NCBI GenBank assembly: GCA_032122355.1 | Contig: JAUMCS010000060.1 | Location: 9,312-73,311 of the forward strand | From: Burkholderiaceae bacterium | GTDB lineage: Bacteria; Pseudomonadota; Gammaproteobacteria; Burkholderiales; Burkholderiaceae_C | Length of the DNA stretch: 64,000 nt | Direction: 5' to 3' | Shown here: positions 1 to 64,000 of the stretch, one piece after another | How positions within the stretch are numbered: the first letter of the stretch is position 1 | Layout: every line of letters starts with the position of its first letter | The notes under the pieces: generated by a model | What the model saw: the letters and a program-made list of their open reading frames with translations, nothing else | The model's database searches: none | Told to the model about the DNA's origin: nothing | Translations under genes and position numbers: made by a program

Positions 1-637
1 AATTATAAGGCAATGCCGAAAGCGCAACAAAAGGTGACTCCTTATTGAAGTACTCCAATTTAGCCAGAGCATCCTTATCCGACGTAAATAACAAAGCTTT
101 GACACGTTCTGCATCATTTAAGTCACGAGTAAGGTAGTATTTTAGCTTGTAGGTGTCAAACTGTTGTTGAGTGATGTTTTTTTCATAGTAGTCTTCTACT
201 GCCTGCTGAGAGATCATATCCAGCAACTCCTGACGCTTTAATCGCAAGAACAAACCCGACAGCAAATCACGCTCTGCCGCACGCAAAGCATCTCTAGACT
301 CTATAGGGTATAAAGACCTTGCCGCATTAGCGACCAATACCTTATTAATGGTTCTATCAACAGCAATAGCACGATCGACACCAGATTCGAGCAAGAGCTT
401 GATGTCAGAACCCGTTATTTTTTCATCATTAACTACAGCAAGCGTATCGCTCAAGCTCATCTCACTAGCGGAAATTTTAACGGCAGACCCTTCAGATATT
501 GACCCCACTGCTTTTATAGCCCAATAGGCGATCAGACACAAAACAAAAATAAATAACACACCAAAAATCATCCATTTCTTAGGAAGCTGCTGGAGAATCA
601 CTTTCGCACCATTCTGAATTATCGAGAGCGTTTTCAT
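1..637 (-). CDS. membrane-anchored SurA-N/parvulin-like peptidyl-prolyl isomerase or chaperone, partial (C-terminus beyond window edge)
   Basis: Absent from the ORF track because there is no stop in the window. Manual reverse translation from the ATG at 637-635 stays open for 212 codons to position 1: MKTLSIIQNGAKVILQQLPKKWMIFGVLFIFVLCLIAYWAIK...LAVVNDEKITGSDIKLLLE... It has an N-terminal TM helix followed by a segment resembling SurA_N/PpiD-type domains. Same strand and AT-rich composition as the upstream genes. Confidence 0.45.
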   Translation of the reverse strand, partial: MKTLSIIQNGAKVILQQLPKKWMIFGVLFIFVLCLIAYWAIKAVGSISEGSAVKISASEMSLSDTLAVVNDEKITGSDIKLLLESGVDRAIAVDRTINKVLVANAARSLYPIESRDALRAAERDLLSGLFLRLKRQELLDMISQQAVEDYYEKNITQQQFDTYKLKYYLTRDLNDAERVKALLFTSDKDALAKLEYFNKESPFVALSALPYN

Positions 638-668
638 AGATGATAAAATTATTTATGAATAATCTATA

Positions 669-1154
669 TTAATTATTAAGGGTTTTAACTTCACGCTGAA
701 ATGGCTGAATCACAGCATACAGCGCATTTTCTTTATCGCATTTCCCAACACAAACCGATGGAGCACCCCACATCAAATTTTTGCCACCATAGTGCTGGGC
801 AGCCATTAAGGCCAAAAACCAACGCTCATACAGATCAGGTGTTTTTCCGCTCAAAACCAACGTGTCAGCACCAGGCTCTATGCTGACCCCAGGGTGCATA
901 ATTTTCAATGTGTTGGCAATTTCAATGATTTTTTCGCCTGCAAGTGGCTTCTTGGTTATTTCAAGTCGGTTCTGTGGGGTGTTAATGTAGGTTTGAGATT
1001 CTTCGATTTGATCCCGAGCTTTCATATATTTCTTCACCGAAAAAGACAACATAAAAGATGCCGCGACCAAACCCAAAATAATTGCCACACCTAAAATTTG
1101 TAGGTTTAGCACATTCCGGAGGACATCCCACTGGTTGGATAAGCCAATTCTCAT
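669..1154 (-). CDS. hypothetical bitopic membrane protein (possible GspM/PilO-like assembly component)
   Basis: 161-aa ORF with a short N-terminal tail, one TM helix (ILGVAIILGLVAASFMLSF) and a periplasmic domain of about 110 aa. It sits downstream of the ATPase/platform genes. The functional call rests on topology and position only. Confidence 0.35.
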   Translation of the reverse strand: MRIGLSNQWDVLRNVLNLQILGVAIILGLVAASFMLSFSVKKYMKARDQIEESQTYINTPQNRLEITKKPLAGEKIIEIANTLKIMHPGVSIEPGADTLVLSGKTPDLYERWFLALMAAQHYGGKNLMWGAPSVCVGKCDKENALYAVIQPFQREVKTLNN

Positions 1155-1180
1155 ATCACGTTCCTCACATAGTTTTGCTT

Positions 1181-2089
1181 TTACTGATCAAATACGACAT
1201 AACTCTTTGCAGTTACAACCACGCCCTGGTCACCCATGACTGACCGGTAGTTCCCTCCAAAAGGCTCAAGATAATCCTTTGAAATCCATTCAGGCAGCAC
1301 AATTTCAAAACTTTCTTTGCCGTCGATGACTGCGTATTGATTGATCCACCCGCCAGCCTTAATCGTGTTTGACGATATGTACTGCATTCGGTATAAAACT
1401 AGCGATAAAGCGGAAACACCATCTAAAGATGAAATTATTTTTGCGTAGTTGCGTAAATCATCCTCTTTCGCCGTCTTGAATTGAGAACGATCATACTTCG
1501 ACTGATTCATATCCCCCAAGAATGAGAATATCACAGATAGCAATAGGATTATAACAAGTATAATGCCGCCAACAATCGTTAAGATCTTAGAAACCCTGTT
1601 GGTTAATTTTAAGACTTCAGACTTGAAGGAAGAAAATCTCCATATTCCAGTTATTGAATCATCAACCTTATAAACAGGAACATCCAAATCATTGACATAA
1701 TTCTCAATCAAATAAGATTCATTTGCAATGTACCTAATAACTCCATTCTTCACCTCGACCATGGCAGAAATTGGCGCACCCTCTTGCAAGTAACAACCAT
1801 CCCCTCTAAAATTAGGATGCCCTGGCAGCGATAACGATAACGGGAAAGCCATGTCTTCCGCCGCACCTAATTCAGTTGAAGGTACAGCTAAATAGTGAAC
1901 AACCAAACGCTCTTGATCATAGGAAGTAATAACGTGAACATTTTCTGTACCCAAAAGATCCAGCAGCGCAAAAGTGACGACTGAACTTGCATCTTTTCTA
2001 TCAGATGGTAAGGTGCCGGCGACTATGGATGTATAGATTCTCTCAGTTTTTTTGTTAGGATTCATTAGAAAACCATTAGTTGTTGACAC
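1181..2089 (-). CDS. hypothetical bitopic membrane protein (possible GspL/PilM-PilN-like component)
   Basis: 302-aa ORF with a cytoplasmic N-domain of about 165 aa, one central TM helix (ILTIVGGIILVIILLLSVIFSFLG) and a periplasmic C-domain of about 110 aa. It overlaps the platform gene by 14 nt, suggesting translational coupling. The function is inferred from topology and context. Confidence 0.35.
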   Translation of the reverse strand: MSTTNGFLMNPNKKTERIYTSIVAGTLPSDRKDASSVVTFALLDLLGTENVHVITSYDQERLVVHYLAVPSTELGAAEDMAFPLSLSLPGHPNFRGDGCYLQEGAPISAMVEVKNGVIRYIANESYLIENYVNDLDVPVYKVDDSITGIWRFSSFKSEVLKLTNRVSKILTIVGGIILVIILLLSVIFSFLGDMNQSKYDRSQFKTAKEDDLRNYAKIISSLDGVSALSLVLYRMQYISSNTIKAGGWINQYAVIDGKESFEIVLPEWISKDYLEPFGGNYRSVMGDQGVVVTAKSYVVFDQ

Positions 2090-3317
2090 CTTGCAATAGG
2101 TATTTATTTTGAATATAAACCACCCAAAGAACGAGTAAAACGGTAATGCCAGTGTAAATCAGAGAAGAAATAAATCCAAAAATAGCGAATATCTTGGATG
2201 CAGACGTACTCAGCTCTTCTCGGGCATGTGCTATATTTTCAAACACACCACACAACTGCTCTTGTGTGGCATGGGAAGCAATTAGTAAGCTCTCGGAGGG
2301 AAGAAAAAGTTTTGAAGATAGTGCAGCTATGACATCAGAACCCGACTCTAATTTCAGTTTTACTTTTACCCAAATGGAAGCCACTTGCGGCATCTGGGCT
2401 GAACGACTGGCAATATCAAGCGTATCTATGAATGAGACCCCACCCCTCATCATGCGTGCAGATACACCTGCCGATGAGGCTATAGATGCATGAAAAAGTG
2501 CACGCCCAAGGCCTGGAATACGACCGATAATTTGCGCGGATGTGTTCTTGATATGTGGCGAAGCATTTTGAAAACCCAGAAAAAGCAATATACCGACAAC
2601 TAGCAGCAGAATAGCTGTGAACGCGAGCACATCACAAGCCAAAGTGGATACATGTATGGCTTGCAAAAACTCTAATTTATGTTCTTCCTTTTTGATATCA
2701 CTCGCTTGTTTCATCAGCATAGGCAGAAATTGAATACGTAGCCCTAAGATTGACACAATCGCAAAAATCATATCGATAAAGGTCCAGGATACAGCTCCAA
2801 TTAACGCCTTAAAAGATTTATTACTACTTTGGATATGGGCAATAGTTGCTCTAATTGAATCACGCACACCTCCGCTTGATTCGCCAGACTCTAACATTGC
2901 CAATGAGGTTGAATCAAATAATTTTAATGCTTTTATAGCTTCTGTGAAAGAAGCACCTGAACTCAAAAGCTCGAGCGCTTTGGTTGATTTAATAGGTAGT
3001 TTGCTGGGCAAATCCTCCAAAACTTTGTTTAAAGCTTTTCCCGGCGTCATACCTCCCTCTACGCAAAATAAAATCGCTTGCAAAATTCGAGCGCCAAGCT
3101 CCTGATTCTGAGGTTTTACAAAATACAATTGGAAAGAAGATACTTGACTGATGGCAATAACAATACCTCCTTGGGATGCGATAGAATTGACAACCTGCTG
3201 CTTATTGTCAGCAGACATTAGAAGTCGAACCTTTTGATAATCGCTCATTGAAATACTAGATTCCATCAACATACCATCTGCACTTGGCTTTAAAAAGGTT
3301 ACTCGGAAAGTTCTCAT
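2076..3317 (-). CDS. type II secretion / type IV pilus platform protein, GspF/PilC family
   Basis: 413 aa. It has the duplicated soluble-domain plus TM-segment organisation typical of T2SS-F proteins and lies directly downstream of the GspE-type ATPase. Confidence 0.7.
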   Translation of the reverse strand: MRTFRVTFLKPSADGMLMESSISMSDYQKVRLLMSADNKQQVVNSIASQGGIVIAISQVSSFQLYFVKPQNQELGARILQAILFCVEGGMTPGKALNKVLEDLPSKLPIKSTKALELLSSGASFTEAIKALKLFDSTSLAMLESGESSGGVRDSIRATIAHIQSSNKSFKALIGAVSWTFIDMIFAIVSILGLRIQFLPMLMKQASDIKKEEHKLEFLQAIHVSTLACDVLAFTAILLLVVGILLFLGFQNASPHIKNTSAQIIGRIPGLGRALFHASIASSAGVSARMMRGGVSFIDTLDIASRSAQMPQVASIWVKVKLKLESGSDVIAALSSKLFLPSESLLIASHATQEQLCGVFENIAHAREELSTSASKIFAIFGFISSLIYTGITVLLVLWVVYIQNKYLLQGVNN

Positions 3318-3325
3318 AGGGTAAT

Positions 3326-5086
3326 TTAGACTCTGAGCATTTCTTTTGCAAGTATATGATCTATCGCTCCAACTTGTAATAAGTTCTTGATAGAATCAGT
3401 TCTGGTTGTATATGCCATACCTGAATATTGATTGATAATATCTAGTAATGAATAAGTTCCGCTAGCTAGTTTAATAGAGACTTCAGATTTTGTTTGATCA
3501 TCAATATCAACCATTAAGGTCTCAGCCACTAGTACTCGCCCCATGGTTCCTTCGTCATTACATTTTTGACAACCATTGCGTACCATGATACCGGCATTAC
3601 TTTCTAAAGAAATGCCAATATCTGCGAGCTCCGTCTGCATAACACTAAAATCCGAAATGGTCGCTGGTGTGGCACAACTACATAGCTTTTTCATTAATCT
3701 TTGGTTGAATAACAGTCGTAAGGTATGACCCAAAGTGACTAATGCCTCACGCCTACCGTCTCCTTCAAAGAAGGATATAAAGCGATCATAAGTTTGCATA
3801 ACAGATGAAGCGTGAATAGTAGCCATCACCATATGCCCACTCTCCATAAATTTCAATGCGGCATGAGCCGTATCGGCATCCCGAATTTCACCCAAAATAA
3901 TAACATCAGGATCTTGCCGCAACAATGAACGCTCAGTTCCACGAGATGTTTCATGGAAAATCTGATTGATTTGAATTTGCCGCGCAAAGGGTAATTTGTA
4001 CTCTACAGGATCTTCCACCGTCACAACGTTCAAGGCATCTCTGGGCAAATTCTGAGCGATCGCATATAAGGATGTCGTTTTACCTGAACCTGTGGGCCCA
4101 GAGAATAGCACCAAGCTACCTGTTTTAGCCCGCACAGATGTTAAAAGCTTAACAAAGGACCTAACCCGAAGGTCGGCAAAAAACAGTTTCTCAAATGATG
4201 GTAGGGCCAATGGATCCAGCACCCGAATAGCAATGGTTTCTCCATCTGCCAAAGGCTGACTTGCAACCCGCAAGTCTATTTGTCTATTGGCATACTCAAA
4301 ACTTAAACGTCCATCTTGTGCGTCTCGGTTGTTCGAAGCATCAAGGCCCGCATCGATTTTAATTCGAGCAAAAATGGCCGACATTATTCTAGTGTCGACC
4401 AAATGTGCCTGCACCAAAACACCGTCAATGCGGTACGAAATCCAAGAATCGGGGTCTGCTTTTTTATCCAAGTGAATATCAGAGGCTCTCTTCTTCATAG
4501 CCTCTGTGAATATGGCATAAATAACCATGGATAGCTGCTGGGGAGTTATCGTACTCATACGAATTTCGTCAAGCAGCATATACAAAACAGCTGTAATCTT
4601 TTTAAGTCGTTCAATTTCAGCATTTACCTGCTGCAAGGATGCCAATTTTATAATGAGATAATTTACTTTATATATGCAACTTTCCAATATTTTTCTTTTT
4701 TCATTTGCATTTTGCGGCCTCGATGTCATAACCGTTAGTGCATCATCAGTCACAGATAATGGTACCAATTTATAGTACTGGCATATGCTTATAGGTAATA
4801 GTAGTGTGTCTTCTTCTTTTTTAAATGATATAGGCTTAGTTTGCGCATCAACCCCTTCGACTGAGCTCGTTATAAACTTATCCTGTAGCAATATTTCCTT
4901 AACACTAATATTTCTACCTAGGTTACTTAGAGCAATCCTTTTTTTAACAGCTATGTCAATCTGATGCTTACTTACTAATCCATCTTTAAGATATGCTCCA
5001 AACACCTTGTCGGTAATAGCGGTGCCTTGACTATTGCTTGTCAAGCCACCATCACCGGAACCTTGGTTTTGCTCAAGTTTACTCAT
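3326..5086 (-). CDS. type II secretion / type IV pilus assembly ATPase, GspE/PilB family
   Basis: 586 aa. Walker A motif GPTGSGKTT, Asp box/Walker B (DPDVIILGEIRD), His box, a tetracysteine motif (CSC...CQKC), and an N-terminal T2SSE_N-like segment (LLLPISICQYYKLVPLSVTDDALTVMTSRP). Confidence 0.9.
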   Translation of the reverse strand: MSKLEQNQGSGDGGLTSNSQGTAITDKVFGAYLKDGLVSKHQIDIAVKKRIALSNLGRNISVKEILLQDKFITSSVEGVDAQTKPISFKKEEDTLLLPISICQYYKLVPLSVTDDALTVMTSRPQNANEKRKILESCIYKVNYLIIKLASLQQVNAEIERLKKITAVLYMLLDEIRMSTITPQQLSMVIYAIFTEAMKKRASDIHLDKKADPDSWISYRIDGVLVQAHLVDTRIMSAIFARIKIDAGLDASNNRDAQDGRLSFEYANRQIDLRVASQPLADGETIAIRVLDPLALPSFEKLFFADLRVRSFVKLLTSVRAKTGSLVLFSGPTGSGKTTSLYAIAQNLPRDALNVVTVEDPVEYKLPFARQIQINQIFHETSRGTERSLLRQDPDVIILGEIRDADTAHAALKFMESGHMVMATIHASSVMQTYDRFISFFEGDGRREALVTLGHTLRLLFNQRLMKKLCSCATPATISDFSVMQTELADIGISLESNAGIMVRNGCQKCNDEGTMGRVLVAETLMVDIDDQTKSEVSIKLASGTYSLLDIINQYSGMAYTTRTDSIKNLLQVGAIDHILAKEMLRV

Positions 5087-5104
5087 GCCAGTATATTTAG
5101 GATA

Positions 5105-5857
5105 TTATTTGGATGCTGCACCAGTCGCAGTGTTAACAGCTGACTGTCGCACACCTCCATCCAAACCACCACCGGGCCCCTCCAATTTGCGTTCAGCAAT
5201 GGTCGTGCTTATAAAATTGGTATCGATGCTGGCTTTATATATAATACGTGTTGATTTATTTGATCCGTTCTCATCTGCAGAATTCGGCAACCAATATAGT
5301 GCGACTGAATCTGGCTGTACCCGTGCAATGACGCGGTAACCAGCAAAGTAATCAATGACTTCACCATCCCTAATAATGTAACTTAAATTCTTCTGCTGCC
5401 CTAAGCCACCTGGCGCACCAGCGGACTGACTAGCACCAGTAATCGTTGACTGCCCCCCTTGTCCAACTGACGTTTGCGTGCGTAGCATCGCCACTTTATC
5501 TAGAATAGCAGTCACAAATAATCCATTGACACTTTGCGTAAGTGCCTCGGGTATTGTCATAGCTTCCTGCTCCGGTTTGAGCGGATCACCAATCATAGGC
5601 AAATTACCACTTGATGAATTTAAAGCACCCGGAAGAGGACTTTTAGAAACTGATCCAGTTTGCTCATGGGCTCTCTCGCTTCTGCTACCAGCCACACTGG
5701 ATTGCTCAGAAACATATGATTTAGGGGGCCGTATCAAAGGGTTATTTATAATGGGCTGAGCATACAATACTTTCATTGCACCCATGAAACCCATCAACAA
5801 CGTGAGCCGAATGCAAAATTTTCTCAATATATATATTAATTTTCGGCTTTCCCCCAT
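5105..5857 (-). CDS. secreted/periplasmic protein of the secretion cluster (possible PilP/GspC-like secretin partner)
   Basis: The track ORF is 5105..5887. The ATG at 5857 (MGESRKLIY...) lies 1 nt after the secretin stop and is the likelier start. It has a hydrophobic signal/anchor (LTLLMGFMGAMKVLYAQP), a Ser/Gly/Gln-rich linker and a beta-rich C-domain (LSYIIRDGEVIDYFAGYRVIARVQPDSVALYWLP). Confidence 0.4.
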   Translation of the reverse strand: MGESRKLIYILRKFCIRLTLLMGFMGAMKVLYAQPIINNPLIRPPKSYVSEQSSVAGSRSERAHEQTGSVSKSPLPGALNSSSGNLPMIGDPLKPEQEAMTIPEALTQSVNGLFVTAILDKVAMLRTQTSVGQGGQSTITGASQSAGAPGGLGQQKNLSYIIRDGEVIDYFAGYRVIARVQPDSVALYWLPNSADENGSNKSTRIIYKASIDTNFISTTIAERKLEGPGGGLDGGVRQSAVNTATGAASK

Positions 5858-5858
5858 A

Positions 5859-7343
5859 TTAATCCTTAGATATATTTTGATTGTCACTATATTCTTTTAT
5901 CATCGATGGACGCACGAGCTCAGCCGGCAACAACGTATCAGTTTTACCTACATCATTCACCCCGTTGCTTGAAAAGTGAAGTATCCTCGGCCGTAATGCA
6001 ATGACCAATTCGGATCGATTATTGCTTTCGTTCTTGGAACTCTGACCTATAGAGTTAATCACATCTCCATTATCCCGCCTTGCACTAATGCCGCCTAGTA
6101 TTACCACATCCCCCGCCCTGGCTCTCATGATTGAATTGACGTTTCTTTCTGCTACCGTCGGTAAGGTAATCGTAGTTGTTCCTGCTGTTTTATCTTCAAT
6201 CTTCACTAGGTCAGATAAACTGAGTGAAATCTTGGTGTAGATACTCCCCTCGTGTACCTCTCCGAACAAAGCCAGATCAAATCCAGTTTTAACCTGACTG
6301 GTTTCTACCGTCGTTAACGAACCCGAGACACCACCAAGAACGGTACCAACTTTGCTCACAATCGTAGTGTTTTCACCAACACGTAAACTACCCTTAGTGC
6401 CAGAGAGCAAGGCCATGCGCGGCTGAGAAATGAGCCTTGCCGTGCCCTGCGAATTCAAAAAAGCAACAAAAGTATTCAGATTAAATTTATCGCCCGATAT
6501 TACTATATTTCCCACTTCATTGCTTGCCCCAGAAACCAAGAACTGTGCTGGCCTTTGCGATGCTTGCCAAATCAACGAATCCCACCTTATGCCATTCGAC
6601 TTCGATTCACTGAGGGTTACTTGATATACATGAATTTCATACAATAAAATAGATCTAGTTTTTCTCAAATAGGCCAAATACTGCTCAATGTTTTTTGCAC
6701 CATTACGGTTTGTTTTGTAGCTCACTGTTCTATTAAGCCTATCCAGATAAATATCACTGGCTCCGAGATACTGCATAGTGTTGGTTAGTCCGGCAGTGGT
6801 GTCCTCTGCTAGGGCTGGCGGCAGCTCCAGCACAAATGTCTCCTCAGGCACGATAGTTAGCAAATTGTTTCGGTAAGTGTAGAAAAAACCTATAGACTCA
6901 GAGATACGGTCGATTAACTGCGGTAATGTTCCTGTAAGTTTGACCGTCACTATATGTGCGTACTTATCCGCCAACTTAGGATTTCCATCCACCATCAGAC
7001 CTATCGAATAAGGCGCCAACATAATCCGTAAGGCATCCATATAACCTGCGTAACTCATGCTAATTGTCATGATCCTTCCATCGTCAGGAAGAGGATCAGA
7101 TGTCCGCATAGAACGCACAGAAAATGAACGTGACTCCTGCAAAGATTCAATTTGAATCTCAGAATCTTTGAATTCATCTCCTAGAGTTGATAATCTTTCA
7201 GGCCCTTCCGGATATTCAACACCCTGATTAGGCCGCAAGTAAGACTGGCAACCCGATAAGATAAGAATTGAACAAATGACTGATACAAGATAGAAAAAAT
7301 TTCTCACGCTTGCATCAGATTGTTTTAATTTAGTTCTATTCAA
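5859..7343 (-). CDS. secretin-family outer-membrane channel, lipoprotein type (T4bP/T2SS-like)
   Basis: 494 aa with a TTG start. Lipobox LILSGC at the N-terminus. The C-terminal secretin-domain pattern is ISQPRMALLSGTKGSLRVGENT...TLPTVAERNVNSIMRARAGDVVILGGI...SELVIALRPRIL. Confidence 0.85.
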   Translation of the reverse strand: MNRTKLKQSDASVRNFFYLVSVICSILILSGCQSYLRPNQGVEYPEGPERLSTLGDEFKDSEIQIESLQESRSFSVRSMRTSDPLPDDGRIMTISMSYAGYMDALRIMLAPYSIGLMVDGNPKLADKYAHIVTVKLTGTLPQLIDRISESIGFFYTYRNNLLTIVPEETFVLELPPALAEDTTAGLTNTMQYLGASDIYLDRLNRTVSYKTNRNGAKNIEQYLAYLRKTRSILLYEIHVYQVTLSESKSNGIRWDSLIWQASQRPAQFLVSGASNEVGNIVISGDKFNLNTFVAFLNSQGTARLISQPRMALLSGTKGSLRVGENTTIVSKVGTVLGGVSGSLTTVETSQVKTGFDLALFGEVHEGSIYTKISLSLSDLVKIEDKTAGTTTITLPTVAERNVNSIMRARAGDVVILGGISARRDNGDVINSIGQSSKNESNNRSELVIALRPRILHFSSNGVNDVGKTDTLLPAELVRPSMIKEYSDNQNISKD

Positions 7344-7344
7344 C

Positions 7345-10300
7345 TTACTTTCCTCTGATCTCGTCTCTATTTTTTTGATTAACTAGAGAAGTTTTCAGTT
7401 TAAAACGAATTGCATCACTTACCACTCCATAATTACCCGCATGGTCTACAACTCTAGCACTCAATGTTTTATCCCCATCTATACCCCAGTCTTTTCTACT
7501 CACAAGAAAATCCACGTACTGGTTGATGACATCAGTTGCTTCTATGCGTTTAGACTTCTCAATCGCAAAAGGGACACCATTCAGGAGCAGCTCAACCCTG
7601 TCTGCATATGATAATTCATTTTCACCCATAACTACCCTAATTGTCTTAGGAGTTGTCGCCTCGGCTAAGTTCATCCACCCATCAACCAAATCGCTACTTC
7701 CCCATTCCTTCACCATCGGCTTGTCAGGTACACTTGTTACCCGGGTAAACCTTATTGAACTTCTATCCGCACTAACATTACCTGCTTTGTCTGTAATCAC
7801 AGCTGTGATAATCTTCTCTCCATCAAAACCGAAGTCTTTCCCATCTACTACAAATTCAACAAACCCCCTTGTTAGATCAAGGGAACTGACATTTTTTGAT
7901 TGCGCATATGATAAACCATTTATTAATAAATCTACCCTGTCAGCCTCTTGAATTTTAGTGGCACCCATCATGTTAGGCAAATGAACTCTGATGGTCTGTT
8001 TTTTTTGTGCCTCCTGAGCATTAAGCCATCCATCGGCCAAATCTAATGTGGCTGTTTGCGATAATAAAGCAGCCCCAGGCGGTTCAGTATCAAACTCAAA
8101 TGTAATTGGTTTGCTCTTTGGCCCCTTGTTGCCCGACTGACTAATCACCTGCGCCGTCACCGACTTCAATCCGTCATTTCTCAATTCTGATGCGTTGAGT
8201 GAAAATTCAACGCGGCCTGTTCTTTGCGCGTTAATGTCAACAAGTTTGCTTTTATGACTCTCAAATGATGAACCGTTCAATAGCAATTCAATCGTATCAC
8301 CGACCTGAATTGATTCCTTTGCTACATCGGGTAGAACGACCTCTATACTTAATCCCTTACTGATTTCATTAGCGTTGACGTAGCCATCCGCTGTAAAGCT
8401 ATTGTCTTTTTCTACCAATGTTGGCATTGCAGGTACTAACCCAGAAACTGCAAAATTTAGTGCATCGCTGAATTTACCCACATTGCCTGCTTTGTCTATC
8501 AAGCGAACTTTTAATTCTTTGGGCCCATCTGCCCCCCACTCAGCTCCCTGCAAAACCATATCATAGTATCCCCTTGATAAGTCATCTGCATTCAAGGTCA
8601 TCTGCTTTGAGAGCCCCAGCATCTCTCCATTTAACCAGGCCTCTATACGACCACTCTCTGCTGCCACATTCCTCAAGCGCGATAATTCAATTCTGATATT
8701 TGTAGTTTTCCTCAGTTCAGCTGCATTCAACCAACCATCCGCCAAATGGTTAGTTCCGAACTCTATCAAACCCGGAGCATCGGGCATTTTTCGTACTAGT
8801 TTAAATAAAAATTCACCGTATGCGAGACCCACATTACCAGCACGATCAATAAAACGAGCAGTGATATTTTTATCTCCATCAGCATCCAAATCTGCACCCG
8901 AGAGTGAGAATTGAATACGTTTAGATTCGATTTCTTCTTTAGAAAGTGATTTAACTTTAGGAATTGAAAAAGGAAAGCCATTTAAAAGGAGCTCAACTTG
9001 ATCCCCTGGCACAAATTCATTACTGCCAGGTAGTAAAACCACCTTCACCCCTTTTAGCCGGCTTGACTGATCTCGATTCATGAAGCCGCTTAAAGGTGGC
9101 AAATCCATAAGCTCTAATGACACCGATGCCACAGGTGCCTTACGTTTCAAATTAAACGTAATCTTGTTTCCGAAGGGGCCTTTGTTACCTGCTCGGTCAA
9201 TCATGCGAAGGGTAAGAATCTTACGTCCATCTTCCCCGAGATTGGTCACATTCAGCGGTATATCAATATATTCTTTATCCGCATCAACTTGCTCTATAGT
9301 CTTTGAAAGAAGCAACGCATCATTGAGCAGCATCTCAATCTGATCACCCACTTTGACATCGTCATTTTTAGGTAAAACCACCCTCAAAGTTTTCGATTGC
9401 AGGGCTTCTTGAGCATTTAACCAACCATCCTCCAGATCAGGTGCCCCAACTTGCTTGAGTTGCAGTTCTGGTGGGAGTTTGGAGTCATAGAAAAAACTCA
9501 TGGGCACACGGGTAACATTGCCGTTTCCTGCAGGATCTTCGATTTTAGCTGTGATTTCCTTTGGCCCATCCTCTCCGAGATCGGAGGTTGCCAAACTGAA
9601 ATCGACGAAGCTGCTTAGCTTGTCTTTTTCATTCACAATCTTTGAACACGCGACACCACATAAACGCCCATTGATGAATAACTCCACTTTACTTCCGCTC
9701 ACCAATTCCGGCGATGCACGATCCATAGAAATGCGGAATTTATGTTGGCTTTTAGCTTCCTGCACATTTAACCAGCCATCACTGAGGTAAGACCCTCCGA
9801 CTTGTTCTATTTTTAATTCAGCAGGTGATTTTCTGTTCAGAATAAATTTTATCTCATTAGAGAATGCACCCACGTTTCCAGCTCTGTCGATCAATCTGGC
9901 GCTCAGCGATTTAATCCCATCATCACCCCACTCAACAGGATCAACTTGAAATTCAACATATTGATTTCGGACATCCAGAGCATCAATTTTCCTCTTTTTA
10001 CTTTGATGGAACCCCGCATGATTCACGAATAATTGGACTTCATCACCTATTTCAACAGAAATCTGACGCAGATCGACTCTCATCTTAAAAGACTCTATCG
10101 CCGCTTTTGCACTCAAATATCCGTTAACTATCGCTCCCGTCCGACTTTCTTTCAAACTGGGCGCAATTGGCTTATTTGTTTGCAATCTAAACTCGATGGA
10201 CCTACTTTCTCGACCGATATTTCCTGCTTTGTCTATGATTCGGCTAGCTATTGTCTTGAAGCCATCTCGCCCCAAATCTTTGGAACCGATCGAAAAATCA

Positions 10301-13068
10301 ACATAGCCGTTTTTGACGTCATCTTCCGCCAAAACCACACGTTTTATTTGCTTTTTCCCCTCATCTCCGATCAACAATTCGGCTGAGTCACCAATGATCT
10401 CAACAGGAGTACTCACTTTAGGTAGAAATACCCGCACAAGTTTCGGGCTCTGCACCTCAACCGAGTTTACCCAGCCATCACTAAAATGCGAGGTTACTTC
10501 CCTAATATCTGGCGGCTGCGGGTTTGTTGTATCTAAATAAAAATCAGCAACTATCTCAGGTAGGGAAGAATTCCCAGCTTGATCAAATATTCTGATGTAA
10601 ATCTTTTTGCTACCGTCCGCACCCAGATCTTTTGGCGGAAGCTCAAAATCTACCACTTTGTTTGTAATATCTTTAGACTCAATAACTTTAATTTTGGGCA
10701 AAGCAAAGGAAAAACCATTAAGCATCAACTCCAGTCTATCCCCTATATTCCATTCATGAACTAAAGCATCGAGTTCAACCCTAAAAGTCTGCAATTTAGC
10801 TACCTGCTCGGCATTCATCCATTTGCCACGAAAAATGGGATCGTTCCTCATTCGGAGTGACTTTGCTGAATCCAGTGTCGGCACCGGCAAAGAACGTGCG
10901 GAAGGAAGATGTTCAACTTGATTCTCATCCGCCTTCAAATTGTTCTTGCTGTCAGGCTGCTTGTTATCAAGTTTGATAATTTTTTTAGACCTAGTTTCTT
11001 CCACACCATACTCTTTTTTAGCCTTCAGAGAGTCACGGGCACCATCTTTAGTACTCTGCTCAGTAACAGTCTGGTTTTCTTGCTGATGCGAAATCTCTGT
11101 TTGTGCAGCCGGAATTTCCAACTCAAGAATAGACAATTTGTTACCTGGCGCCTGCTGATGGGGCTCTATCAAATTCTTTTGATCCACAGAGGCTGTGGTG
11201 CGATTCATAGGAGTTACACTGGCCGACCGTATCTCCACTGGTGCATCTATAACTATCGGATCAGATAATTTTTTTCTTTGTGAATGTGACGTTACATCAT
11301 CTTCTGTACCGTTGACGACTATCTCATTACCGATTACGCTGTTGTTTGCTTGGTCACTCAACTCAGCCTGTAAGACATATCCTCTACTTTCATTCAAATA
11401 TTCTTTTGGAACATAGAGATAGACAAAACCACGGCTTGCATCCTCATTGGTCAATAATTGGTTAATTGGGATTAATTGTTTTTCTTTTATGATCCTTAGC
11501 TCAGCCTTATCCCCTTTATACATTCTTAATGCTTTTGATGGCCACTCGAGCTTAATTCGTTTTTTACCCCCCTCTTCCGCTATTTCAATACCAAGCATGC
11601 CCCCTCGTGGCCCCGATGGTCTTGGGCTTACCAACTTGGGGGATTCCAATCGGTTTGTTTCCGAAATTAAGGAATTTGGGGGAATTTGAGATGTTGCCTC
11701 AGGAACCACTTCAGGAACCACTTCAGGAACCACTTCAGGAACCACTTCAGGAACCACTTCAGGAACCACTTCAGGAACCACTTCAGGAACGACTTCAGGA
11801 ACGACTTCAGGAACGACTTCAGGAACGACTTCAGGAACGACTTCAGGAACGACTTCAGGAACGACTTCAGGAACGACTTCAGGAACGACTTCAGGAACGA
11901 CTTCAGGAACCACTTCAGGAACCACTTCAGGAACCACTTCAGGAACCACTTCAGGAACCACTTCAGGAGCCACTTCAGGAACCACTTCTAACGCAGGTTG
12001 ATCTTGAACACTATTGGGCTCACTAACTTGGCTGGGTGCTTTGGAAATAGGAGTGAGTGCCATCGAATTATCATGCTCACCCAATATCTCAAGAGGCACA
12101 AGTTCAGTAGCCATCGAAACATCGACTGTATCCAGTATGAATCGAATTTCAGCACTCAACTCACTTCGGAAACCGTCTGAAGTTTGAATTCTGGCAGAGA
12201 GTGTTTTTTCACCATCAATACCCAAGTCCATGACGGTCAACTCAAACTCAACCGCAGGCGAAGGCGATTCGAGCAATACCGTTTTGCGGGGATGAAATGG
12301 CAATCCATTGAGGAGTAATTCAACCCAATCACCCGAGTTAAATTTTTTATCCACTCCTTCATAGTTAACTTGGATAAGCCTGTTTCGCTTAATTTCAGCA
12401 AAATCAAGAATACTATCCGACAAATCTTGCGAACCCTTCTCAGAGAGCAACAACCTGGCGAACGTCTCCCGCAACTGCGGTATCTTGCGAACTGGAGGGA
12501 GAGGTTCAACCCGCTCAACCAAGGCAACCTTCTCTTCTGGTGCCTCGTTCGGCTTAGGTGCCGCAGCCTGCGACTTGACGACTTCCACCACAGACGGTTT
12601 TTTGCTGTTTTTATCGACTAATGAGGGCTTGCTTTGAGCCAGGCTGAGCGATGGGGGTGGCAGTTTACCTAAAACCAAACTATAGAGTCTGGACTCAACA
12701 CCAGAGGGCTCAACCCACTCCAACATCAAGTCTAAAAAAGCATCCGTAGCTGCAACCTTGGACTTGATAACGAGCATAATTTTTTTTGCCGACCCCACCT
12801 CGATAGTTACGTCTGCATCTCGCAAAACAGCGGGAAACTCAAGGCCATTGCGCCTGTATCCCTCAGGCGAAGATAACCTCAAACCTTTACTAAGCAAAGC
12901 ACCCGATATTTCATCTGAAATCGGAACTTCAATGCGCAATGAGCCCGCCCCGGTAATCAGAACTTTGGGCTGACCTATTCCAACCGGCCATTGAGCAAAT
13001 GCAGTTCCTACAGCTCCTGCCACAAAACAAGCACGTACTGCTGCTAAAAGTAAATTTTTAGAAAACAT
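7345..13068 (-). CDS. giant secreted protein: FimV-core-like N-domain + (EVVP)n linker + at least ten Ig-like repeat modules
   Basis: The track ORF is 7345..13083 (TTG start). The ATG at 13068 (MFSKNLLLAAVRAC...) matches the paralogue's start. Signal peptide ends ...GTAFA/QW. The N-domain GIGQPKVLITGAGSLRIEVPI...LSSPEGYRRNGL...FLDLMLEWVEPSGVESRLYSLVLG resembles the FimV core domain as I recall it. At least ten modules of about 100 aa share the motif DGW(L/V)N...GD.(V/I)ELLLNG...YV(D/E)F...DG.K.(I/L).A(R/K).(I/T)D(R/K)AGN. Confidence 0.85.
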   Translation of the reverse strand: MFSKNLLLAAVRACFVAGAVGTAFAQWPVGIGQPKVLITGAGSLRIEVPISDEISGALLSKGLRLSSPEGYRRNGLEFPAVLRDADVTIEVGSAKKIMLVIKSKVAATDAFLDLMLEWVEPSGVESRLYSLVLGKLPPPSLSLAQSKPSLVDKNSKKPSVVEVVKSQAAAPKPNEAPEEKVALVERVEPLPPVRKIPQLRETFARLLLSEKGSQDLSDSILDFAEIKRNRLIQVNYEGVDKKFNSGDWVELLLNGLPFHPRKTVLLESPSPAVEFELTVMDLGIDGEKTLSARIQTSDGFRSELSAEIRFILDTVDVSMATELVPLEILGEHDNSMALTPISKAPSQVSEPNSVQDQPALEVVPEVAPEVVPEVVPEVVPEVVPEVVPEVVPEVVPEVVPEVVPEVVPEVVPEVVPEVVPEVVPEVVPEVVPEVVPEVVPEVVPEVVPEVVPEVVPEATSQIPPNSLISETNRLESPKLVSPRPSGPRGGMLGIEIAEEGGKKRIKLEWPSKALRMYKGDKAELRIIKEKQLIPINQLLTNEDASRGFVYLYVPKEYLNESRGYVLQAELSDQANNSVIGNEIVVNGTEDDVTSHSQRKKLSDPIVIDAPVEIRSASVTPMNRTTASVDQKNLIEPHQQAPGNKLSILELEIPAAQTEISHQQENQTVTEQSTKDGARDSLKAKKEYGVEETRSKKIIKLDNKQPDSKNNLKADENQVEHLPSARSLPVPTLDSAKSLRMRNDPIFRGKWMNAEQVAKLQTFRVELDALVHEWNIGDRLELMLNGFSFALPKIKVIESKDITNKVVDFELPPKDLGADGSKKIYIRIFDQAGNSSLPEIVADFYLDTTNPQPPDIREVTSHFSDGWVNSVEVQSPKLVRVFLPKVSTPVEIIGDSAELLIGDEGKKQIKRVVLAEDDVKNGYVDFSIGSKDLGRDGFKTIASRIIDKAGNIGRESRSIEFRLQTNKPIAPSLKESRTGAIVNGYLSAKAAIESFKMRVDLRQISVEIGDEVQLFVNHAGFHQSKKRKIDALDVRNQYVEFQVDPVEWGDDGIKSLSARLIDRAGNVGAFSNEIKFILNRKSPAELKIEQVGGSYLSDGWLNVQEAKSQHKFRISMDRASPELVSGSKVELFINGRLCGVACSKIVNEKDKLSSFVDFSLATSDLGEDGPKEITAKIEDPAGNGNVTRVPMSFFYDSKLPPELQLKQVGAPDLEDGWLNAQEALQSKTLRVVLPKNDDVKVGDQIEMLLNDALLLSKTIEQVDADKEYIDIPLNVTNLGEDGRKILTLRMIDRAGNKGPFGNKITFNLKRKAPVASVSLELMDLPPLSGFMNRDQSSRLKGVKVVLLPGSNEFVPGDQVELLLNGFPFSIPKVKSLSKEEIESKRIQFSLSGADLDADGDKNITARFIDRAGNVGLAYGEFLFKLVRKMPDAPGLIEFGTNHLADGWLNAAELRKTTNIRIELSRLRNVAAESGRIEAWLNGEMLGLSKQMTLNADDLSRGYYDMVLQGAEWGADGPKELKVRLIDKAGNVGKFSDALNFAVSGLVPAMPTLVEKDNSFTADGYVNANEISKGLSIEVVLPDVAKESIQVGDTIELLLNGSSFESHKSKLVDINAQRTGRVEFSLNASELRNDGLKSVTAQVISQSGNKGPKSKPITFEFDTEPPGAALLSQTATLDLADGWLNAQEAQKKQTIRVHLPNMMGATKIQEADRVDLLINGLSYAQSKNVSSLDLTRGFVEFVVDGKDFGFDGEKIITAVITDKAGNVSADRSSIRFTRVTSVPDKPMVKEWGSSDLVDGWMNLAEATTPKTIRVVMGENELSYADRVELLLNGVPFAIEKSKRIEATDVINQYVDFLVSRKDWGIDGDKTLSARVVDHAGNYGVVSDAIRFKLKTSLVNQKNRDEIRGK
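11701..11988 (-). repeat. perfect in-frame 12-bp tandem repeat, 24 units, encoding (EVVP)n inside the giant gene
   Basis: Counted by hand on the + strand. The order is 7x aggaaccacttc, 10x aggaacgacttc, 5x aggaaccacttc, 1x aggagccacttc, 1x aggaaccacttc. The c/g variant is synonymous (GTG vs GTC Val). Confidence 0.95.
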
Positions 13069-13258
13069 GCCTTGAAAGTCCAATCCTCATCGATTCAATC
13101 CTATGAACTTTAAATTTTTAGCAATACTACATTTTTCATAATTGGTGCAGTATATCAAAAAGATAGCGAGGCCTGTTCTCGGATTGACTGAGCCCAAGGA
13201 ATTTCACGACACTTCAATTTAATTACATTGAAACCAGCAAGATCGAACCTTGTTATTT

Positions 13259-14599
13259 TCATTTTAATGGGTCTTCAAGTTCAATGACGCCAATACCATC
13301 TGTAGCTGTATGCTCATCGAAAAATGGTAGCCTTACCGACTCACGAGCCTGCTCACGGAGAGCCTTCAATGTAAATCTTAATTCGGAACTCAAATCACTC
13401 TCAACACCATTTTTAGTTTGAATTTTGGCTGTGAGTGTTTTTTCACCTTCGATACCAAACTCCCCAAGGCGCAATTCAAATTCAACAACCGCAGCGGTTG
13501 ATGTGAGCAAAACCATTTTCCTAGGCTCAAATGGCAATCCATTTAAAAACAACTCCAAAATATCACCTTGGTTAAATTTTTTCTCACCACCTTGATAGAT
13601 AACCTGTATATATTTGACTTCTTGGTCACCCGCAAAATCAAGAAGACCATCAGAAAAAGCATGGCCTCCTTTTTCTGCCAACAAAAGCCTCGGCAGGTGC
13701 TCCTCCACCGCCGAGGGAGCCCTTAGCTCAGCAGCTGTCGGGGCTGCAGCTGTCGTCGGCACCACCTCAACAACAGCAGGCTCAATCTCGAATTGTTCAA
13801 CTGCAATTTGAGACACATGAGCAAGAACCGTGCCATCCTCTACATTCTTATTTTCTTCGGCAAATTGTAACCCTGTCTGCTCGCCCACATGCTCAAGTTC
13901 TTTCACACCTTCTGCTGCCCGCATTTGCACTGGCAAGGGCTCCTCCACTTGCAAGGGAGTAATTGGCTCAGAAACTGCAGGCACCTTGGCCACCGGCACC
14001 ACCGGAACAACTCCCGGCAGGACTTCTACCTGCTGAACTGATACAACCTCATCTTTCGAAACCTGCCGAGTAACCTCAGTCGGCACGGATGCCGCCGACT
14101 GAGACTTGGCGATTGCAGCCAAGGGATGTTTTTTGATGCTTTTCTTGCTTACCAAAGGATTGCTTTGAGCCTGGCCGAGAGCTACAGACGGCAGCTTGCC
14201 TAAAACCAAGCTATAGAGCCTCGTCTCCACACCAGCGGGCTCAACCCACTCCAACATGAGATCCAAAAAAGCTTCTGTCGCCGGAACCTTAGACTTGATG
14301 ACCAACATTATTTTTTTGGAGGCACCGAGCTCAATAGTAACATCAGCATCCCGTAAAACAGCCGGATATTCAAGACCATTCCGCCTATAGGCCTCTGGCG
14401 AGGATAACCTCAAACCTTTACTAAGCAAAGCGCCCGACAATTTATCAGAAATCGGAGTTTCAATGCGCAATGAGCCCGCCTTGGTAACGAGAACTTTGGG
14501 CTGACCTATTCCAGCCGGCCACTGAGCGAATGCCGTCCCCACCGTTCCGATCACATAACAAGCACGCACCGCCGCCAAAAGTAAATTTTTAGAAAACAT
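13259..14599 (-). CDS. secreted FimV-core-like protein with one Ig-like module; short paralogue of the giant protein
   Basis: 446 aa. Its N-terminal 140 aa or so are nearly colinear with the giant protein (MFSKNLLLAAVRACYVIGTVGTAFAQWPAGIGQPKVLV...). A Pro/Val/Ala-rich linker follows, then one module (GDILELFLNGLPFEPRK...EGEKTLTAKIQTKNG) matching the giant protein's first module. Confidence 0.8.
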   Translation of the reverse strand: MFSKNLLLAAVRACYVIGTVGTAFAQWPAGIGQPKVLVTKAGSLRIETPISDKLSGALLSKGLRLSSPEAYRRNGLEYPAVLRDADVTIELGASKKIMLVIKSKVPATEAFLDLMLEWVEPAGVETRLYSLVLGKLPSVALGQAQSNPLVSKKSIKKHPLAAIAKSQSAASVPTEVTRQVSKDEVVSVQQVEVLPGVVPVVPVAKVPAVSEPITPLQVEEPLPVQMRAAEGVKELEHVGEQTGLQFAEENKNVEDGTVLAHVSQIAVEQFEIEPAVVEVVPTTAAAPTAAELRAPSAVEEHLPRLLLAEKGGHAFSDGLLDFAGDQEVKYIQVIYQGGEKKFNQGDILELFLNGLPFEPRKMVLLTSTAAVVEFELRLGEFGIEGEKTLTAKIQTKNGVESDLSSELRFTLKALREQARESVRLPFFDEHTATDGIGVIELEDPLK

Positions 14600-14849
14600 A
14601 CCTTGAAAGTCTAATCGTAAACATTTCCATCGAAATTACCGCAACCGATTCAAAAAAAATGGTTTAAGTAGATTTGCAGGATTGTAACAAAAAAAATGCA
14701 TGACCCCCTGCAACAATAACAATACTAGAATTACTATTCATACCACCAAACCATAGAATAAAATATTACTGACCCGACCATCTTTTAAAGATTGGGTGGA
14801 TTGATATTTTTGCCTGATAATTCCATTTTTACCTTTCTACGGAGTCATT

Positions 14850-15914
14850 ATGCCCTTGGTTTCCATGCGCCAACTTCTTGATCATGCAGCCGAAAACAGC
14901 TACGGCATCCCCGCTTTCAATGTCAATAATCTTGAGCAAGTGCAAGCAGTTATGCAAGCTGCCCACGAAGTACAAGCTCCCGTAATTTTGCAAGCCAGTG
15001 CGGGCGCTCGCAAGTACGCCGGCGAAAGTTTTATCAAGCATCTTATCCAGGCAGCCACGGAGGCCTACCCGCATATACCCTTAGTGATGCATCAAGACCA
15101 CGGCACTTCGCCCGCCATATGCCAAGCTGCCATTGATTTGGGTTTTGGCTCAGTCATGATGGATGGCTCGCTGCGTGAGGATGGAAAAACCCCTTCGTCG
15201 TTTGAGTACAACATTGATGTTACCCGTAAGGTAGTGGAGTTTGCTCATAAGGTCGGTGTGACTGTTGAGGGCGAACTCGGATGCTTAGGCTCACTGGAAA
15301 CCGGTGAAGCCGGAGAAGAAGATGGTGTGGGTGCTGTAGGCAAACTCGATCACAGCGCATTGTTGACCGACCCAGAGGAAGCCGCTGAATTTGTCAAAGC
15401 CACTCAGCTGGACGCATTAGCCATTGCTATCGGCACCAGCCATGGCGCCTACAAATTCAGCCGAAAGCCCACTGGGGATATTTTGGCTATAGCAAGGGTA
15501 AAAGAAATTCATGCCCGAATCCCTAACACCCATTTGGTGATGCATGGCTCGTCTTCCGTACCTGCAGAACTTTTGGCCATCATCAATGAATTCGGGGGCA
15601 AAATGAAAGAAACCTATGGCGTTCCGGTCAGTGAAATTCAGGAAGCTATTCGCTACGGCGTTCGCAAAATCAACATTGACACCGATATTCGCCTAGCCAT
15701 GACGGGTGCAGTACGGAAGTTTTTATTCCAGAACCCCGATAAATTTGATGCCCGCGAATGGCTCAAGCCCGCCCGCGAAGCAGCATACCAGGTGTGTCGT
15801 CAGCGCTACTTAGAGTTTGGTTGTGAGGGCCAGGGCGCCAAAATCAAGCCCATCAGCCTGCACGATATGGCTCACGCATACTCGAATGGCCGCTTAAATC
15901 AAATTGTGCAATAA
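14850..15914 (+). CDS. fba: fructose-1,6-bisphosphate aldolase, class II
   Basis: 354 aa. The N-terminus [30 protein letters not shown] and overall length are typical of class II (FbaA/CbbA-type) aldolases. Confidence 0.9.
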
Positions 15915-15941
15915 AAAAGAGGTAAACTATCGCTCATGGAC

Positions 15942-16028
15942 GCGCGGGTGGCGAAATTGGTAGACGCACCAGGTTTAGGTCCTGACGCCAGCAATGGTGT
16001 GGGGGTTCGAGTCCCCCCTCGCGCACCA
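15942..16028 (+). tRNA. tRNA-Leu (anticodon TAG)
   Basis: Hand-folded. Acceptor GCGCGGG/CTCGCGC (one G-U pair), anticodon loop TTTAGGT, long variable arm, T-arm GGGGG-TTCGAGT-CCCCC, encoded CCA. Confidence 0.85.
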
Positions 16029-16115
16029 CTTCTTTTTGCTTCCCTCTATTGAAACCGATAGGCCTTTCTACCGTTTAAGGCCGTCGGGTGGGATTGCCTA
16101 CACTGACCAACGTCT

Positions 16116-19040
16116 ATGACCATCGCATCTCAAGCCGCTGGCACTGGCCAGGATTATCGCCACACCCTGAATCTGCCTGATACCCCCTTCCCTATGCGGG
16201 GAGATTTACCCAAGCGCGAGCCAGCTTGGGTTGCTCAGTGGAATGAGCAGGGTCTCTACCATCGACTACGCCAAGCCCGCAAGGGCCAACCTCTGTTTGT
16301 ACTGCACGACGGCCCCCCTTATGCCAATGGCAAGTTGCATATTGGCCACGCCCTAAACAAGGTGCTTAAAGATATGATCATTAAAAGCCGGCAATTGGCA
16401 GGCTTTGATGCGCAGTACATTCCCGGTTGGGATTGCCATGGTTTACCGATTGAAAATGCGATTGAAAAGCTGCATGGCCGACACCTCAGCCGCGAAGTGA
16501 TGCAGGCTAAAAGCCGCGACTTTGCCACTGAACAGATTAACCAGCAACGCGAAGATTTCAAGCGGCTTGGCGTACTAGGTGACTGGGATCGCCCCTACCG
16601 CACGATGGACTTCCAAAATGAAGCCGAACAAATCCGAACTTTTAAACAAGTCATGGAGCGGGGCTTTGTCTATCGCGGCTTAAAACCTGTGTATTGGTGC
16701 TTTGATTGTGCGTCTAGCTTGGCTGAGTTTGAAATTGAATACGCCGACAAACAAAGTGACACATTGGATGTCGCATTTGCTGCTGATAATTTAAGATCAG
16801 TGGCACAAGCGTTTGACTTGAGCGACATACCACCGCATTTGCCCGATGCCAGCGCCACACAAGTGTTTGCCGTAATTTGGACAACCACGGCCTGGACTCT
16901 ACCCGCCAATCAAGCCCTGAACGCCCATCCCGATTTAGAGTATGCATTGGTACGTACCCCCAAGGGATATTTGATTTTGGCCCATGGTTTGGTAGAGAAA
17001 TGCCTCAACCGATATCAACTGACCGGAGAAGTGATCGCCACGACCCAAGGCAAGGCTCTGGAAGGACTGGCATTTAGGCATCCCTTATTCGATTCAGAAC
17101 CAGCCGATTTTGGAAATGCCAACAACCCGTACAGCTATCAGCGCCTTTCACGTATTTTACTGGCCAACTATGTGAGTGATAGCGATGGTACTGGCTTGGT
17201 ACACGCAGCTCCCGCCTATGGTGTGGAGGATTTTCAGTCATGTATGGCCCACGGGATGAGTTACCCCGAGATTTTGAATCCGGTACAAGGCAATGGGGTG
17301 TATTGCCCTGAGTTGCCTCTGTTTGGAAATCAACACATCTGGAAAGCGGTTCCCTTAATTTTGTCAGCCCTACAACAGTGTGAGCGGCTGCTGGCCACAG
17401 AAAAAATCACTCATAGTTACCCGCATTGCTGGCGCCACAAAACACCGGTGATTTATCGTGCAGCGCCTCAGTGGTTTATCCGCATGGATGAGGGCTCTGG
17501 TGTTTTTGAAAACACCACCATCAAACCCAAGAAAACCTTACGGCAAATGGCCCTGGATGCCATTGATTCGACACAGTTCTATCCTGAAAATGGCCGGTCA
17601 CGATTACGCGATATGATCGCCAATCGCCCCGATTGGTGCATTTCAAGGCAGCGTAGCTGGGGGGTGCCTATACCGTTTTTTATACATCGCGATAGCGGTG
17701 AGCTTCACCCTCGTACACTTGAGATTTGCGATCAGGCCGCTGCCATTGTCGAAGAAGGCGGAATTGAGGCATGGAGCCGCGTCACCGCGGAGGCCATTTT
17801 GGGTACCGAAGATGCGGTTTTTTATTCAAAAAGCACGGATATTCTGGAGGTATGGTTTGATTCGGGTTCAACCTTCCGGCATGTACTGCGAGGCAGCCAC
17901 GCCAAGGCCTACGATCGGCCGCCCTATCATGAACAAGGGCCTGAGGCAGATTTATATCTGGAAGGACATGATCAGCATCGAGGTTGGTTCCATAGCTCAT
18001 TATTGCTGGGTTGCGCGCTAGAAGGGCGGGCTCCTTATCGCGGCCTACTCACCCACGGTTTTGCCACCGATGGTCAAGGCCGCAAGATGAGTAAATCGAT
18101 GGGTAACACCGTAGAGCCACAATCAGTGACCCAAAAATTAGGGGCTGAAATTGTTCGGCTTTGGGTGGCATCGACGGATTATTCGGGCGATTTGAATATT
18201 GATGACAAAATCCTCGCCCGTGTCGTGGATGCTTATCGGCGTATTCGCAATACCTTGCGCTTTTTATTAGCGAACATCAGTGACTTCAATCTTGAGCAGG
18301 ATGCGATTGCTATCAGCGATTTGCTCGAAATTGATCGATATGCCCTAGCCCGCACTGCTGAATTACAAGGTGAACTTCTCAAACATTTTGAGCAATACGA
18401 ATTTCACCCGGTGGTGAGTAAGTTGCAAATTTTCTGCTCAGAAGATTTGGGGGCATTTTATTTGGACGCACTCAAAGATCGTCTCTACACCACCGCACCA
18501 CGTTCATTGGCACGCCGCAGTGCCCAAACCGCACTGTGGCATATTACCCAAGCCATGCTGCGCTGGATGGCACCAATTTTGTCCTTCACCGCAGAGGAAG
18601 CTTGGCAAACCTTGGGCTTGTCACCGTCTATTTTTCTGGAAACTTTTACACCTCTACCCGCCGCTGACAAGGCACTGCTTGAGCCATGGGCTCGTTTACG
18701 CGAAATTCGTGAGTTCGCAAACAAAGAAATCGAAAGTGTGCGTTCGCAAGGGCAGTTGGGCTCTTCCCTACAAGCGCGCCTATTGATCACAGCAGCCCCA
18801 GATGATTTCGCTTTATTACAGCGCTTAGGCAAGGACCTAAAGTTTGTTTTCATCACTTCTGTTGTCACCCTAACCGCAGGGGATGAATTGAGCGTACAAG
18901 TGGAAGTGAGTCAAGCCAGCAAATGCGAACGCTGCTGGCATTACAGTGAAAATGTGGGACAAGACCCGCAGCATCCGAGCTTGTGTGGGCGCTGCATGAG
19001 CAATTTATTCGGTGAAGGCGAAACGCGAACTTTTGCCTGA
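16116..19040 (+). CDS. ileS: isoleucyl-tRNA synthetase
   Basis: 974 aa. HIGH motif ([10 protein letters not shown]), KMSKS motif, C-terminal Zn-finger cysteines, followed by lspA as in many bacteria. Confidence 0.95.
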
Positions 19041-19066
19041 TTTTCAATCCTTCTAATGAACACATC

Positions 19067-19543
19067 ATGCTGATTTTTAAAAAATGGGGATGGTGGTTGA
19101 CCATCGTTTGCTTGGTTATTTTTCTTGATCAATGGTCCAAAAACTGGATTGTTCATCATTTTGCATGGGGTCATTCTGAACACATAACTTCTTTCTTTAA
19201 TTTGGTTCGGGTGCACAACCCAGGTGCTGCATTTTCTTTCCTAGCGCAGGGATCTGGCTGGCAACGCTGGTTTTTTACCGTTTTGGCAAGTGTGATGTGC
19301 GTTTTTATGCTTTGGCTTATTCATCGCCATCCCGAAAAAAAGCTGTTATGCGGGGCACTGAGCTTTATTATTGGGGGTGCGTTAGGCAACGTGATTGACC
19401 GTATTCAGTATGGTTACGTCGTGGATATGCTGGATTTTCATGCGCTGGGTTGGCACTTTCCGGCCTTCAATTTGGCTGATAGCGCCATTACCCTGGGTGC
19501 CATTTTGCTAATCTTAGAGGAATTTAGAAATCACAAGCCATGA
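19067..19543 (+). CDS. lspA: lipoprotein signal peptidase (signal peptidase II)
   Basis: 158-aa polytopic protein with conserved NxGAAF (VHNPGAAFSF) and NVIDR motifs, directly downstream of ileS. Confidence 0.9.
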   Translation: MLIFKKWGWWLTIVCLVIFLDQWSKNWIVHHFAWGHSEHITSFFNLVRVHNPGAAFSFLAQGSGWQRWFFTVLASVMCVFMLWLIHRHPEKKLLCGALSFIIGGALGNVIDRIQYGYVVDMLDFHALGWHFPAFNLADSAITLGAILLILEEFRNHKP

Positions 19544-19872
19544 ATGATTATTTCAAGTACCATGTTTTTTTCTGCCTGAATCAACGTGACAACGGGCAAG
19601 CTTGTTGCGCCGCCCAAGGGGCAGAAGCCGCATTCGATTACTGTAAGGCCAAAGTCAAGGAATTGGGCGTGGCAGGCGTGGGTCAGGTGCGTATCAACCG
19701 CGCTGGTTGCCTAGACCGCTGTGCAGGTGGGCCAGTGATGGTGGTGTACCCACAGGGCATTTGGTATACGTTCGTGGACCAAACGGATATTGATGAAATT
19801 ATCGAGGAACACCTCATTCATGACCGACCTGTACACCGCCTGATGTTAGATTCAACAGTTGGACATGGATAA
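19540..19872 (+). CDS. thioredoxin-like [2Fe-2S] ferredoxin-domain protein
   Basis: 110 aa. The Cys pattern (FFCLNQRDNGQACC ... GCLDRCAGGPV) is typical of this small ferredoxin family. Confidence 0.6.
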   Translation: MNDYFKYHVFFCLNQRDNGQACCAAQGAEAAFDYCKAKVKELGVAGVGQVRINRAGCLDRCAGGPVMVVYPQGIWYTFVDQTDIDEIIEEHLIHDRPVHRLMLDSTVGHG

Positions 19873-19874
19873 AC

Positions 19875-20507
19875 ATGAATTCCAACACTCAGTACCTTTT
19901 TCTTGCAGGCCCCGTAGGTCAACTTCAGGTAGCCATTGATGAACCCGCGCAAGGGCTGACGCCCGTTGGTGTAGCAGTGATTTGCCACCCCCATCCATTG
20001 CATGGCGGCACGATGCAAAATAAAGTGGTTCAAACCCTGGCTCGCGCCTGCACGCAAAAGGGGTGGCGGAGCATACGCTTTAATTATCGCGGTGTTGATC
20101 AATCTGAAGGCACATGGGATCAGGGCTATGGTGAAACCGACGACGCACTGGCAGTGATGGATGCCTTCCAACAATCTGATCTGCCCTTTGCGCTGGCCGG
20201 ATTTTCGTTTGGTGGCCATGTGGCAGCACGCGCTACCGAAGCTCGCTCACAAAGCGCAGCTCATGGCAATAAATGCATTGATCGCTTGCTCTTGGTGGGC
20301 CCAGCAACCGTGAATTTTGCCGTACCTTCAGTACCCGAACACACTGTGGTGATTCATGGTGAGGCGGATGAGGTCGTACCTTTATCGGGCACCATGAACT
20401 GGGCTCGCCCCCAAAATTTACCTGTGATAGTAGTGCCCGGTGTGGGGCATTTCTTTCACGGACAATTACCCTTACTCAAATCACTGGCCATGCGCTGGTG
20501 GATCTAA
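19875..20507 (+). CDS. alpha/beta-fold hydrolase
   Basis: 210 aa. Nucleophile elbow GFSFGG, with C-terminal His-containing motifs. Confidence 0.6.
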   Translation: MNSNTQYLFLAGPVGQLQVAIDEPAQGLTPVGVAVICHPHPLHGGTMQNKVVQTLARACTQKGWRSIRFNYRGVDQSEGTWDQGYGETDDALAVMDAFQQSDLPFALAGFSFGGHVAARATEARSQSAAHGNKCIDRLLLVGPATVNFAVPSVPEHTVVIHGEADEVVPLSGTMNWARPQNLPVIVVPGVGHFFHGQLPLLKSLAMRWWI

Positions 20508-20522
20508 CTTTTCAGGTTGTTT

Positions 20523-21692
20523 ATGTCATTTCTTCATCGTTTTTTTTCTTGCTGGCTATGTTTCTTACTGGGCTCGGGTGTGGTGCAGGCTCAAACCTTG
20601 AATGTGCCTTCAACTCCTGAATTGGCGGCTAAGGCGTATTTTTTATGGGACATGACCACCGGACAAGTTCTGGCTGAGCATAATGCCGACGTACCGAATG
20701 ACCCCGCATCGCTCACCAAGCTGATGACGGCATACTTGGTATTTCAGGCCTTAAAAGATAAAAAAATTCAGCTACAACAAACCGTAGCCATCTCGAATCG
20801 GGCCTGGGATGAGCGCAAAGGTGATCCATCACTGATGTTCATTGATACCACGATGCTGCCCACAGTCGATGAACTTCTTAAAGGCATGATTGTCCAATCC
20901 GGCAATGATGCTTCGGTAGCTCTGGCAGAATCAGTATCCGGTAGCGTAGAAAATTTTGTCGCTAGTATGAACCGTCAGGCTCAGGCTTTCGGCTTAAAAA
21001 ATACCGAGTTCCGTAATGTCACCGGCATGACACAAGCGGGACACCGAACCACCGCGCGGGATATTGGCACGATTGCGGCTCGTATCATTCAAGATTTTCC
21101 CGAGTACTACCATTACTACTCCATCCCTGAGTTTACTTTTAACAAAATTCGGCAGGACAATCGCAATCTTTTGCTGCGGCGTGACCCCACCGTTGATGGC
21201 ATGAAAACGGGTTATACCGATGCTGCCGGTTACTGCTTGGTCACCAGCGCACGTCGCGAATTTCCGAACGGCAAACGACGCCTGGTTTCAGTGGTCATGG
21301 GTACGGCCTCTCGTGAAGCGCGCGCCAATGAAAGCCAAAAGCTTCTCAACTGGGGCTTTACCGCTTGGGATGCCATTCGCTTATTTGATAACGATAAACC
21401 GATTGCCACCCCCGCTGTGTGGAAAGGGGCTTCCAATCAAGTGAAACTGGGGGTAAGAAGTGGTGCCATGATCAGTATCCCGCGTGGCGAGGCACAAGGG
21501 TTGCAAACTCGGATTGAAAGACAGGAACCGCTTGTCGCTCCTTTGTTAAAAGGACAACGTGTGGGCACGATTAAGGTCAGTACGCCCCGTGGCGCGGCTG
21601 TGGCCGACATTCCTTTGATTGTATTGGAGCCGGTGCCTGAGGCAGGTTGGCTTGGTCGTGCTTGGGATACACTGCGTTTATGGATTCAATAA
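20523..21692 (+). CDS. dacC: D-alanyl-D-alanine carboxypeptidase (PBP5/6 family)
   Basis: Signal peptide, SxxK motif (ASLTKLMT), SGN motif (QSGNDA), KTG motif (MKTGYT). The track starts at a TTG at 20517; the ATG at 20523 is preferred. Confidence 0.9.
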   Translation: MSFLHRFFSCWLCFLLGSGVVQAQTLNVPSTPELAAKAYFLWDMTTGQVLAEHNADVPNDPASLTKLMTAYLVFQALKDKKIQLQQTVAISNRAWDERKGDPSLMFIDTTMLPTVDELLKGMIVQSGNDASVALAESVSGSVENFVASMNRQAQAFGLKNTEFRNVTGMTQAGHRTTARDIGTIAARIIQDFPEYYHYYSIPEFTFNKIRQDNRNLLLRRDPTVDGMKTGYTDAAGYCLVTSARREFPNGKRRLVSVVMGTASREARANESQKLLNWGFTAWDAIRLFDNDKPIATPAVWKGASNQVKLGVRSGAMISIPRGEAQGLQTRIERQEPLVAPLLKGQRVGTIKVSTPRGAAVADIPLIVLEPVPEAGWLGRAWDTLRLWIQ

Positions 21693-21967
21693 CACCGCCA
21701 TCAAACGAGCGCACCAGCCTCATTGATTACCCCTGTGATTTCCCCATCAAAGTGATGGGGCTGAATGTTGCGGGTTTTACAGATGCCATGGTTGCCGTTG
21801 CATGCCAGTTTGACCCTCAGTTTGATCGTGGGCGCATCGAAACGCGCCCCAGCAAGGCCGGCAATTATCTAGGCCTTACCCTGCATATTTGGGCCACCAG
21901 TCGTGAACAACTGGATGCGCTGTACCAAACTTTGTGTACACACCCCATGGTGAAAGTGGTTTTATAA
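21680..21967 (+). CDS. ybeD: YbeD-like DUF493 protein
   Basis: The DYPCDFPIKVMG motif and its position between dacC and lipB give the conserved dac-ybeD-lipB order. The ATG at 21680 overlaps the dacC end; the track's start at 21647 is probably too far upstream. Confidence 0.75.
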   Translation: MDSITPPSNERTSLIDYPCDFPIKVMGLNVAGFTDAMVAVACQFDPQFDRGRIETRPSKAGNYLGLTLHIWATSREQLDALYQTLCTHPMVKVVL

Positions 21968-21977
21968 CGACGCTTGA

Positions 21978-22658
21978 ATGATGCAAGTACATTATTTAGG
22001 CCGCCAGCCCTACCTGGAAACAGTGCAGGCCATGCAAGCTTGGACCCTGCAACGCACTCCCATAACCGAGGATGAGCTCTGGTTAGTCGAACACGATCCT
22101 GTATACACCCAAGGGGTAGCGGGCAAGCCTGAGCATGTGCTGAAAGATACATCTATACCCGTGGTGCCCACCAATCGTGGGGGGCAAGTAACCTACCATG
22201 GCCCTGGTCAGGTCGTAGCCTACCCCTTAATCGATTTAAAACGCTTACATATTTATGTGAAAGAGTATGTGTATAGGCTTGAAGCCAGCGTTCTAGCAGT
22301 GCTCGAGCACCTTGGCATTACCGGCCATCGAATTGCTGGCGCGCCCGGTATTTATGTGCGCTATGCGGACCCACAATCTCATGCTGCCTTGAATAAAACT
22401 GCAGAATCTCCTGGCTTCAGCGGCTTGGGGAAAATTGCCGCTTTGGGTATTAAGGTTTCTCAACATTACACCTATCACGGTTTGGCCTTGAATGTAGCCA
22501 TGGATTTAAAACCTTTTGAAGGCATCAACCCTTGTGGCTATGCAGGCTTGCGTACACTAGACTTAGCAAGCCTAGGTGTAAATTGCAGTTGGGAAGAAGC
22601 CGCCCTTCTACTAAGCCAACAGCTTCAAGCTAAACTCAGCCCTCTTCATTTTCAATAA
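21978..22658 (+). CDS. lipB: octanoyltransferase (lipoate-protein ligase B)
   Basis: 226 aa with the [13 protein letters not shown] motif. Confidence 0.9.
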
Positions 22659-22664
22659 ATCACG

Positions 22665-25613
22665 ATGTCTGCTCACCCATTCAACCACCCTGCCTTGCAT
22701 ACCCAGTTGGTGGTGCGCGGAGCTCGAACCCATAATTTAAAAAATGTCGATATTGACATACCCAAATATGCACTGGTGGTGATCACAGGGCTTTCAGGTT
22801 CGGGTAAATCGAGTTTGGCTTTTGATACGCTGTACGCCGAAGGCCAGCGGCGCTATGTAGAAAGTTTATCGACCTACGCACGTCAATTTCTGCAACTGAT
22901 GGATAAGCCTGATGTCGATGTCATCGAGGGCCTCAGCCCAGCGATTGCGATTGAACAAAAAGCCACCAGTCACAATCCGCGCTCAACCGTGGGTACCATC
23001 ACGGAAATTCATGATTATTTACGCTTGCTGTATGCACGCGCAGGCACTCCTTATTGCCCCGAGCACGATGCACCCCTAGCCGCTACGCCCGTAGCGCAAA
23101 TGGTTGATGAGTTGATGCAAATGGCAGAAGGATCACGCTGGATGATATTGGCACCAGTGGCACGACAGATGCAAGGGAGCTTGGGCCGATTCATGGAAGA
23201 ATGGCAATCCCGCGGATATGTGCGCTTTCGTATTACTCTGGCCAATGGCTCACCGGAGATTATGGAAACGGTGCCATCAGCCGCTTTGGAATCAGAAGTC
23301 ACATTTGATGCAGATGTGGTGATCGATCGCATTCGTACTCGCAGTGATGACCCCAACTTGCGGCAACGTTTGGCCGAGAGTTTTGAAGCCGCTTTACGCC
23401 TAAGCAACGGACGCGCGATTGCTGCTGAGATGGAGTCGGAATTGAGCACGCAAGCCCCACATGAATGGATGTACTCACGCACCTACGCCTGCCCGCATTG
23501 CAGTTATACCTTACCCGAACTGGAGCCACGGCTTTTCTCGTTTAATTCCCCAATCGGGGCTTGCACCCAATGCGACGGCCTAGGCCAACTGATGAGCTTC
23601 GATGAGAAGCGGGTAGTTGCATTTCCTGAATTGAGCTTGGCCAGTGGCGCCATCAAAGGCTGGGATCGCCGAAATGACTATACATTTGGCCAGCTCGAGG
23701 CGCTTGCCAAGCATTATGGTTTTGATTTGGAAGATGCTTTTGAAAGTCTCAGCCCCCAACATCAACGGGTGATATTGCACGGCTCAGGGGAAGAACACAT
23801 CAGCTTTACTTACTCTGCTGAAGGTGCCAATGGCAAACGCCGTCAGGTGAAACGTCAGCACCCATTCGAGGGGGTGATTCCCACACTCGAACGTCGCTGG
23901 CGCGAGACGGATGTGCCCGCTGTTCGTGAGGATTTGGGGCGTATGCAAACGATGCAGCCTTGCCCACTATGTCACGGACACCGGCTTAAACGCGAAGCAC
24001 GACATGTATTTCTACAGCACCACAATGGCGAACGCGGACACCCGATTTATACCGTGGGTCAAATGACACTGGCAGCTTGCCGGTCTTATTTTGATGCTTT
24101 GCAATTGCGCGGCTCAAAAGCCGATATTGCACAAAAGGTGATCAATGAAATTCGCTCACGCCTGCGCTTTCTAACTGATGTGGGCCTGACGTACCTGAGC
24201 CTAGACCGCAGTGCGGATACGCTCTCGGGTGGTGAAGCTCAGCGTATTCGCCTGGCCAGTCAGATTGGGTCGGGCTTAACCGGTGTGATGTATGTACTGG
24301 ATGAACCCAGTATCGGCCTGCATCAGCGTGATAATGAGCGGCTTATTCATACGCTCAAACATTTGCGTGATTTAGGCAATAGTGTGATTGTGGTCGAGCA
24401 TGATGAGGACATGATACGCACCGCCGATTACGTGATTGACATGGGGCCTGGTGCGGGCGTGCACGGCGGGCAGGTGATGGCGCAGGGAAGCCCAGCCGAA
24501 GTGATCGCCAACCCTGATTCATTAACCGGACAATACCTCGGACATGCATTGCGCATTGCCGTTCCGACACAGCGCAAAAGCCCACCCAAAAGCAAACTGA
24601 ACAACCCCAGCCATTTACGTATCATCGGAGCTAGCGGCAACAACTTGCAAAATGTGAGTGTCGATATTCCCATTGGGGTGCTGACTTGTGTGACTGGTGT
24701 TTCAGGGTCAGGTAAGAGTACGCTCATTAATGATACTTTGTATGCAGTGGTTGCGCGCCAGCTTTACGGCAGTCAGCTTGAGCCTCAACCTTATGACAGC
24801 ATTGAGGGCTTAGAGGCTTTTGATAAAGTGATCAATGTCGATCAAAGCCCTATTGGGCGCACCCCTCGCAGTAACCCCGCCACCTATACCGGCGTTTTTA
24901 CCGCCATACGTGATTTATACACCGAGGTACCCAGTGCTCGTGAACGCGGCTATGGCCCTGGACGATTTTCATTCAACGTGGCTGCCAGCAGTGGCGGTGG
25001 CCGCTGTGAAAGCTGTCAGGGTGATGGGGTCGTGAAAGTGGAAATGCATTTTCTTCCCGACGTGTACGTTCCCTGTGATGTGTGCCATGGGGCACGCTAC
25101 AACCGTGAGACATTAGAAATTATTTATCGGGGCAAGAATATTTCGGAGGTTCTGGATTTAACGGTGGAGGATGCCTATGCATTTTTTCAGGCTATTCCCG
25201 CCATCGCACGCAAACTACAAACCCTGCTGGAAGTCGGACTGGGTTATATCAAACTAGGACAAAGTGCCCTGACCTTATCCGGTGGTGAAGCGCAAAGGGT
25301 TAAGTTGGCGCTAGAGTTATCGAAACGCGATACAGGGCGCACGCTGTATATTTTGGATGAACCCACAACGGGTCTGCATTTTCATGACATCGCCTTGCTT
25401 CTGAAAGTGCTAGAGCAATTGCGCGATGCGGGCAATACCATTGTCATCATCGAACATAATTTAGATGTGATTAAAACGGCTGATTGGATTATTGACATAG
25501 GACCAGAAGGGGGCAGTGGCGGCGGTCAAGTTGTTGCCGTGGGCACACCTGAGGCTGTCGCAGCTTGCCCGCAAAGCCATACCGGAAAGTTTTTGAAAAC
25601 ACTACTCCCATGA
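22665..25613 (+). CDS. uvrA: excinuclease ABC subunit A
   Basis: 982 aa. Two ABC ATPase modules ([20 protein letters not shown]), LSGGEAQR signatures and Zn-finger cysteines. Confidence 0.97.
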
Positions 25614-26050
25614 GTGCCTTACCCACCGAAATACCCTCCGCGACGAAGGTAGAGTTACCGCAACATCTCACGCTGGTATTGCGTATCACCCCCATGCCTG
25701 AAAATTGTAATTTTGACGGTGATATTTTTGGGGGTTGGGTCATGGCACAAATTGACCTTGCAGGCGCAGTCATGGCCGCACGTCGTGCGGCGGGTCGCAT
25801 TGCAACCATCGCCGTGAATGAAATGGTGTTCAAACAACCTGTTCGGGTAGGCGATCTACTCAGCTTTTATGCGGAAATTGTACGTACGGGTCATACTTCA
25901 GTCACTGTGCGGATTGAAGTGTATGCGCAGCGGCTGCATGACGATACCAATCATGGGGTGAAAGTCACCGAGGCTACCTTAACTTATGTGGCAACCAATA
26001 GCGAAGGTCGACCACGGGCTTTACCCGCCGAGGAAGTCAAGCCCATTTGA
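25610..26050 (+). CDS. acyl-CoA thioesterase (hotdog fold, YciA-like)
   Basis: MSALPTE... starts in an ATGA overlap with the uvrA stop. The hotdog-fold pattern ([19 protein letters not shown] ... [12 protein letters not shown]) is typical of YciA-type thioesterases. Confidence 0.75.
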
Positions 26051-26052
26051 CC

Positions 26053-28386
26053 TTAAGTTCTCATAGCCCTCATGGCAAATGGCCACGGCCATAACAGCCC
26101 CACAGCCAACATCAAGTTACTGCCAACAAGCAATGCCATGACCGCCCAGGTTTCAGCACCCAAGCTCCAGCCCAACGCTCGCACCCCTGCCGCACCTAAC
26201 ACCACGAATACGGCCATCAAGGCACCCCAGCGCACACCCGCACCCAATACCTTGGTACCCATCAACTCAAGGCTGAGGGCTTGCGGAGGGCTTTGCATTT
26301 GATTGGCCTGAGCGGGTCGGCGCTCAAACACAATGGAACACATGGGATCAATCACCAACTCTAACAAGGCAATTTGTGCTGGTGCCAACCACATCGGGCC
26401 GCCCATCACCACCGGCCATAAGGCTAAAACAGCAATAGGTACATGAACTGCGACCACATATACCATGACTAGCCGCAAATTGGCATCTAAACGCCGTGCC
26501 TGAGCAATGGCCTTGACTAAAGAAGGGAAATCATCTTTTTCCAAGATTAAATCAGCCGCCTCGCGGGCCACATCCGTACCCCGTTTGCCCATGGCAATAC
26601 CGATATTGGCCGCCTTAAGTGCGGGTGCGTCATTCACGCCGTCACCCGTCATGGCCACGATGGCACCTTGTTTTTGCAACGCTTGCACAATGCGTAATTT
26701 ATGCTCGGGCCAGGCCCTTGCCACCACACGGGCCTGGGCCGAAAGGGGCTGCCACAGTTGAGATACCCAAACCGATGCGTTTTGCGCATGCAAATCTTGC
26801 CCCAAGGTGATCGGTAAATCATCCCCCATACCACAAGCTCGGGCAATAGAAGCGGCTGTTACCGGGTGATCTCCTGTGATCATGATCACAGCAATGCCTG
26901 CCTGCCGGCATTGCGCAACGGCTTCTACTACTCCGCTGCGCAAAGGGTCAGCCAAGCCTAATAAACCCACACACTTAAAGGCATAATCATGCACCCCATC
27001 ATCTGATTGCCTTTTTTGAAGCAAAGGATGTCCTTGGTGATTTGCCGTTGCATAAGCCAGTGCAATGACACGCAAACCTTCTTGCGCCAAAGCTTGCACT
27101 TGTTGCGTGTAGACTTGTAACTGATCCGTGGAGAAATGACATAACTGCGCAATGGCCTCAGGGGCACCTTTGGCTGTTGCGTAAACGTGTGATGCATCTG
27201 CCCACAAGCGCGTGATCACCATCAATTCAGGTTCTAAACCATATTCATGCAATAACTCAGGCGGCGAAATAGGCGACGCTACTTGAGGCTCGGCCCAAGC
27301 GCGTATAGCGCGTTCCATGGCATCGGGGCTGTGTGGCACCGATGCACCGAATGCCGTGAGCGCCATGGCGCTAGCTGCGGACTGTTCAGATGGTGATTTT
27401 TCCCAAACCTGGGATTTTTCAACACGCATTTGATTTTCAGTCAGGGTGCCCGTTTTATCGACGCACAGCACCGATACCGAACCTAGGACTTGCAAAGCAC
27501 CTAAATGCCGCGTCAGCAAACCCATATGAGCCAAACGCCACGCGGTGAGGGCGGTAAAAATAGCCAATACCACCGGAACCTCTTCTGGCACCATACCCAT
27601 AGCCAATGCCAAACCACTCAAGCCCGCTTGCAACCAATTACCACTGCGCCAACCCAAGGCCAATAGCACGATGAGGCAGACGATTAAACCCATCAACCCC
27701 AAGTAGCGCACCAAGCGCTGACTTTGCTGCTGCAAAGGACTAGGGGCATCGGTGATATTTAATAAGCTCAAACCGATCTGCCCCATGCGTGTTTGCGTAC
27801 CCGTAGCTTGAACCCTTGCCCAACCCTCGCCCCTCACCACCAAAGTACCCGCCCATACACGGTCTTGCTGCTCATTCGTACACAATAGCGTTTTATCTAC
27901 TGGTACGGATTCACCCGTCAACATCGACTCATCGACCTGCAAATATTTGGCTTGCAAAAGCTGTGCATCCGCAGCAATGCGCTGCCCCTCAGACAGTACC
28001 AATATATCGCCCACAACTACATTTGCCGTAGGTATTTGGTGCCGCTGACCATCACGCCAAACCCATGTCAGTGGACGTGATAAATCTTTCAGCGCCTCCA
28101 GTGCGCGTTCGGTACGATGTTGTTGCACAACGCTGATCAGTGCAATCACGGCCATAGCCCCGACCAAGATGGCTGCATCGTGCGGGTCCCCCAGTGCCAC
28201 ATACAAAGCACCGCATACTGCGAGCATCAACAACATTGGCTCACGCCACATTGTACTTAACGCATACAACCAGTGATGTCGATGTGCCTCAGGTAGGGCA
28301 TTGGGGCCGGTGCGCTTCAGGCGTTGGGTCGCCTCCAAGGTGGTTAAACCTATGCCAATCGCATCCATGGTCGGGGGTTCTGTCAT
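26053..28386 (-). CDS. cation-transporting P-type ATPase (P2-like)
   Basis: 777 aa with TGES (LTGESVPV), DKTGTLT, and GDGVNDAPAL motifs. Ion specificity cannot be determined from sequence by eye. Confidence 0.85.
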   Translation of the reverse strand: MTEPPTMDAIGIGLTTLEATQRLKRTGPNALPEAHRHHWLYALSTMWREPMLLMLAVCGALYVALGDPHDAAILVGAMAVIALISVVQQHRTERALEALKDLSRPLTWVWRDGQRHQIPTANVVVGDILVLSEGQRIAADAQLLQAKYLQVDESMLTGESVPVDKTLLCTNEQQDRVWAGTLVVRGEGWARVQATGTQTRMGQIGLSLLNITDAPSPLQQQSQRLVRYLGLMGLIVCLIVLLALGWRSGNWLQAGLSGLALAMGMVPEEVPVVLAIFTALTAWRLAHMGLLTRHLGALQVLGSVSVLCVDKTGTLTENQMRVEKSQVWEKSPSEQSAASAMALTAFGASVPHSPDAMERAIRAWAEPQVASPISPPELLHEYGLEPELMVITRLWADASHVYATAKGAPEAIAQLCHFSTDQLQVYTQQVQALAQEGLRVIALAYATANHQGHPLLQKRQSDDGVHDYAFKCVGLLGLADPLRSGVVEAVAQCRQAGIAVIMITGDHPVTAASIARACGMGDDLPITLGQDLHAQNASVWVSQLWQPLSAQARVVARAWPEHKLRIVQALQKQGAIVAMTGDGVNDAPALKAANIGIAMGKRGTDVAREAADLILEKDDFPSLVKAIAQARRLDANLRLVMVYVVAVHVPIAVLALWPVVMGGPMWLAPAQIALLELVIDPMCSIVFERRPAQANQMQSPPQALSLELMGTKVLGAGVRWGALMAVFVVLGAAGVRALGWSLGAETWAVMALLVGSNLMLAVGLLWPWPFAMRAMRT

Positions 28387-28431
28387 CGCCCTAGTTTCGA
28401 TGAACCCGGGCTACTCTGTCATTGCGCAGGG

Positions 28432-30429
28432 TCAGCCTTGCAATAGTTTTTGCTCTGCCAAAGCCAAGGCATCAGGGCGGCCTGATAGCACCAAGGTATC
28501 ACCTGTTTGCAAATCTATTTCAGTGTTCGCTTGCATAACCACACCAGAAACTTTACGCACGGAAACCACTTGAACTTCAAGCTCCACCAGCCTTTGCTGG
28601 CTCAATGTCTGCCCGATACACGCCGCGCCCGAGGCCAAATTAATCGTGTAGAGGCGGGCTTGCTCTAGCTCTTCCACCGTATCGTCATCGGCCCCATGGA
28701 AATAGCCACGCAATAAACTATAGCGAGCATCGCGCGCATCGCGGGTGATTCGAATCACTCGGCGCATAGGCACACCCACCAAGGCCAAGGCATGGCTAGC
28801 AAGCATCAATGAACCCTCAAGAGCCTCAGGCACTACCTCCGTAGCACCTGCTGCACGTAAAATTTCCAGATCGCCATCATCAATCGTGCGCACAACCACG
28901 GGCACTTTGGGTGCGCGCTCCCGCACCAACGAGAGTATTTTCAAGGCGGAGGGGGTGCTTTGATAGGTAATGACAACGGCACTGGCGCGCACCAAACCTG
29001 CTGCCATCAGGCTTTGTATTCGTGCAGCATCACCAAACACCACGTTTTGTCCGGCTGCAGTGGCTTGGCGCACTCGATCCGGGTCAAGATCCAGTGCCAT
29101 GTAGGGAATATGCTCACGCTCCAGAATGCGAGCTAAGTTTTGACCACTGCGACCATAACCGGCAATGATAATATGCGCTGATGCATGAATGGATTTTCGG
29201 GCAATCGCCGTGATTTGCAACGACTGCAAGAACCAATCACTGGCCACAAAATGCCCAACGATTCGATTGGTATTGAGAATTAAAAATGGCGTTAACAACA
29301 TCGACAACACCATACTGGCCAGAACCGGGCTAGTCCATTGCGGCGCAATGAGTTGTTGCGCTTCTCCTAATGTGAGCAAAACAAAACCAAATTCACCGGC
29401 TTGCGCCAAGTAAAGCCCCGTCCGCCAAGCGACACCCGTTTCTGCTCGAAATAAGCGTGCCAATAGGGTTACCAATACCGCTTTAGCCATCACCGGTATC
29501 AAAGTCAATATCAATACCAAGTACCACTGGCTAATAATGGGCCGCCAATCAAGCTTCATTCCAATAGTAATAAAAAATAAGCCCAGCAATACATCATGGA
29601 AAGGGCGTATATCCGTTTCGACTTGGTGCTTGAACTCCGTTTCTGCAATCAGCATTCCAGCCACGAATGCCCCCAGAGCCATGGATAAACCGGCCAACTC
29701 AGTCAACCAAGCCAGCCCCAGGGTAATGAGCAAAATATTCAATACAAACAATTCTTCACTTTTGCGCCGTGCAACTATCGTGAGCCACCTACGCATCAAG
29801 CGCTGCCCACCTGCGAGCAAAAGTACCAGCAATAATGCAGCTTTCAAAACTGCCCAACTGGTGGCAGTGACTAAATTTTCTGTCCCTGTTGACAAAGCGG
29901 GTATCAACACCAATAACGGTACTACGGCTAGATCTTGGAAAAGCAAAACCGCCATCACCCGTTTGCCATGCTCGCTTTCAAGCTCTAGCCTCTCGGCCAT
30001 CATCTTCACCACAATGGCCGTGCTGCTCATGGCCATAGCCCCGCCAAGCACCAATGCACCCTGCCAAGCAAGCTCCCACTTCACGCCCCAAAAAGCAAAC
30101 AAAGCCTGGAGCAATGCATTACCGATAATGGCACCTAAGATCGTTAATACGACCTGAAATAGGCCCAGGCCAAAAACTTGCATACGCATACTGCGCAGTT
30201 TGGGCAAATTGAATTCCAAACCAATTACAAACATCAAAAACACCACGCCAAATTCCGCAAGATGCTTCACACTTTCTGAATCATGGGCCAACCCCAGTGC
30301 ATGAGGGCCAATGGCGACCCCAACGGTCAAGTATCCCAGTATGGGTGGCAAACGCCACAAACGGCAAACCACCACCCCCAGCACTGCGGCAATAAGATAT
30401 AACAATGTCAGCTCAAGGGATGTTGCCAT
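28432..30429 (-). CDS. monovalent cation:proton antiporter-2 (CPA2) family protein with TrkA-N/TrkA-C domains (KefB/YbaL-like)
   Basis: 665 aa. It has a polytopic N-terminal half, a Rossmann motif (IIIAGYGRSGQ) and a C-terminal TrkA-C-like domain. Confidence 0.85.
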   Translation of the reverse strand: MATSLELTLLYLIAAVLGVVVCRLWRLPPILGYLTVGVAIGPHALGLAHDSESVKHLAEFGVVFLMFVIGLEFNLPKLRSMRMQVFGLGLFQVVLTILGAIIGNALLQALFAFWGVKWELAWQGALVLGGAMAMSSTAIVVKMMAERLELESEHGKRVMAVLLFQDLAVVPLLVLIPALSTGTENLVTATSWAVLKAALLLVLLLAGGQRLMRRWLTIVARRKSEELFVLNILLITLGLAWLTELAGLSMALGAFVAGMLIAETEFKHQVETDIRPFHDVLLGLFFITIGMKLDWRPIISQWYLVLILTLIPVMAKAVLVTLLARLFRAETGVAWRTGLYLAQAGEFGFVLLTLGEAQQLIAPQWTSPVLASMVLSMLLTPFLILNTNRIVGHFVASDWFLQSLQITAIARKSIHASAHIIIAGYGRSGQNLARILEREHIPYMALDLDPDRVRQATAAGQNVVFGDAARIQSLMAAGLVRASAVVITYQSTPSALKILSLVRERAPKVPVVVRTIDDGDLEILRAAGATEVVPEALEGSLMLASHALALVGVPMRRVIRITRDARDARYSLLRGYFHGADDDTVEELEQARLYTINLASGAACIGQTLSQQRLVELEVQVVSVRKVSGVVMQANTEIDLQTGDTLVLSGRPDALALAEQKLLQG

Positions 30430-30539
30430 GAAGGTTTTGATGCAGATACAGAAAGAATGATGGTGAAATGAGTTCCAGAAGCCTTAAGTATCCCTAAAAT
30501 CAAAGCATCATTCACATTTATGTACCGCTAGTTTTCACT

Positions 30540-31562
30540 ATGATGCCTAATACTCACCCCACTGAGCCCAGCGCCCCCGAGCCGGATGGGCATTCAGCGC
30601 TTTATTGGGCACGCCAAACGCTCACGATTGAGGCACAAGCTTTATTGGCGGCACGTGATGCCATGGATGAATCATTCACTCAAGCGGTTGATCTACTGCG
30701 GGCTGTGAAAGGCCATGTAGTGGTCACGGGCATGGGCAAAAGCGGTCATGTGGGCCGCAAAATGGCAGCCACTCTGGCTTCGACCGGTACGCCTGCGATG
30801 TTTGTCCACCCCGCTGAGGCCAGTCATGGAGATTTGGGGATGATCACATCGGATGATGCTGTCATAGCCCTAAGCCAATCCGGTCAGAGCGAAGAAATCC
30901 ATGTGATTTTACCTACCCTTAAACGCCTGAATATCCCACTGATAGCCATTACTGGCAATGCCGACTCCCACTTGGCGCGGTATGCCGATGTCACTTTGAG
31001 TAGCGCAGTCGCACAGGAAGCCTGCCCCCTGAATTTGGCACCGACCGCCAGTACCACGGTTCAAATCGCCTTAGGCGATGCCTTGGCTGTGGCGCTATTG
31101 GATGCTCGGGGCTTTCAAGCTGAAGATTTTGCCCGCTCGCACCCCGGGGGGTCACTAGGGCGTAAGCTTTTACTGCGCGTTGGGGATTTAATGCGCAAAG
31201 GTGATGAACTGCCCATAGTGTCGCCCGATGCCGCACTCTCGCATATTCTGAGCGTCATGTCGGCCAAAGGAATGGGTTTTGCGGTGGTAGTTACTGACGA
31301 GCAACAAATGGCGGGCATTTTTACTGACGGCGATTTGCGACGTTTAATTGAACAGGCACAAAATGTGGATGCGCTACGCCAATACTGCGCCCGCGACATC
31401 ATGCACACCACACCCAAAACGATCCGCGAGAATGCCTTGGCTGCTCAGGCTGCTCAACTCATGGAGCAACATCGAGTGACTTCAATTCTCGTACTCAATG
31501 ATGCCGATCAATTGATTGGCGCCATTAACAGCAATGATCTCATGCGTGCAAAGGTGATTTAA
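30540..31562 (+). CDS. kdsD: arabinose-5-phosphate isomerase (SIS + CBS domains)
   Basis: 340 aa. SIS motif VVVTGMGKSGHVGRKMAATLASTGTPA, tandem C-terminal CBS domains, upstream of kdsC-lptCAB. Confidence 0.9.
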   Translation: MMPNTHPTEPSAPEPDGHSALYWARQTLTIEAQALLAARDAMDESFTQAVDLLRAVKGHVVVTGMGKSGHVGRKMAATLASTGTPAMFVHPAEASHGDLGMITSDDAVIALSQSGQSEEIHVILPTLKRLNIPLIAITGNADSHLARYADVTLSSAVAQEACPLNLAPTASTTVQIALGDALAVALLDARGFQAEDFARSHPGGSLGRKLLLRVGDLMRKGDELPIVSPDAALSHILSVMSAKGMGFAVVVTDEQQMAGIFTDGDLRRLIEQAQNVDALRQYCARDIMHTTPKTIRENALAAQAAQLMEQHRVTSILVLNDADQLIGAINSNDLMRAKVI

Positions 31563-32152
31563 TGATCCTCGAACCTCAATTGCGCTTTGCCCCCGAAACG
31601 CTACTGGCCGCACAAGGCCTGTGTGCAGGCAACCACATAGGGATGCGTGCGGCCCTTTTTGATGTGGATGGTGTTCTGACAGACGGGCGATTATGGATCG
31701 GGGCAGAAGGAGAGATTTTCAAACCTTTTCATGCCTTAGATGGCCATGGCTTGAAACTGCTCAAACAAGCTCACATTGCTCCGGTTATCATCACAGGCCG
31801 TGATTCCGCCGCCGTACGCAAACGGGTGAGCGACCTGGGCATCGACCATGCATACTATGGAGTGCATGATAAAATGGCTGCTGCGCAAGGCCTACTTCAA
31901 TCGATGAATTGGGACTGGGGTGATGTAGCCGTCATGGGTGATGACTGGCCTGACCTACCCATCATGACGAAAGCGGGCTTTGCTTGTGCACCACCCCATG
32001 CGCACACTGAAGTTCGTTCACGCGCCCACTACATCACCCAAGCCCCTGCTGGACAAGGTGCAGCGCGTGAACTGTGTGATTTACTACTAATGGCTGCCGG
32101 GCGATACGCCCCACTTTTGCAAGGGCACCTCACCACCTTAGATGGAAACTGA
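31562..32152 (+). CDS. kdsC: 3-deoxy-D-manno-octulosonate 8-phosphate phosphatase
   Basis: HAD motif FDVDGVLTDG and its position between kdsD and lptC. Confidence 0.85.
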   Translation: MILEPQLRFAPETLLAAQGLCAGNHIGMRAALFDVDGVLTDGRLWIGAEGEIFKPFHALDGHGLKLLKQAHIAPVIITGRDSAAVRKRVSDLGIDHAYYGVHDKMAAAQGLLQSMNWDWGDVAVMGDDWPDLPIMTKAGFACAPPHAHTEVRSRAHYITQAPAGQGAARELCDLLLMAAGRYAPLLQGHLTTLDGN

Positions 32153-32753
32153 ACTCGACCCTATTGAAACGCTTACCCTACAACCTGTCGCGTGTTCACC
32201 GACGCGGCGAGCTAAGGCCGATCCTTGGCTAGTTCAGTTGCGCGATGGGGTGGCGCTTTATATCCCCCTCATCGTGATGGCGGCCCTTAGCGGTGTGTTA
32301 TGGTGGCTCATGCAAACGTCTACCGGCACCTCGGCCATCACGCCTACCACCCAGGCCACCACAGCGCCAGACTACTGGTTGCAGGATATTACGATGCAGC
32401 GCTATAACCCAAATGGTCAACTTCTATCCAGCTTGGAGGGCAAGCTGCTGCGCCACTTACCTGCAAACCAGCAAATCGAAATTCATCAGGTTTCATTCAA
32501 AAGCTGGCCGGCTCAAGGAGCCCCACTTTTAGGTAGCGCCCAACTCGGCCGAACAGACAGCGCAGGCCAGGACATACATTTGATAGGTGATGCCATCATC
32601 ACCCGTGCGGCCACCGACAGCCACGGAGCCATGCGCTATGAAAGCCCCACATTGCACTACAACGCCCAAAGTCAAATAGCTTCCTCTGATCGCCCCGTGC
32701 GTTTAATACTCACCGCCCCGCCAAAATCTCACTCTTTGACTCCACTACCTTAA
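32142..32753 (+). CDS. lptC: LPS export system protein LptC
   Basis: 203-aa bitopic protein in the conserved kdsC-lptC-lptA-lptB position. Confidence 0.75.
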   Translation: METELDPIETLTLQPVACSPTRRAKADPWLVQLRDGVALYIPLIVMAALSGVLWWLMQTSTGTSAITPTTQATTAPDYWLQDITMQRYNPNGQLLSSLEGKLLRHLPANQQIEIHQVSFKSWPAQGAPLLGSAQLGRTDSAGQDIHLIGDAIITRAATDSHGAMRYESPTLHYNAQSQIASSDRPVRLILTAPPKSHSLTPLP

Positions 32754-32765
32754 CCCACCCTCGTT

Positions 32766-33386
32766 ATGCGTTCAAACTTCCACCTTTTTTATGGCTTATG
32801 CCTTGCAGTGGGGCTGTTCCAGCCCTTGCATGCCGAAAAAGCCGACCGCGAAAAGCCCATGATCATTGAAGCCGACCGTTCCAGCTCAGCGGATTTGGCA
32901 CGCAAAATCGCAGTGTTTGAGGGCCGTGTTGTGATCACGCAAGGCACTCTGGTGGTTCGGGCCGATAAAGCCGAAGTGCGGGATATTGGCGATGGCTTTC
33001 ATGCTGCCACGGCCTGGGGCCAAGCCAACGAACTCGCATTCTTCCAGGAAAAACGCGACAATGTGGATGAAATCATTCAGGGTCGAGCTTTACGCATCGA
33101 ATATGATGGTCGCACCGAAGTGGCCCACTTAATGGGCAAAGCCATCTTGCAACGCTACCGAGGCAACACCTTAGCCGATGAAATCACGGGTGAGCAAATT
33201 TCATGGAATGGCAAAAGCGAATTCTTTCAGGCCCAATCAGCGACATCCCTAGGAACCGCATCCAGCGGGCGCGTACGTGCGATTCTGTCACCTCAACCCA
33301 AAACCGCATCCAGCACTACCCCCCATTCAGCCCCTATTGCACCCACTAACACGGCCTCTAAGGCCCAGAGGGCTCCGACGCCATGA
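32766..33386 (+). CDS. lptA: LPS transport periplasmic protein LptA
   Basis: Signal peptide, OstA-like beta-jellyroll pattern, conserved position. Confidence 0.8.
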
Positions 33387-34156
33387 CGACTCCAACCCAA
33401 AACCCTTCCGACACAAGCAAAGGCTTGTTTGCGCAAGGCCTGGTCAAACGCTATGGCAGCCGACGCGTGGTGAATGGTGGGCATTTAAGTGTCTCTCCTG
33501 GAGAAGTGGTGGGTTTACTCGGCCCCAACGGCGCGGGCAAAACCACCACGTTTTACATGGTGGTCGGTTTGGTTCGAGCGGATGAAGGTGAAATCTCGAT
33601 AGATGGCCAACCCATACACCACAAGCCCATCCATGAGCGCTCACGCCTTGGGCTTTCTTACCTGCCACAAGAAGCCTCGATTTTTCGCAAGCTCACCGTC
33701 CAAGAAAATATTCGTGCCGTACTCGAACTTCAACGCGCACCCGATGGTAAACCCCTAGGCAAACACACCATAGACCAACGCCTTGACCAACTCCTGGCCG
33801 AATTGTCCATTGAAAAATTACGTGATGTGAGTGCGCCCGCATTATCCGGCGGTGAGCGCCGGCGCGTTGAAATTGCCCGCGCACTCGCTACACAGCCGCG
33901 CTACATACTGCTGGATGAACCCTTCGCTGGGGTTGACCCGATTGCCGTGATTGAAATTCAACGCATTATTCATTTTCTGAAAGCGCGGGGCATAGGGGTA
34001 CTGATCACCGACCACAATGTACGCGAGACCTTAGGTATTTGCGACCGTGCTTACATCATCAGCGAAGGCCGAGTGCTAGCAGAAGGTACGCCACAAGATA
34101 TCGTGGAAAACGCTGATGTGCGAAAAGTCTATCTAGGCGAACATTTCCGTATGTAG
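33383..34156 (+). CDS. lptB: LPS export ABC transporter ATP-binding protein
   Basis: Walker [10 protein letters not shown], signature LSGGERRR, Walker B ILLDEP, upstream of rpoN. Confidence 0.95.
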
Positions 34157-34183
34157 CCGTATCTCGGCTTCGGATTTTGTTCT

Positions 34184-35725
34184 ATGAAACCCGGACTACA
34201 ACTTCGATTCTCACAACATCTTGCACTTACCCCGCAGCTTCAGCAATCCATTCGATTACTGCAACTTTCCACGCTAGAGTTGCAGCTCGAAATCAGCCAA
34301 ATGCTGGAAACCAATCCTTTTCTTGAATTAGAAGAAGAGGATGGCTTGAATACTTTTGAAGATGCGATCGTTGCCCCCCCTGCATCAGACCTTAGCCCTG
34401 ATAGCACAGGCGCTTTAGATGCCGCTCAGGCTAATGACACCTACGATGCGGCCGATATGGATGACCTCAGTGCACCGGACTTTAGTACCGCCACTCAGGA
34501 TGATTGGGAAAATAGCAACGAGTATGATGAGTTCAATAGCAGTCGTGAGCTGCCCACTATTGTCAGCAGTGCGTCGGAAGACAACGATGATCATGATGGC
34601 TTTTCCCTCAATGCCCAGGGCATCAGCCTGAGCGAGCATTTATTTGCACAGTTGGCTGGTATGCAACTTGCACCAGAAGACCGCTTCGCACTAGAGGTAC
34701 TCATACACTCGGTGAATGAAGATGGCTATTTGGATGATTCATTAGAGGCCATTGCTCAACAACTGCTGCCATCATTACCCGAACAGAAGCCTGATACCGC
34801 TTATGAAGATTTACATCAGCGTTTGCACTTAGCCTTGCGCTGGTTGCAAAGCATGGACCCGCCTGGCGTGGGTGCGCGTAACTTGAGTGAATGTCTAGAG
34901 CTACAGCTTTTGCGCATGACGGCCAACCCCGAGAGGGATTTAGCGCTGCTAATTGCAAGATCGCATTTGGATTTATTAGCCAAACGCGATAGTAAAAAAC
35001 TCATGGCATTGACCCTGGCTGATGCACAAACCTTGCAATGGGCGCAATCACTGATACGGCAGTGTACCCCTAGGCCTGGTGAACCCTTTACACAAAATCA
35101 ACCCACTACGATCGTTCCTGATGTTTTGGTTCAACGCCATCGCCAAGGTTTTCGTGTGGTGATCAATCCTGAGGTGATGCCCCGTTTGCGTATTCAGGAT
35201 GCGTATGCCCAAGCCATACGTGGGCAGGGTCGGGGTGGTGGTTCACCTCTGGCGGGTCACCTACAAGAAGCACGTTGGTTTATTAAAAACATACAACAAC
35301 GCTTTGACACCATTTGGCGCGTCAGTTCTGCCATTGTGGAGCGGCAAAAGAACTTCTTCATTCATGGGGAAATTGCCATGAAGCCCTTGGTTTTACGTGA
35401 AATTGCCGACGAGCTTGATCTGCATGAAAGTACGATTTCACGTGTCACCACGGCCAAGTACATGGCCACACCAATGGGCACGTTTGAACTCAAATATTTT
35501 TTTGGATCAGGCCTTTCCACTGATGCCGGCAATCAGGCCTCGAGTACTGCGGTGAGGGCACTGATCAAACAACTCATTGCCGCTGAAAACACCCGCAAAC
35601 CACTATCCGATAGCAAGCTCTCAGATCTTTTATCTGACCAAGGCATACAAGTGGCGCGCCGTACCGTGGCAAAATACCGTGAGTCGCTCAAAATCGCGCC
35701 CGCCAACTTACGCAAAGCCCTTTAA
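34184..35725 (+). CDS. rpoN: RNA polymerase sigma-54 factor
   Basis: 513 aa. N-terminal LQLRFSQHLALTPQLQQSIRLLQLS, an acidic linker, and the C-terminal RpoN box ARRTVAKYR. Confidence 0.97.
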   Translation: MKPGLQLRFSQHLALTPQLQQSIRLLQLSTLELQLEISQMLETNPFLELEEEDGLNTFEDAIVAPPASDLSPDSTGALDAAQANDTYDAADMDDLSAPDFSTATQDDWENSNEYDEFNSSRELPTIVSSASEDNDDHDGFSLNAQGISLSEHLFAQLAGMQLAPEDRFALEVLIHSVNEDGYLDDSLEAIAQQLLPSLPEQKPDTAYEDLHQRLHLALRWLQSMDPPGVGARNLSECLELQLLRMTANPERDLALLIARSHLDLLAKRDSKKLMALTLADAQTLQWAQSLIRQCTPRPGEPFTQNQPTTIVPDVLVQRHRQGFRVVINPEVMPRLRIQDAYAQAIRGQGRGGGSPLAGHLQEARWFIKNIQQRFDTIWRVSSAIVERQKNFFIHGEIAMKPLVLREIADELDLHESTISRVTTAKYMATPMGTFELKYFFGSGLSTDAGNQASSTAVRALIKQLIAAENTRKPLSDSKLSDLLSDQGIQVARRTVAKYRESLKIAPANLRKAL

Positions 35726-35740
35726 GGGCACTTCCATACC

Positions 35741-37012
35741 ATGTCTGATTTTAGGGGGCTTAGCCCTGTCGATCTTTTTTTACCTTGTGCGCAAGGTGTA
35801 GAGTCTTTATTATCCCAAGAATGCGAACGCCTTTTACCGGCCCATACAATCATAGAGCCCTTGAGGGGGGGTGTACAAGTATTGCGCGCTTCTGCGCTCA
35901 CGGCATTCACCCTGAATTTGGAAAGCCGGCTCGCACAGCGGGTTTTATGGCCCGTGGCCAGCGGCCATTATCGTGATGAACACGATGTCTATGAAATTTG
36001 CTCCCAAGTTTCATGGAAGCTATGGATTACGCCTAGGCAAACCTTGCGTGTTGATACCAGTGCTTGGCGCAGCCCACTCAAAAGCCTGAATTTTGTCACT
36101 CTGCGCGTCAAGGATGCGGTATGTGACAGCTTACGCGCAGCCACCGGCGAGCGCCCCAGTGTGGATACGCGCCACCCGCATTTATCCCTTGTCTTATACT
36201 TGGGCCCCGACCACTTTACATTGTACGTAGACACCTCGGGCGAGGCCTTATTCAAACGGGGTTGGCGTGATGCCCGTGGCGGTAGTGTGGATGTCAAAGG
36301 CGAAGCCCCTCTCAAAGAAACCTTAGCTGCGGCCATGCTGGCTGCCGCCGACTGGCAGGGCCGCGCCAGTGATGGGCCTTTGCTGGATCCCTGTTGCGGC
36401 GCCGGAACCATTGCCATTGAGGCCGCCCAAATGGCCTGTGGCATGGCGCCTGGCTTGCAGCGACGCTTTGCTTTTGAAGCCTTAGCGCCCTTTGCCCCCT
36501 ATCTTCCACAATGGCGAAGCTTACTGAGTGCGGCGCAAGCCCGCGTTCATGCACCGACCGTGCCGATTTTTGCGGGCGATGTCAGCTTTCGCATGACCGA
36601 CTTTGCCCAGCGCAATGCACAACGAGCCGGCGTGGCACATGCCATTGCATTTAAAACCGCCGATGCCTTGCAACGCCCCGCCCCATCGGATGCTGGCACC
36701 ATCATGATGAACCCGCCTTATGGCGAGCGTATTGCACCCAAAGGGCGGGGGCAAAATGCAACCGAGCCGGAAAGGCTGCATGCGCCTCGTGAAAATTTTG
36801 AAACGGGTGATGCTTCGGTGTTTTATGCCGGCTTGGCCAGCCATTGGAAACGCCACTATGCCGGATGGTCGGCCTGGCTGTTAACACCTGAGGCCAAATT
36901 ACCCTCGCTCATGCGCCTCAAAGAAAGCCGAAGGGTACCCCTGCACAATGGCCCCATCGAATGCCGATTATTTCGCTTTGATATGGTGGCGGGATCAGCG
37001 AGGAAGGCATAA
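35741..37012 (+). CDS. THUMP-domain class I SAM-dependent RNA methyltransferase (RlmL-like)
   Basis: 423 aa with SAM-binding motif LLDPCCGAGTI and catalytic NPPYGERI. Confidence 0.75.
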   Translation: MSDFRGLSPVDLFLPCAQGVESLLSQECERLLPAHTIIEPLRGGVQVLRASALTAFTLNLESRLAQRVLWPVASGHYRDEHDVYEICSQVSWKLWITPRQTLRVDTSAWRSPLKSLNFVTLRVKDAVCDSLRAATGERPSVDTRHPHLSLVLYLGPDHFTLYVDTSGEALFKRGWRDARGGSVDVKGEAPLKETLAAAMLAAADWQGRASDGPLLDPCCGAGTIAIEAAQMACGMAPGLQRRFAFEALAPFAPYLPQWRSLLSAAQARVHAPTVPIFAGDVSFRMTDFAQRNAQRAGVAHAIAFKTADALQRPAPSDAGTIMMNPPYGERIAPKGRGQNATEPERLHAPRENFETGDASVFYAGLASHWKRHYAGWSAWLLTPEAKLPSLMRLKESRRVPLHNGPIECRLFRFDMVAGSARKA

Positions 37013-37068
37013 GGGGCAGGAAAGTGCTTATCCGGCATGGCTCTGCGCCCAGCGTTTGCAATTGCTCG

Positions 37069-37096
37069 ATTAATGTAGTAACATAACTACATTAAT
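37069..37096. promoter_or_regulatory. perfect 11-bp inverted repeat (ATTAATGTAGT-N6-ACTACATTAAT), likely operator of the phd-vapC module
   Basis: Read directly from the sequence. It lies about 20 bp upstream of the antitoxin start at 37117. Type II TA operons are classically autoregulated at palindromic operators. Confidence 0.5.
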
Positions 37097-37116
37097 CCAA
37101 GATACGGGGTGACTTC

Positions 37117-37371
37117 ATGACTATTACCACCATATCAAGCCGCGAGTTCAATCAAGGGGCGAGCGAGGCCAAACGCGCCACCACCAACGGGCCCGTGTTC
37201 ATCACCGATCGAGGCAAACCGGCGCATGTGCTGATGAGCTTTGCCGACTATCAGCGGTTGACAAAGCAGCGGCGCAACATTGCCGATGCGCTGGCTATGC
37301 CGGGTGTTGCCGACATTGAATTTGAGCCGCCACGTGTGAATATGGAAGTTCAACGGGCTGATTTCTCATGA
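37117..37371 (+). CDS. type II antitoxin, Phd/YefM family
   Basis: 84 aa. The N-terminus (ISSREFNQGASEAKRATTNGPVFITDRGKPAHVLMSFADYQRL) is typical of Phd/YefM. There is a 4-nt overlap with the downstream PIN toxin gene. Confidence 0.8.
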   Translation: MTITTISSREFNQGASEAKRATTNGPVFITDRGKPAHVLMSFADYQRLTKQRRNIADALAMPGVADIEFEPPRVNMEVQRADFS

Positions 37372-37808
37372 TGTTTGTTCTTGATACCAACGTGGTTTCT
37401 GAATTGCGGAAGGTACGACTTGGCAAGGCCGATTCGAATGTGACGGCATGGGCACAAAGTGTTGATGCGGCTGACCTATTTGTGTCGGTCATCACCATCA
37501 TGGAACTGGAGCTTGGCGTTGTCTCGATGGAGCGAAAAGACCCCATCCAAGGCGCCATATTGCGCTCGTGGCTTGAGCAGCAAGTATGGCCTGAGTTCTC
37601 TGGGCGCACGCTGCCCATAGATACCCCAGTGGCACAACGCTGTGCTCGGCTGCATATACCCGACAAGCGCAGCGAGCGCGATGCGCTGATTGCGGCCACC
37701 GCTCTTGTGCACGGCATGACGGTGGTCACCCGCAACGTCGCTGATTTTGAGCCCACGGGAGTGCCACTCATCAATCCGTGGGAAGTATTGCCGAACCCAT
37801 TCTTTTAG
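37368..37808 (+). CDS. vapC: type II toxin, PIN-domain VapC/FitB family
   Basis: 146 aa with N-terminal MFVLDTNVVSELRK and conserved acidic residues of PIN domains. Confidence 0.8.
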   Translation: MMFVLDTNVVSELRKVRLGKADSNVTAWAQSVDAADLFVSVITIMELELGVVSMERKDPIQGAILRSWLEQQVWPEFSGRTLPIDTPVAQRCARLHIPDKRSERDALIAATALVHGMTVVTRNVADFEPTGVPLINPWEVLPNPFF

Positions 37809-38212
37809 CCAATAATCCAATTTTCTAATTCAAGCGCTGGCACTCGCTCAAATTCTGCAACATTATTGGTGACCAATATCAGTCCTTCGCTCCTGGCGTG
37901 ACCTGCAATATGTAGGTCATTCACCCCAATGGGTTGACCCATCTTTTCAAGTGTGGCGCGGATGGCGCCGTAGTGCTGGGCGGCCTTTGCACCATAGGGC
38001 AGCACCTCAAGCCGGCTACAAAAGTCCTCGATGGCAGCCAAATTCTCATTCATGCGTTGACTTTTCTCGGCGCCATGCATCAGTTCAGCAAGGGTGATTG
38101 ACGAGATGGCCATGCGCGTGGCGTTGGCGTTGAACCGATCAAGTACCTCGCGTGGGCGCCGCTTGAGCACGTAAATGACGATATTGGTATCGAGTAAGTA
38201 GCGCAACATCAA
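37805..38212 (-). CDS. vapC: type II toxin, PIN-domain VapC
   Basis: 135 aa. N-terminal MLRYLLDTNIVIYVLK, C-terminal LVTNNVAEFERV. Confidence 0.85.
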   Translation of the reverse strand: MMLRYLLDTNIVIYVLKRRPREVLDRFNANATRMAISSITLAELMHGAEKSQRMNENLAAIEDFCSRLEVLPYGAKAAQHYGAIRATLEKMGQPIGVNDLHIAGHARSEGLILVTNNVAEFERVPALELENWIIG

Positions 38213-38442
38213 AAGGCTTCCCGCTCGGACTGCTGCTGCGAGGCACGTTCAGGCAAAAAGTCATCGCTCACCAGCGGCCCGTCCAAAAAGAAGCTGTCCC
38301 AAGTTTGGCCGATGGGAGCGATGATGCGCTCTTGACCTTTGACGCGTATATCCACCTTGCGCACACCCTCGGGGAATCGAACGTCCACTGGCAGCCGAAC
38401 AGCTTGAGTACGGTTGTTAACAAATACGGTGCTAATCGACAT
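38209..38442 (-). CDS. vapB: type II antitoxin VapB (AbrB/SpoVT-like)
   Basis: 77 aa. MSISTVFVNNRTQAVRLPVDVRF is typical of VapB. There is a 4-nt overlap with vapC. Confidence 0.8.
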   Translation of the reverse strand: MSISTVFVNNRTQAVRLPVDVRFPEGVRKVDIRVKGQERIIAPIGQTWDSFFLDGPLVSDDFLPERASQQQSEREAF

Positions 38443-38507
38443 ATTGGTCCCCTACGCTTATTTACACATATGGCAATTGTATATAGCAGCTCACAAGCAG
38501 TCAAGTC

Positions 38508-38543
38508 AATGTAGCCCCCGCTCTCACCCCGGATTGTTACTAT
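38508..38543 (+). repeat. orphan degenerate CRISPR repeat, about 1.67 kb from the array
   Basis: aatGTAGCCCCCgCTCTCACCCCGGATTGtTACtAT compared with the array consensus GTTGTAGCCCCCTCTCTCACCCCGGATTGCTACAAT. It has the same orientation, three internal mismatches and a divergent 5' trinucleotide. Confidence 0.85.
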
Positions 38544-38566
38544 GGCGTTAAACCAAAGCATGCAGG

Positions 38567-39217
38567 GTGTTTTGCTTAACAGCGCACTTTTCCGATTTGG
38601 GGTTACGCATCATCTTGACAGAACTCACCGGAAGGTTACAATTAGTGCAACTTTCCGATGAGCATTTTATGCAACCTAGCCGGCAACTCTTAGACACCAT
38701 CAGCCAGTTGGCCACCCCGCAGGCTTGCCTGTTCACGCCTTCCGATTTGCGTTCGATTCTTCCAGGGCTCTCGGACATAGCATTCAAAACTCTGATGAGT
38801 CGGGTAGCATGCGAAGGATACCTGAGCAGGCTATGTCGTGGCTTGTATTTGTTCGAAAAAGCCAATCCCGATCGTGGTTTAGTCCTGCCCCATGCCGTAT
38901 CCAAGCTGCGTCCGCTAGGCTTCAATTACTTGAGTCTTGAAACGGTTTTAAGTGATGCGGGCGTCATTTCCCAAATTCCCATCAATCGCATCATGGTCAT
39001 GTCTTCAGGAAGATCTGGCGTCATCGATTGCGGCCGATGGGGAAGCATCGAATTTGTCAAAACTCGACAAAGACCTGAGGAACTCACACGAAATATGGAG
39101 TATGACCCCATCATGCGACTTTGGCGAGCGAACGTTGCACAAGCTCTCAGAGATATGAGAACAACTCACCGAAATTTAGACCTCATTGATTGGAAGGTGC
39201 CCCATGAGTTTGTTTGA
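38567..39217 (+). CDS. abiEi: AbiEi-type antitoxin/transcriptional regulator (type IV TA)
   Basis: The wHTH-like segment LFTPSDLRSILPGLSDIAFKTLMSRVACEGYLSRLCRGLYLF resembles the AbiEi N-domain, and the gene is paired with an AbiEii gene. The start is uncertain: GTG at 38567 or ATG at 38669. Confidence 0.65.
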   Translation: MFCLTAHFSDLGLRIILTELTGRLQLVQLSDEHFMQPSRQLLDTISQLATPQACLFTPSDLRSILPGLSDIAFKTLMSRVACEGYLSRLCRGLYLFEKANPDRGLVLPHAVSKLRPLGFNYLSLETVLSDAGVISQIPINRIMVMSSGRSGVIDCGRWGSIEFVKTRQRPEELTRNMEYDPIMRLWRANVAQALRDMRTTHRNLDLIDWKVPHEFV

Positions 39218-40100
39218 TAAGCTGGTCGATGAAGCACTCAGAAACCAGCAAGCGTTGGCTCCTTTGCGGGTCGTTGTGGAAAAAGAGCTTCTGCACCATG
39301 ACATTTTGCGCGTACTCAGCAGCGCAGGTCTTCTTACCCAACTCACGTTTATCGGGGGAACTTGTCTGCGAACATGCTACGGATCAAGCCGATTAAGTGA
39401 AGATTTGGATTTTACCGGCGGATCCGACTTCACCCGCGATCAACTTGCGGTCATGAGCAACATCCTTATTGATGGACTCAAAGCCAAGTATGGACTGGAG
39501 ATCACCGTGACCGAACCCGTGCGTGAAGAAGGCAATGTCGATACTTGGAAGCTCAAAGTTCAGACCAGACCTGGGCGCAAAGAACTTCCTGCTCAACGCA
39601 TCCATATCGATGTATGCGCCATTCCCAGCTATCAACCACGCCCTATGGCGCTACTCAACCCATACGGTGTTGAAATGGGCACCAGCGGTTTGATACTTCA
39701 AGCGCAATCGAGGGAAGAAATTTTTGCCGACAAATTAATAGCCTTTGCACTCCGCCCAAACCGAATTAAAAATCGTGATCTGTGGGATATCGCCTGGCTA
39801 CACCAGCAACAAGTCAAACCAGCTATTGATCTTATCCAGAAAAAATTGAATAATCATCATGCGCAAACGGATGCATACTTGAACGCTACCGCTGCGCGTG
39901 CTGCATCCTTAACCAAGAACCCTGAAATCGCAAAGGAGTTTCGTCACGAGATGGAACGCTTTCTTCCCAACGAGACGGTGAAGGCCACCGTGCATTCAGA
40001 GCAGTTCTGGCAGTACTTGAGCAACTTGATAGAGGGTTATCATCAACAACTGATTCTGATACTTGAGGGCCGTGAGATGTCGCCAAAATTCAAGATGTAA
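39204..40100 (+). CDS. abiEii: AbiEii/AbiGii-family nucleotidyltransferase toxin (DUF1814)
   Basis: The motif LTFIGGTCLRTCYGSSRLSEDLDFTGG is typical of the family. The ATG at 39204 is preceded by GGAAGG and overlaps the abiEi end by 14 nt. Confidence 0.8.
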   Translation: MSLFDKLVDEALRNQQALAPLRVVVEKELLHHDILRVLSSAGLLTQLTFIGGTCLRTCYGSSRLSEDLDFTGGSDFTRDQLAVMSNILIDGLKAKYGLEITVTEPVREEGNVDTWKLKVQTRPGRKELPAQRIHIDVCAIPSYQPRPMALLNPYGVEMGTSGLILQAQSREEIFADKLIAFALRPNRIKNRDLWDIAWLHQQQVKPAIDLIQKKLNNHHAQTDAYLNATAARAASLTKNPEIAKEFRHEMERFLPNETVKATVHSEQFWQYLSNLIEGYHQQLILILEGREMSPKFKM

Positions 40101-40209
40101 TCCATACTTTTTAGGCAAGCCCTGCAGCGCATCAGCTATGCAGGCTCGCTTAACACCACCAGACAAACAATTAAATTCACTACAAATTCGGCATTTCTAA
40201 ATTGCGGCT

Positions 40210-41169
40210 ACACTCGCCCCCTCTCTCACCCCGGATTGCTACAATAGATGGTTTGTACTACGGCAACAGCAATTCGTTGTAGCCCCCTCTCTCACCCCGG
40301 ATTGCTACAATTTTAAAAATAACCTTGTGGGTTGTTTCTTCGTTGTAGCCCCCTCTCTCACCCCGGATTGCTACAATCTCGGGGAGCTGCGTGAGGTGCA
40401 GGCATTTGTTGTAGCCCCCTCTCTCACCCCGGATTGCTACAATGAGAAGAAAACGAAGAAGAAGAGAGAGAAGGTTGTAGCCCCCTCTCTCACCCCGGAT
40501 TGCTACAATTCAAATTTCCGTTTGACCACTCGCGGCAACGTTGTAGCCCCCTCTCTCACCCCGGATTGCTACAATAAAGAAGAGAAAGGCAAGGAAGGAA
40601 AGAAAGTTGTAGCCCCCTCTCTCACCCCGGATTGCTACAATGCTGCATCAGGCATCAAATGCTCTACCTCTGTTGTAGCCCCCTCTCTCACCCCGGATTG
40701 CTACAATGTAGGGTTGTGTTATTACTGGTGACGTACAGTTGTAGCCCCCTCTCTCACCCCGGATTGCTACAATGCTTAAAGCCGGTTAAAAAAACCAAGC
40801 AGGGTTGTAGCCCCCTCTCTCACCCCGGATTGCTACAATTAGCTTCATTGTTAAGGCGCACTGTAACCCGTTGTAGCCCCCTCTCTCACCCCGGATTGCT
40901 ACAATATACTCATGAAGCGGTTTTGCCTTATTGACGTTGTAGCCCCCTCTCTCACCCCGGATTGCTACAATAAAATGGCGCCGGATGTCTTCCGGCCACG
41001 CGTTGTAGCCCCCTCTCTCACCCCGGATTGCTACAATCATGAAGCGGTTTTGCCTTATTGATTAATCGTTGTAGCCCCCTCTCTCACCCCGGATTGCTAC
41101 AATACCTTATCTAAACTATCTTCTTCTATAACCGTTGTAGCCCCCTCTCTCACCCCGGATTGCTACAAT
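40210..41169 (+). CRISPR. CRISPR array, type II-C: 15 repeats of 36 nt (first one degenerate at its 5' end) and 14 spacers of exactly 30 nt
   Basis: Repeats were located by hand at 40210, 40276, 40342, 40408, 40474, 40540, 40606, 40672, 40738, 40804, 40870, 40936, 41002, 41068 and 41134, a 66-nt period. Consensus GTTGTAGCCCCCTCTCTCACCCCGGATTGCTACAAT. Orientation was set by similarity to the Neisseria meningitidis II-C repeat and by the tracrRNA anti-repeat. Confidence 0.97.
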
Positions 41170-41178
41170 AGACCCCTT

Positions 41179-41221
41179 GTAAACCCGCTACAGGCCTAGC
41201 TTTTAGCGGGTTTACATTTTT
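41179..41221 (+). terminator. rho-independent terminator at the cas2-proximal end of the array
   Basis: Perfect 12-bp stem GTAAACCCGCTA / TAGCGGGTTTAC with a 13-nt loop, followed by ATTTTT. Confidence 0.7.
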
Positions 41222-41231
41222 AAAAACCGCC

Positions 41232-41564
41232 TTAAAAAAGGCACATTTGATTGGAATTTATCTTTTTTTCCTGAAAACCAACTTCGCCCACCAGCAGTAA
41301 CATACCGGCAAATTGCTTTTCAGTCACGGTCAGCACGCGCACTGACCCCTTAACGGGCAGATGAGCCATTAGCCTTTTTAAATGTTTTTCTTCGGCATCC
41401 CTGCCATTCAATATTCGACCATAAACAGAAAATTGAATCATGTGGTAGCCATCATTCAGCAAGAACCTCCGAAACTCCACATACGCACGCTTATCAGCTT
41501 TGCTTACTGTAGGCAAATCAAAGAACACCATTATTCGCATGAATCGCCTCGTGGTCTGACTCAT
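41232..41564 (-). CDS. cas2: CRISPR-associated endoribonuclease Cas2
   Basis: 110 aa. RIMVFFDLPTVSKADKRAYVEFRRFLLNDGYHMIQFSVYGR is typical of type II Cas2. Confidence 0.9.
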   Translation of the reverse strand: MSQTTRRFMRIMVFFDLPTVSKADKRAYVEFRRFLLNDGYHMIQFSVYGRILNGRDAEEKHLKRLMAHLPVKGSVRVLTVTEKQFAGMLLLVGEVGFQEKKINSNQMCLF

Positions 41565-41579
41565 GCTGGTTGAGTACGC

Positions 41580-42488
41580 CTACATCTCGTACTTATGCTG
41601 ATTTAAACCTATCAGCCTCGGTAACTCTAAAACCAACTCACTGCCACCATCATACAAGCGCGCCAATGATTCAGCCGCCTGCTCTACTGCAGCCAATACA
41701 CTCATCACCCCCCGCGGCATTGCCACATCCACATTCAGCAAACCCACCAAAGCCACTTTATCACTTGGGCTTAAATCGGCCGAGCCATCCGGCTTGCGGT
41801 TCATGGCCACATACAAATCCACCAACGGGCGAAATGGTTCAATCAAATCATCCGCCAAATTAAATGCATTTTGCTCACTGCTGTGGAATATACCCAGCGA
41901 CGGCAACATACCGTGAGCCACCACAGCCCTTGCACATGCGCCGCGCATCACAGCATAACCATAATCTAAGGCAGCATTTAACCAACCTATTTGGCTTCGA
42001 TTGAAATTGTGCCCCATGATTTTCAGGAAGTAATATGCCGCAGCCTGCGCCTCTAAATTACCCTGATCACCCGAGCGCACCCTACGCGCCATGGCTTCAA
42101 GCCGATCTGGATCGCCAAGGCTTAGTAACTGCATACACTTGGCCTGATTGCGAATTTTGGCCTGCACCATACTGGCCCAAGCACGCTTAGCCGATGGTTT
42201 ATCTAAATCCAACTGCAAACGCAACATCCGTGTAGCACGGCTATGGGCTTGAAATGGCAGTAAAACTCCATTAGGCTGATGATTATCACCCGTTGAAAAA
42301 AGGCCAATTCCGTATTCAGCACAGGCTGAAAGCACAGGGTGCGTCAGGGTAATTTCTCGGTTGTTCAACACAATCACTGCAATATCTTCAAAAGGGATAC
42401 GCGCCACCTGGGCTTGTTCAACCAACAATGAGAAATGCTCACGCCTAAGCCTAGCAGGCTGGTTCACCATCACGCTTCGCCACACCAT
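41580..42488 (-). CDS. cas1: CRISPR-associated endonuclease Cas1 (type II)
   Basis: 302 aa with conserved Cas1 segments (LNAALDYGYAVMRGACARAVVAHGMLPSLGIFH...NAFNLADDLIEPFRPLVD). It overlaps the cas9 3' end; an internal Met at 42470 is an alternative start. Confidence 0.92.
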   Translation of the reverse strand: MVWRSVMVNQPARLRREHFSLLVEQAQVARIPFEDIAVIVLNNREITLTHPVLSACAEYGIGLFSTGDNHQPNGVLLPFQAHSRATRMLRLQLDLDKPSAKRAWASMVQAKIRNQAKCMQLLSLGDPDRLEAMARRVRSGDQGNLEAQAAAYYFLKIMGHNFNRSQIGWLNAALDYGYAVMRGACARAVVAHGMLPSLGIFHSSEQNAFNLADDLIEPFRPLVDLYVAMNRKPDGSADLSPSDKVALVGLLNVDVAMPRGVMSVLAAVEQAAESLARLYDGGSELVLELPRLIGLNQHKYEM

Positions 42489-45400
42489 TGCGCACCTCCT
42501 GTTTAGCTGCGTAAATACGGCCTAACACATCCACGTGAAATTTTTCAATTGACAGAGCAGTCTTCACGCCAATGCCTCTGATCAAGCCATCTTTGCCTAC
42601 CGTGCTATTACGATCGTGGGCCCATAAGGTTAAACTGGCCGATGCCCGATCAAAGCCTGCATAATAGCCCTTGATCAGGGGCTTGCCCTTTTGCTGAATG
42701 TGCACATAATCATTGCGCTGCAATTGAAAGCCAAAAGTAAACGTTTCATCCACAACCGTCCATTCGGACTCTGGTTTTGCCGCTGTAGCGGCACGGTTGG
42801 GCAAACCGGTTACTCGATGATGTAAATATACGGGAACCAAATAAAATTTACCAGCCTTTGAAAATACATCTACCCGCAACATGGTTTCGTTCATCGCCAA
42901 ACCACCCCGAACGGGTATGCCAGTCATTTTTTCTTTTTCCAGCTTGACAGATCGTACCAGCGCCCCAGGCGCACCATCATTTCGGGGTTTGCGCGGTAAC
43001 TCACGCAACAACGCTATTTCTGCTTTCTCTGCTGCAGTCAATTCACGGCGGTCTTTACCTTTACCCGCACTGGCCTCAATCGCTTTGGCTTGTTTTTCAT
43101 TGGCTTCACGGGCTTCTAACCACTGGCGTATCGCGGCATACAGTTTTTCATTACGGTGGGGCTCCACCAATTTGTCCATATCCTTGAGCGTCAAGTCACG
43201 CACGTGCACCTTTTCTGTGATGCCATTTGCCGTTTTGCCATACACGGTCGCTTTATGAACTGCACCCCCATTTCTACGCTGCGGTGCCCGCGAAACAAAT
43301 AATGGCTTCACTGCACTTAGCACAGGTTCAGGGTAGGTGCCCAACATACTTAATCGGTTGCGTAGTGCCTCCACATTATCTTCTTTCAGTCTGCACTCTA
43401 GTTCATCCCTAAAATTCAACCATGGCGTTGGAAAGTGAGCTTCTAATTGCGCAAACGTTGCGGGGTTTAATATCTCACCTGTTTCAATATCTACAAAACC
43501 TTCTCGCATTTGTTTGAGTTCTTTTCTGCGTGAATAGTCAGCTAGCCTTTTCACCATACTGTGGCTGCATGCTGCAATGACAACCGCATCCAAGGCATGA
43601 TGCCGATCGCTTTCATCACGCACCTTGACCAAACCCCACCGCGCACGCAAAAAAGCCGTTAATTGCCCATTCAGAACCACGCAACGGCCCTGACCACTTC
43701 CCTGCGCCAATTGCAAATGCTCTTCAACGTAGTTTTTAAAAAACCGTGCAATATAGCGCGTGTCATTTAAGTTGCGCTCACGAAAACTGGACGCCTCTTC
43801 TTTGCCAAAATCTTTGCGTAACAAGCGGCTGCGTTTGGCTTGGCGATACGCCTTGTTAGACTCCACAAATGCGACAAACCTAAGCCAACGTTCGCTGTGG
43901 TTAGCACCATCCAAATACTCGTAAGGCGTACGGTTACCCTTATTGCGGTTTTCATGGGTAAATACCAATACCTTATTGTTTTTGCCATCATCAAAACTGC
44001 GCGAATAAGGCAGCGCATGATCCACTTCAACATAGCCCACTTCCAATAATCGGTGGCGCTCGATCACACCTAATGAATAGGCGCACTTACCCCCTTGCTC
44101 ATCATACAAACGGTATTTCTCAAAATCTTTGCCCCTAGGTTTGCCCTCCAACCCCAAGTCACACGCAATCTCATCAAACTCAGCTCGCACCTGTAAATTC
44201 TTTTCTTTATAGCTTTCCTGCTCTTTTCTAATGGCTTCACGCTCCTCTAATGGGCGCGCCAAGTCGCGTGCCAATTCAATATGCACCTTTGCCGGCGATC
44301 CATACGTTTTTACCAGGGCATTCAAAACCTTACGCGCCTGATTAACAGCTCGAATCACCACCGGGTTACGCGGTACATTCAAATCTGAGTTGAACTGCAT
44401 ACTGCCACGTGAATCACGGCCCATATACAAGGGCGGTAAGGTGCGGTGTGTACCATGGCCGACCTTTTTAACCTGACTGTGATGGTACGATGCCGCTGCA
44501 CAGGCCTCGTCATAGCGCATACCTTGCATCATGTGCGGCACAATGTTCCGAAGTGCTTTGAGAGAAAGCGCATGAAACTTATCAAAACGCACCTTCAGTA
44601 AGGCATTAATAGTGGCATCGCCACCCGGCAAGCCCAGCTTTTGCAACTCGGCATTCACTTCAAAGTCTTCCTTATAAACACTCAATACCCATGCAATGTC
44701 ATCCAGCAAATGGGGGTTACCATCTAAGGCCTGTTGTGCCATAGCTTGCCAAATATCTTCTAAGCCTTCTTTTTTAAATACAGTTTTTAGCTCGTGCCAT
44801 GCACTCAGCTTAATCATCACTTCATCTTCGGGGCTTTTGGCTTGGCCTGCGGCTAATTGCGCAGCACTGGGGTAAGCCAAGCCCGTGAATTTAAATGACT
44901 CACTCACACCCACAGCCACTAAGGCTTTGCGCAAGTTTTTGTAAGTAAATTTTTCTTTGCTTTGATAAGGGAGATTCACGCAAATTCGGTGCTCTTCTTC
45001 AGTAAGCCCCCTACTCATTCCATCTACCGTAATACGTGTATTGTTTAAACGTGTAAGCCACACATGGCGTTCAGCCGTAAAGCTGGCTTTAGGCGCGCGA
45101 AATTCAGATGGCTCAAACGTACATTTTCCCAGCATCTTTAATAGACCATCCCCCATCAAAGGGGGCTTTTGCAACCAAAATAGGCCACTCTTTTTATCGC
45201 CGTTACCTAAAATCTGCAACGCTAAATCTTCGCCGGCGTGCGCATGCCCAAAGCCCCTTTGGGCAATAAACAATTGATGCAGCTCATCAGCTAATAAAAC
45301 GCGCGACAGGGATTTTGTATAATCATCTTTTTTATTACGCTGCGCTATGGGAAATTCGGCCAGTACCATTTCAGCGGCAGTACGGTAATTTTTTTCTTTC

Positions 45401-45921
45401 ATGAGCGCCCTAGTGCTTTGCAGTGCTTGCTTAACCCTTCCTGTTTCACTGGCAGCATCTTCCTCAGCAGCCTTTTCTTCTGCACTGCTCGTCCAATGAA
45501 AGCCGCGCCGTTTACAAATGTGGTAGATGACACGCGCCCATTCTTCATGGCTCAATAAACGATCTAGCCCTTCTTTACGCAATTGCCAAACCGAATCAGC
45601 ATGACTGGGCTGCTTTTTGAAATAATGCGCATCCGTAATCATTCCTTGTCGCCGCATCAAACGAGCAAGCCGTGTTAACCGCCACGCCCTTCTGCGCAAC
45701 CGCCTGCGAGCAAGGCGGGCCGTTCTTCTTTCAAAATTCAGCGACTTTCCCTTACCTTTATCGTTGATTTCAGCCATATTGAAAGCCCTAACACCCAGGT
45801 CGACAATACGCTCTTCACTCAATACAGCCCAACCCACAGAGGCAATACCAATATCAAAACCAAATGTTAAGGGCCCCAAGTTTGTGGTGTGTAAATTTTT
45901 TTCTGGTATGTGATTTTCCAT
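42451..45921 (-). CDS. cas9: CRISPR-associated endonuclease Cas9, type II-C
   Basis: 1156 aa. RuvC-I FDIGIASVGWAVL, Arg-rich bridge helix RRTARLARRRLRRRAWRL, HNH VDHALPYSRSFDDGKNNKVLVFTHENRNKGNRTPYEY, RuvC-III HHALDAVVIAACS. There is no csn2 or cas4. Confidence 0.97.
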   Translation of the reverse strand: MENHIPEKNLHTTNLGPLTFGFDIGIASVGWAVLSEERIVDLGVRAFNMAEINDKGKGKSLNFERRTARLARRRLRRRAWRLTRLARLMRRQGMITDAHYFKKQPSHADSVWQLRKEGLDRLLSHEEWARVIYHICKRRGFHWTSSAEEKAAEEDAASETGRVKQALQSTRALMKEKNYRTAAEMVLAEFPIAQRNKKDDYTKSLSRVLLADELHQLFIAQRGFGHAHAGEDLALQILGNGDKKSGLFWLQKPPLMGDGLLKMLGKCTFEPSEFRAPKASFTAERHVWLTRLNNTRITVDGMSRGLTEEEHRICVNLPYQSKEKFTYKNLRKALVAVGVSESFKFTGLAYPSAAQLAAGQAKSPEDEVMIKLSAWHELKTVFKKEGLEDIWQAMAQQALDGNPHLLDDIAWVLSVYKEDFEVNAELQKLGLPGGDATINALLKVRFDKFHALSLKALRNIVPHMMQGMRYDEACAAASYHHSQVKKVGHGTHRTLPPLYMGRDSRGSMQFNSDLNVPRNPVVIRAVNQARKVLNALVKTYGSPAKVHIELARDLARPLEEREAIRKEQESYKEKNLQVRAEFDEIACDLGLEGKPRGKDFEKYRLYDEQGGKCAYSLGVIERHRLLEVGYVEVDHALPYSRSFDDGKNNKVLVFTHENRNKGNRTPYEYLDGANHSERWLRFVAFVESNKAYRQAKRSRLLRKDFGKEEASSFRERNLNDTRYIARFFKNYVEEHLQLAQGSGQGRCVVLNGQLTAFLRARWGLVKVRDESDRHHALDAVVIAACSHSMVKRLADYSRRKELKQMREGFVDIETGEILNPATFAQLEAHFPTPWLNFRDELECRLKEDNVEALRNRLSMLGTYPEPVLSAVKPLFVSRAPQRRNGGAVHKATVYGKTANGITEKVHVRDLTLKDMDKLVEPHRNEKLYAAIRQWLEAREANEKQAKAIEASAGKGKDRRELTAAEKAEIALLRELPRKPRNDGAPGALVRSVKLEKEKMTGIPVRGGLAMNETMLRVDVFSKAGKFYLVPVYLHHRVTGLPNRAATAAKPESEWTVVDETFTFGFQLQRNDYVHIQQKGKPLIKGYYAGFDRASASLTLWAHDRNSTVGKDGLIRGIGVKTALSIEKFHVDVLGRIYAAKQEVRNGVAKRDGEPAC

Positions 45922-45946
45922 AATCTAACTCCATTAGAATTAAATC

Positions 45947-46046
45947 ATTGTAACAATCCGGGGTGAGAGCCGTTGCTGCAATAAGAACTGGCTTTTATGC
46001 CTGTTCGTCCCCAAAACCCGCTACTGGCAACTTTAGCGGGTTTTTT
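45947..46046 (+). ncRNA. tracrRNA: predicted tracrRNA (divergent from cas9)
   Basis: The 36-nt anti-repeat ATTGTAACAATCCGGGGTGAGAGCCGTTGCTGCAAT (45947-45982) is complementary to the repeat at both ends with a central bulge. A nexus-like AAGAACTGGC follows, then a terminator (11-bp stem AAAACCCGCTA/TAGCGGGTTTT plus T6) ending at 46046. A candidate -10 TAGAAT lies at 45935-45940. The layout mirrors the N. meningitidis tracrRNA (..GAGAACCGUUGCUACAAUAAGG..) as I recall it. The exact 5' end is uncertain. Confidence 0.8.
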
Positions 46047-46107
46047 CTTTCTACAAGCCATAATGCCATTGGGCTAATAGCGTTACAATAGCGATTTGAC
46101 GCATACA

Positions 46108-46195
46108 GGAAGCGTGGCAGAGTGGTCGATTGCACCGGTCTTGAAAACCGGCAACGGGCAACCGTTCGTGAGTTCGAATCTCACCGCTTCCGCCA
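46108..46195 (+). tRNA. tRNA-Ser (anticodon TGA)
   Basis: Hand-folded. Acceptor GGAAGCG/CGCTTCC, anticodon stem CCGGT/ACCGG with loop CTTGAAA, long variable arm, T-arm GTGAG-TTCGAAT-CTCAC, encoded CCA. Confidence 0.88.
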
Positions 46196-46201
46196 GAAAC
46201 G

Positions 46202-46227
46202 AAAACAGCCCCAATTGGGGCTGTTTT
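46202..46227 (+). terminator. terminator hairpin downstream of tRNA-Ser (duplicated at about 46941-46966)
   Basis: AAAACAGCCCC-AATT-GGGGCTGTTTT, an 11-bp perfect stem with a T-run. Confidence 0.7.
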
Positions 46228-46268
46228 CACATGGGCGCGGGGGCGCTTTTGCGTTTGTGCTGGAGCAA

Positions 46269-46604
46269 TTACCCGCTGATTGGGTGCTCGGTGATGAACT
46301 GGCGCAGAGCAGCGTTCACACGGGTCTGCCAACCCTTGCCGGTGGCCTTGAAGGCTTCCAGAAGGTCAGCATCCAAACGAATCGCGGTAAAAACCTTGGT
46401 TTCGTCTGCCTTCGGACGACCGCGTGGGCGCTTGGCGACCAACATAGCATACACATCCGGCGGCATCACCTCGCTTGCAGGTTTGGCCTTTGCGAACCAT
46501 TCCGCATCAAGCTCACGCGCATCCGGGTCAGCCGCAATGCCAGCGTTGATGGCGGCTTCCTCATCCGGGGTGGGGCTAATGTGCCCGACTTTAAGTTTCG
46601 GCAT
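46269..46604 (-). CDS. brnA: BrnA-family antitoxin
   Basis: MPKLKVGHISPTPDEEAAINAGIAADPDARELDAEWFAKAKPASEV...RGRPKADETKVFTAIRLDADLLEAFKATGKGWQTRVNAALRQF is typical of BrnA. The ATG at 46604 is preferred over the track start at 46658. Confidence 0.75.
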   Translation of the reverse strand: MPKLKVGHISPTPDEEAAINAGIAADPDARELDAEWFAKAKPASEVMPPDVYAMLVAKRPRGRPKADETKVFTAIRLDADLLEAFKATGKGWQTRVNAALRQFITEHPISG

Positions 46605-46857
46605 ATCGCTTTTCCTCTCGCTTGTTGGCCTTGCGCAGGCTGATGACGCGAACGGCATCAGTGCGACGGCAATAGATCATCACGTACAAGCGTTCGCCGA
46701 TGTAGCCAGTGGCCTCGAATCGTTGCTCGGCATACTGCTTGCGCGTGTCCTCACGAACCACGGCAGTTTCCCATTCAAAGCCATCAGCATCAGCCAGCGA
46801 CAAGCCGTGCTTGTCGAGGTTGATTTCGTCTTTGGCTGAGTCGAATTCGTAGTTCAT
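46591..46857 (-). CDS. brnT: BrnT-family toxin (DUF497)
   Basis: MNYEFDSAKDEINLDKHGLSLADADGFEWETAVVREDTRKQYAEQRFEATGYIGERLYVMIYCRRTDAVRVISLRKANKREEKRY is typical of BrnT. The ATG at 46857 is preferred, because the track's longer ORF (to 46953) runs into the tRNA-derived repeat. Confidence 0.75.
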   Translation of the reverse strand: MNYEFDSAKDEINLDKHGLSLADADGFEWETAVVREDTRKQYAEQRFEATGYIGERLYVMIYCRRTDAVRVISLRKANKREEKRYAET

Positions 46858-46898
46858 GGGATTTATTGTATAAACACAAAATAGCCTTGTCAAGCTAT

Positions 46899-46999
46899 AA
46901 CCGTTCGCGAGTTCGAATCTCACCGCTTCCGCCAGAAACGAAAACAGCCCCAATTGGGGCTGTTTTCACATGGGCGCGGGGGCGCTTTTGCGTTTGTGC
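46899..46999 (+). repeat. att-like direct repeat copy 2 (3' 36 nt of tRNA-Ser + 65 nt downstream)
   Basis: Identical to 46160-46260 except for one substitution (cgtgag to cgcgag). Confidence 0.95.
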
Positions 47000-47206
47000 G
47001 TTCAAAAGTCGAGTTGAGATTCGTGGATGACGAGCGCCTGGTAGTCAGCAAAGGGAAGCACCGCAAAGGCAGGATGAAGTGGTAAAATCTTCTTCGCATC
47101 CCGCAGCCAACCCCGCGTAAATATGGGTTTAAATAGCCCTGAATTCTCGGAAGTTGCGGAGATGAAAAAGCGGGCAGATGTTGATTTTGCCAACTTCTGC
47201 CAGAGA

Positions 47207-47262
47207 CTTGAAAACCGGCAACGGGAAACCGTTCGTGTGTTCGAATCTCACCGCTTCCGCCA
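47207..47262 (+). repeat. att-like direct repeat copy 3 (3' 56 nt of tRNA-Ser from the anticodon loop to CCA)
   Basis: CTTGAAAACCGGCAACGGGaAACCGTTCGTGtGTTCGAATCTCACCGCTTCCGCCA, with two mismatches to the intact tRNA. The downstream sequence differs from copies 1 and 2. Confidence 0.9.
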
Positions 47263-47289
47263 AAAATTGATCCCTACCGCAAGTTCCTT

Positions 47290-49107
47290 ATGACAATTGC
47301 TGGTTACCCTTACCTCGTCAATGACCCCCGCGCACTCAAAATGGCGCAGGCTATAGTAGAAGGTTTTAATCGACATTACTCCTTATTCCGACAAACTACG
47401 CGTGAGGCTCGTACTCGCTTTGAGCATGCGCTTTGGGCTGAACAACACCTGGCTCAACGCAACCGGATTGAGTTTTATGATGAACGTGTGCGTGAAACCT
47501 GCGCCCTACTAGAAGCCGAGTTTGCCGCCAGCCAATTGCCTATGGATGTATGGCAGCAAGTCAAACTGCACGTGATCGGTTTACTTACCAGCCATCTGCA
47601 ACCCGAGCTGGCTGAAACTTTTTTTAATTCGGTTACCACTAAAATTCTGCACCGCAGTTATTTCCATAACCACTTCATTTTTGTACGCCCAGCCATCTCC
47701 ACGGAGTACATTGAAAATGACGAACCCGGGGCACAACCCACCTACTGGGCTTACTACCCTTCTGTACATAATCTGCCGCAAACGTGGGCGCGTTTAATGC
47801 AGGCCTATAAACTACAACGGCCTTTTGTCGATTTAACCAGAGACGCCCATCGCATACACGAGGCAGTGATTAAACAAATGGGGGATTTTCGCGCCCGCCC
47901 CAATTTTCAAATTCAAGCACTATCTAACCTTTTTTTCCGCAATAAAGGTGCCTATGTGGTTGGCAAAGTGGTCAATGGGTACCGACAACTGCCCTTTGCG
48001 TTTTCCATCTTCCATAACCGCCAAGGCCAGCTTTATGTCGATGCCATTTTGTTTGGCATGGATGAGCTAGCCAGCTTATTCAGCTTTGCACGTTCGTATT
48101 TTCAAGTGGAAATGGATGTCCCATCGGCATACGTGCGATTTTTGCGCAGTTTGATGCCCGACAAACCGCGATCTGAAATTTATACCGCCTTGGGTTTGCA
48201 CAAACAAGGCAAAGCACTGTTCTACCGAGATTTTCTGGATCATTTGCGCCATAGCTCCGATTCATTTCGCATTTCACCCGGTATTCGTGGCATGGTGATG
48301 ATTGTATTCGACTTGCCCTCTTACCCCTATGTTTTCAAGGTGATCAAGGATTTCTTCCCCCCGCAAAAAGATACCTCGCGCGAACAAATCCAAAGCAAAT
48401 ATCGCCTTGTCAAACGTCACGACCGAGTGGGGCGCATGGCCGATACGGCGGAATACAGTGAAGTCGCTTTTCCTCTTGATCGTTTCGAACCCGACTTGGT
48501 GGAAGAAATTCGCCAATTTGCACCTTCGCAGCTAGAAATATCCGACCGCGACGGAAATGGTGAATTTGAGCTGATACTGAAGCATGTGTATATTGAAAGG
48601 CGCATGGTGCCCTTGAATATTTATCTGCAAGAATGCTTCGAGGCCGGGCCCCATGACACCAAAGCGCGACAAAGACTAGAGCGCGCCGTGATTGAATACG
48701 GCTATGCCATTAAAGAGCTGGTCGCAGCCAATATTTTCCCGGGTGATATGCTGTGGAAAAACTTCGGCGTGACCCGCTACGGCCGCGTGGTGTTTTATGA
48801 CTACGACGAAATCGAGTACATCACCGATTGTCACTTCCGCCGTGTACCCGCCCCCCGCACCCCGGAAGAGGAAATGTCGGGGGAAGTATGGTACCGCGTG
48901 GGGCCGAAAGATATTTTTCCGGAAACATTTGAGCCGTTTTTACTGGGCAACCCAGAGGTCAGGGAAGTATTCATGAAACATCATAGCGACTTGCTAGATG
49001 TCACTTTCTGGCAAAAGCATCAACAGCGTATTCAGGCAGGTGAATTGCATAATGTGTTACCTTACGATTCAGAAAAGCGCTTTTCTGTGATTTATGCAAA
49101 CACTTAG
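47290..49107 (+). CDS. aceK: isocitrate dehydrogenase kinase/phosphatase
   Basis: 605 aa. The N-terminal AQAIVEGFNRHYSLFRQ and overall length are typical of AceK. Confidence 0.9.
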   Translation: MTIAGYPYLVNDPRALKMAQAIVEGFNRHYSLFRQTTREARTRFEHALWAEQHLAQRNRIEFYDERVRETCALLEAEFAASQLPMDVWQQVKLHVIGLLTSHLQPELAETFFNSVTTKILHRSYFHNHFIFVRPAISTEYIENDEPGAQPTYWAYYPSVHNLPQTWARLMQAYKLQRPFVDLTRDAHRIHEAVIKQMGDFRARPNFQIQALSNLFFRNKGAYVVGKVVNGYRQLPFAFSIFHNRQGQLYVDAILFGMDELASLFSFARSYFQVEMDVPSAYVRFLRSLMPDKPRSEIYTALGLHKQGKALFYRDFLDHLRHSSDSFRISPGIRGMVMIVFDLPSYPYVFKVIKDFFPPQKDTSREQIQSKYRLVKRHDRVGRMADTAEYSEVAFPLDRFEPDLVEEIRQFAPSQLEISDRDGNGEFELILKHVYIERRMVPLNIYLQECFEAGPHDTKARQRLERAVIEYGYAIKELVAANIFPGDMLWKNFGVTRYGRVVFYDYDEIEYITDCHFRRVPAPRTPEEEMSGEVWYRVGPKDIFPETFEPFLLGNPEVREVFMKHHSDLLDVTFWQKHQQRIQAGELHNVLPYDSEKRFSVIYANT

Positions 49108-50458
49108 CGCGCGCAGTTTACAAGCCATCTGGCACCCCTGCACACAAATGCAGCGAGCCGCACAAGTGCCACCGCTGGCCATGGTACGCGGCCAAGGCCC
49201 ATGGTTATGGGATGACCATGGCAACCGGTACTTTGATGCCACCAGCTCATGGTGGGTGAATTTGTTTGGGCACAGTGACCCCGGTTTACAATCCGCCCTA
49301 GCAGCGCAATGGCAGCAGCTGCAGCATGTGATGCTGGCGGGCTGCACCCATGAAAGCGCCGTATTACTGGCCGAGCGCTTAAGTGCGCGAACAGGTGGCG
49401 CTTTAGGACACTTATTTTTTGCGAGTGATGGTGCCAGTGCAGTAGAAATTGCCCTCAAGCAAAGCATGCATGCTTGGCGCAACCAAGGTGATGTTCAGAA
49501 AACCGAATTTGTGTGTTTGCAAGGCGGCTACCACGGCGAAACTTTAGGTGCACTGGCCGTCACTGATGTGCCCGTTTTCAGAAGTGCCTATGCGCCGCTT
49601 TTAACGAAGGCACACATCGCGCCCTCGCCCGACTCGCGCCTGAACAATGAAGCGCAAGCGCTGGATGCCTTGCGCACCTTGCTAGAGCAGCGCCATGAGC
49701 ACATTGCCGCATTGATTCTTGAACCCCGCGTACAAGGGGCCTCAGGCATGGTGATGCACAGCGCACATTACTTGCGCCAGGTACGGCAACTGTGTACTCA
49801 AATGAATGTGCATTTGATCGCGGACGAAATCGCCGTAGGCTGCGGCCGCACCGGCACCTTTTTTGCCTGGGAATCCACATTGAAACCCGACTCCTTGGCA
49901 TCCGCCTGGCCCGATTTCTTACTGCTTTCCAAAGGCATCAGCGCAGGGGTATTGCCCTTATCATTGGTATTAACCACTGATGCAGTTTATAAAGCTTTCT
50001 GGAGCAATCAAACTGCACGCGGCTTCCTACACTCACACTCGTACAGCGGCAATGCCTTGGCATGTGCTGCGGCCAATTATGTTCTTGACCGCTTTGATCA
50101 AGGGCAGCTACAAAGCAACCAACGCCAAGCCAGGTACCTAGAACAAGCTTTTGCCCCCCTTCGCCAGCATCAGCGCATACAGCACTGGCGCCAATGCGGC
50201 ACGATTGTGGCCATGGATGTGGTTGATGCGGTTGATGAGCCGAATCAACCAGCGGGTTTATTTGCCGAACAATTTCATCTCAAAGCCCGTGAACAAGGTT
50301 TACTCATACGCCCCATTGGACATACCCTGTATCTCATGCCCCCTTATGTGGTCGATGAAGACTCTGCCGCTTTTTTAGCCCATGCCGTTGAGCTCACCCT
50401 CAACCAAATGCCGCACCGCACAACACCGCCCCAGCAAAAGGTGATGCATGTTGCTTGA
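49094..50458 (+). CDS. bioA: adenosylmethionine-8-amino-7-oxononanoate aminotransferase
   Basis: 454-aa class III aminotransferase with N-terminal IWHPCTQM, first gene of a bioAFDB cluster. Confidence 0.9.
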   Translation: MQTLSARSLQAIWHPCTQMQRAAQVPPLAMVRGQGPWLWDDHGNRYFDATSSWWVNLFGHSDPGLQSALAAQWQQLQHVMLAGCTHESAVLLAERLSARTGGALGHLFFASDGASAVEIALKQSMHAWRNQGDVQKTEFVCLQGGYHGETLGALAVTDVPVFRSAYAPLLTKAHIAPSPDSRLNNEAQALDALRTLLEQRHEHIAALILEPRVQGASGMVMHSAHYLRQVRQLCTQMNVHLIADEIAVGCGRTGTFFAWESTLKPDSLASAWPDFLLLSKGISAGVLPLSLVLTTDAVYKAFWSNQTARGFLHSHSYSGNALACAAANYVLDRFDQGQLQSNQRQARYLEQAFAPLRQHQRIQHWRQCGTIVAMDVVDAVDEPNQPAGLFAEQFHLKAREQGLLIRPIGHTLYLMPPYVVDEDSAAFLAHAVELTLNQMPHRTTPPQQKVMHVA

Positions 50459-51653
50459 ACGCGCCCAGCAGCGGCTTCAGGAAAAAGCCGATAGTGGTTT
50501 ACTGCGCCAATTGCGTATTCGGCAAACGCCGACATCACCGCACCAAAGCTTCTTTGCACACGATGGGGAACGTCAGTTACTGGGCTTTGCCTCGAATGAT
50601 TATTTGGGGCTTGCTCAACATCCGGCTGTGATCACAGCCCTGCAAGAGGGGGCGCAGCGATGGGGGGTGGGTGCGGGAGCTTCGCATTTGATCAGCGGCC
50701 ACACACAAGCCCACCAAGACCTAGAAAACAAACTTACCCATTGGTTTAAACCTTACATACCTCAGGTTGCGGCGCTGAGTTTCAGCACCGGCTACATGGC
50801 TAATATGGCCGTGCTCACCACCTTGGGTGAAGCCGATGCCCATATTTTTTCTGATGCACTCAATCATGCTTCATTGATTGATGGATGCCGTTTAGCGCGC
50901 GCCACCGTCAGTTGCTACGCACACCTCGACATCACTGATTTAGCCCATCAATTACAACAAAGTACCGCCCCGATCAAAATCATCGTCACGGATGGTGTTT
51001 TTAGCATGGACGGCGATTTGGCACCTCTGGCTGCCATGCTTGAATTGGCGCAAGCACATGATGCATACGTGATGGTAGATGATGCCCACGGCATCGGTGT
51101 GATCGGCACATTGGGGCGAGGGCTGATAGAACATGTTCAAGCACGAAGTGAACGCCTGATCTGGGTTGGCACGTTTGGTAAAGCAGTAGGCGTCGCTGGC
51201 GCTTTTGTGGCAGCCTGTCAGCCTATTGTTGATTGGATCATTCAAAGTGCCCGCAGCTACATTTACACCACCGCCAGCTTGCCCGCACAAGCGCAGGCAA
51301 TAAGCACCAGCCTAGATTGGATAGAAGGCCCATGGGGGCAGCAACAAAGGTTGTATTTACAAACCCTGATTACCTACTGGCAAGAGGGTTGGCGACGTTT
51401 AAAAGAGCAAAAACCCGATTGGCCTTGGCATATATTACCCAGCACTACGCCTATTCAACCTTTATGGGTAGGCGAGAACGACTCTGCTGTGAAACTGGCC
51501 CAGCATTTATATCATGAGGGTATACACATACCCGCCATACGCCCCCCTACAGTCGCGCCAGGACAAGCGCGTTTGCGGATCACACTCAGCGCTGCGCATC
51601 ACATCGCCGACATTGATGTACTCTTACAATCACTGAAACGCTTTACCTTTTAA
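50448..51653 (+). CDS. bioF: 8-amino-7-oxononanoate synthase
   Basis: 401-aa PLP-dependent acyltransferase pattern (FASNDYLGL ... GTFGKA), located between bioA and bioD. Confidence 0.9.
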   Translation: MLLERAQQRLQEKADSGLLRQLRIRQTPTSPHQSFFAHDGERQLLGFASNDYLGLAQHPAVITALQEGAQRWGVGAGASHLISGHTQAHQDLENKLTHWFKPYIPQVAALSFSTGYMANMAVLTTLGEADAHIFSDALNHASLIDGCRLARATVSCYAHLDITDLAHQLQQSTAPIKIIVTDGVFSMDGDLAPLAAMLELAQAHDAYVMVDDAHGIGVIGTLGRGLIEHVQARSERLIWVGTFGKAVGVAGAFVAACQPIVDWIIQSARSYIYTTASLPAQAQAISTSLDWIEGPWGQQQRLYLQTLITYWQEGWRRLKEQKPDWPWHILPSTTPIQPLWVGENDSAVKLAQHLYHEGIHIPAIRPPTVAPGQARLRITLSAAHHIADIDVLLQSLKRFTF

Positions 51654-51657
51654 TCCC

Positions 51658-52374
51658 ATGAGTCGCGCTTTATTCATCACTGGTACGGACACGGAAATTG
51701 GCAAAACGACCGCCACCGCTGCCTTGGCGCAAATAGCTCGTGCGGCGGGTTGGCACACCGTGGCACTGAAACCTATTGCCGCGGGCTTGCACCACGAAAA
51801 TGGCGAATGGCTTAACGATGATGTCGAAGCCTTGCGTGTTTCCAGCAGTGGAAAACCAGGGGCACATGAGATTTGCCCCTACACCCTCGAAGCTGCCTGT
51901 GCGCCCCATATTGCCGCTCAACTCGAAGGCCGATCGTTTGATCGCTTAAAACTCAAAAGCCACGTTGAGCAACATCGTGCGCAAGCTGATTTCACGCTGG
52001 TAGAGGGTGTGGGGGGCTTTTGTGTACCGCTGCAACCCCATTTCAGTACAGCCGATTGGGCTAAAGACCTGGGCTTAGAGGTCGTGCTCGTGGTGGGTTT
52101 GCGCTTAGGCTGCCTCAATCATGCGCTGCTGACAGCGCACTTTATCCGCACACAGGGATTACACCTGCGTGCCTGGATAGCCAATACACTACAAGCCGGT
52201 ATGCCCTATTTAGAGGACAATATCGCTTATTTACAATCCCACTTCCAGCAGCAAGGAGTAGCATACTGGGGCCAGCTTCCTCGACTCAAACACCGACCTG
52301 ATTCGCCGGATTTTCTACCGGAAGTCGCACCGCACTTATCTGCCTTTCATGATTGGCTTCAACACTCAGCCTAA
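51658..52374 (+). CDS. bioD: dethiobiotin synthase
   Basis: The N-terminal P-loop FITGTDTEIGKT is typical of BioD. Confidence 0.9.
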   Translation: MSRALFITGTDTEIGKTTATAALAQIARAAGWHTVALKPIAAGLHHENGEWLNDDVEALRVSSSGKPGAHEICPYTLEAACAPHIAAQLEGRSFDRLKLKSHVEQHRAQADFTLVEGVGGFCVPLQPHFSTADWAKDLGLEVVLVVGLRLGCLNHALLTAHFIRTQGLHLRAWIANTLQAGMPYLEDNIAYLQSHFQQQGVAYWGQLPRLKHRPDSPDFLPEVAPHLSAFHDWLQHSA

Positions 52375-52390
52375 CACTACTTGACAAACT

Positions 52391-53428
52391 ATGAATTCAC
52401 AATCCCATACATCTACCCCTTGCTCCGATGCGGTTATGCGCCAACCCACACAAACCTGGACGGTGGATACTGTTACAAAATTGTTAGAGCAACCCTTTAA
52501 TGATTTGCTATTTCAAGCACAAACAGTGCATCGCCAACATTTTGATGCCAATGCAGTGCAGCTTTCTACCCTGCTCTCCATCAAAACGGGTGGCTGCGAG
52601 GAGGACTGCAAGTATTGCCCGCAGTCAGCCCACTTCGAAACAGGCTTGAAGGCTGAGAAACTATTGCCCCTTGAAGCGGTACTAGAAGCGGCGCAAGCCG
52701 CTAAAGCCAGTGGAGCAAGCCGATTTTGTATGGGTGCGGCATGGCGCTCCCCCAAACCGCGCCACCTAGAGGCCATAAGCAGCATGATCAGCGGTGTTAA
52801 AGCTTTAGGGCTAGAAACCTGTCTCACCGCCGGTATGCTCGAAGAGGATCAAGCGCAACAATTGCGTGATGCCGGCCTAGACTACTACAACCACAACCTG
52901 GATACCGCACCGGAGTTCTATGGCCAAATCATCACCACACGCACCTATCAAGACCGGCTTGATACGCTTGATCGTGTCCGTGAGGCGGGCCTGAAGGTAT
53001 GCAGCGGCGGCATTGTGGGCATGGGCGAATCCCGTAGGCAACGCGCAGGGCTTTTGGTGCAACTGGCCAACTTAAATCCCTATCCTGAATCGGTTCCCAT
53101 CAATAACTTGGTGCAGGTTGAAGGAACTCCTTTGGCCGGCACGGCGGCACTCGACCCATTTGAATTTGTTCGTACCATTGCGGCGGCACGTATTACCATG
53201 CCACGGGCTATGGTACGACTGTCAGCCGGGCGTGAGACCATGGATGAGGCCTTGCAAGCACTGTGCTTTTTAGCCGGTGCCAATTCTATTTTTTATGGCG
53301 ATAAATTACTCACCACCGATAACCCGCAAGCTCAAACGGACCGCCGCTTGCTCGATCGTTTAGGCATCGTTTGCCGCACTGAACATGACATTACCACCCC
53401 CGCTGACGCTGATCACGTTCTGGTTTGA
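52391..53428 (+). CDS. bioB: biotin synthase (radical SAM)
   Basis: The CxxxCxxC motif ([13 protein letters not shown]) and length are typical of BioB. Confidence 0.95.
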
Positions 53429-53825
53429 CCCATCTGATGCAGCGTCATTAACGGCTTTTGAGCAACTACCCCTGCAATGGGAGGGGCAGTCTATTGCCGT
53501 GGATTACAAGCCCATTCTGGCTGCAGGTTTAAGGCTATGGCATGATCATCCATCCCTTGCCTTAAGCCAACTGGCCGGTTGGCCTTGGTTACGCTACTTA
53601 TTGGTTGCTTCGGCGGTTCAGGCAAATGGTCGGACTAATCGGCACTTAACAGAGGTTATCTTAAAAGACCGTCGCGTTCAGGATTTACCCCCCCCATCTT
53701 GGGCGGCAACCGCCGAAGATGATGAACTCATTTTGATGCGGGGAAAGGCGATCCTGAAAGAAGCCGTTCAGCGTTCTATCCAACAACTCCCCTGTGTGAC
53801 AAAGCGCAGTCATTCCTCTTTGTAA
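53385..53825 (+). CDS. hypothetical protein (possible short DsbA/HCCA-isomerase-like fragment)
   Basis: 146-aa ORF overlapping the bioB 3' end by 44 nt. The N-terminal [19 protein letters not shown] loosely resembles the start of DsbA-like isomerases but is much shorter. Weak call. Confidence 0.3.
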
Positions 53826-53834
53826 AGTGCAGCA

Positions 53835-54596
53835 CTAAGAACATAAAGCCATTTCAAAATCCACATCGTTTTGTGTGGGTTTATAACGCCCTTGGGCATC
53901 TGGTGTGAGCATTCTCAAGGAGAGCATCAAGCGGTGACCAGTGAATTCAGGGACGAACAGACTCCCCGCCGGCAGGGCTAATCGTACCAACTGTATACTG
54001 CGCCCTTGTGGTAGCGATTGCTGGAACTGACCCGACACTGCCACCAGACGCTTTGCTACGCCATTTTGGCGCATCAAGTCGAGTAACAAACCTACACAAT
54101 GGCTTACCGCAGCAAAAGGGGAATACCATTGCTGTAAATCTTCTTGACGCACTACTGTAGAACGATGCAACCAAGCATGATAAGTCGGTGCATCAAACTC
54201 AAAACATCCCCCGGGGATCATAGATCGGCCACGTATAGACATCAACCAATCATTACTTTGCAGTGATGCGCCAATTTTCCCCTCGAGTTGAGTTAAATCA
54301 GCCGCCACATGGGTGAGACTCTCTGTAATGCATAAAAGCGCAGCCTTATCAACAGCGGGATTATCGGATAGAGATAAAAAATAAGCCTTTTGCCGTTCGA
54401 TTTCTTTGAATAAATCACCCTTTAAATCACTGCGGGTACATACCTCTAGGATCTCAAACAGGGTCATCAGCGCATGGTGATGATCTAGACCATCCGTACG
54501 CTGCAACAGCAACCCAAAACGCACAAACAACTTCTCGAGCCGTAATGCGGTGCGTGCCGTTTCATTCAAAGGAAATTCGTAAAGAATCAAGGTCAA
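53835..54596 (-). CDS. zapD: cell division protein ZapD
   Basis: 253 aa with N-terminal ILYEFPLNETARTALRLEKLF, typical of ZapD/YacF, next to coaE. Confidence 0.85.
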   Translation of the reverse strand: MTLILYEFPLNETARTALRLEKLFVRFGLLLQRTDGLDHHHALMTLFEILEVCTRSDLKGDLFKEIERQKAYFLSLSDNPAVDKAALLCITESLTHVAADLTQLEGKIGASLQSNDWLMSIRGRSMIPGGCFEFDAPTYHAWLHRSTVVRQEDLQQWYSPFAAVSHCVGLLLDLMRQNGVAKRLVAVSGQFQQSLPQGRSIQLVRLALPAGSLFVPEFTGHRLMLSLRMLTPDAQGRYKPTQNDVDFEMALCS

Positions 54597-54626
54597 CTCA
54601 AATCTAATGCAGATAGACCTATTGTT

Positions 54627-55256
54627 TCACAAGCTTAGCCAATGATTCCAAATTTTTTCTACTAAAACCTGTAAATCTTGCTGAGATATACCCTGATTCC
54701 ATATCACATCATCGGCTATGGTCAAGCGTTGCTGTCGTGTAGATTGTTGTTGAATGACTTGACGAATTTGCTCATCAGGCCAGCCCGAACGTTCTCGCAC
54801 TCGCTGCACTTGTGTAGATACAGCACAATCCACCACTAAAATGCGATCCAAGCAAGCACGCCAATGGGCTGATTCAGCCAGTAAAGGAATGTCTACCACT
54901 ACGACCTGAGCGCCAGCGGCTCTCATTTGATACTGCGCCTCTTGCGTAATCAGGGGATGCAAAATGGCCTCTAACTGGGCTTTGATGCTCGGATTTTCAA
55001 ATGCCCATTGCCGCATCATGGGTCGATTCAAACTACCCTCCGAGGTCATGATAGCCTCACCCCAAACCTCGACTAAGGCGGGCATGGCCTTCCCGCCTGG
55101 CGATGTTAATTCTCGAGCAATTTCATCAAGATCAACCACCCGAGCGCCCAGCGATGCGAATAGCCGAGCTACCGTAGTTTTGCCGCTTCCGATGCCGCCC
55201 GTTAAGCCAATGCGCAAACCCGTTGCATGATGAGGCACAGCCAGCCCTTCTTGCAT
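54627..55256 (-). CDS. coaE: dephospho-CoA kinase
   Basis: P-loop GLTGGIGSGKTTVA, in the conserved pilD-coaE-zapD order. Confidence 0.9.
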   Translation of the reverse strand: MQEGLAVPHHATGLRIGLTGGIGSGKTTVARLFASLGARVVDLDEIARELTSPGGKAMPALVEVWGEAIMTSEGSLNRPMMRQWAFENPSIKAQLEAILHPLITQEAQYQMRAAGAQVVVVDIPLLAESAHWRACLDRILVVDCAVSTQVQRVRERSGWPDEQIRQVIQQQSTRQQRLTIADDVIWNQGISQQDLQVLVEKIWNHWLSL

Positions 55257-56194
55257 TAAGCCCAGCCCCAGAAACGCAAGATAAGGGTTTTATCCATAGC
55301 AAAAACGCACGCCGCTGCGCCCAACAAAAAAGGCCCAAAAGGCACGTAACGCCCCTCGCGCAGCGCCCCCGCCGCCTTCATTATCAAGCCCACTACCGCA
55401 CCCACCACCGAGGCCAATAACACCACTGGAAGCAGCATTTGCCAACCTAGCCAAGCACCAATAGCGGCCAATAACTTTAAGTCACCCCCTCCCATACCGA
55501 TTTGTCCGGTTAATAATCGGAAACCTTGAGCCACCACCCATAAACTCATATAACCCGCTACGGCACCTGCAATGGAAGACGATAATGGCACGGACCAACC
55601 CAATCCGGCTGCAATCAGCCCGCCCCACAGCAACGGGCCATTGAGGCTGTCGGGCAAAAAGGTGGTGTCCCAATCAATCAATGCCAAAGCCAAGGCCAAA
55701 GAGGCCACAGCACACCACATCAATGCCATCGGCTGCGCATCAAAACGCCAGCCTAAGGTTACAAACACACAGGCGGTAGTGATTTCGACCCACAAATATC
55801 TGACCGAGAAAGCCTTACCACAGGCAGAGCAACGCCCTCGCAAGCGCAACCAACCCCAAATCGGTATGTTCTCATACCAACGCAAAACATGGCCACAATG
55901 CATACAATGCGATGCAGGCTGCGCTAAACCCAAGGCAGGCCAAGCTGAGACGGCGGCTTGCAATCGCTCAGCGGTTCGAATCTGTTCTTGGGGTATGGCA
56001 GATTGCGCCCCAAAATGGCGCCGCCAGGAATCTTCATCGCTTAATTGGGCCGCGATATCCGCCCACCACTGACGCTCCATCATCAGCGGCAAACGCAGCA
56101 CCACGACATTGATAAAACTACCCACACACAAGCCCAATAGGGCCAAACCCCAAGGGCTTAACAGCCCATCTAACCCAATACCCAGCATACTCAT
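55256..56194 (-). CDS. pilD: prepilin peptidase / N-methyltransferase
   Basis: 312-aa polytopic protein with the Cys motifs CMHCGH...CSACG of A24 peptidases, downstream of pilC. Confidence 0.9.
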   Translation of the reverse strand: MSMLGIGLDGLLSPWGLALLGLCVGSFINVVVLRLPLMMERQWWADIAAQLSDEDSWRRHFGAQSAIPQEQIRTAERLQAAVSAWPALGLAQPASHCMHCGHVLRWYENIPIWGWLRLRGRCSACGKAFSVRYLWVEITTACVFVTLGWRFDAQPMALMWCAVASLALALALIDWDTTFLPDSLNGPLLWGGLIAAGLGWSVPLSSSIAGAVAGYMSLWVVAQGFRLLTGQIGMGGGDLKLLAAIGAWLGWQMLLPVVLLASVVGAVVGLIMKAAGALREGRYVPFGPFLLGAAACVFAMDKTLILRFWGWA

Positions 56195-57393
56195 ACCACC
56201 GAACCCAATTTAAAAATAGGTAAGTACATCGCCACGACAATGCCGCCAATCAACACACCCAAAATCACAATGATGAAAGGCTCTAGCAAGCTAGAAAGCC
56301 CCTTGACCATCTCGTCCACTTCTTCCTCAAAGAACTCAGCTGATTTTTCCAGCATTTGATCCAACGAGCCTGACTCTTCACCAATAGCCGTCATTTGCAA
56401 CACCATGGGGGGAAATTGAGCGGTTGATTGCATGGCTTTGTTCAAGGCAATACCGGCTGATACATCCCGACGAATCGCCTCAGTTGCATGGCGGAAAACG
56501 GCGTTACCTGCTGCCCCCGCCACCGATGTCAAAGCGTCGACCAAAGGAACGCCTGCTGCAAATAAAGTGGCTAGTGTACGAGCCCAGCGAGCAATGATGG
56601 CTTTCACCATCAAACGCCCGAACACGGGCAATCGCAACAAGCCCGCATCTACTTTATCTCGCATACTCGGTGAGCGCTGATAGCTCTTGATTATCAACAT
56701 CACCACCGCCCCTGCCCCCGCCAACAACAACCACCACCATTCAACAAAAAAAGCAGACATCGCCATCACCAGCAAGGTCAATGCGGGTAACTCAGCACCA
56801 AACGAGGCAAATACATCTTTGAACGCAGGTATTACAAAAATCATAATCACGGCCAAAACCAAAACTGCCACACCCAAAACCCCTGCAGGGTACATCAAAG
56901 CAGATTTCACCTTATTACGTAAGGCCAATGTTTTTTCTTCATATTCAGCCAAGCGCTTCAATAAGGTATCCAAAATACCGCCGGCCTCGCCAGCTGCAAC
57001 CAAATTGCAGTACAACTCATGGAAATACTGAGGATATCGCCGAAAAGCTACCGACAGCGGTGTACCCGTTTGCACATCACTACGAATATCGAGTAGCAAT
57101 TGCGACAAGCGCGGATTGGCACCACTTTGTGCGACGATTTCAAATGCTTGCAAAATCGGAACACCGGCTTGCATCATGGTGGCCAATTGACGTGTAAAAG
57201 TGGCGATATCTTTGCTCGTAATTTTTTTCTCAGGTGGTGCTGCACCTTTGGTTATGCGCTGCACCACAACCCCTTGACGCCTCAATACAGCTCTTGCGCT
57301 GGCGTAGTTAGTGCTGCGCAGCTCTCCGCTTAATGCTTGGCCCGTGCGGTCTTTTCCCGTCCACACAAAGCGATGTTGTTGAGCTTGTTTCAT
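56191..57393 (-). CDS. pilC: type IV pilus platform protein PilC
   Basis: 400-aa GspF-family protein between pilB and pilD. Confidence 0.9.
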   Translation of the reverse strand: MKQAQQHRFVWTGKDRTGQALSGELRSTNYASARAVLRRQGVVVQRITKGAAPPEKKITSKDIATFTRQLATMMQAGVPILQAFEIVAQSGANPRLSQLLLDIRSDVQTGTPLSVAFRRYPQYFHELYCNLVAAGEAGGILDTLLKRLAEYEEKTLALRNKVKSALMYPAGVLGVAVLVLAVIMIFVIPAFKDVFASFGAELPALTLLVMAMSAFFVEWWWLLLAGAGAVVMLIIKSYQRSPSMRDKVDAGLLRLPVFGRLMVKAIIARWARTLATLFAAGVPLVDALTSVAGAAGNAVFRHATEAIRRDVSAGIALNKAMQSTAQFPPMVLQMTAIGEESGSLDQMLEKSAEFFEEEVDEMVKGLSSLLEPFIIVILGVLIGGIVVAMYLPIFKLGSVV

Positions 57394-59108
57394 TCGTTGG
57401 TAACCGCCAATACCTCTTCGAGGGAAGTCAGGCCCTGAAGCACTTTCAATAAACCCGACTGACGCAAATTCAGCACGCCATCGCGTTTGGCTTGTTGGGC
57501 AATATCCATGACAGACCCTTGGTGCAAAATAATCTGCTGAATCGCTTCGGTTATGGGCATGACCTGATAGATTCCCGTTCGGCCACGATAGCCACCACTA
57601 CACGCAGAACACCCCACCGCACGATAAGGTTGCCAAGTACCGTCAATTTGGTCGGCAGAAAATCCTGCCTCCAACAATGCTTCGGGCGGCAATAAAGCCG
57701 GCTGCTTACATTGCGCACACAACTGCCGCGCTAGGCGTTGAGCTGTGATTAACAGTACGCTCGAAGCAATATTAAAGGGCGCCACACCCATATTGGTTAA
57801 CCGCATCAAAGTACTCGGCGCATCATTGGTATGTAATGTTGACAATACCAAATGCCCCGTTTGGGCAGCCTTGATAGCGATATCAGCGGTTTCCAAATCG
57901 CGTATTTCGCCCACCATGATAATGTCAGGGTCTTGACGTAAAAAAGCCCGCAAGGCTTCAGCAAATCCCAGGCCCGCTTTTTCATTCACATTCACCTGAT
58001 TTACACCGGGCAAATTGATTTCAGCAGGATCTTCAACCGTAGCAATATTGACCCCGGGCTGATTGAGCAAACCCAAACAGGTATAAAGTGAAACCGTTTT
58101 ACCAGAGCCCGTCGGGCCCGTGACTAAAATCATCCCATAGGGGCGTGCAATCGCATGCAATAAACGTTCTTTTTCAATCGGCTCATAGCCTAATGCATCC
58201 ATACCCAGCTTCATTGCCGACGCATCCAAGATACGAATCACAATTTTCTCACCGTGCAAAGTAGGCAGCGTACTCACACGAAAATCGATCGAACGGGTAC
58301 CAAATTGCAGTTTGACGCGCCCATCTTGTGGCACCCGTTTCTCGGCAATATCCAACCGGCTGATGACTTTAATGCGTGCAGCCAAACGATCTTTGATGAC
58401 TAGGGGAGGCTGTTGAATTTCACGCAATTGCCCATCGACACGAAAACGTACGCGATACACATGCTCATAGGGCTCAAAATGCAAATCCGATGCGCGCATA
58501 TTGATGGCATCGACCAGCATTTTTTTTAGAAACCTCACCACGGGGGCATCTTCAATGTCTTGTTCCGTTTCCGTCGCAGAGTTGGCATCGTTAGTATCTA
58601 GTGTGATCATGCCGAAATCGACATCTTGCACCGCTTCCAGCCAATCACTTGCAGGGCCCGCAGAAGCGGCCAAAAGCCGCATCAGTTTGTCATACTCCAC
58701 AACAACCCACTCTGGAATCAGCTGGGTGGAAGCCTTAATCCGATCATAGGTCTCTTTATTAGTGGGGTCCGCAGTAGCGAGCAATAGGCGTTTGCCTTTG
58801 CACTCTAGTGCCATCACCTGAAGCTTACGGGCTGTCAAGCTATCCAAACCCTCTACTGGCAAACTAGAAGCAGCGTATTCATCCAAATTCAAATAGGGCA
58901 AGCCCAAAGCCTTCACGATGGCCTGCGCCATTTCCGTCGCTGTCAACACTTTCTGTTCAATGACAGCCGCCATGAAATCCATGCGTTGCTCACGGGCACG
59001 TTGCAATAAGGTTCGGGCTTGTTCCACACTCATATGCCCAGCTTGTACGAGCAACCGAGGCAGCCCCCCCATTCCGTGCGGCAAGATAGGTTTAGTTTGG
59101 GTTATCAT
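57390..59108 (-). CDS. pilB: type IV pilus assembly ATPase PilB
   Basis: 572 aa. Walker A GPTGSGKTV, tetracysteine motif (CAQC...CSAC), N-terminal T2SSE_N domain. Confidence 0.93.
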   Translation of the reverse strand: MITQTKPILPHGMGGLPRLLVQAGHMSVEQARTLLQRAREQRMDFMAAVIEQKVLTATEMAQAIVKALGLPYLNLDEYAASSLPVEGLDSLTARKLQVMALECKGKRLLLATADPTNKETYDRIKASTQLIPEWVVVEYDKLMRLLAASAGPASDWLEAVQDVDFGMITLDTNDANSATETEQDIEDAPVVRFLKKMLVDAINMRASDLHFEPYEHVYRVRFRVDGQLREIQQPPLVIKDRLAARIKVISRLDIAEKRVPQDGRVKLQFGTRSIDFRVSTLPTLHGEKIVIRILDASAMKLGMDALGYEPIEKERLLHAIARPYGMILVTGPTGSGKTVSLYTCLGLLNQPGVNIATVEDPAEINLPGVNQVNVNEKAGLGFAEALRAFLRQDPDIIMVGEIRDLETADIAIKAAQTGHLVLSTLHTNDAPSTLMRLTNMGVAPFNIASSVLLITAQRLARQLCAQCKQPALLPPEALLEAGFSADQIDGTWQPYRAVGCSACSGGYRGRTGIYQVMPITEAIQQIILHQGSVMDIAQQAKRDGVLNLRQSGLLKVLQGLTSLEEVLAVTNE

Positions 59109-59149
59109 GTATTGTTCACTTTTAAGTCAGGCATCAGGAGAGGATCAAT

Positions 59150-59653
59150 ATGTTGGGCATTTATGAACATGTTTGCACATTATTGAAGTACGCGGGCATC
59201 AGTTTTATTGCAGGGGCCGTTAACCATGGTATGTTCAGCGAAGAGCGTTCTATTTTGACTGCAGCAGTCGGGATCTTATGTTACTTGCTCGCTGGTTATA
59301 TCACGATACGCACACAAGCTCAATCGGAGCAACGCTGGAGTGATTTTTTTGGATATGGCATATTGTCATCTATAGGACTAGGTTTTTTTACTGGGGGTTT
59401 ACAACATTTTCCCGACTCTCCCCTGCGTAGCGCCTGGGTTGTACCCCTTGGGTTCTTCTTATCGTGGATTGCGTTGTATTTTCAGGCTGGGCAAGCCTTA
59501 GTGCACAAACAAAAAAGCTTTCTTCTGTATGGTCTATTGGCATGCACGCTTATCGCAGCCTCCAGTCTGGCCGCCAGCTGGGCATTAAGCCATCACTGGA
59601 TTGAATGGGGGCATGATGACCACCATAACCAGGACCACGTCCACGACCATTAA
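59150..59653 (+). CDS. hypothetical polytopic membrane protein with His-rich C-terminal tail
   Basis: 167 aa, 4-5 predicted TM helices, C-terminus HHWIEWGHDDHHNQDHVHDH. Confidence 0.5.
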   Translation: MLGIYEHVCTLLKYAGISFIAGAVNHGMFSEERSILTAAVGILCYLLAGYITIRTQAQSEQRWSDFFGYGILSSIGLGFFTGGLQHFPDSPLRSAWVVPLGFFLSWIALYFQAGQALVHKQKSFLLYGLLACTLIAASSLAASWALSHHWIEWGHDDHHNQDHVHDH

Positions 59654-59840
59654 TGAAAGCTAAACCCAAACCTTTATAGTGCTAAATTTACAAAAAGTAA
59701 CCATCCCTATCAGTGTATTTCATAACTCAAAGCACTTGCCAAATCTAAAAAACCGTAGCACACTAGGAATCAAGTGTTGAGTTAAACGCAAACTTTTTCT
59801 CTACACTGACATTTCAATGCGCTTACTTAAGGAGCTTAAG

Positions 59841-60182
59841 ATGAATTTAACCATCAGTGGACATCACATGGAAGTTACTCCCGCATTGCGTGAGTATGTC
59901 CTCAACAAAATTGAAAGGGTTATTCGGCACTTTGATCAAGTCGTGGATATTCATATCTTGCTCAGCGTTGAAAATATGAAGGAAAAAGAGCGTCGTCAGA
60001 AAGCAGAAGTTACGTTACGCGTAAAAGGCCGAGAGATTTTTGTTGAACAAACCCATGAAGATTTATACGCTGCCATTGATGAATTGATGGACAAACTGGA
60101 TCGTCAGGTCGTCCGACACAAAGATCGTGTACAAAATCACCACCACGTGGCGATGAAAAGAAGCCCCAACGCTTTTTTATAA
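59841..60182 (+). CDS. hpf: ribosome hibernation promoting factor
   Basis: [20 protein letters not shown] is typical of HPF/YhbH. The ATG at 59841 is preceded by AAGGAG; the track start at 59817 is probably too early. Confidence 0.9.
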
Positions 60183-60284
60183 CTGCATCATGAGCCAATT
60201 GAGGGAGATAGTGATTTATACTCTGCGCAATGTTTATTAAAATGGGCGGTCTGTACGACGCTTGATGACCCATAGTTTGTCCTC

Positions 60285-60758
60285 ATGAATCGTATTGCCG
60301 CCATACTTCCCTTTGAAAATATTCTGCTAGATGTTGACTGCAGCAGCAAAAAGCGAATCTTTGAATACCTAGGCCTGTTTTTTGAAAACCAGTGGGGCCT
60401 CCCTGCATCGATCGTTAGCGATCACCTTTTTGCGCGAGAGCGCTTGGGATCAACAGGGCTGGGCAGAGGAGTTGCCATACCGCATGGCCGAATCAAAGCG
60501 CTCAAGCACCCTATTGCTGCTTTTATGCGTTTGCATAATCCTATTGCCTTTGATGCGCCTGACGACGAGCCCGTACGTCTCGTTTTAGCCTTACTGGTGC
60601 CTGAGGCAGCCACGCAAGCTCACCTAGAAATATTATCTGAAGTTGCTGAGTTACTCAGTGATACTCACTTACGAACCCTTCTCACTACAGCAACCCTTGC
60701 TTCTGAAGTGCACCATCTCATCAAAGATTGGGCACCGGCCAAGGTACCGCATGAATAG
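60285..60758 (+). CDS. ptsN: PTS IIA-like nitrogen regulatory protein
   Basis: 157 aa with the phospho-His region GLGRGVAIPHGR, located between hpf and hprK. Confidence 0.88.
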   Translation: MNRIAAILPFENILLDVDCSSKKRIFEYLGLFFENQWGLPASIVSDHLFARERLGSTGLGRGVAIPHGRIKALKHPIAAFMRLHNPIAFDAPDDEPVRLVLALLVPEAATQAHLEILSEVAELLSDTHLRTLLTTATLASEVHHLIKDWAPAKVPHE

Positions 60759-61754
60759 ATGAAAAAAAAAGCTTCCATTAGTGCTGAAGCATTATTTCAG
60801 GAATATAGAAGCTCGCTCAAATGGGAGTGGCTAGCCGGTCATGCCAGACCAGATCGGCAGTTCGCCGAAGTCGCTATTCGTGAAGCGAGGGCTGCGGCTG
60901 ACTTAATTGGCTACTTGAATTACATCCATCCGTATCGAGTGCAGCTGGTAGGGGCTAGAGAGGTGGCCTATTTAAACGATCCGGCCAAAGAAGTGGTTGA
61001 GCGTCGAATAGCCCGCATTGTGACCCTTGAACCACCTTTAATCATCGTGGCTGATGGGCAGGAAGCCCCCGAGCGCTTGATTGCCATGTGCGACCGTGCC
61101 GACATCCCTTTGTTTTATACCGAGGCCTCTGCTGGGTATGTCATCGACTTGCTACGTAGCTATTTAAGCCAAATTTTCGCCGAAAGAATTACTCGCCATG
61201 GAGTTTTCCTCGACATTTTGGGCATGGGTGTGTTGCTCACTGGTGAGTCAGGACTCGGAAAAAGCGAATTAGGCCTTGAGCTTATTTCGCGAGGGCACGG
61301 CTTGGTAGCAGATGATGCAGTTGATTTTTATCGTGTCTCCGAAGCTGTCATAGAAGGACGATGCCCAGAGCTTTTGCGTAACTTATTGGAAGTCCGAGGC
61401 ATAGGCTTACTTGACATCAAATCTATTTTTGGGGAAACAGCAGTCCGACGCAAAATGCGCCTTAAGTTAATAGTTTACTTGGTTCGATCAGAAACCATGG
61501 AGCGAGACTTTGATCGAATTCCGGACGAACCTCTTCATGAAGAAGTTTTAGGAACTTCTATTCGCAAGGTCGTCATCGCCGTTGATGCAGGCCGAAACTT
61601 GGCCGTATTGGTGGAGGCCGCTGTCCGCAATACCATCTTACAACTCAGAGGCATTAATACCTATCAAGAGTTTATTCAACGTCATCAACTGGCCATGGAA
61701 AATTCACTTGAGGATAATGAACCTGAATCCTCCCAACTTAAGCCATCCCTCTAA
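60759..61754 (+). CDS. hprK: HPr kinase/phosphorylase
   Basis: 331 aa with P-loop [25 protein letters not shown]. Confidence 0.9.
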
Positions 61755-62176
61755 TTACGATGGATGCAATGCATTCGGGTACATTTTGCGTATAAAGCCA
61801 AACGATGGTCCTGCAACTCAAAGCCACGTTCATGTGCAATCTTAAGTTGTCGCCTCTCAATTTCCTCATCATAAAACTCTTCTACCCGCCCGCATGTTAG
61901 GCACACCAAGTGATCATGGTGATCGCCTTCATTCAGCTCAAAAACTGATCGATCGCCTTCAAAATTGCTGCGATTAAGAATTCCGGCCTGCTCGAATTGT
62001 AATAGAACCCGATAAACCGTTGCTAAACTGACATCGCCGGGCTCTTTGGAAAGTTTGCGATAAATATCTTCGGCACTGAGGTGCCTTTGATCAGTAGTGT
62101 TAAAAAGCTCTAAAATTTTCATTCTCGGCAGCGTTGCCTTTAAACCCTTTAACCCGCTACTTTTCAATGTATTCAT
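61751..62176 (-). CDS. fur: ferric uptake regulator
   Basis: 141 aa with a wHTH domain plus metal-site motifs [16 protein letters not shown]. Confidence 0.92.
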
Positions 62177-62305
62177 AGTTTAAAAACATGCAATGGACTC
62201 TAAAATAACCTGATGATACCCTCAAACACTCACCACTGTGAATGGTCCAGTGCAACCGCGCCCGACCCAATTCACCTAACAAGCCCTTCCTCAGCCACAC
62301 CACCG

Positions 62306-62839
62306 ATGATTGCTATGCTAAAAATTGTCATTTTCATGCCTTTCGTCCTGTTGATGGGATGTAGTAGCTCTCAATGGAAGCAAGTGGTCGAGTATGCGCC
62401 CGTGATTCAACCCTATCAAATCGAAATTGCACAGGGCAACGTGGTCACCAAGGAACAACTGGCTTTAATCAAACTCGGCTCATCGCCTGATGAAGTGCGC
62501 GAGCAATTAGGAAGCCCTACCCTGATTGATGTTTTTCACCCCCATCGTTGGGACTATCACTTCTCATTCGCACGCCATGGGCAGCCACTACAACAACGCA
62601 CTATCACTTTATTTTTTCAAGATGAAAAGCTGAAAAAAATTGATGCACCGCCACTGCCTTCTGAGGCTGAATTCTCAGCATCTATCAGTACGTTCAAGCC
62701 CCGCAGCACACCCCTAGCAACTGAACTCACATCAGACCAAATCAAAGCCTTACCCTTGCCGACACGTAAACCCAGCGCCAGTCAAAGTGCGCCTCAAGGT
62801 GCCGTACGTACCTATCCCCCATTGGAGACCACCCCATAA
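62306..62839 (+). CDS. bamE: outer membrane protein assembly factor BamE (SmpA/OmlA lipoprotein)
   Basis: Lipobox LLMGCSS and the SmpA/OmlA segment [33 protein letters not shown]. The gene is divergent from fur. The ATG at 62306 is preferred over the track start at 62213. Confidence 0.8.
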
Positions 62840-63669
62840 TGAAAACCAACCACCCTCTTGCTATTGCCATCACAGGTGCCACAGGTCGCATGGGGCGCAT
62901 GCTGATTGAGGCCATCATCAATGCACCTGATTGCAAGCTCGCAGCCGCACTCGTACCCGAAGGGGACAATGCCATAGGACAAGATGCAGGTGCTTTTCTT
63001 GGCCTGGAAACTGGCATCGCCATTCAATCAAATCTAGAAAACGCCCTTCAAGTTTCTGATGTTTTGATCGACTTCACCCGACCCAGAGGTACCTTGGAGC
63101 ATCTACAAATATGCTCAAAGGTAGGAGTGCCGGCCGTCATTGGCACCACCGGCTTTACTGCCGAGCAAAAAGCCACTATCGCATCTTTAAGCCAAAAAAT
63201 TCCCATCGTCATGTCACCCAACATGAGCGTGGGTGTAAACGTCGTTCTACGTTTACTGGATATGGCTGCGCGCGCCTGCCAAACAGGATATGACATTGAA
63301 ATCGTCGAAGCGCATCATCGGCATAAAGTTGATGCCCCCAGCGGCACCGCATTGCGCATGGGTGAAGTCATCGCTCAAGCTCTGAAGCGCGATCTTAGCG
63401 AATGTGCCATTTATGGTCGCGAAGGTTACACCGACGAGCGTGCTCCCTCTACCATCGGATTTTCCACCATTCGTGGAGGTGATGTCGTGGGCGACCATAC
63501 CGTCATGTTCATGGGCACCGGCGAGCGGATAGAAATTTCGCACAAAAGCAGTAGTCGGGCCACATATGCCGAAGGCAGTTTACGTGCAGCCCGTTTTTTG
63601 ATGCAGCATAATAGCGGCTTATTTGATATGAGCGATGTATTGGGTTTCAACAACTCAGGAGCCCAATAA
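62839..63669 (+). CDS. dapB: 4-hydroxy-tetrahydrodipicolinate reductase
   Basis: 276 aa with N-terminal Rossmann motif [12 protein letters not shown] and the [15 protein letters not shown] motif. Confidence 0.95.
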
Positions 63670-64000
63670 TGCAGGGCATAATGGAATTTTGGAGCGCCAG
63701 TGATGGCATAGGCCGCACCACAGCTGCCCTGCTTTTTTTAATGTCGATAGGCTCCTGGTTTTTGATTGGCTGGAAAAGCTGGGTCTTGAAGCGTGCCAGC
63801 GCTGATCTTGTGCGCGGCCTTGCCGGTTTTTGGTCTGCACCCAATGTCACCCAAGCGCGTGAGCGCCTGCAGCAAATCGATCGCGAACAAATCATTCTGC
63901 CCTTACTTACCGCAGCAGATGCCAAAACCGCCCTAGGCACTTTGGCGGCATCCTCACAACCTGAATCACAACTCACCCGCCGCATCCGCGATGCACTGCA
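63669..64000 (+). CDS. MotA/TolQ/ExbB-family proton channel protein, partial (runs off window)
   Basis: Not in the ORF track because there is no stop in the window. Manual translation from the ATG at 63669 (TAATG overlap with dapB) gives [42 protein letters not shown]..., an N-terminal pattern like ExbB/TolQ proteins. The frame stays open to the window end. Confidence 0.5.
   Translation, partial: MQGIMEFWSASDGIGRTTAALLFLMSIGSWFLIGWKSWVLKRASADLVRGLAGFWSAPNVTQARERLQQIDREQIILPLLTAADAKTALGTLAASSQPESQLTRRIRDAL

What the first reader, a model, noticed from the sequence alone, without database searches (positions are those of the whole stretch)
1..7343. Self-contained T2SS/T4P-like core (D-C-E-F-L-M order) with no pilin and no own prepilin peptidase in view
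The order is secretin, PilP/GspC-like, GspE ATPase, GspF platform, a 302-aa bitopic protein with GspL-like topology, a 161-aa bitopic protein with GspM/PilO-like topology, then a membrane-anchored PPIase-like protein. The ATPase, platform and secretin are recognisable. The other four proteins have no motif I can place and are called only from topology. A second, canonical pilBCD set exists at 55-59 kb, so this is an additional machine. No prepilin-type N-terminus (G/FTLxE) occurs in any ORF of this block. The system therefore either borrows pilins and PilD from elsewhere, has them beyond the window edge, or works without a (pseudo)pilus. The PPIase association is unusual for these systems.
Basis: partly seen in the sequence, partly recalled or inferred. 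Interest (0 to 1): 0.7.

Follow-up and report, generated by a model that had tools for sequence, protein, structure and literature searches.

The report
Unnamed pilus-like machine exporting tail-fibre adhesin
The block is a real, extra pilus/secretion-type machine, cut by the window edge; it belongs to an unnamed gene module seen in six lineages that carries its own odd pilin-like genes just outside the window and, in relatives, a phage-tail-fibre-like protein.

Summary
The ORFs and their order are real: lipoprotein secretin, 250-aa periplasmic protein, GspE/PilB-type ATPase, GspF-type platform, 294/302-aa and 161-aa bitopic proteins, and a truncated PpiD-like protein. The block is not self-contained. 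Upstream, one base from the secretin start, lie two paralogous FimV_N/Ig-repeat genes (446 and about 1907 aa). Downstream, contigs 93-98% identical to the window show the 289-aa Rotamase_2 protein. Two pilin-like genes follow, with a leader, Gly|Phe and about 20 hydrophobic residues but no Glu5, and then a large gene.

The same ten-gene order recurs in Noviherbaspirillum pedocola, a Steroidobacteraceae MAG, Burkholderiales metagenome contigs, and conjugative plasmids of Rhodoferax ferrireducens and (truncated) Methylibium petroleiphilum. In most relatives examined the large gene is a tail-fibre-like protein (Peptidase_S74, or a separate tail-fibre chaperone gene).

The 302-aa family (135 clusters at 50% identity) has no Pfam model. 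AlphaFold gives it a GspL-like architecture (pLDDT 92), though fold matches are weak. No core protein reaches any NCBIfam cut-off for T2SS, T4aP, T4bP or MSH.

Most likely this is an unnamed type IV filament system that uses Glu5-less pilins, probably cut by the host PilD, to export or display a large adhesin. I rate it a new variant of a known kind.

The parts
1..636 (-). 5' part (212 codons) of a membrane-anchored PpiD/SurA-like parvulin-domain protein, 289 aa in full and cut by the window edge
   Evidence: Translation; ATG at 636. The full-length orthologues in L003 and L005 are 289 aa, with Rotamase_2 at 6.4e-7 (30.7 bits, cut-off 27). The gene holds the same position in five of six lineages (not called in the truncated Methylibium copy).
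669..1154 (-). 161-aa bitopic protein, with size and topology like GspM/PilO; its fold was not tested
   Evidence: One TM at about 18-40. Invariant W112, Q120, Y122, W129 and C135-x3-C139 across six orthologues. No Pfam, NCBIfam or PDB hit. A 154-163-aa gene sits in this position in every relative.
1181..2089 (-). 302-aa ORF (probable start at 2065, giving 294 aa): GspL-like bitopic assembly-platform protein from a family with no model
   Evidence: A profile search found 135 clusters at 50% identity, all about 270-340 aa. None of 101 members scanned has a Pfam hit. AlphaFold pLDDT is 91.9, showing an N-terminal alpha/beta domain, a long TM/periplasmic helix at 155-222, and a C-terminal alpha-beta-beta-alpha-beta-beta domain. 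Foldseek's best hits are an actin-like ATPase fold (E 0.04) and the PulM C-terminal domain (TM-score 0.46-0.53, normalised to target length); none is significant.
2076..3317 (-). 413-aa GspF/PilC-type platform protein, very divergent
   Evidence: T2SSF 1.2e-17. The best NCBIfam hits are ComGB at 51 bits, GspF at 37.5 and PilC at 37, all far below cut-offs of 240-700. The only PDB hit is Myxococcus PilC at 36.7 bits.
3326..5086 (-). 586-aa extension-type ATPase in a clade of its own, equidistant from GspE and PilB
   Evidence: T2SSE 1e-78 and MshEN at 24.4 bits. GspE model 247 bits and PilB model 244 bits, against cut-offs of 630 and 676. PDB: PilB 177, GspE 174 and BfpD 79 bits. About 120 relatives listed at 37-53% identity and 388-610 bits.
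5105..5857 (-). 250-aa Sec-exported periplasmic protein, a candidate PilP/GspC-HR-like connector
   Evidence: A signal peptide is followed by the conserved mature N-terminus QPIIxNPLxRP, a low-complexity linker, and a conserved C-terminal block including (I/V)(I/V)R(D/N)G(E/Q), in three lineages. No HMM or PDB hit. Other annotations call it 250 aa.
5859..7343 (-). 494-aa lipoprotein secretin
   Evidence: Secretin 6e-13. NCBIfam: MshL 70 bits, R64 PilN family 52.8 and GspD 28.9, all below cut-offs of 250-351. The best PDB hit is the BfpB lipoprotein secretin at 49 bits. The lipobox LILSGC is visible in the sequence.
7345..13068 (-). About 1907-aa Sec-exported protein with an FimV_N Ig-like domain, a (PEVV)n linker and about 12 Big_13-type Ig repeats; it belongs to the same transcription unit as the secretin
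   Evidence: FimV_N 31.7 bits and Big_13 4.9e-16. Only the N-terminal signal segment is hydrophobic. Its stop lies 1 nt before the secretin start. No such gene appears in the four metagenome/genome relatives whose Pfam gene tables were read; the two plasmid copies show none by product name only.
11699..11988 (.). 12-nt x 24 tandem repeat that encodes the (PEVV)n linker of the giant protein
   Evidence: Tandem Repeats Finder: 98% matches, score 503.
13259..14599 (-). 446-aa paralogue of the giant protein's N-terminus (signal peptide, FimV_N, linker, one Ig repeat)
   Evidence: FimV_N 5.4e-10. 67% identity to the giant protein over its first 220 residues, and 44% over the first Ig repeat.
55256..56194 (-). 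Host prepilin peptidase PilD, the only candidate in view to process the module's pilin-like proteins
   Evidence: A24_N_bact 1.5e-29 and Peptidase_A24 3.3e-24. No peptidase gene is present in any of the six related clusters examined. Its use by this system is an inference.

Best explanation
Window 1-14.6 kb holds most of a horizontally acquired, low-G+C operon. The operon encodes a member of a conserved but unnamed type IV filament (T4F) system.

The conserved module has ten genes in fixed order: lipoprotein secretin, a periplasmic connector of about 250-285 aa, a GspE/PilB-type ATPase, a GspF-type platform, a GspL-like bitopic protein, a GspM-sized bitopic protein, a membrane-anchored PpiD-like chaperone, pilin-like A, pilin-like B, and a large Sec-exported fibre protein. 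The last three lie just left of the window.

Proposed mechanism:
- Shown: the gene set, its order and its conservation; the ATPase, platform and secretin identities; the GspL-like architecture; the class-III-type N-termini without Glu5; and the tail-fibre nature of the large protein in relatives.
- Inferred: the host PilD cuts pilins A and B at the invariant Gly|Phe. The ATPase, acting through the platform and the L/M-like proteins, assembles them into a short filament under the secretin. The 250-aa protein links the platform to the secretin.
- Inferred: the fibre is exported by Sec, folded with help from the PpiD-like chaperone, and trimerised by its own S74 domain or a tail-fibre chaperone. 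It docks through its conserved ~220-aa N-terminal domain and is pushed through the secretin to the cell surface. There it acts as a variable receptor-binding adhesin.
- Inferred for this lineage: the two FimV_N/Ig-repeat proteins co-transcribed with the secretin are probably additional cargo or surface-anchored adhesins.
For: Synteny:
- The same order and gene sizes occur in the window lineage and in L009/L010.
- They also occur in Noviherbaspirillum pedocola L011, Steroidobacteraceae MAG L012 and Burkholderiales contig L013.
- They also occur on the Rhodoferax ferrireducens plasmid L014; the Methylibium petroleiphilum plasmid L015 keeps the order only as far as four unnamed small genes before a Tn3 transposase.

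Pilin-like genes:
- Pilin A reads [KR]xxG|F(I/V)(Q/G/M)(G/A/P/N)x followed by about 20 hydrophobic residues, with an invariant C155...C205 pair.
- Pilin B reads G|(F/I)xx(S/A/G)Y, with an invariant Tyr at +5.
- The pattern holds in each lineage where the N-terminus could be read: pilin A in six (its start is miscalled in L012) and pilin B in seven; the Methylibium copy was not read.
- The N-termini of A and B are homologous (hhalign E 4e-6).
- In a low-confidence AlphaFold model of pilin A, the top two of only 13 Foldseek matches are a type IV pilin.

L-like protein.

Fibre:
- Peptidase_S74 and many PHROG tail-fibre families, with E down to 7e-24.
- The Rhodoferax copy has a separate Phage_tail_APC chaperone gene instead (1.8e-24).
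- Four fibres share a conserved N-terminal domain with invariant LGYC...C...GDD, followed by divergent remainders.

Operon link of the giant gene to the secretin.

The DNA beyond the window edge comes from strains 93.5-97.7% identical to the window.
Against: - No experiment exists for any member, and no paper was found.
- No pilin HMM reaches its family cut-off for A or B; the only related hits are far below it (E 0.2 and 0.0014). The pilin A model has pLDDT 57, and its pilin match is not significant (E 0.68).
- Glu5 is described as absolutely conserved in bacterial T4P (PMC10710030). Proteins lacking it may therefore not polymerise in the usual way, or may not be pilins at all.
- The fold matches of the L-like model are all above E 0.001.
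- The large gene of the window lineage itself could not be read. Only its first 23 codons and its length (at least 718 aa in the 53% relative) are known. Its tail-fibre nature here is extrapolated from relatives.
- The FimV_N/Ig genes appear in none of the four relatives whose Pfam gene tables were read, so their link to the machine rests on adjacency alone.
Confidence: 0.55

Rival explanations
1. The system is a true extended pilus of the type IVb kind, comparable to the R64 thin pilus. Pilin A is the major subunit, and the tail-fibre-like protein is the tip adhesin. It mediates cell-cell attachment, for example mating-pair stabilisation for the mobile element that carries it.
For: - Two copies of the module sit on conjugative plasmids, next to PRTRC or integrase genes.
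- The secretin is a lipoprotein. Its best solved relative is BfpB, and its next-best plasmid hits are R64 PilN-family secretins.
- The order secretin...ATPase-platform-pilin...variable adhesin parallels R64 pilN-pilQ-pilR-pilS...pilV (from my own knowledge of R64).
- The fibre region varies between strains that share an identical ATPase (L009 versus L010).
- Pilin A has a conserved Cys pair like a pilin D-region.
Against: - Every pilin-like protein lacks Glu5, which is conserved in all bacterial T4P.
- The fibre has a Sec signal peptide, not a prepilin leader.
- The cluster has no prepilin peptidase, lytic transglycosylase or retraction ATPase.
- The ATPase is much closer to PilB and GspE (174-177 bits) than to BfpD (79 bits).
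- GspL-like and GspM-sized partners, together with Sec-exported cargo and a periplasmic chaperone, fit a secretion-type machine better.
Confidence: 0.25
2. The machine has no filament subunits of its own. It either works without a (pseudo)pilus or borrows major pilins from the host T4aP system. The two small downstream proteins are simply bitopic accessory proteins.
For: - No canonical prepilin motif occurs anywhere in the window.
- No pilin HMM reaches its cut-off for the downstream proteins.
- Their lack of Glu5 resembles tip or initiator minor pilins such as GspK (my own knowledge), which need a Glu5-bearing major subunit beneath them.
Against: - An invariant Gly followed by Phe/Ile and about 20 hydrophobic residues, after a short basic leader, occurs in two paralogous families in every lineage where it was read.
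- These genes are always present and always sit at the same place in the module.
- The module occurs on plasmids and in unrelated genomes, so dependence on a particular host major pilin would be fragile.
Confidence: 0.12
3. The cluster is a decaying remnant with no current function.
For: The region has low G+C and is island-like. The Methylibium copy is truncated by a Tn3 transposase. In L007 the PPIase gene is split into two ORFs.
Against: All ORFs in the window are intact and tightly spaced. They are conserved as intact ORFs in strains 93-98% identical and in relatives at 53% and 76% protein identity. The catalytic motifs of the ATPase are present.
Confidence: 0.03

Closest known systems
Type II secretion system (Gsp/Pul/Eps)
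   Same: - Secretin, GspE-type ATPase with a tetracysteine motif, and GspF-type platform.
- A bitopic protein with GspL-like architecture, followed by a GspM-sized bitopic protein.
- Candidate cargo that is Sec-exported and encoded beside the machine.
- No retraction ATPase.
   Different: - No core protein reaches its NCBIfam equivalog cut-off (GspE 247/630, GspF 37.5/424, GspD 29/351).
- The secretin is a short lipoprotein of the T4b/MSH type.
- There is no GspG-K set. Instead there are two or three pilin-like proteins, all lacking Glu5.
- There is no GspO. The gene order is D-C-E-F-L-M-PPIase-pilins.
- A dedicated PpiD-like chaperone is present, and the cargo is tail-fibre-like.
Type IVb pili of plasmids and pathogens (R64 thin pilus PilN-V; BFP; TCP/CFA-III)
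   Same: - Lipoprotein secretin whose best solved relative is BfpB, with R64 PilN-family secretins as the next-best plasmid hits.
- Secretin-x-ATPase-platform-pilin order, and carriage on conjugative plasmids.
- A variable adhesin or secreted protein encoded at the end of the operon, as with PilV, TcpF and CofJ (my own knowledge).
   Different: - The ATPase scores 79 bits to BfpD but 174-177 to PilB and GspE.
- The PilN-family model scores 52.8 bits against a cut-off of 288.
- The pilins lack Glu5.
- The adhesin has a Sec signal and a phage tail-fibre/S74 build rather than being a minor pilin.
- There is no PilU/BfpP/TcpJ peptidase and no PilT-like transglycosylase.
MSHA pilus system (MshE/G/L)
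   Same: The best NCBIfam hit of the secretin is MshL (70 bits). The ATPase has a weak MshEN domain (24.4 bits).
   Different: - The MshL score is far below the cut-off of 250.
- There are no MshI/J/K, MshM/N or MshF equivalents, and no mshBACD-type canonical pilins.
- The gene order differs.
Phage tail fibres and tailspikes with a C-terminal intramolecular chaperone (Peptidase_S74) or a separate Tfa chaperone
   Same: The large terminal gene of the module in relatives hits S74 and many PHROG tail-fibre families. One copy instead has an adjacent Phage_tail_APC gene. A conserved N-terminal docking-type domain is combined with a variable distal part.
   Different: The protein carries a Sec signal peptide and sits in a T4F operon with no other phage genes. 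The L-like protein has no match in 50,697 phage records or in IMG/VR.

Membership tests
Type IV filament superfamily (generic) | PilB/GspE-family extension ATPase | tested here: met
   T2SSE 1e-78. PDB PilB 177 bits and GspE 174 bits. Walker A, Walker B and the tetracysteine motif are visible in the sequence.
Type IV filament superfamily (generic) | GspF/PilC-family polytopic platform protein | tested here: met
   T2SSF at 64.5 bits, against a cut-off of 25.2, with two repeats. Three hydrophobic segments.
Type IV filament superfamily (generic) | Type IV pilin(s) with a class III signal peptide (Gly at -1, a hydrophobic stretch, Glu at +5) | tested here: inconclusive
   There are none in the window. 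Two families sit just downstream in orthologous contigs, each with a leader, an invariant Gly|Phe and about 20 hydrophobic residues. None has Glu5. No pilin HMM reaches its cut-off. The AlphaFold model has pLDDT 57, and its top Foldseek match is a type IV pilin at E 0.68.
Type IV filament superfamily (generic) | Dedicated prepilin peptidase (A24) | tested here: not met
   None is present in the window block or in any of six related clusters. The host PilD at 55256-56194 is available.
Type II secretion system | GspD, GspE and GspF equivalogs | tested here: not met
   NCBIfam scores against cut-offs: GspD 28.9/351, GspE 246.7/630, GspF 37.5/424.
Type II secretion system | GspL (cytoplasmic actin-like domain, TM helix, periplasmic ferredoxin-like domain) | tested here: inconclusive
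   The architecture matches in a model with pLDDT 91.9. However, the best fold matches are an actin-like fold at E 0.04 and the PulM C-terminal domain at TM-score 0.46-0.53, and none is significant. There is no GspL Pfam hit in 101 family members.
Type II secretion system | GspM and GspC | tested here: inconclusive
   The 161-aa protein has one TM and the right size. The 250-aa protein is Sec-exported and has a conserved C-terminal block. No HMM, PDB-sequence or profile hit was found.
Type II secretion system | Pseudopilins GspG-K (major GspG with Glu5) | tested here: not met
   Only two or three pilin-like genes occur per cluster, none with Glu5 and none reaching a Gsp pseudopilin model's cut-off.
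Type IVa pilus | PilB/PilC/PilQ equivalogs and PilMNOP | tested here: not met
   PilB 244/676 and PilC 37/700. Identity to the window's own PilB is 32%, and the platform scores only 27 bits against the window's PilC. No PilM, PilN, PilO or PilP family hits.
Type IVb pilus (R64 PilN family; BFP; TCP) | PilN/BfpB-type lipoprotein secretin | tested here: inconclusive
   A lipobox is present. BfpB is the best PDB hit at 49 bits. The PilN-family model scores 52.8 bits against a cut-off of 288. Identity to R64-family secretins is 24-28% over the C-terminal half only.
Type IVb pilus (R64 PilN family; BFP; TCP) | T4b-type ATPase, T4b pilin with a long leader and Glu5, and its own peptidase | tested here: not met
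   BfpD scores 79 bits against 177 for PilB. The leaders are 7-24 residues, there is no Glu5, and there is no peptidase.
MSHA pilus | MshL equivalog, MshE with a c-di-GMP-binding MshEN domain, MshI-K/M/N, and mshBACD pilins | tested here: not met
   MshL 70/250. MshEN scores 24.4 bits, just above its cut-off of 23.1. No other Msh component is present, and the pilins are not canonical.
Tad/Flp pilus | TadA/CpaF ATPase, TadB/C, RcpA and Flp pilin | tested here: not met
   The TadA-family model scores 41.5 bits against a cut-off of 373. The platform is a single two-repeat GspF-type protein, and there is no Flp motif. Some database names for relatives ('TadA') are annotation transfers.
The unnamed module defined here (secretin-C-E-F-L-M-PPIase-pilinA-pilinB-fibre) | Ten genes in fixed order, with an L-like protein of the family recovered | tested here: met
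   Seven of the ten genes are in the window. Genes 8 and 9, and the start of gene 10, are seen in contigs 93.5-97.7% identical to the window. The order is the same in five other lineages, one of them (Methylibium) truncated after four unnamed small genes.
The unnamed module defined here (secretin-C-E-F-L-M-PPIase-pilinA-pilinB-fibre) | The terminal large gene is tail-fibre-like (S74 or a Tfa-dependent fibre with the conserved LGYC...GDD N-domain) | not testable with these tools
   For the window lineage, only 23 codons and a minimum length are available. The DNA of the longer contigs was not retrievable.

The most novel reading that the evidence does not exclude
This is a distinct, mobile class of bacterial type IV filament machine in which every pilin lacks the otherwise universal Glu5. 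Pilin B has an invariant Tyr5 instead, which recalls the register-keeping Tyr6 of Tad pilins. The dedicated cargo is a phage-derived, Sec-exported trimeric receptor-binding fibre, folded by a cluster-encoded PpiD-like chaperone. In effect the cell presents a tail fibre on or through a pseudopilus, to recognise target cells for conjugation or other contact-dependent interactions. In the window lineage the machine has additionally captured giant FimV_N/Ig-repeat adhesins.
Probability: 0.35. Interest if true: 0.8.

Novelty: new variant of a known kind. Interest (0 to 1): 0.62.

Why it matters
If correct, this adds an unnamed branch to the type IV filament superfamily with three unusual traits:
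- Its pilin-like subunits lack the Glu5 that is regarded as invariant in bacterial pilins. That offers a test of how such filaments register and assemble.
- A PpiD-like periplasmic chaperone is a fixed part of the machine.
- A phage tail-fibre-type protein is the conserved partner. This links phage receptor-binding modules to a bacterial export or adhesion system carried on conjugative plasmids and genomic islands.

It also has a practical consequence. Current HMM sets leave six of the ten genes as 'hypothetical protein' in RefSeq.

Cultured hosts exist (Rhodoferax ferrireducens T118, Noviherbaspirillum pedocola, Methylibium petroleiphilum PM1), so the system is directly testable.

Tried and rejected
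- A search of the 5.8-billion-protein set with only the first 51 residues of pilin A found nothing and wasted one capped search.
- Two pattern scans of GTDB representative genomes, with the L-like alignment and with pilin A, found no relative. The source genome is either not there or is masked, so the DNA left of the window could not be read from the source contig (77,761 bp).
- The two longest matching metagenome contigs (8757 and 8901 bp) gave gene tables but no DNA. The large downstream gene of the window lineage therefore stays unread.
- Sequence or profile searches of the PDB with the 302-aa, 161-aa, 250-aa, pilin A and pilin B families gave only chance-level hits.
- A profile-profile comparison of the 161-aa family with the L-like family showed no relation. 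A PilN/PilO-type paralogy is therefore not demonstrated.
The 161-aa and 250-aa proteins were not modelled.
- The promoter and terminator scan was at chance level.
- The ORFs at 30.5-34 kb, which resemble pilMNOP in size, turned out to be KdsD/KdsC/LptC/LptA/LptB-type genes.
- A phage or prophage origin of the cluster was rejected. The L-like protein has no match in phage records or in IMG/VR.
- Seven literature searches found no description of this module. The held library is incomplete, so prior description cannot be excluded.

Full report
**1. What is in the window**

Positions 1-14.6 kb have 41-44% G+C, against about 51% for the other 50 kb. They carry one minus-strand gene array. From upstream to downstream it reads:
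- A 446-aa protein (13259-14599) with a signal peptide and an FimV_N Ig-like domain (5.4e-10).
- A giant protein of about 1907 aa (7345-13068). It has the same N-terminus (67% identical over 220 residues), FimV_N at 31.7 bits, and Big_13/Ig repeats. Its (PEVV)n linker is encoded by a 12-nt x 24 tandem repeat at 11699-11988.
- A 494-aa lipoprotein secretin (5859-7343).
- A 250-aa Sec-exported protein (5105-5857).
- A 586-aa ATPase (3326-5086).
- A 413-aa platform protein (2076-3317).
- A 302-aa ORF (1181-2089), probably 294 aa from the ATG at 2065, as in its orthologues.
- A 161-aa protein (669-1154).
- A gene that starts at 636 and runs off the window edge.

The giant gene's stop codon is one base from the secretin start, with GAGGA just upstream. 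The array therefore reads as one operon. To the right lie housekeeping genes: class II aldolase, tRNA-Leu and IleRS.

**2. Check of the observation**

- Secretin, T2SSE and T2SSF are significant Pfam hits. The other four proteins have none.
- Hydrophobicity gives one TM in the 161-aa and the 302-aa proteins, three in the platform, and only an N-terminal signal in the secretin and the FimV_N proteins.
- The pilB-pilC-pilD set at 55.3-59.1 kb is canonical and very distant from the new set. The ATPases are 32% identical, and the platforms are barely alignable.
- No G-F-T-L-x-E-type N-terminus exists in any frame of the window.
- The description is therefore accurate, except for the claim that the block is self-contained.

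**3. What lies beyond the left edge**

- The window comes from a 77,761-bp NCBI contig that the tools do not expose.
- Metagenome contigs stand in for it. L001 is 100% identical to window 36-4804.
- L003 and L004 are 97.5-97.7% identical to the window. L005 and L006 are 93.4-93.5% identical. All four extend 0.4-1.7 kb further left.
- They show that the truncated gene encodes a 289-aa membrane-anchored protein with a Rotamase_2 (parvulin) domain (6.4e-7).
- Two further genes follow:
  - 230/234 aa: MSSVQMNQRG|FIQGVIIFALALIAIVVATL...
  - 223/224 aa: MKRLTQTKANG|FILSYVITAMAMISIAIAML...
- A large gene comes next. It is at least 320 aa in the near-identical strain and at least 718 aa in a 53% relative. 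Several assemblies break at exactly this point.

**4. The small proteins are pilin-like but not canonical**

- Both have a short basic leader, an invariant Gly, then Phe/Ile and about 20 hydrophobic residues. The pattern was seen wherever the N-terminus could be read: the window lineage, its 53% relative L007, L009, Noviherbaspirillum L011, L013 and the Rhodoferax plasmid for both families, and L012 for pilin B only (its pilin A start is miscalled).
- Family A has an invariant Cys pair (C155...C205) like a pilin D-region.
- Family B has an invariant Tyr at +5.
- The two N-termini are homologous (hhalign E 4e-6).
- None has Glu at +5. [quoted passage not shown] Its absence may be why pilin HMMs do not reach threshold and why RefSeq names these proteins 'hypothetical protein'.
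- An AlphaFold model of pilin A from only seven sequences is poor (pLDDT 57). It shows an N-terminal helix followed by strands. The top two of its 13 Foldseek matches are the C. difficile type IV pilin PilA1, at E 0.68, which is not significant.
- I treat the pilin identity as likely, not proven.

**5. The 302-aa protein**

- The word-indexed search found only three clusters.
- A full HMMER profile search of 1.84 billion representatives found 135 clusters at E<=0.001. All are about 270-340 aa and match along their full length.
- None of 101 members has any Pfam domain.
- AlphaFold with this alignment gives pLDDT 91.9. The model shows three parts:
  - an N-terminal alpha/beta domain at residues 10-150;
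  - one long helix at 155-222 that contains the TM segment;
  - a C-terminal alpha-beta-beta-alpha-beta-beta domain.
- This is the GspL design.
- Foldseek with the whole model gives no hit at E<=0.001. The best hits are an actin-like ATPase-fold protein (3hrg, E 0.04), the PulM C-terminal domain (8a9x, TM-score 0.46-0.53 normalised to the target) and other actin-fold proteins. These are consistent with GspL but weak.
- The 161-aa and 250-aa proteins remain assigned by topology and position only.

**6. A conserved module**

- The ATPase has a large clade of relatives at 37-53% identity and 388-610 bits. That is far above its scores to the GspE and PilB models (about 245 bits) and to solved PilB, GspE and BfpD (177, 174 and 79 bits).
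- The genomic context of four of these relatives was read: L009/L010, N. pedocola L011, Steroidobacteraceae MAG L012 and Burkholderiales contig L013.
- All four show the same order and sizes: secretin, ~270 aa, ATPase, platform, ~280-350 aa, ~155-163 aa, Rotamase_2 protein, two or three proteins of 170-230 aa, and then a very large protein.
- A tblastn search of 72,556 plasmids with the L-like protein found exactly two hits, both on conjugative plasmids:
  - Rhodoferax ferrireducens T118 NC_007901.1, next to PRTRC genes;
  - Methylibium petroleiphilum PM1 NC_008826.1, next to an integrase and cut by Tn3.
  Both carry the same module, complete in Rhodoferax and cut short in Methylibium.
- No cluster contains a prepilin peptidase.
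- Flanking genes differ everywhere, which fits a mobile module.

**7. The large terminal gene in relatives**

- It has a Sec signal peptide.
- It has a conserved N-terminal domain of about 220 aa, with invariant LGYC...C...GDD.
- The middle part is divergent and hits PHROG tail-fibre and tailspike families, with E down to 7e-24.
- Three of the five fibres read (L009/L010, N. pedocola, L013) have a C-terminal Peptidase_S74 intramolecular chaperone domain; the L012 gene runs off its locus and was not scanned.
- The Rhodoferax copy lacks S74 but is followed by a Phage_tail_APC chaperone gene (1.8e-24).
- L009 and L010 share an identical ATPase but differ in this region.
- This is the build of a phage receptor-binding fibre: a conserved docking end and a variable distal end.

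**8. Mechanism**

Shown:
- the parts list, its order and its conservation;
- the ATPase, platform and secretin identities;
- the GspL-like architecture;
- the class-III-like N-termini without Glu5;
- the tail-fibre nature of the partner in relatives;
- the operon link of the FimV_N/Ig genes to the secretin in this lineage.

Inferred:
- The host PilD (55256-56194) processes A and B.
- The ATPase, platform and L/M-like proteins assemble them into a short filament.
- The 250-aa protein bridges to the lipoprotein secretin.
- The PpiD-like protein chaperones the Sec-exported fibre.
- The fibre docks by its N-domain and is driven through the secretin to the surface as an adhesin.

Reasons for preferring a secretion/display (T2SS-like) mode over a long pilus:
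- all subunits lack Glu5;
- the cargo uses Sec;
- a periplasmic chaperone is fixed in the module;
- L-like and M-sized partners are present;
- no retraction ATPase is present.

The long-pilus reading (R64-like, with a tip adhesin) stays open at about 0.25. It is favoured by the plasmid carriage and the T4b-like secretin.

**9. Comparison with known systems**

- No core protein reaches the curated cut-off of any NCBIfam equivalog for T2SS, T4aP, T4bP (PilN family), MSH (MshL), Com or Tad.
- Signals are mixed. The secretin is nearest to BfpB, MshL and PilN. The ATPase is nearest to PilB and GspE.
- The system works like a T2SS/T4bP hybrid, but it is not a member of any named subtype by the tests I could run.
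- No paper describing it was found in the held library. That library is incomplete.

**10. Verdict**

- The finding is real and more interesting than 'a T2SS without pilins', but for a different reason. The pilins are there, just outside the window, and they are aberrant.
- The PPIase is a hallmark of an unnamed, mobile T4F module whose conserved partner in relatives is a tail-fibre-like protein.
- Novelty: new variant of a known kind.
- Main uncertainties:
  - the pilin fold and processing;
  - the identity of the large gene in this lineage;
  - the role of the FimV_N/Ig proteins;
  - the complete absence of experimental data.

Noticed in passing
window 40342-41170, 41580-45921: Type II CRISPR-Cas locus. 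Cas9 (1156 aa; HNH, RuvC) lies at 42451-45921 and Cas1 at 41580-42488. Beside them is an array of about 13 copies of the 36-nt repeat GTTGTAGCCCCCTCTCTCACCCCGGATTGCTACAAT with roughly 30-nt spacers.
   Followed up: partly
window 39186-40100: AbiEii-type nucleotidyltransferase toxin (8e-32) just upstream of the CRISPR array. Together they look like a small defence island.
   Followed up: no
window 11699-11988: A perfect-looking 12-nt x 24 tandem repeat (98% matches) encodes (PEVV)n in the giant FimV_N/Ig protein. It is a likely site of length variation between strains.
   Followed up: no
window 7345-14599: A tandem pair of paralogous genes shares a near-identical signal peptide and FimV_N domain. 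One has a single Ig repeat (446 aa) and the other about twelve (about 1907 aa). FimV_N is otherwise known from FimV/HubP-type proteins, so fusing it to an adhesin-like Ig array is unusual.
   Followed up: partly
L014 (Rhodoferax ferrireducens T118 plasmid NC_007901.1) 4852-20742: The plasmid copy of the module has two secretin-domain genes in tandem (471 and 622 aa) and two pilin A paralogues. Its fibre lacks S74, and a separate Phage_tail_APC chaperone gene follows. The module sits next to PRTRC genes.
   Followed up: partly
L009 vs L010, about 17.5-20 kb of each locus: Two metagenome contigs with identical ATPase proteins differ downstream of pilin B. L010 has three reverse-strand genes inserted ahead of a different S74 fibre gene. 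This suggests cassette exchange or inversion at the fibre locus.
   Followed up: no
L003-L006 ends (0.4-1.7 kb left of window position 1): Independent assemblies of window-lineage strains all break either about 150 nt into pilin A (L003, L004) or 69 nt into the large gene (L005, L006). This hints at strain-level hypervariability or repeats at those points.
   Followed up: no
L007 1825-2687: In the 53% relative, the PPIase-like gene is called as two ORFs (138 + 149 aa). This is either a frameshift or an assembly error.
   Followed up: no
window 30540-34156: A run of ORFs whose sizes mimic pilMNOP is in fact a KdsD-like (SIS+CBS), HAD phosphatase, LptC, LptA and LptB-type set, followed by RpoN.
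   Followed up: yes

What the first reader, a model, noticed from the sequence alone, without database searches (positions are those of the whole stretch)
7345..13083. Giant FimV-core + Ig-repeat protein encoded immediately upstream of, and abutting, the secretin gene
After a Sec signal peptide, the N-domain aligns by eye with the FimV core region of P. aeruginosa FimV (GLG..I.V.S...PL.AEIEL / LASPEEF..AGV / EP.L.FLVE..WP.G...REYT.LLDPP). The corresponding segments here are GIGQPKVLITGAGSLRIEVPI / LSSPEGYRRNGL / DAFLDLMLEWVEPSGVESRLYSLVLGKLPPP. FimV is known to promote secretin assembly and T4P function. Here the domain is fused to an (EVVP)24 spacer and at least ten Ig-like modules of about 100 aa with the signature ...DGWLN...GD.VELLLNG...DG.K.ITARIIDRAGN. 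There is no LysM or TPR region. The stop codon is 1 nt from the secretin start. I do not know of a described FimV-core/Ig-array fusion. It could be the cargo or adhesin exported through the adjacent secretin, or a long periplasm- or surface-spanning scaffold anchoring it.
Basis: partly seen in the sequence, partly recalled or inferred. Interest (0 to 1): 0.8.

Follow-up and report, generated by a model that had tools for sequence, protein, structure and literature searches.

The report
FimV-domain Ig-repeat giant beside pilus secretin
A 209-kDa exported protein joins the periplasmic Ig-like domain of the pilus organiser FimV to a long adhesin-type rod and opens a horizontally acquired pilus-machine operon; the combination is almost unique in public data and probably forms a surface fibre, which is untested.

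Summary
On the minus strand, 7345..13068 (ATG; TTG alternative 13083) encodes 1,907 aa. It has a Sec signal peptide, a divergent FimV N-terminal Ig-like domain (Pfam PF25800, 31.7 bits, cut-off 27), one BIg module and a 24-unit (EVVP) repeat. About 280 poorly structured residues follow, then ten tandem 113-118-aa BIg modules homologous to RTX-adhesin extenders. It has no LysM, TPR, second membrane segment or RTX motif. The stop lies 1 nt before the TTG start of a BfpB-like lipoprotein secretin.

One label is wrong. TIGR03505 "FimV core" models the LysM region, which is absent here; the homology is to the domain upstream of it.

It also missed that both genes head a low-GC operon for a divergent type IVb-pilus-like machine. 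Related Burkholderiales clusters lack these two genes and carry a pilin-headed tail-fibre giant instead. Two other stand-alone FimV_N proteins I looked up sit in an MSHA-like pilus cluster and a Dot/Icm-like cluster.

Best reading (0.4): FimV_N docks the protein at the machine and the rod leaves through the secretin as an adhesin-like fibre. A non-exported scaffold role remains possible. This is a new domain combination of known parts; interest is moderate.

The parts
13259..14599 (-). Short paralogue, 446 aa: the same signal peptide, a FimV_N domain, a Pro/Val/Glu/Ala-rich linker of about 170 aa, one BIg module and a short tail.
   Evidence: Translation. Pfam FimV_N E 5.4e-10, 39.8 bits. BLASTP to the giant: 67% identity over aa 1-220 and 44% over the BIg1 region. 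The N-domain is 84% identical. The same arrangement, fba then short form then giant, occurs on an independent ENA/JGI contig.
7345..13068 (-). Giant gene, 1,907 aa from ATG 13068 (TTG alternative at 13083), 209 kDa. Stop codon at 7345-7347.
12994..13068 (-). Sec (SPase I-type) signal peptide, aa 1-25, predicted cleavage AFA|QW.
   Evidence: Read from the sequence. It is the only hydrophobic 19-mer above 1.6 in the protein. No lipobox and no class III (prepilin) motif.
12652..12993 (-). Divergent FimV N-terminal Ig-like domain (PF25800), aa 26-139.
   Evidence: AlphaFold2 model: pLDDT 83.4, pTM 0.75, beta-sandwich. Foldseek against PDB returns only generic Ig folds. No solved FimV_N by profile search.
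12442..12651 (-). Basic, Pro-rich linker, aa 140-209.
   Evidence: Composition: pI 9.8, 14% Pro.
12103..12441 (-). BIg module 1, aa 210-322, shared with the short paralogue.
   Evidence: Self-BLAST matches to the C-terminal modules at 27-44% identity. Alignments A2 and A4.
11699..11988 (-). 12-bp x 24 tandem repeat encoding (EVVP)24, an acidic proline-rich spacer, aa 361-456.
   Evidence: TRF: 24.2 copies, 98% matches. 23 EVVP plus 1 EVAP, with Val-codon blocks GTG/GTC/GTG. An independent contig stops within this gene after about 387 aa, near the repeat, which fits an assembly break there.
10852..11698 (-). Middle region, aa 457-739: a possible degenerate Ig module (about aa 490-590) followed by a hydrophilic, low-complexity stretch.
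   Evidence: The module profile scores only 5.3 bits here, i-Evalue 5. Sequence shown.
7363..10851 (-). Array of ten tandem BIg modules, 113-118 aa each, aa 740-1902. Signature: DGWLN ... GDxVELLLNG ... DLGxDGxK ... IDxAGN.
   Evidence: Pfam Big_13 59.5 bits summed. AlphaFold2 module model pLDDT 85.6. Foldseek best matches are MpIBP RII BIg domains 4p99/4kdv/5irb, E 1.8e-4, 24-25% identity. Module profile against PDB sequences: RTX-adhesin 5irb, E 1.6e-7.
5859..7343 (-). Lipoprotein secretin, 494 aa, lipobox LILSG|C.
   Evidence: Pfam Secretin 49.2 bits. Best PDB sequence match is BfpB (9u5s), E 4e-12. Weak MshL and PilN similarity, below cut-offs.
5105..5887 (-). Signal-peptide protein of 260 aa. 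PilP/GspC-like by position only.
   Evidence: No Pfam or PDB hit. The position is conserved in related clusters.
3326..5086 (-). GspE/PilB-family assembly ATPase with an MshEN domain, 586 aa.
   Evidence: T2SSE 265 bits, MshEN 24.4 bits..
2076..3317 (-). PilC/GspF-family platform protein, 413 aa.
   Evidence: T2SSF 64.5 bits.
1181..2089 (-). Bitopic protein of 302 aa. GspL/BfpC-like by topology and position only.
   Evidence: One central hydrophobic segment, read from the sequence. No family or PDB hit. Conserved position.
669..1154 (-). Bitopic protein of 161 aa. GspM/PilO-like by topology and position only.
1..637 (-). N-terminal 212 aa of a membrane-anchored PpiD/SurA-like chaperone, cut by the window edge (289 aa in L003).
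   Evidence: Translation. The L003 orthologue scores Rotamase_2 E 9.1e-6. The gene is conserved in most of the related clusters that extend that far.

Best explanation
The gene encodes a Sec-exported, adhesin-like rod that belongs functionally to the type IVb-pilus-like machine encoded directly downstream.

Proposed mechanism:
1. Sec takes the protein into the periplasm.
2. It folds there, possibly helped by the PpiD/SurA-like chaperone encoded in the same operon.
3. The N-terminal FimV-type Ig-like domain docks it at the periplasmic side of the machine, on the secretin, its partners or nearby peptidoglycan.
4. The proline-rich (EVVP)24 spacer and the array of about 11 BIg modules pass through the secretin channel. 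My estimate, assuming about 5 nm per module, is roughly 50-60 nm of rod.
5. The result is a long surface fibre, either tethered by its N-terminus or released.

The 446-aa short paralogue would be the same docking module without the rod.

Shown: the domain composition, the homologies, the tight operon packing, conservation of the giant-secretin adjacency in a second lineage, and other stand-alone FimV_N proteins encoded with trans-envelope machines.

Inferred: the docking, passage through the secretin, surface exposure and adhesive function.
For: (1) Only a Sec signal is present. There is no second membrane segment, no beta-barrel or T1SS/T5SS hit, no RTX motif, and 2 Cys in the mature protein. 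No T1SS gene was found among the window ORFs examined. The only outer-membrane conduit encoded nearby is the secretin, whose start lies 1 nt after the stop.

(2) The modules are homologous to extracellular extender domains of the RTX adhesin MpIBP. Eleven or more linked modules plus a 96-residue Pro-rich spacer would be longer than the periplasm is wide (my estimate from general knowledge).

(3) An orthologous Ig-array C-terminus ends 15 nt upstream of the secretin in L010, a lineage whose secretin is 63-68% identical. The same is seen in L003 at 99% identity.

(4) This machine family carries giant fibrous proteins as a rule. At least 26 of the 35 related GTDB loci, mostly Burkholderiales, hold a tail-fibre-type gene in the cluster; where it is not cut by a contig or locus end it reaches 2,100-2,900 aa. 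A PpiD-like chaperone gene is conserved wherever the locus extends that far.

(5) Stand-alone FimV_N proteins are encoded with other envelope-spanning machines. P0040 heads an MSHA-like cluster, two genes upstream of its secretin. P0024 lies in a Dot/Icm-like cluster. In P. putida FimV this domain is periplasmic, needed for correct placement, and has an unknown partner (PMC12918733).

(6) There is precedent. Type IVb pilus machines export Sec-dependent proteins encoded in their own operons, TcpF and CofJ (PMC10120004, PMC9565799, PMC6048534).
Against: There is no experimental or structural evidence for export or for a FimV_N-secretin contact.

The related clusters work without any FimV_N or Ig gene: profile searches hit only the window, L001, L003 and L010. 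The pair is therefore an accessory, lineage-specific addition.

The cluster family already has its own fibre gene at the other end. The start of one is seen in L050, a relative whose PpiD-like protein is 68% identical.

Known T2SS and T4bP cargo proteins are much smaller and globular, as far as I know.

The giant diverges no faster than the machine parts: 47% identity against 44-68%. That gives no sign of the diversifying selection common in surface adhesins.

P0040 is membrane-anchored, which fits a machine-accessory role for FimV_N as well as it fits a docking role.
Confidence: 0.4

Rival explanations
1. The proteins are non-exported periplasmic accessories or scaffolds, with a FimV/TsaP-like role. 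The FimV_N domain positions or stabilises the secretin, for example at a pole or on peptidoglycan. Both paralogues stay in the cell envelope, and the Ig array acts as a spacer, cage or folded mass.
For: FimV_N is a periplasmic placement domain in P. putida FimV. The two other stand-alone FimV_N proteins I could look up are encoded with machine components. One of them, P0040, has a C-terminal membrane anchor. The short paralogue has the N-module without any rod. The divergence rate is like that of the machine parts.
Against: There is no LysM or other peptidoglycan-binding domain and no membrane anchor. Ten or more serial RTX-adhesin-type extender modules plus a Pro-rich spacer are hard to fit or justify inside the periplasm. 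About 35 related clusters assemble the same kind of secretin without such a protein.
Confidence: 0.25
2. The protein is an ordinary giant adhesin or matrix protein whose export does not depend on the neighbouring machine. It would use the housekeeping T2SS or an unlinked transporter. It sits beside the secretin only because both travelled on the same horizontally acquired island.
For: The modules are of a type common in T1SS adhesins. The pair is absent from most relatives of the cluster. The whole block is low-GC foreign DNA, 0.43 against 0.51.
Against: There is no RTX repeat and no T1SS or T5SS feature. A Sec signal is not how T1SS adhesins are exported (general knowledge). The genes are co-oriented, with a 1-nt gap and a Shine-Dalgarno sequence for the secretin inside the giant's 3' end. 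The adjacency is kept in a lineage whose secretin is only 63-68% identical. The N-domain is of a type linked to trans-envelope machines.
Confidence: 0.2
3. The long ORF is an assembly artefact. The FimV_N head and the Ig array would be joined wrongly across the 290-bp repeat, or the gene is a decaying remnant.
For: Other assemblies break near the repeat. The exact protein is not in the 15-billion-protein collection. The window comes from a metagenome-type contig.
Against: A BIg module homologous to the C-terminal array lies upstream of the repeat in both paralogues, so the FimV_N + BIg fusion does not depend on the join. The frame is open for 5.7 kb. The part after the repeat has no start codon or signal peptide of its own. 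The repeat has an ordered GTG/GTC/GTG codon-block structure. The head and tail ends are each confirmed on independent contigs.
Confidence: 0.05

Closest known systems
FimV / HubP / TspA polar landmark proteins (P. aeruginosa and P. putida FimV)
   Same: A Sec signal followed directly by the same Ig-like N-terminal domain (PF25800). The alignment is collinear at 25-32% identity. FimV has a known genetic and functional link with type IV pilus machinery and its secretin (general knowledge). The domain is periplasmic and needed for placement (PMC12918733).
   Different: No LysM/'FimV core' (TIGR03505), no transmembrane segment, no acidic cytoplasmic region and no C-terminal TPR (TIGR03504). It carries a BIg array instead. 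It is encoded inside a pilus-machine operon rather than alone.
Giant RTX (T1SS) adhesins: MpIBP of Marinomonas primoryensis, LapA, SiiE
   Same: Tandem BIg extender modules of about 105-118 aa. Foldseek E 1.8e-4 at 24-25% identity to MpIBP RII. Module profile against RTX-adhesin 5irb, E 1.6e-7. Sub-threshold NCBIfam Ig_like_ice and Ca_tandemer hits. The general design is a rod with a distinct N-terminal cell-proximal module.
   Different: It has an N-terminal Sec signal. It has no RTX nonapeptides or C-terminal T1SS signal region. No ABC, MFP or TolC gene was found among the window ORFs examined. Its neighbour is a secretin.
TcpF (V. cholerae TCP) and CofJ (ETEC CFA/III), soluble proteins exported by type IVb pilus machines
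   Same: A Sec-signal protein encoded in the operon of a type IVb-like pilus machine with a lipoprotein secretin. Export through that machine is the model proposed here (PMC10120004, PMC9565799, PMC6048534).
   Different: No sequence similarity. The giant is several times larger (general knowledge for TcpF and CofJ sizes). It is rod-like and sits at the head of the operon. No binding to a minor pilin has been shown.
Inverse autotransporters (intimin, invasin)
   Same: The order of parts is the same: signal peptide, a periplasmic anchoring domain, then a C-terminal Ig-like array displayed outside (general knowledge). Intimin D00-D0 appears among the weak fold matches.
   Different: No beta-barrel translocator domain in the protein. 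Any outer-membrane passage would need a separate protein.
Burkholderiales type IV filament clusters with a tail-fibre giant (Actimicrobium, Limnobacter, Undibacterium; L007, L014, L016, L024-L038)
   Same: The same machine family, with secretins 33-42% identical and the order secretin, ATPase, platform, two bitopic proteins, PpiD-like chaperone, pilin-like genes. Each carries a giant fibrous protein gene, in several cases directly upstream of the secretin.
   Different: Their giant is unrelated. It has a pilin-like N-domain, tail-fibre-like repeats and a Peptidase_S74 chaperone domain. None has a FimV_N or these BIg modules.

Membership tests
FimV/HubP family polar landmark proteins | N-terminal periplasmic Ig-like domain (Pfam FimV_N, PF25800) | tested here: met
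   31.7 bits against a cut-off of 27, E 1.8e-7. The paralogue scores 39.8 bits. The reciprocal exhaustive search returns FimV proteins. The alignment is collinear.
FimV/HubP family polar landmark proteins | LysM-type peptidoglycan-binding 'FimV core' (TIGR03505, Pfam LysM) | tested here: not met
   No hit at E <= 0.01. Control FimVs hit TIGR03505 at 75-81 bits at about aa 190-300.
FimV/HubP family polar landmark proteins | Single transmembrane segment followed by an acidic cytoplasmic region | tested here: not met
   No hydrophobic 19-mer above 1.6 outside the signal peptide.
FimV/HubP family polar landmark proteins | C-terminal TPR 'FimV domain' (TIGR03504) | tested here: not met
   No hit. 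Controls hit at 47-63 bits.
Bacterial Ig-like (BIg / Big_13) extender-repeat proteins | Tandem modules of about 100-118 aa matching BIg profiles and fold | tested here: met
   Big_13 scores 59.5 bits for the whole protein against a cut-off of 27, but no single stretch passes alone, and only 3 of 14 isolated modules reach E < 0.1. AlphaFold2 model pLDDT 85.6. Foldseek and profile matches to MpIBP BIg domains.
T1SS RTX adhesins | C-terminal RTX nonapeptide repeats (GGxGxD) and secretion signal, with no N-terminal Sec signal | tested here: not met
   Zero GGxGxD motifs. The protein ends 5 residues after the last BIg module. A Sec signal is present.
T1SS RTX adhesins | Cognate ABC transporter, MFP and TolC-like genes nearby | tested here: not met
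   None among the window ORFs examined. The rest of the genome was not available.
Type V inverse autotransporters | Outer-membrane beta-barrel between the periplasmic domain and the Ig array | tested here: not met
   No such Pfam or NCBIfam hit.
Type IVb-pilus-like / type IV filament machine (the operon) | Secretin, GspE/PilB ATPase and PilC/GspF platform in one operon | tested here: met
   The secretin's best solved relative is BfpB.
Type IVb-pilus-like / type IV filament machine (the operon) | Pilins with a class III signal peptide (G|F...E5) and a prepilin peptidase | tested here: inconclusive
   The pilin genes lie beyond the window edge. In close relatives (L048, L050) and in 35 related loci the pilin-like proteins have a QxG|F(I/V)Q leader without Glu5 and no N_methyl hit. 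A PilD peptidase gene is present in the window, but with the housekeeping pilB-pilC cluster (55256..56194).
T4bP/T2SS exported cargo (TcpF/CofJ-like) | Machine-dependent release from the periplasm | not testable with these tools
   Needs expression and fractionation with secretin and ATPase mutants.

The most novel reading that the evidence does not exclude
The protein is a secretin-tethered surface fibre. The FimV-type Ig domain stays in the periplasm bound to the secretin. The (EVVP)24 spacer, about 29 nm if extended by my estimate, runs through the secretin channel. The BIg rod projects outside the cell. This would be a new way of displaying an adhesin, a separate-pore analogue of inverse autotransporters and of N-terminally retained RTX adhesins. 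It would also name the secretin as the unknown partner of FimV's Ig-like domain.
Probability: 0.12. Interest if true: 0.85.

Novelty: new variant of a known kind. Interest (0 to 1): 0.5.

Why it matters
Three reasons.

1. The binding partner of FimV's periplasmic Ig-like domain is an open question; a 2026 study states it is unknown (PMC12918733). Here that domain occurs stripped of every other FimV feature and sits in front of a secretin gene. A second stand-alone FimV_N protein heads another secretin-containing pilus cluster. This gives a concrete, testable candidate partner: the secretin or its periplasmic ring.

2. If the rod is exported, it would be, to my knowledge, an unusually large and elongated substrate for a type IV filament/secretin machine. 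It would also be a Sec-dependent route for an RTX-adhesin-type rod.

3. The work exposes a widespread, uncharacterised Burkholderiales pilus-machine family with non-canonical pilins and giant fibre genes. Cultured hosts (Limnobacter, Actimicrobium) could be used to test these ideas.

Tried and rejected
- E. coli origin: megablast of the locus and of flanking housekeeping DNA against all complete E. coli genomes found no match.
- Genome-collection scan with the platform protein alone: no relative found. Repeating it with a secretin alignment worked.
- Word-indexed protein search with the N-terminal 332 aa returned only the paralogue clusters. The same search with the last three modules returned nothing.
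- The giant is not in the protein collection, so its own contigs could not be looked up.
A control FimV N-domain is also negative, because the model covers the LysM region. The test is therefore uninformative for the N-domain.
- PDB sequence search of the whole giant returned only low-complexity matches of (EVVP)n to the circumsporozoite NANP repeats. I rejected these as compositional.
- Foldseek of the FimV_N model returned only generic Ig folds (E about 0.02, TM about 0.4), and a profile search found no solved FimV_N. No functional inference is possible from these.
- The two-module alignment for structure prediction came out of register (A3) and was dropped.
- Promoter and terminator scans between the paralogues gave counts at chance level.
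- The 260-, 302- and 161-aa proteins have no Pfam or PDB sequence match. Their roles are assigned by position and topology only.
- I could not name the source organism. No names are attached to its proteins. The relatives of the cluster and a Neisseria-like type II-C CRISPR repeat (my recollection) point to a betaproteobacterium.
- Literature searches found no description of such a fusion or of this cluster family.
Full report
**What is there.**
The finding lies on the minus strand. An uninterrupted ORF runs from 13083 (TTG) to the stop at 7345-7347. The gene immediately upstream begins with the same peptide, MFSKNLLLAAVRAC, at its ATG. The true start is therefore most likely ATG 13068, giving 1,907 aa and 209 kDa.

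In order, the protein contains:
- A Sec-type signal peptide (…GTAFA|QWP). This is the only hydrophobic segment in the protein.
- A domain of about 115 aa that matches Pfam FimV_N.
- A basic Pro-rich linker.
- One Ig-like module (aa 210-322).
- A 12-bp x 24 tandem repeat at 11699..11988, encoding 23 EVVP plus 1 EVAP.
- About 280 aa of hydrophilic, poorly conserved sequence. It may hold one degenerate module, which is not significant.
- Ten tandem modules of 113-118 aa (aa 740-1902), 29-40% identical to one another.

The protein ends five residues after the last module. It has no LysM, TPR, RTX nonapeptide, beta-barrel or second membrane segment, and two Cys in the mature chain. The stop is 1 nt from the TTG start of the next gene, which is preceded by GAGGA.

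**The N-domain is FimV-like, but it is not the 'FimV core'.**
Pfam FimV_N (PF25800) scores 31.7 bits (cut-off 27, E 1.8e-7) on the giant and 39.8 bits on the upstream paralogue. I ran an exhaustive phmmer search of the first 145 residues against 1.84 billion representative proteins. It returned one close cluster, the paralogue at 84% identity. After that came only proteins at 26-36% identity (E 1.7e-7 to 1e-3). The ten of these that I scanned are bona fide FimVs or FimV_N proteins, with FimV_N at 79-134 bits and several carrying LysM and TPR.

An 18-sequence alignment is essentially collinear across the domain. With that alignment AlphaFold2 gives a beta-sandwich with pLDDT 83 and pTM 0.75. 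Foldseek finds only generic Ig folds, and no FimV_N structure has been solved.

In control FimVs, however, that model maps to about aa 190-300, the LysM region downstream of the Ig-like domain. So the giant shares only FimV's first domain and fails the other three defining features of the family. It is not a FimV.

A 2026 paper shows that this Ig-like domain of P. putida FimV is periplasmic. It is required for correct polar placement, and its binding partner is unknown (PMC12918733).

**The repeats are adhesin-type extender modules.**
Pfam Big_13 reaches 59.5 bits only when summed over the whole protein. Single modules are barely detectable. An AlphaFold2 model of one module, using the internal repeats as the alignment, has pLDDT 85.6. 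Its best PDB matches are the Ca2+-stabilised BIg domains of the Marinomonas ice-binding RTX adhesin (4p99, 4kdv, 5irb; E 1.8e-4, 24-25% identity). A profile of the modules finds the same RTX adhesin by sequence at E 1.6e-7. Close homologues of the array were not found by the word-indexed search.

Gene 13259..14599 (446 aa) has the same signal peptide and FimV_N domain, a longer Pro/Val/Glu/Ala-rich linker, one BIg module and a short tail. The order fba, short form, giant recurs on an independent 9.9-kb contig. There the second gene is cut off after about 387 aa, close to the repeat, which fits an assembly break at that point. Both paralogues carry FimV_N plus a BIg module upstream of the repeat. 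The fusion therefore does not depend on how the repeat was assembled.

**The neighbourhood is a complete, foreign, type IVb-pilus-like operon.**
Downstream on the same strand, with gaps of 8-27 nt or short overlaps of the mechanically called ORFs, lie:
- A lipoprotein secretin. Its best solved relative is BfpB, E 4e-12.
- A 260-aa signal-peptide protein.
- A GspE/PilB ATPase with an MshEN domain.
- A PilC/GspF platform protein.
- Two bitopic proteins.
- At the window edge, a membrane-anchored PpiD/SurA-like chaperone.

Close relatives on short metagenome contigs continue with two pilin-like genes and the start of a further gene. The block from 1 to about 14,700 has 43% GC against 51% for the rest of the window. 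GC3 is 0.39 for the giant against 0.50 for ileS. The block abuts fba and tRNA-Leu. The window also holds the housekeeping pilB-pilC-pilD-coaE genes. The island machine is therefore a second, acquired system.

**Comparative survey.**
Secretin homologues at 30-42% identity define a cluster family in 35 GTDB genomes. Most are Burkholderiales (Actimicrobium, Herminiimonas, Undibacterium, Noviherbaspirillum, Limnobacter, Rubrivivax). A few are Rhodocyclales or Thiobacillus.

Their gene order is conserved: secretin, PilP-like, ATPase, platform, two bitopic proteins, PpiD-like chaperone, two or three pilin-like genes, then a last gene that is usually giant. The pilin-like proteins have a QxG|F(I/V)Q leader without Glu5.

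That last gene has a conserved N-domain. In the Rhodocyclales and Thiobacillus versions the N-domain stands alone (236-312 aa) with a pilin-like leader. In Burkholderiales it is followed by tail-fibre-like repeats and a Peptidase_S74 chaperone domain, reaching 2,100-2,900 aa where complete. In the Actimicrobium arrangement this giant lies directly upstream of the secretin.

Profile searches with FimV_N and with the BIg module over all six-frame ORFs of 46 loci hit only the window lineage (window, L001, L003) and L010. L010 comes from a lineage whose secretin is 63-68% identical. It carries an orthologous Ig-array C-terminus (47% identity) ending 15 nt before its secretin. L050, a relative whose PpiD-like protein is 68% identical to the window lineage's, also has the start of a fibre-type gene after its pilins.

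Two conclusions follow. First, this machine family habitually comes with giant fibrous proteins. Second, the FimV_N/BIg pair is an extra, lineage-restricted addition at the head of the operon, not a core part.

**FimV_N elsewhere.**
Two other stand-alone FimV_N proteins from the exhaustive search could be placed on contigs.
- P0040 has a signal peptide, FimV_N, a linker and a membrane anchor. Its domain is 28% identical to the giant's, pairwise E 2e-13. It heads an MSHA-like cluster: FimV_N, pilin, STN-secretin, TPR protein, MshEN ATPase, platform.
- P0024 lies in a Dot/Icm-like cluster with DotM_C, TraG-D_C and SLT genes.

With only two cases this is a lead, not a statistic. It does fit a view of FimV_N as a portable periplasmic module that ties proteins to envelope-spanning machines.

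**Mechanism.**
I commit to the following, at confidence 0.4. Sec exports the protein. It folds in the periplasm, where the operon's PpiD-like chaperone is a plausible helper. The FimV_N domain docks it at the periplasmic face of the island's machine. The proline-rich spacer and the BIg rod then leave through the secretin to form a long adhesin-like fibre, tethered or released.

The arguments for export are:
- No other outer-membrane route is evident in the protein or the window.
- The modules are extracellular-type extender domains.
- The rod would be about 50-60 nm plus spacers, by my estimate of about 5 nm per module. That is longer than the periplasm is wide.
- The adjacency is conserved across lineages.
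- The machine family habitually carries giant fibres.
- There is precedent in TcpF and CofJ, which are exported by type IVb pilus machines (PMC10120004, PMC9565799, PMC6048534).

The arguments against are:
- There is no direct evidence.
- The pair is dispensable in related clusters.
- The size and shape are unlike known cargo of such machines.
- The divergence rate is no higher than that of the machine parts.

The main rival, at 0.25, is a non-exported FimV/TsaP-like accessory that positions the secretin. P0040's membrane anchor and the existence of the short form favour it. The lack of any peptidoglycan or membrane anchor and the long rod disfavour it. An unlinked adhesin that merely shares the island gets 0.2. 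An assembly artefact gets 0.05.

**Novelty and score.**
All the parts are known kinds: a FimV Ig-like domain, BIg extender modules, and a type IVb-like machine. The combination is essentially unique in the databases searched, and literature searches found no description of it. I rate it a new variant of a known kind, with interest 0.5. It is not a categorically new system, and the host is uncultured. It does offer a concrete hypothesis for an open question, the partner of FimV's Ig-like domain. It also points to a possible new display route for an adhesin rod. The most novel reading not excluded is a fibre tethered in and through the secretin, with probability about 0.12.

Noticed in passing
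window 40196-41170 (array), 41580-42488 and 42451-45921 (minus strand), 46108-46195: A type II CRISPR-Cas locus. It has 15 repeat copies at 66-nt spacing, with core GTTGTAGCCCCCTCTCTCACCCCGGATTGCTACAAT. By my recollection this resembles the Neisseria type II-C repeat. Cas1 (302 aa) and a Cas9-like protein of 1,156 aa (HNH_4, RuvC_III) lie beside it, next to tRNA-Ser, in a region of slightly lower GC.
   Followed up: partly
window 54627-59108 (minus strand): The housekeeping type IVa pilus genes pilB (T2SSE 496 bits), pilC, pilD (Peptidase_A24) and coaE. The genome therefore has a canonical pilus system and a prepilin peptidase that the island machine, which shows no peptidase gene of its own so far, could borrow.
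   Followed up: partly
window 38567-40100: An AbiEii-family toxin (type IV toxin-antitoxin, 304 aa) preceded by an unassigned 216-aa ORF, just upstream of the CRISPR array.
   Followed up: no
L007 3575-9919; L014 2749-9909; L016 1189-9861; L008 20012-21655; L024-L038 from about 18,900: Burkholderiales relatives of the cluster encode giant proteins, up to about 2,900 aa. They have an N-terminal hydrophobic leader, a conserved pilin-like N-domain, tail-fibre-like repeats and a C-terminal Peptidase_S74 intramolecular-chaperone domain. These look like pilus-associated tail-fibre adhesins, and I found no description of them.
   Followed up: partly
L040 17070-18005; L041 11539-12459; L042 11144-11851: In Rhodocyclales and Thiobacillus versions of the cluster, the homologue of the fibre giant's N-domain is a small protein of 236-312 aa with a pilin-like leader (…QSG|S-hydrophobic). 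This suggests the Burkholderiales giants arose by fusing a fibre to a minor pilin.
   Followed up: partly
L048 944-1636; L050 415-1071 and 1080-1820; pilin-like genes in L008 and L012-L046: The pilin-like proteins of this cluster family share a leader motif, QxG|F(I/V)Q(A/G)…LF(A/G)(I/L)AL. It lacks the near-universal Glu5, and Pfam N_methyl does not recognise it. The candidate major pilins I read (L048, L050, L008) have two Cys in the C-terminal part.
   Followed up: partly
L051 812-1825 (P0040) and downstream; L053 10001-11929 (P0024): Stand-alone FimV_N proteins without LysM or TPR occur in other machine clusters. One heads an MSHA-like pilus cluster, two genes upstream of its secretin. The other lies in a Dot/Icm-like cluster with DotM_C, TraG-D_C and SLT genes.
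   Followed up: partly
window 11699-11988: The 12-bp repeat is built of three blocks that differ only in one Val codon (GTG, then GTC, then GTG). This suggests stepwise expansion. Length variation between strains is likely but could not be measured, because other assemblies break here.
   Followed up: partly
window 1-14700 versus 14850-64000: The whole pilus-machine block has 43% GC against 51% for the flanking housekeeping DNA (fba, tRNA-Leu, ileS, lspA). The more distant relative L010 has 41% GC. This suggests an island from an unidentified low-GC donor. No integrase is visible, because the window cuts the island at its far end.
   Followed up: partly

Follow-up and report, generated by a model that had tools for sequence, protein, structure and literature searches.

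The locus described here raises the question of why a degenerate CRISPR repeat stands immediately upstream of an abortive-infection operon, and whether that repeat serves the operon as a promoter. Zhang et al. (2013) reportedly described repeat-embedded crRNA promoters in II-C CRISPR-Cas9 of the N. meningitidis type. The first-pass annotation of the window, which is the whole 64-kb stretch of DNA analysed, had proposed that a repeat-borne promoter could have been co-opted to drive abiE. The reading judged probable here is a different one, in which abiE is an autonomous cassette that carries its own promoter and sits at the array's old end, and the orphan repeat is an unneeded, decaying relic.

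The window, whose sequence is also found in assembly GCA_032111225.1, features a type II-C CRISPR array (40210-41169, crRNA sense strand +) with 15 repeats (36 nt each), 14 spacers (30 nt each) and a 66-nt period. The consensus repeat is GTTGTAGCCCCCTCTCTCACCCCGGATTGCTACAAT, and 14 of the 15 repeats are perfect. The terminal, cas-distal repeat (40210-40245, +) begins with ACACTCG and has mismatches only at positions 1-4 and 6. Terminal repeats of relatives are degenerate solely at positions 1-6, and degeneracy at the 5' end of the terminal repeat is usual for this repeat family. The cas genes are located on the minus strand and consist of cas2 (41232-41564), cas1 (41580-42488) and cas9 (42451-45921; TIGR01865, 723 bits). 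The set of cas9, cas1 and cas2 only, followed by the array, with csn2 and cas4 absent, fits type II-C. A candidate tracrRNA (45947-46046, +) features an anti-repeat at 45947-45982, which has the same position in relatives, followed by an intrinsic terminator. The locus resembles that of N. meningitidis (PMC12477760) in its cas9-cas1-cas2 order followed by an oppositely read array, in its 30-nt spacers, in its cas-distal old end and in a 36-nt repeat of the form GTTGTAGC...TGCTACAAT with an identical extended -10 box. It differs in having a divergent tracrRNA, located upstream of cas9, and an old array end that is interrupted by a toxin-antitoxin (TA) cassette. Every one of the 15 array repeats features the box TGCTACAAT, and its identity to the N. 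meningitidis box suggests that these repeats may be active promoters (PMC12477760). In N. meningitidis the leader, or acquisition, end is downstream in the crRNA orientation, and by analogy the cas-distal end would be the old end of the array (PMC12477760).

The orphan repeat (38508-38543, +) has the sequence AATGTAGCCCCCGCTCTCACCCCGGATTGTTACTAT and matches the array consensus at 31 of 36 positions, with mismatches at positions 1, 2, 13, 30 and 34. Its resemblance to the array repeat is due to descent and not to chance: its local alignment score is 56, compared with 28 for the best other same-strand score in the 64 kb outside the array, and the 99.9th percentile is 24. The 5' end, AATGTAG, has the form expected of a terminal repeat and is identical to the 5' end of the terminal repeat in a related locus (L017). 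The distance from the end of the orphan at 38543 to the terminal repeat of the array at 40210 is 1,666 nt, and abiEi and abiEii, both with profile matches, are the sole genes in this interval. The first-pass annotation was right about the same-strand copy, its spacing from the degenerate terminal repeat and the content of the interval. No more decayed repeats scored above background within 38544-40209, and an Rfam search of the interval gave no family match. The 70 nt between the orphan and the abiE cassette (38544-38613) feature no homologue, no significant repeat remnant and no terminator.

The first gene, abiEi (38669-39217, +), encodes a putative antitoxin and repressor of 182 aa, and abiEii (39204-40100, +), which overlaps abiEi by 14 nt, encodes a DUF1814 nucleotidyltransferase of 298 aa, the putative toxin. 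AbiEi matches the equivalog profile NCBIfam NF047376 with 170.9 bits against a cut-off of 150 and the PADLOC AbiEi profile with 8.7e-57; the match to Pfam AbiEi_4 is weak. AbiEii matches Pfam PF08843 with 8e-32 over profile positions 2-235 of 238 and PADLOC AbiEii with 1.7e-106. AbiEii has 5,389 homologues at E<=1e-30, and the length is 298 aa in all 120 matches listed. The gene content is that of an AbiE type IV TA system, with a DUF1814 AbiEii and a COG5340-type AbiEi with an N-terminal wHTH encoded directly upstream in one operon. The start of abiEi is ATG 38669, 125 nt 3' of the orphan, because position 3 of the NCBIfam AbiEi profile aligns with residue 4 of the protein that starts there and because homologous AbiEi genes are annotated as 182 aa with the equivalent ATG as the start. 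The first-pass annotation had given this start, at about 125 bp, as one of two options; the other, a GTG about 25 bp from the orphan (38567), is not supported. A search of plasmids with the whole interval gave just three weak 150-nt abiEii matches, from Enterobacter plasmids. A stable hairpin without a U-tract directly follows abiEii (40111-40153, +); it does not resemble a canonical terminator, and abiE read-through into the array is possible.

A sigma-70 promoter-like site, P_abiE, is located between the orphan and abiEi (38615-38642, +). It has the form TTGACA-16 nt-TACAAT, which is an 11/12 match, and across all homologues the -35 hexamer never varies and the -10 reads either TACAAT or TACACT. 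The -10 is spanned by a 14-nt inverted repeat, CTCACCGGAAGGTT / AACTTTCCGATGAG (38624-38662), that is kept in homologues, and in one of these (L100) a compensatory change preserves the symmetry. AbiEi proteins are known to repress their own promoters by binding to inverted repeats there, and the inverted repeat of the window is by analogy a probable AbiEi operator (PMC7319586, PMC3985639).

The abiE cassette (38614-40117, +) is homologous to abiE modules from three unrelated CRISPR-free contexts, with DNA identities of 79-82%. The contexts are a D5-primase mobile element (L084, L088-L090), a Fic/recombinase island (L100, L101) and a MarR/ParE chromosomal site (L102, L103), and no CRISPR repeat was found upstream of the homologous cassette in any of the three. 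The left edge of the homology is always at window position 38614, at the -35 hexamer, and the right edge is at 40100-40117; the best-conserved portion across homologues is the promoter together with the 5'UTR. Since the homology in CRISPR-free contexts begins at the -35 hexamer, the cassette carries its own putative promoter. The abiE module is a discrete, horizontally moving unit. Direct repeats or a target-site duplication around the cassette (ATGCAGG...GCTTAACA on both sides) were considered and rejected: the alignment is at chance level (p about 0.1-0.16), and the right-hand ATGCAGG...GCTTAACA copy is simply one arm of a hairpin.

The preferred reading is that an autonomous type IV TA or abortive-infection cassette, consisting of P_abiE with its palindromic operator, abiEi and abiEii (38614-40117), is located at the cas-distal end of the II-C array, where it separates the rest of the array from a single repeat of terminal type (38508-38543) that was already degenerate. 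Transcription of abiE would start from its own sigma-70 promoter at 38615-38642, and AbiEi would probably repress this promoter by binding to the inverted repeat that spans the -10. The orphan box may still give some read-through into abiE, but abiE expression would neither need the box nor maintain it.

The extended -10-like box of the orphan is TGTTACTAT (38535-38543, +), and any promoter activity would be by analogy with the repeat-embedded promoters of N. meningitidis (PMC12477760). The first-pass annotation had noted that the orphan keeps this 3' end. The box is there; its presence alone is uninformative, because TGnTAnnAT occurs 33 times in the window and 31.5 occurrences are expected. 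Five same-locus haplotypes were compared, from strains that are 1-2% divergent, and all keep the gene order mazE-orphan-abiEi. In these haplotypes, which come from a few short metagenomic contigs, 4 of the 36 nt of the orphan vary, and 3 of these sites are inside the 9-nt box. Among close strains, no other stretch of the locus is as polymorphic as the box. The 92 nt between the cassette and the array (40118-40209) are also highly polymorphic. The box has the ancestral state TGCTACAAT in two haplotypes (L097, L099), the state TGTTACTAT in the window and the state TGCTGCAAT in a further haplotype (L098), in which the A at -11 is lost. Both window-specific changes are derived, and one of them shifts the hexamer off consensus (TACAAT -> TACTAT). 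The P_abiE hexamers show no variation across the same haplotypes. The concentration of three of the four variable sites inside the box, set against invariant P_abiE hexamers, suggests that the orphan box is under no constraint. The orphan looks like a decaying relic, a fossil rather than a recruited promoter.

Insertion or recombination of abiE at the old, cas-distal array end is the simplest history and a plausible one, as had been proposed in the first-pass annotation, because neither abiE nor an orphan repeat outside the array is found in any of 80 related II-C loci (from a genome scan, with Cas1 identities of at most 80% and no flank synteny) and because both flanking repeats are terminal-like; the cassette boundaries are consistent with it. 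The proposed comparison with related arrays that run through this position without abiE yielded no such array. The genome scan gave no relative whose array runs on without interruption at this chromosomal site, two metagenome scans were uninformative, the exact-protein look-up with Cas2 gave no match, and every match of the look-up with MazE was either a strain arranged like the window or a contig that stops short of the region. A rather unlikely alternative is that the orphan is all that is left of an array that was older or has been replaced, or of inter-repeat recombination, and that abiE was never inserted into an array. Insertion within a spacer should leave the penultimate repeat intact, and here both the orphan (AATGTAG...) and the first repeat (ACACTCG...) show the outer-end degeneracy of true terminal repeats. 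In addition, G13 of the orphan is the consensus base in some other lineages (L026, L048, L068), and related arrays have a conserved trailer element of two hairpins that is absent here on both sides, with no nhmmer match near the locus. Against a separate older array, the ancestral orphan differs from the current consensus at only one internal position (position 13) and includes the lineage-specific C9, which indicates that the orphan comes from the same repeat lineage as the array. The present data fit this history and a simple insertion alike.

Co-option of the repeat promoter is improbable. The orphan extended -10 would then be a functional second abiE promoter that is free of AbiEi control and that couples Abi to a crRNA-type promoter. 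The window haplotype of the box, TGTTACTAT, does retain TG, T-12, A-11 and T-7 and is oriented as abiE. The N. meningitidis II-C repeat-embedded promoters are active, and transcription from them starts at spacer nucleotide 6 (PMC12477760). No terminator-like site is present between the orphan and abiEi (38544-38668), and a transcript from ~38549 would enter abiE, which is a point against the preferred reading. However, abiE has its own stronger, conserved promoter, its ATG is 125 nt away from the orphan, and the box is the part of the locus that varies most, with the loss of A-11 in one haplotype and a derived change away from consensus in the window. A read-through RNA would also include both arms of the 38624-38662 palindrome, which are predicted to fold just 5' of the ATG, and operator-bound AbiEi would lie in the path of the polymerase. 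The claim of co-option is thus not supported. A two-way transcriptional link, in which the orphan supplies a low, AbiEi-independent abiE transcript and abiE reads into the array to connect Abi with crRNA, is slightly less credible still; if true, a protein-coding defence gene would have recruited a promoter that derives from a CRISPR repeat.

It is very improbable that the orphan and an adjacent pseudo-spacer pair with the tracrRNA and guide Cas9 to repress the abiE, vapBC or cas9 promoter, as a Cas9 addiction analogous to CreA, scaRNA or tracr-L: the orphan can still pair with the tracrRNA anti-repeat along most of its length, and toxin- or TA-regulating ectopic repeats have been described for type I loci and scaRNAs for type II loci (PMC10120712, PMC9458426, PMC13431127), but the 30 nt upstream of the orphan have no match of at least 10 nt elsewhere in the window, the matches of the terminal-repeat pseudo-spacer are at chance level (~2.6 expected) with none near the abiE, vapBC or cas9 promoter, no convincing plus-strand promoter is found 5' of the pseudo-spacer (a 9/12 match only) and no terminator after the repeat, and the element is missing from the 80 related loci and not conserved in sequence among strains. 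The CreA-like reading was rejected on spacer complementarity, conservation and a promoter and terminator of its own. The orphan shares with CreTA toxins and their ectopic repeats (PMC10120712, PMC9458426, PMC8501985) and with scaRNA (PMC13431127, PMC5449619) a degenerate extra-array repeat beside TA cargo. It differs from them in having no promoter-complementary pseudo-spacer, no expression signals of its own and no conservation in related loci, and the toxin of the window belongs to a protein TA with its own repressor.

The coupling of CRISPR repeats with Abi had been presented as undescribed. CRISPR loci with TA cargo are known, as are ectopic repeats by toxins such as CreTA and cr-like mini-arrays (PMC10120712, PMC9458426), and the claim is overstated; the literature consulted did not include a case in which a repeat donates its promoter to a protein TA. 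If the stranded repeat were an active, selected abiE promoter, it would represent a new route of CRISPR repeat exaptation. The module itself resembles known AbiE type IV TA systems (Dy et al. 2014, PMC3985639; Beck et al. 2020, PMC7319586), which are bicistronic with overlapping genes, feature a COG5340-type AbiEi, a DUF1814 AbiEii and an inverted repeat in their own promoter, and are located on mobile elements and in defence islands. There is no essential difference within the module, and the one unusual aspect is its location, with a stranded repeat on one side and a II-C array on the other. The locus is a case of defence-island accretion combined with array decay and offers little that is new; it leaves the current understanding of CRISPR or Abi systems unchanged. 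Read in this way, it illustrates the growth of a defence island by a mobile TA/Abi cassette that brought a probably regulated promoter, lodged at a decaying array end and left one repeat stranded, and it cautions that a repeat-like sequence 5' of a gene need not be the promoter of that gene. Degenerate old-end repeats and TA modules by the array are also features of trailer-end array decay and of TA accretion in defence islands; the window differs in that a complete two-gene cassette is located between the last two repeat copies and not beyond the last. Three TA modules (phd/PIN, mazE/PIN and abiE) are stacked beside the array, and the promoter-like site of the neighbouring mazE-like/PIN operon (37805-38504, -), TTGACT-17-TACAAT (38504-38476), adjoins the orphan repeat.

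The CRISPR array (40210-41169, + strand) features 15 repeats of 36 nt with a 66-nt period, followed by cas2, cas1, and cas9 (41232-45921, - strand). The locus is N. meningitidis-like type II-C with an ordinary array, and crRNA transcription would run along the + strand toward cas2. Fourteen of the 15 repeats are identical to GTTGTAGCCCCCTCTCTCACCCCGGATTGCTACAAT, and the first repeat (40210-40245) deviates from it solely at positions 1-4 and 6. A degenerate copy on the same strand, the orphan repeat (AATGTAGCCCCCGCTCTCACCCCGGATTGTTACTAT), is located to the left of the array at 38508-38543; it is 31/36 identical to the array repeat with an alignment score of 56, and the best other same-strand score in the window is 28. 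The sole other strong match in the window is the tracrRNA anti-repeat (about 45947-45982), which lies on the strand opposite to the array repeats. Family and profile matches confirm that the 1,666-nt interval between orphan repeat and array contains abiEi and abiEii exclusively, so that the anatomy described in the first-pass annotation (orphan repeat, abiE-only interval, array order) is borne out. AbiEii (39204-40100, + strand, 298 aa) matches Pfam PF08843 (8e-32) and a PADLOC profile (1.7e-106), AbiEi matches NCBIfam NF047376 above the cut-off, and together they form an ordinary AbiE module. Two abiEi starts had been offered, GTG 38567 and ATG 38669, 25 and 125 nt from the orphan repeat. Position 3 of the NF047376 profile aligns with residue 4 of the ATG protein, the 34 additional codons of the GTG ORF have no match, and the same stretch is a conserved promoter in abiE homologues; abiEi therefore starts at the ATG, 125 nt past the orphan repeat.

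The comparison set comprised 80 related II-C loci (Cas1 64-80% identical), mostly from Burkholderiales and Nitrosomonadales MAGs. None of the 80 encodes AbiEi or AbiEii, has a repeat-like sequence outside its array other than the anti-repeat, or shares flanking-gene synteny with the window. In the related loci that include the cas-distal end of their array, the last repeat is perfect or is degenerate at positions 1-6 alone, with 5' ends such as TCCGTAG, GTCATAG, AATGTAG, TCCATAG, TCGTTTG, and CCCGTCG. The repeat at 40210 (ACACTCG) matches this terminal pattern, as does the orphan repeat, whose AATGTAG is also the 5' end of the terminal repeat in one relative (L017). The proposal that the cas-distal end would be the old end of the array agrees with the degenerate repeats found there and with the leader position in N. 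meningitidis, where acquisition occurs downstream in crRNA orientation (PMC12477760). The simplest account is insertion at this end: the abiE cassette, together with flanking DNA of 70 and 92 nt, would have inserted into the array's last unit. The anatomy favors the insertion or recombination proposed earlier, and an uninterrupted, abiE-free haplotype of the locus was looked for by metagenome scans and an exact-protein look-up of Cas2 and was not found. Because no such haplotype was found and both repeats flanking the cassette look terminal, some weight is left for the unlikely alternative that the orphan repeat survives from an older array or arose by recombination.

The abiE cassette (38614-40117, + strand) carries its own predicted promoter, P_abiE (38615-38642, TTGACA-16-TACAAT, 11/12). 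AbiEii homologues at 83-87% identity are numerous, and three independent genomic contexts were examined: a mobile element with a D5-type primase (L084, L088-L090), a Fic/HTH/recombinase island (L100, L101), and a MarR/ParE-Phd chromosomal site (L102, L103). No CRISPR repeat was found in any of the three. DNA homology of all three to the window (79-82%) starts a single base ahead of the -35 hexamer, at 38614, and extends to 40100-40117; its best-conserved part is the promoter and 5'UTR (CTTGACA..CCGGAAGGTTACAnTTAGTGCAACTTTCCGATGAG). A 14-nt inverted repeat (arms 38624-38637 and 38649-38662) straddles the -10 of P_abiE, and L100 carries matched changes in its two arms. Known AbiEi proteins bind inverted repeats within the promoter of their operon and thereby repress their own expression (PMC7319586, PMC3985639); by analogy, the palindrome is a probable AbiEi operator.

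The first-pass annotation had suggested that a repeat-borne promoter was co-opted to drive abiE, the candidate being the extended -10-like box TGnTAnnAT at the 3' end of the orphan repeat (38535-38543). Contigs from several samples were recovered by an exact-protein look-up of the neighboring MazE antitoxin; they have the gene order of the window and 98-100% identity. Four of the 36 nt of the orphan repeat vary among these strains (38524, 38537, 38539, and 38541), and three of the four lie within the 9-nt box. The box is TGCTACAAT in L097 and L099, matching the array repeats and hence ancestral; it is TGTTACTAT in the window haplotype (common to L081-L083 and L095) and TGCTGCAAT in L098, which lacks the -11 A. 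In sigma-70 promoters the -11 A is among the two most critical bases of the -10 element. Variable-site density is 0.11/nt in the orphan repeat, 0.09/nt in the adjoining 65 nt on its left, 0.04/nt in 38544-38668, and about 0.016/nt over the initial 255 nt of abiEi, and the P_abiE hexamers are invariant. The motif occurs in the window at chance frequency (33 found, 31.5 expected). The polymorphic box, the invariant hexamers, and the chance-level motif together point to a relic rather than a recruited promoter, and co-option is not supported. The box of the window retains TG, T-12, A-11, and T-7, and no terminator was found between the orphan repeat and abiEi. Transcription from N. meningitidis repeat promoters starts at the sixth spacer nucleotide (PMC12477760), which would place a start at about 38549; functional read-through into abiE is nonetheless very improbable. 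A regulatory RNA like CreA, scaRNA, or tracr-L, for which a guide-like sequence beside the repeat should match a promoter, was rejected: the 30-nt stretch preceding the orphan repeat matches no other part of the window over 10 nt or more, the 30-nt stretch preceding the terminal repeat has only chance-level matches in the window and none near the abiE, vapBC, or cas9 promoters, the orphan repeat lacks both a convincing promoter and a convincing terminator, and this repeat is not conserved, being absent beyond the arrays of the 80 related loci and variable among strains.

The novelty claimed earlier is narrowed, since TA cargo within CRISPR loci has been described before, as have ectopic repeats (PMC10120712, PMC9458426); the sole particular feature is the geometry, in that an entire TA cassette separates the final two repeat copies. 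The array trailer is a small accretion site for TA modules. Directly left of the abiE region are a phd/PIN module (37117-37808, + strand) and a mazE/PIN module (37805-38442, - strand), which with abiEi/abiEii (+ strand) are stacked over 37117-40100 from an rlmL-like methyltransferase gene to the array. In another genome (L096), a 90% identical mazE/PIN pair adjoins a TacA/acetyltransferase TA. G+C is about 0.46-0.50 within the tracrRNA-cas9-cas1-cas2-array-TA block versus about 0.54-0.55 just outside. A tRNA gene (46108-46192) lies about 60 nt past the tracrRNA terminator, and the whole block may therefore be a tRNA-adjacent island. The MAG contig GCA_032111225.1 (L081) is otherwise identical to the window and shows an indel-type break spanning a few tens of bases (window 30885-30922, L081 1708-1719), left of which the segment is merely 98.6% identical.

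A conserved element abuts the terminal repeat, occupying the roughly 75 nt immediately beyond the cas-distal repeat, in 27/40 related II-C arrays (L006, L010, L012, L013, L015, L019, L021, L022, L032, L036, L046, L049-L051, L053, L055, L056, L058, L060, L062, L063, L067, L069, L072, L073, L075, L079). It consists of a T-rich stretch, a TTGCTAAAC-like sequence, a short (N)CGCG-AAG-CGC(N') hairpin with a covarying outer pair, and a long hairpin that always pairs, though its sequence differs completely among lineages. An nhmmer search found no such element in 38400-40210 of the window. In N. meningitidis the sRNA NMnc0040/scaRNA adjoins the array (PMC5449619).

The complement of the tracrRNA anti-repeat features the same extended -10-like box as the repeats (TGTTACAAT, 45947-45955, - strand), directed into cas9 and ending 25 nt upstream of its ATG. 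In most related loci the hexamer ends in a base other than T, so this box probably just follows from repeat complementarity and does not represent a conserved cas9 promoter. A hairpin-terminator between the array and cas2 (41181-41221, AAACCCGCTACAGGCCTAGCTTTTAGCGGGTTT, then ACATTTTT) closely resembles that of the tracrRNA (46014-46046, AAACCCGCTACTGGCAACTTTAGCGGGTTTTTT), and related structures appear to end both tracrRNA and crRNA-strand transcripts. Spacers 40444-40473 and 40576-40605 are low-complexity and nearly all purine (GAGAAGAAAACGAAGAAGAAGAGAGAGAAG and AAAGAAGAGAAAGGCAAGGAAGGAAAGAAA). Spacers 40906-40935 and 41038-41067 have 24 nt in common (CATGAAGCGGTTTTGCCTTATTGA) with a 5-nt offset and diverge right past the common part; they derive from overlapping protospacers of one invader or two closely related invaders.
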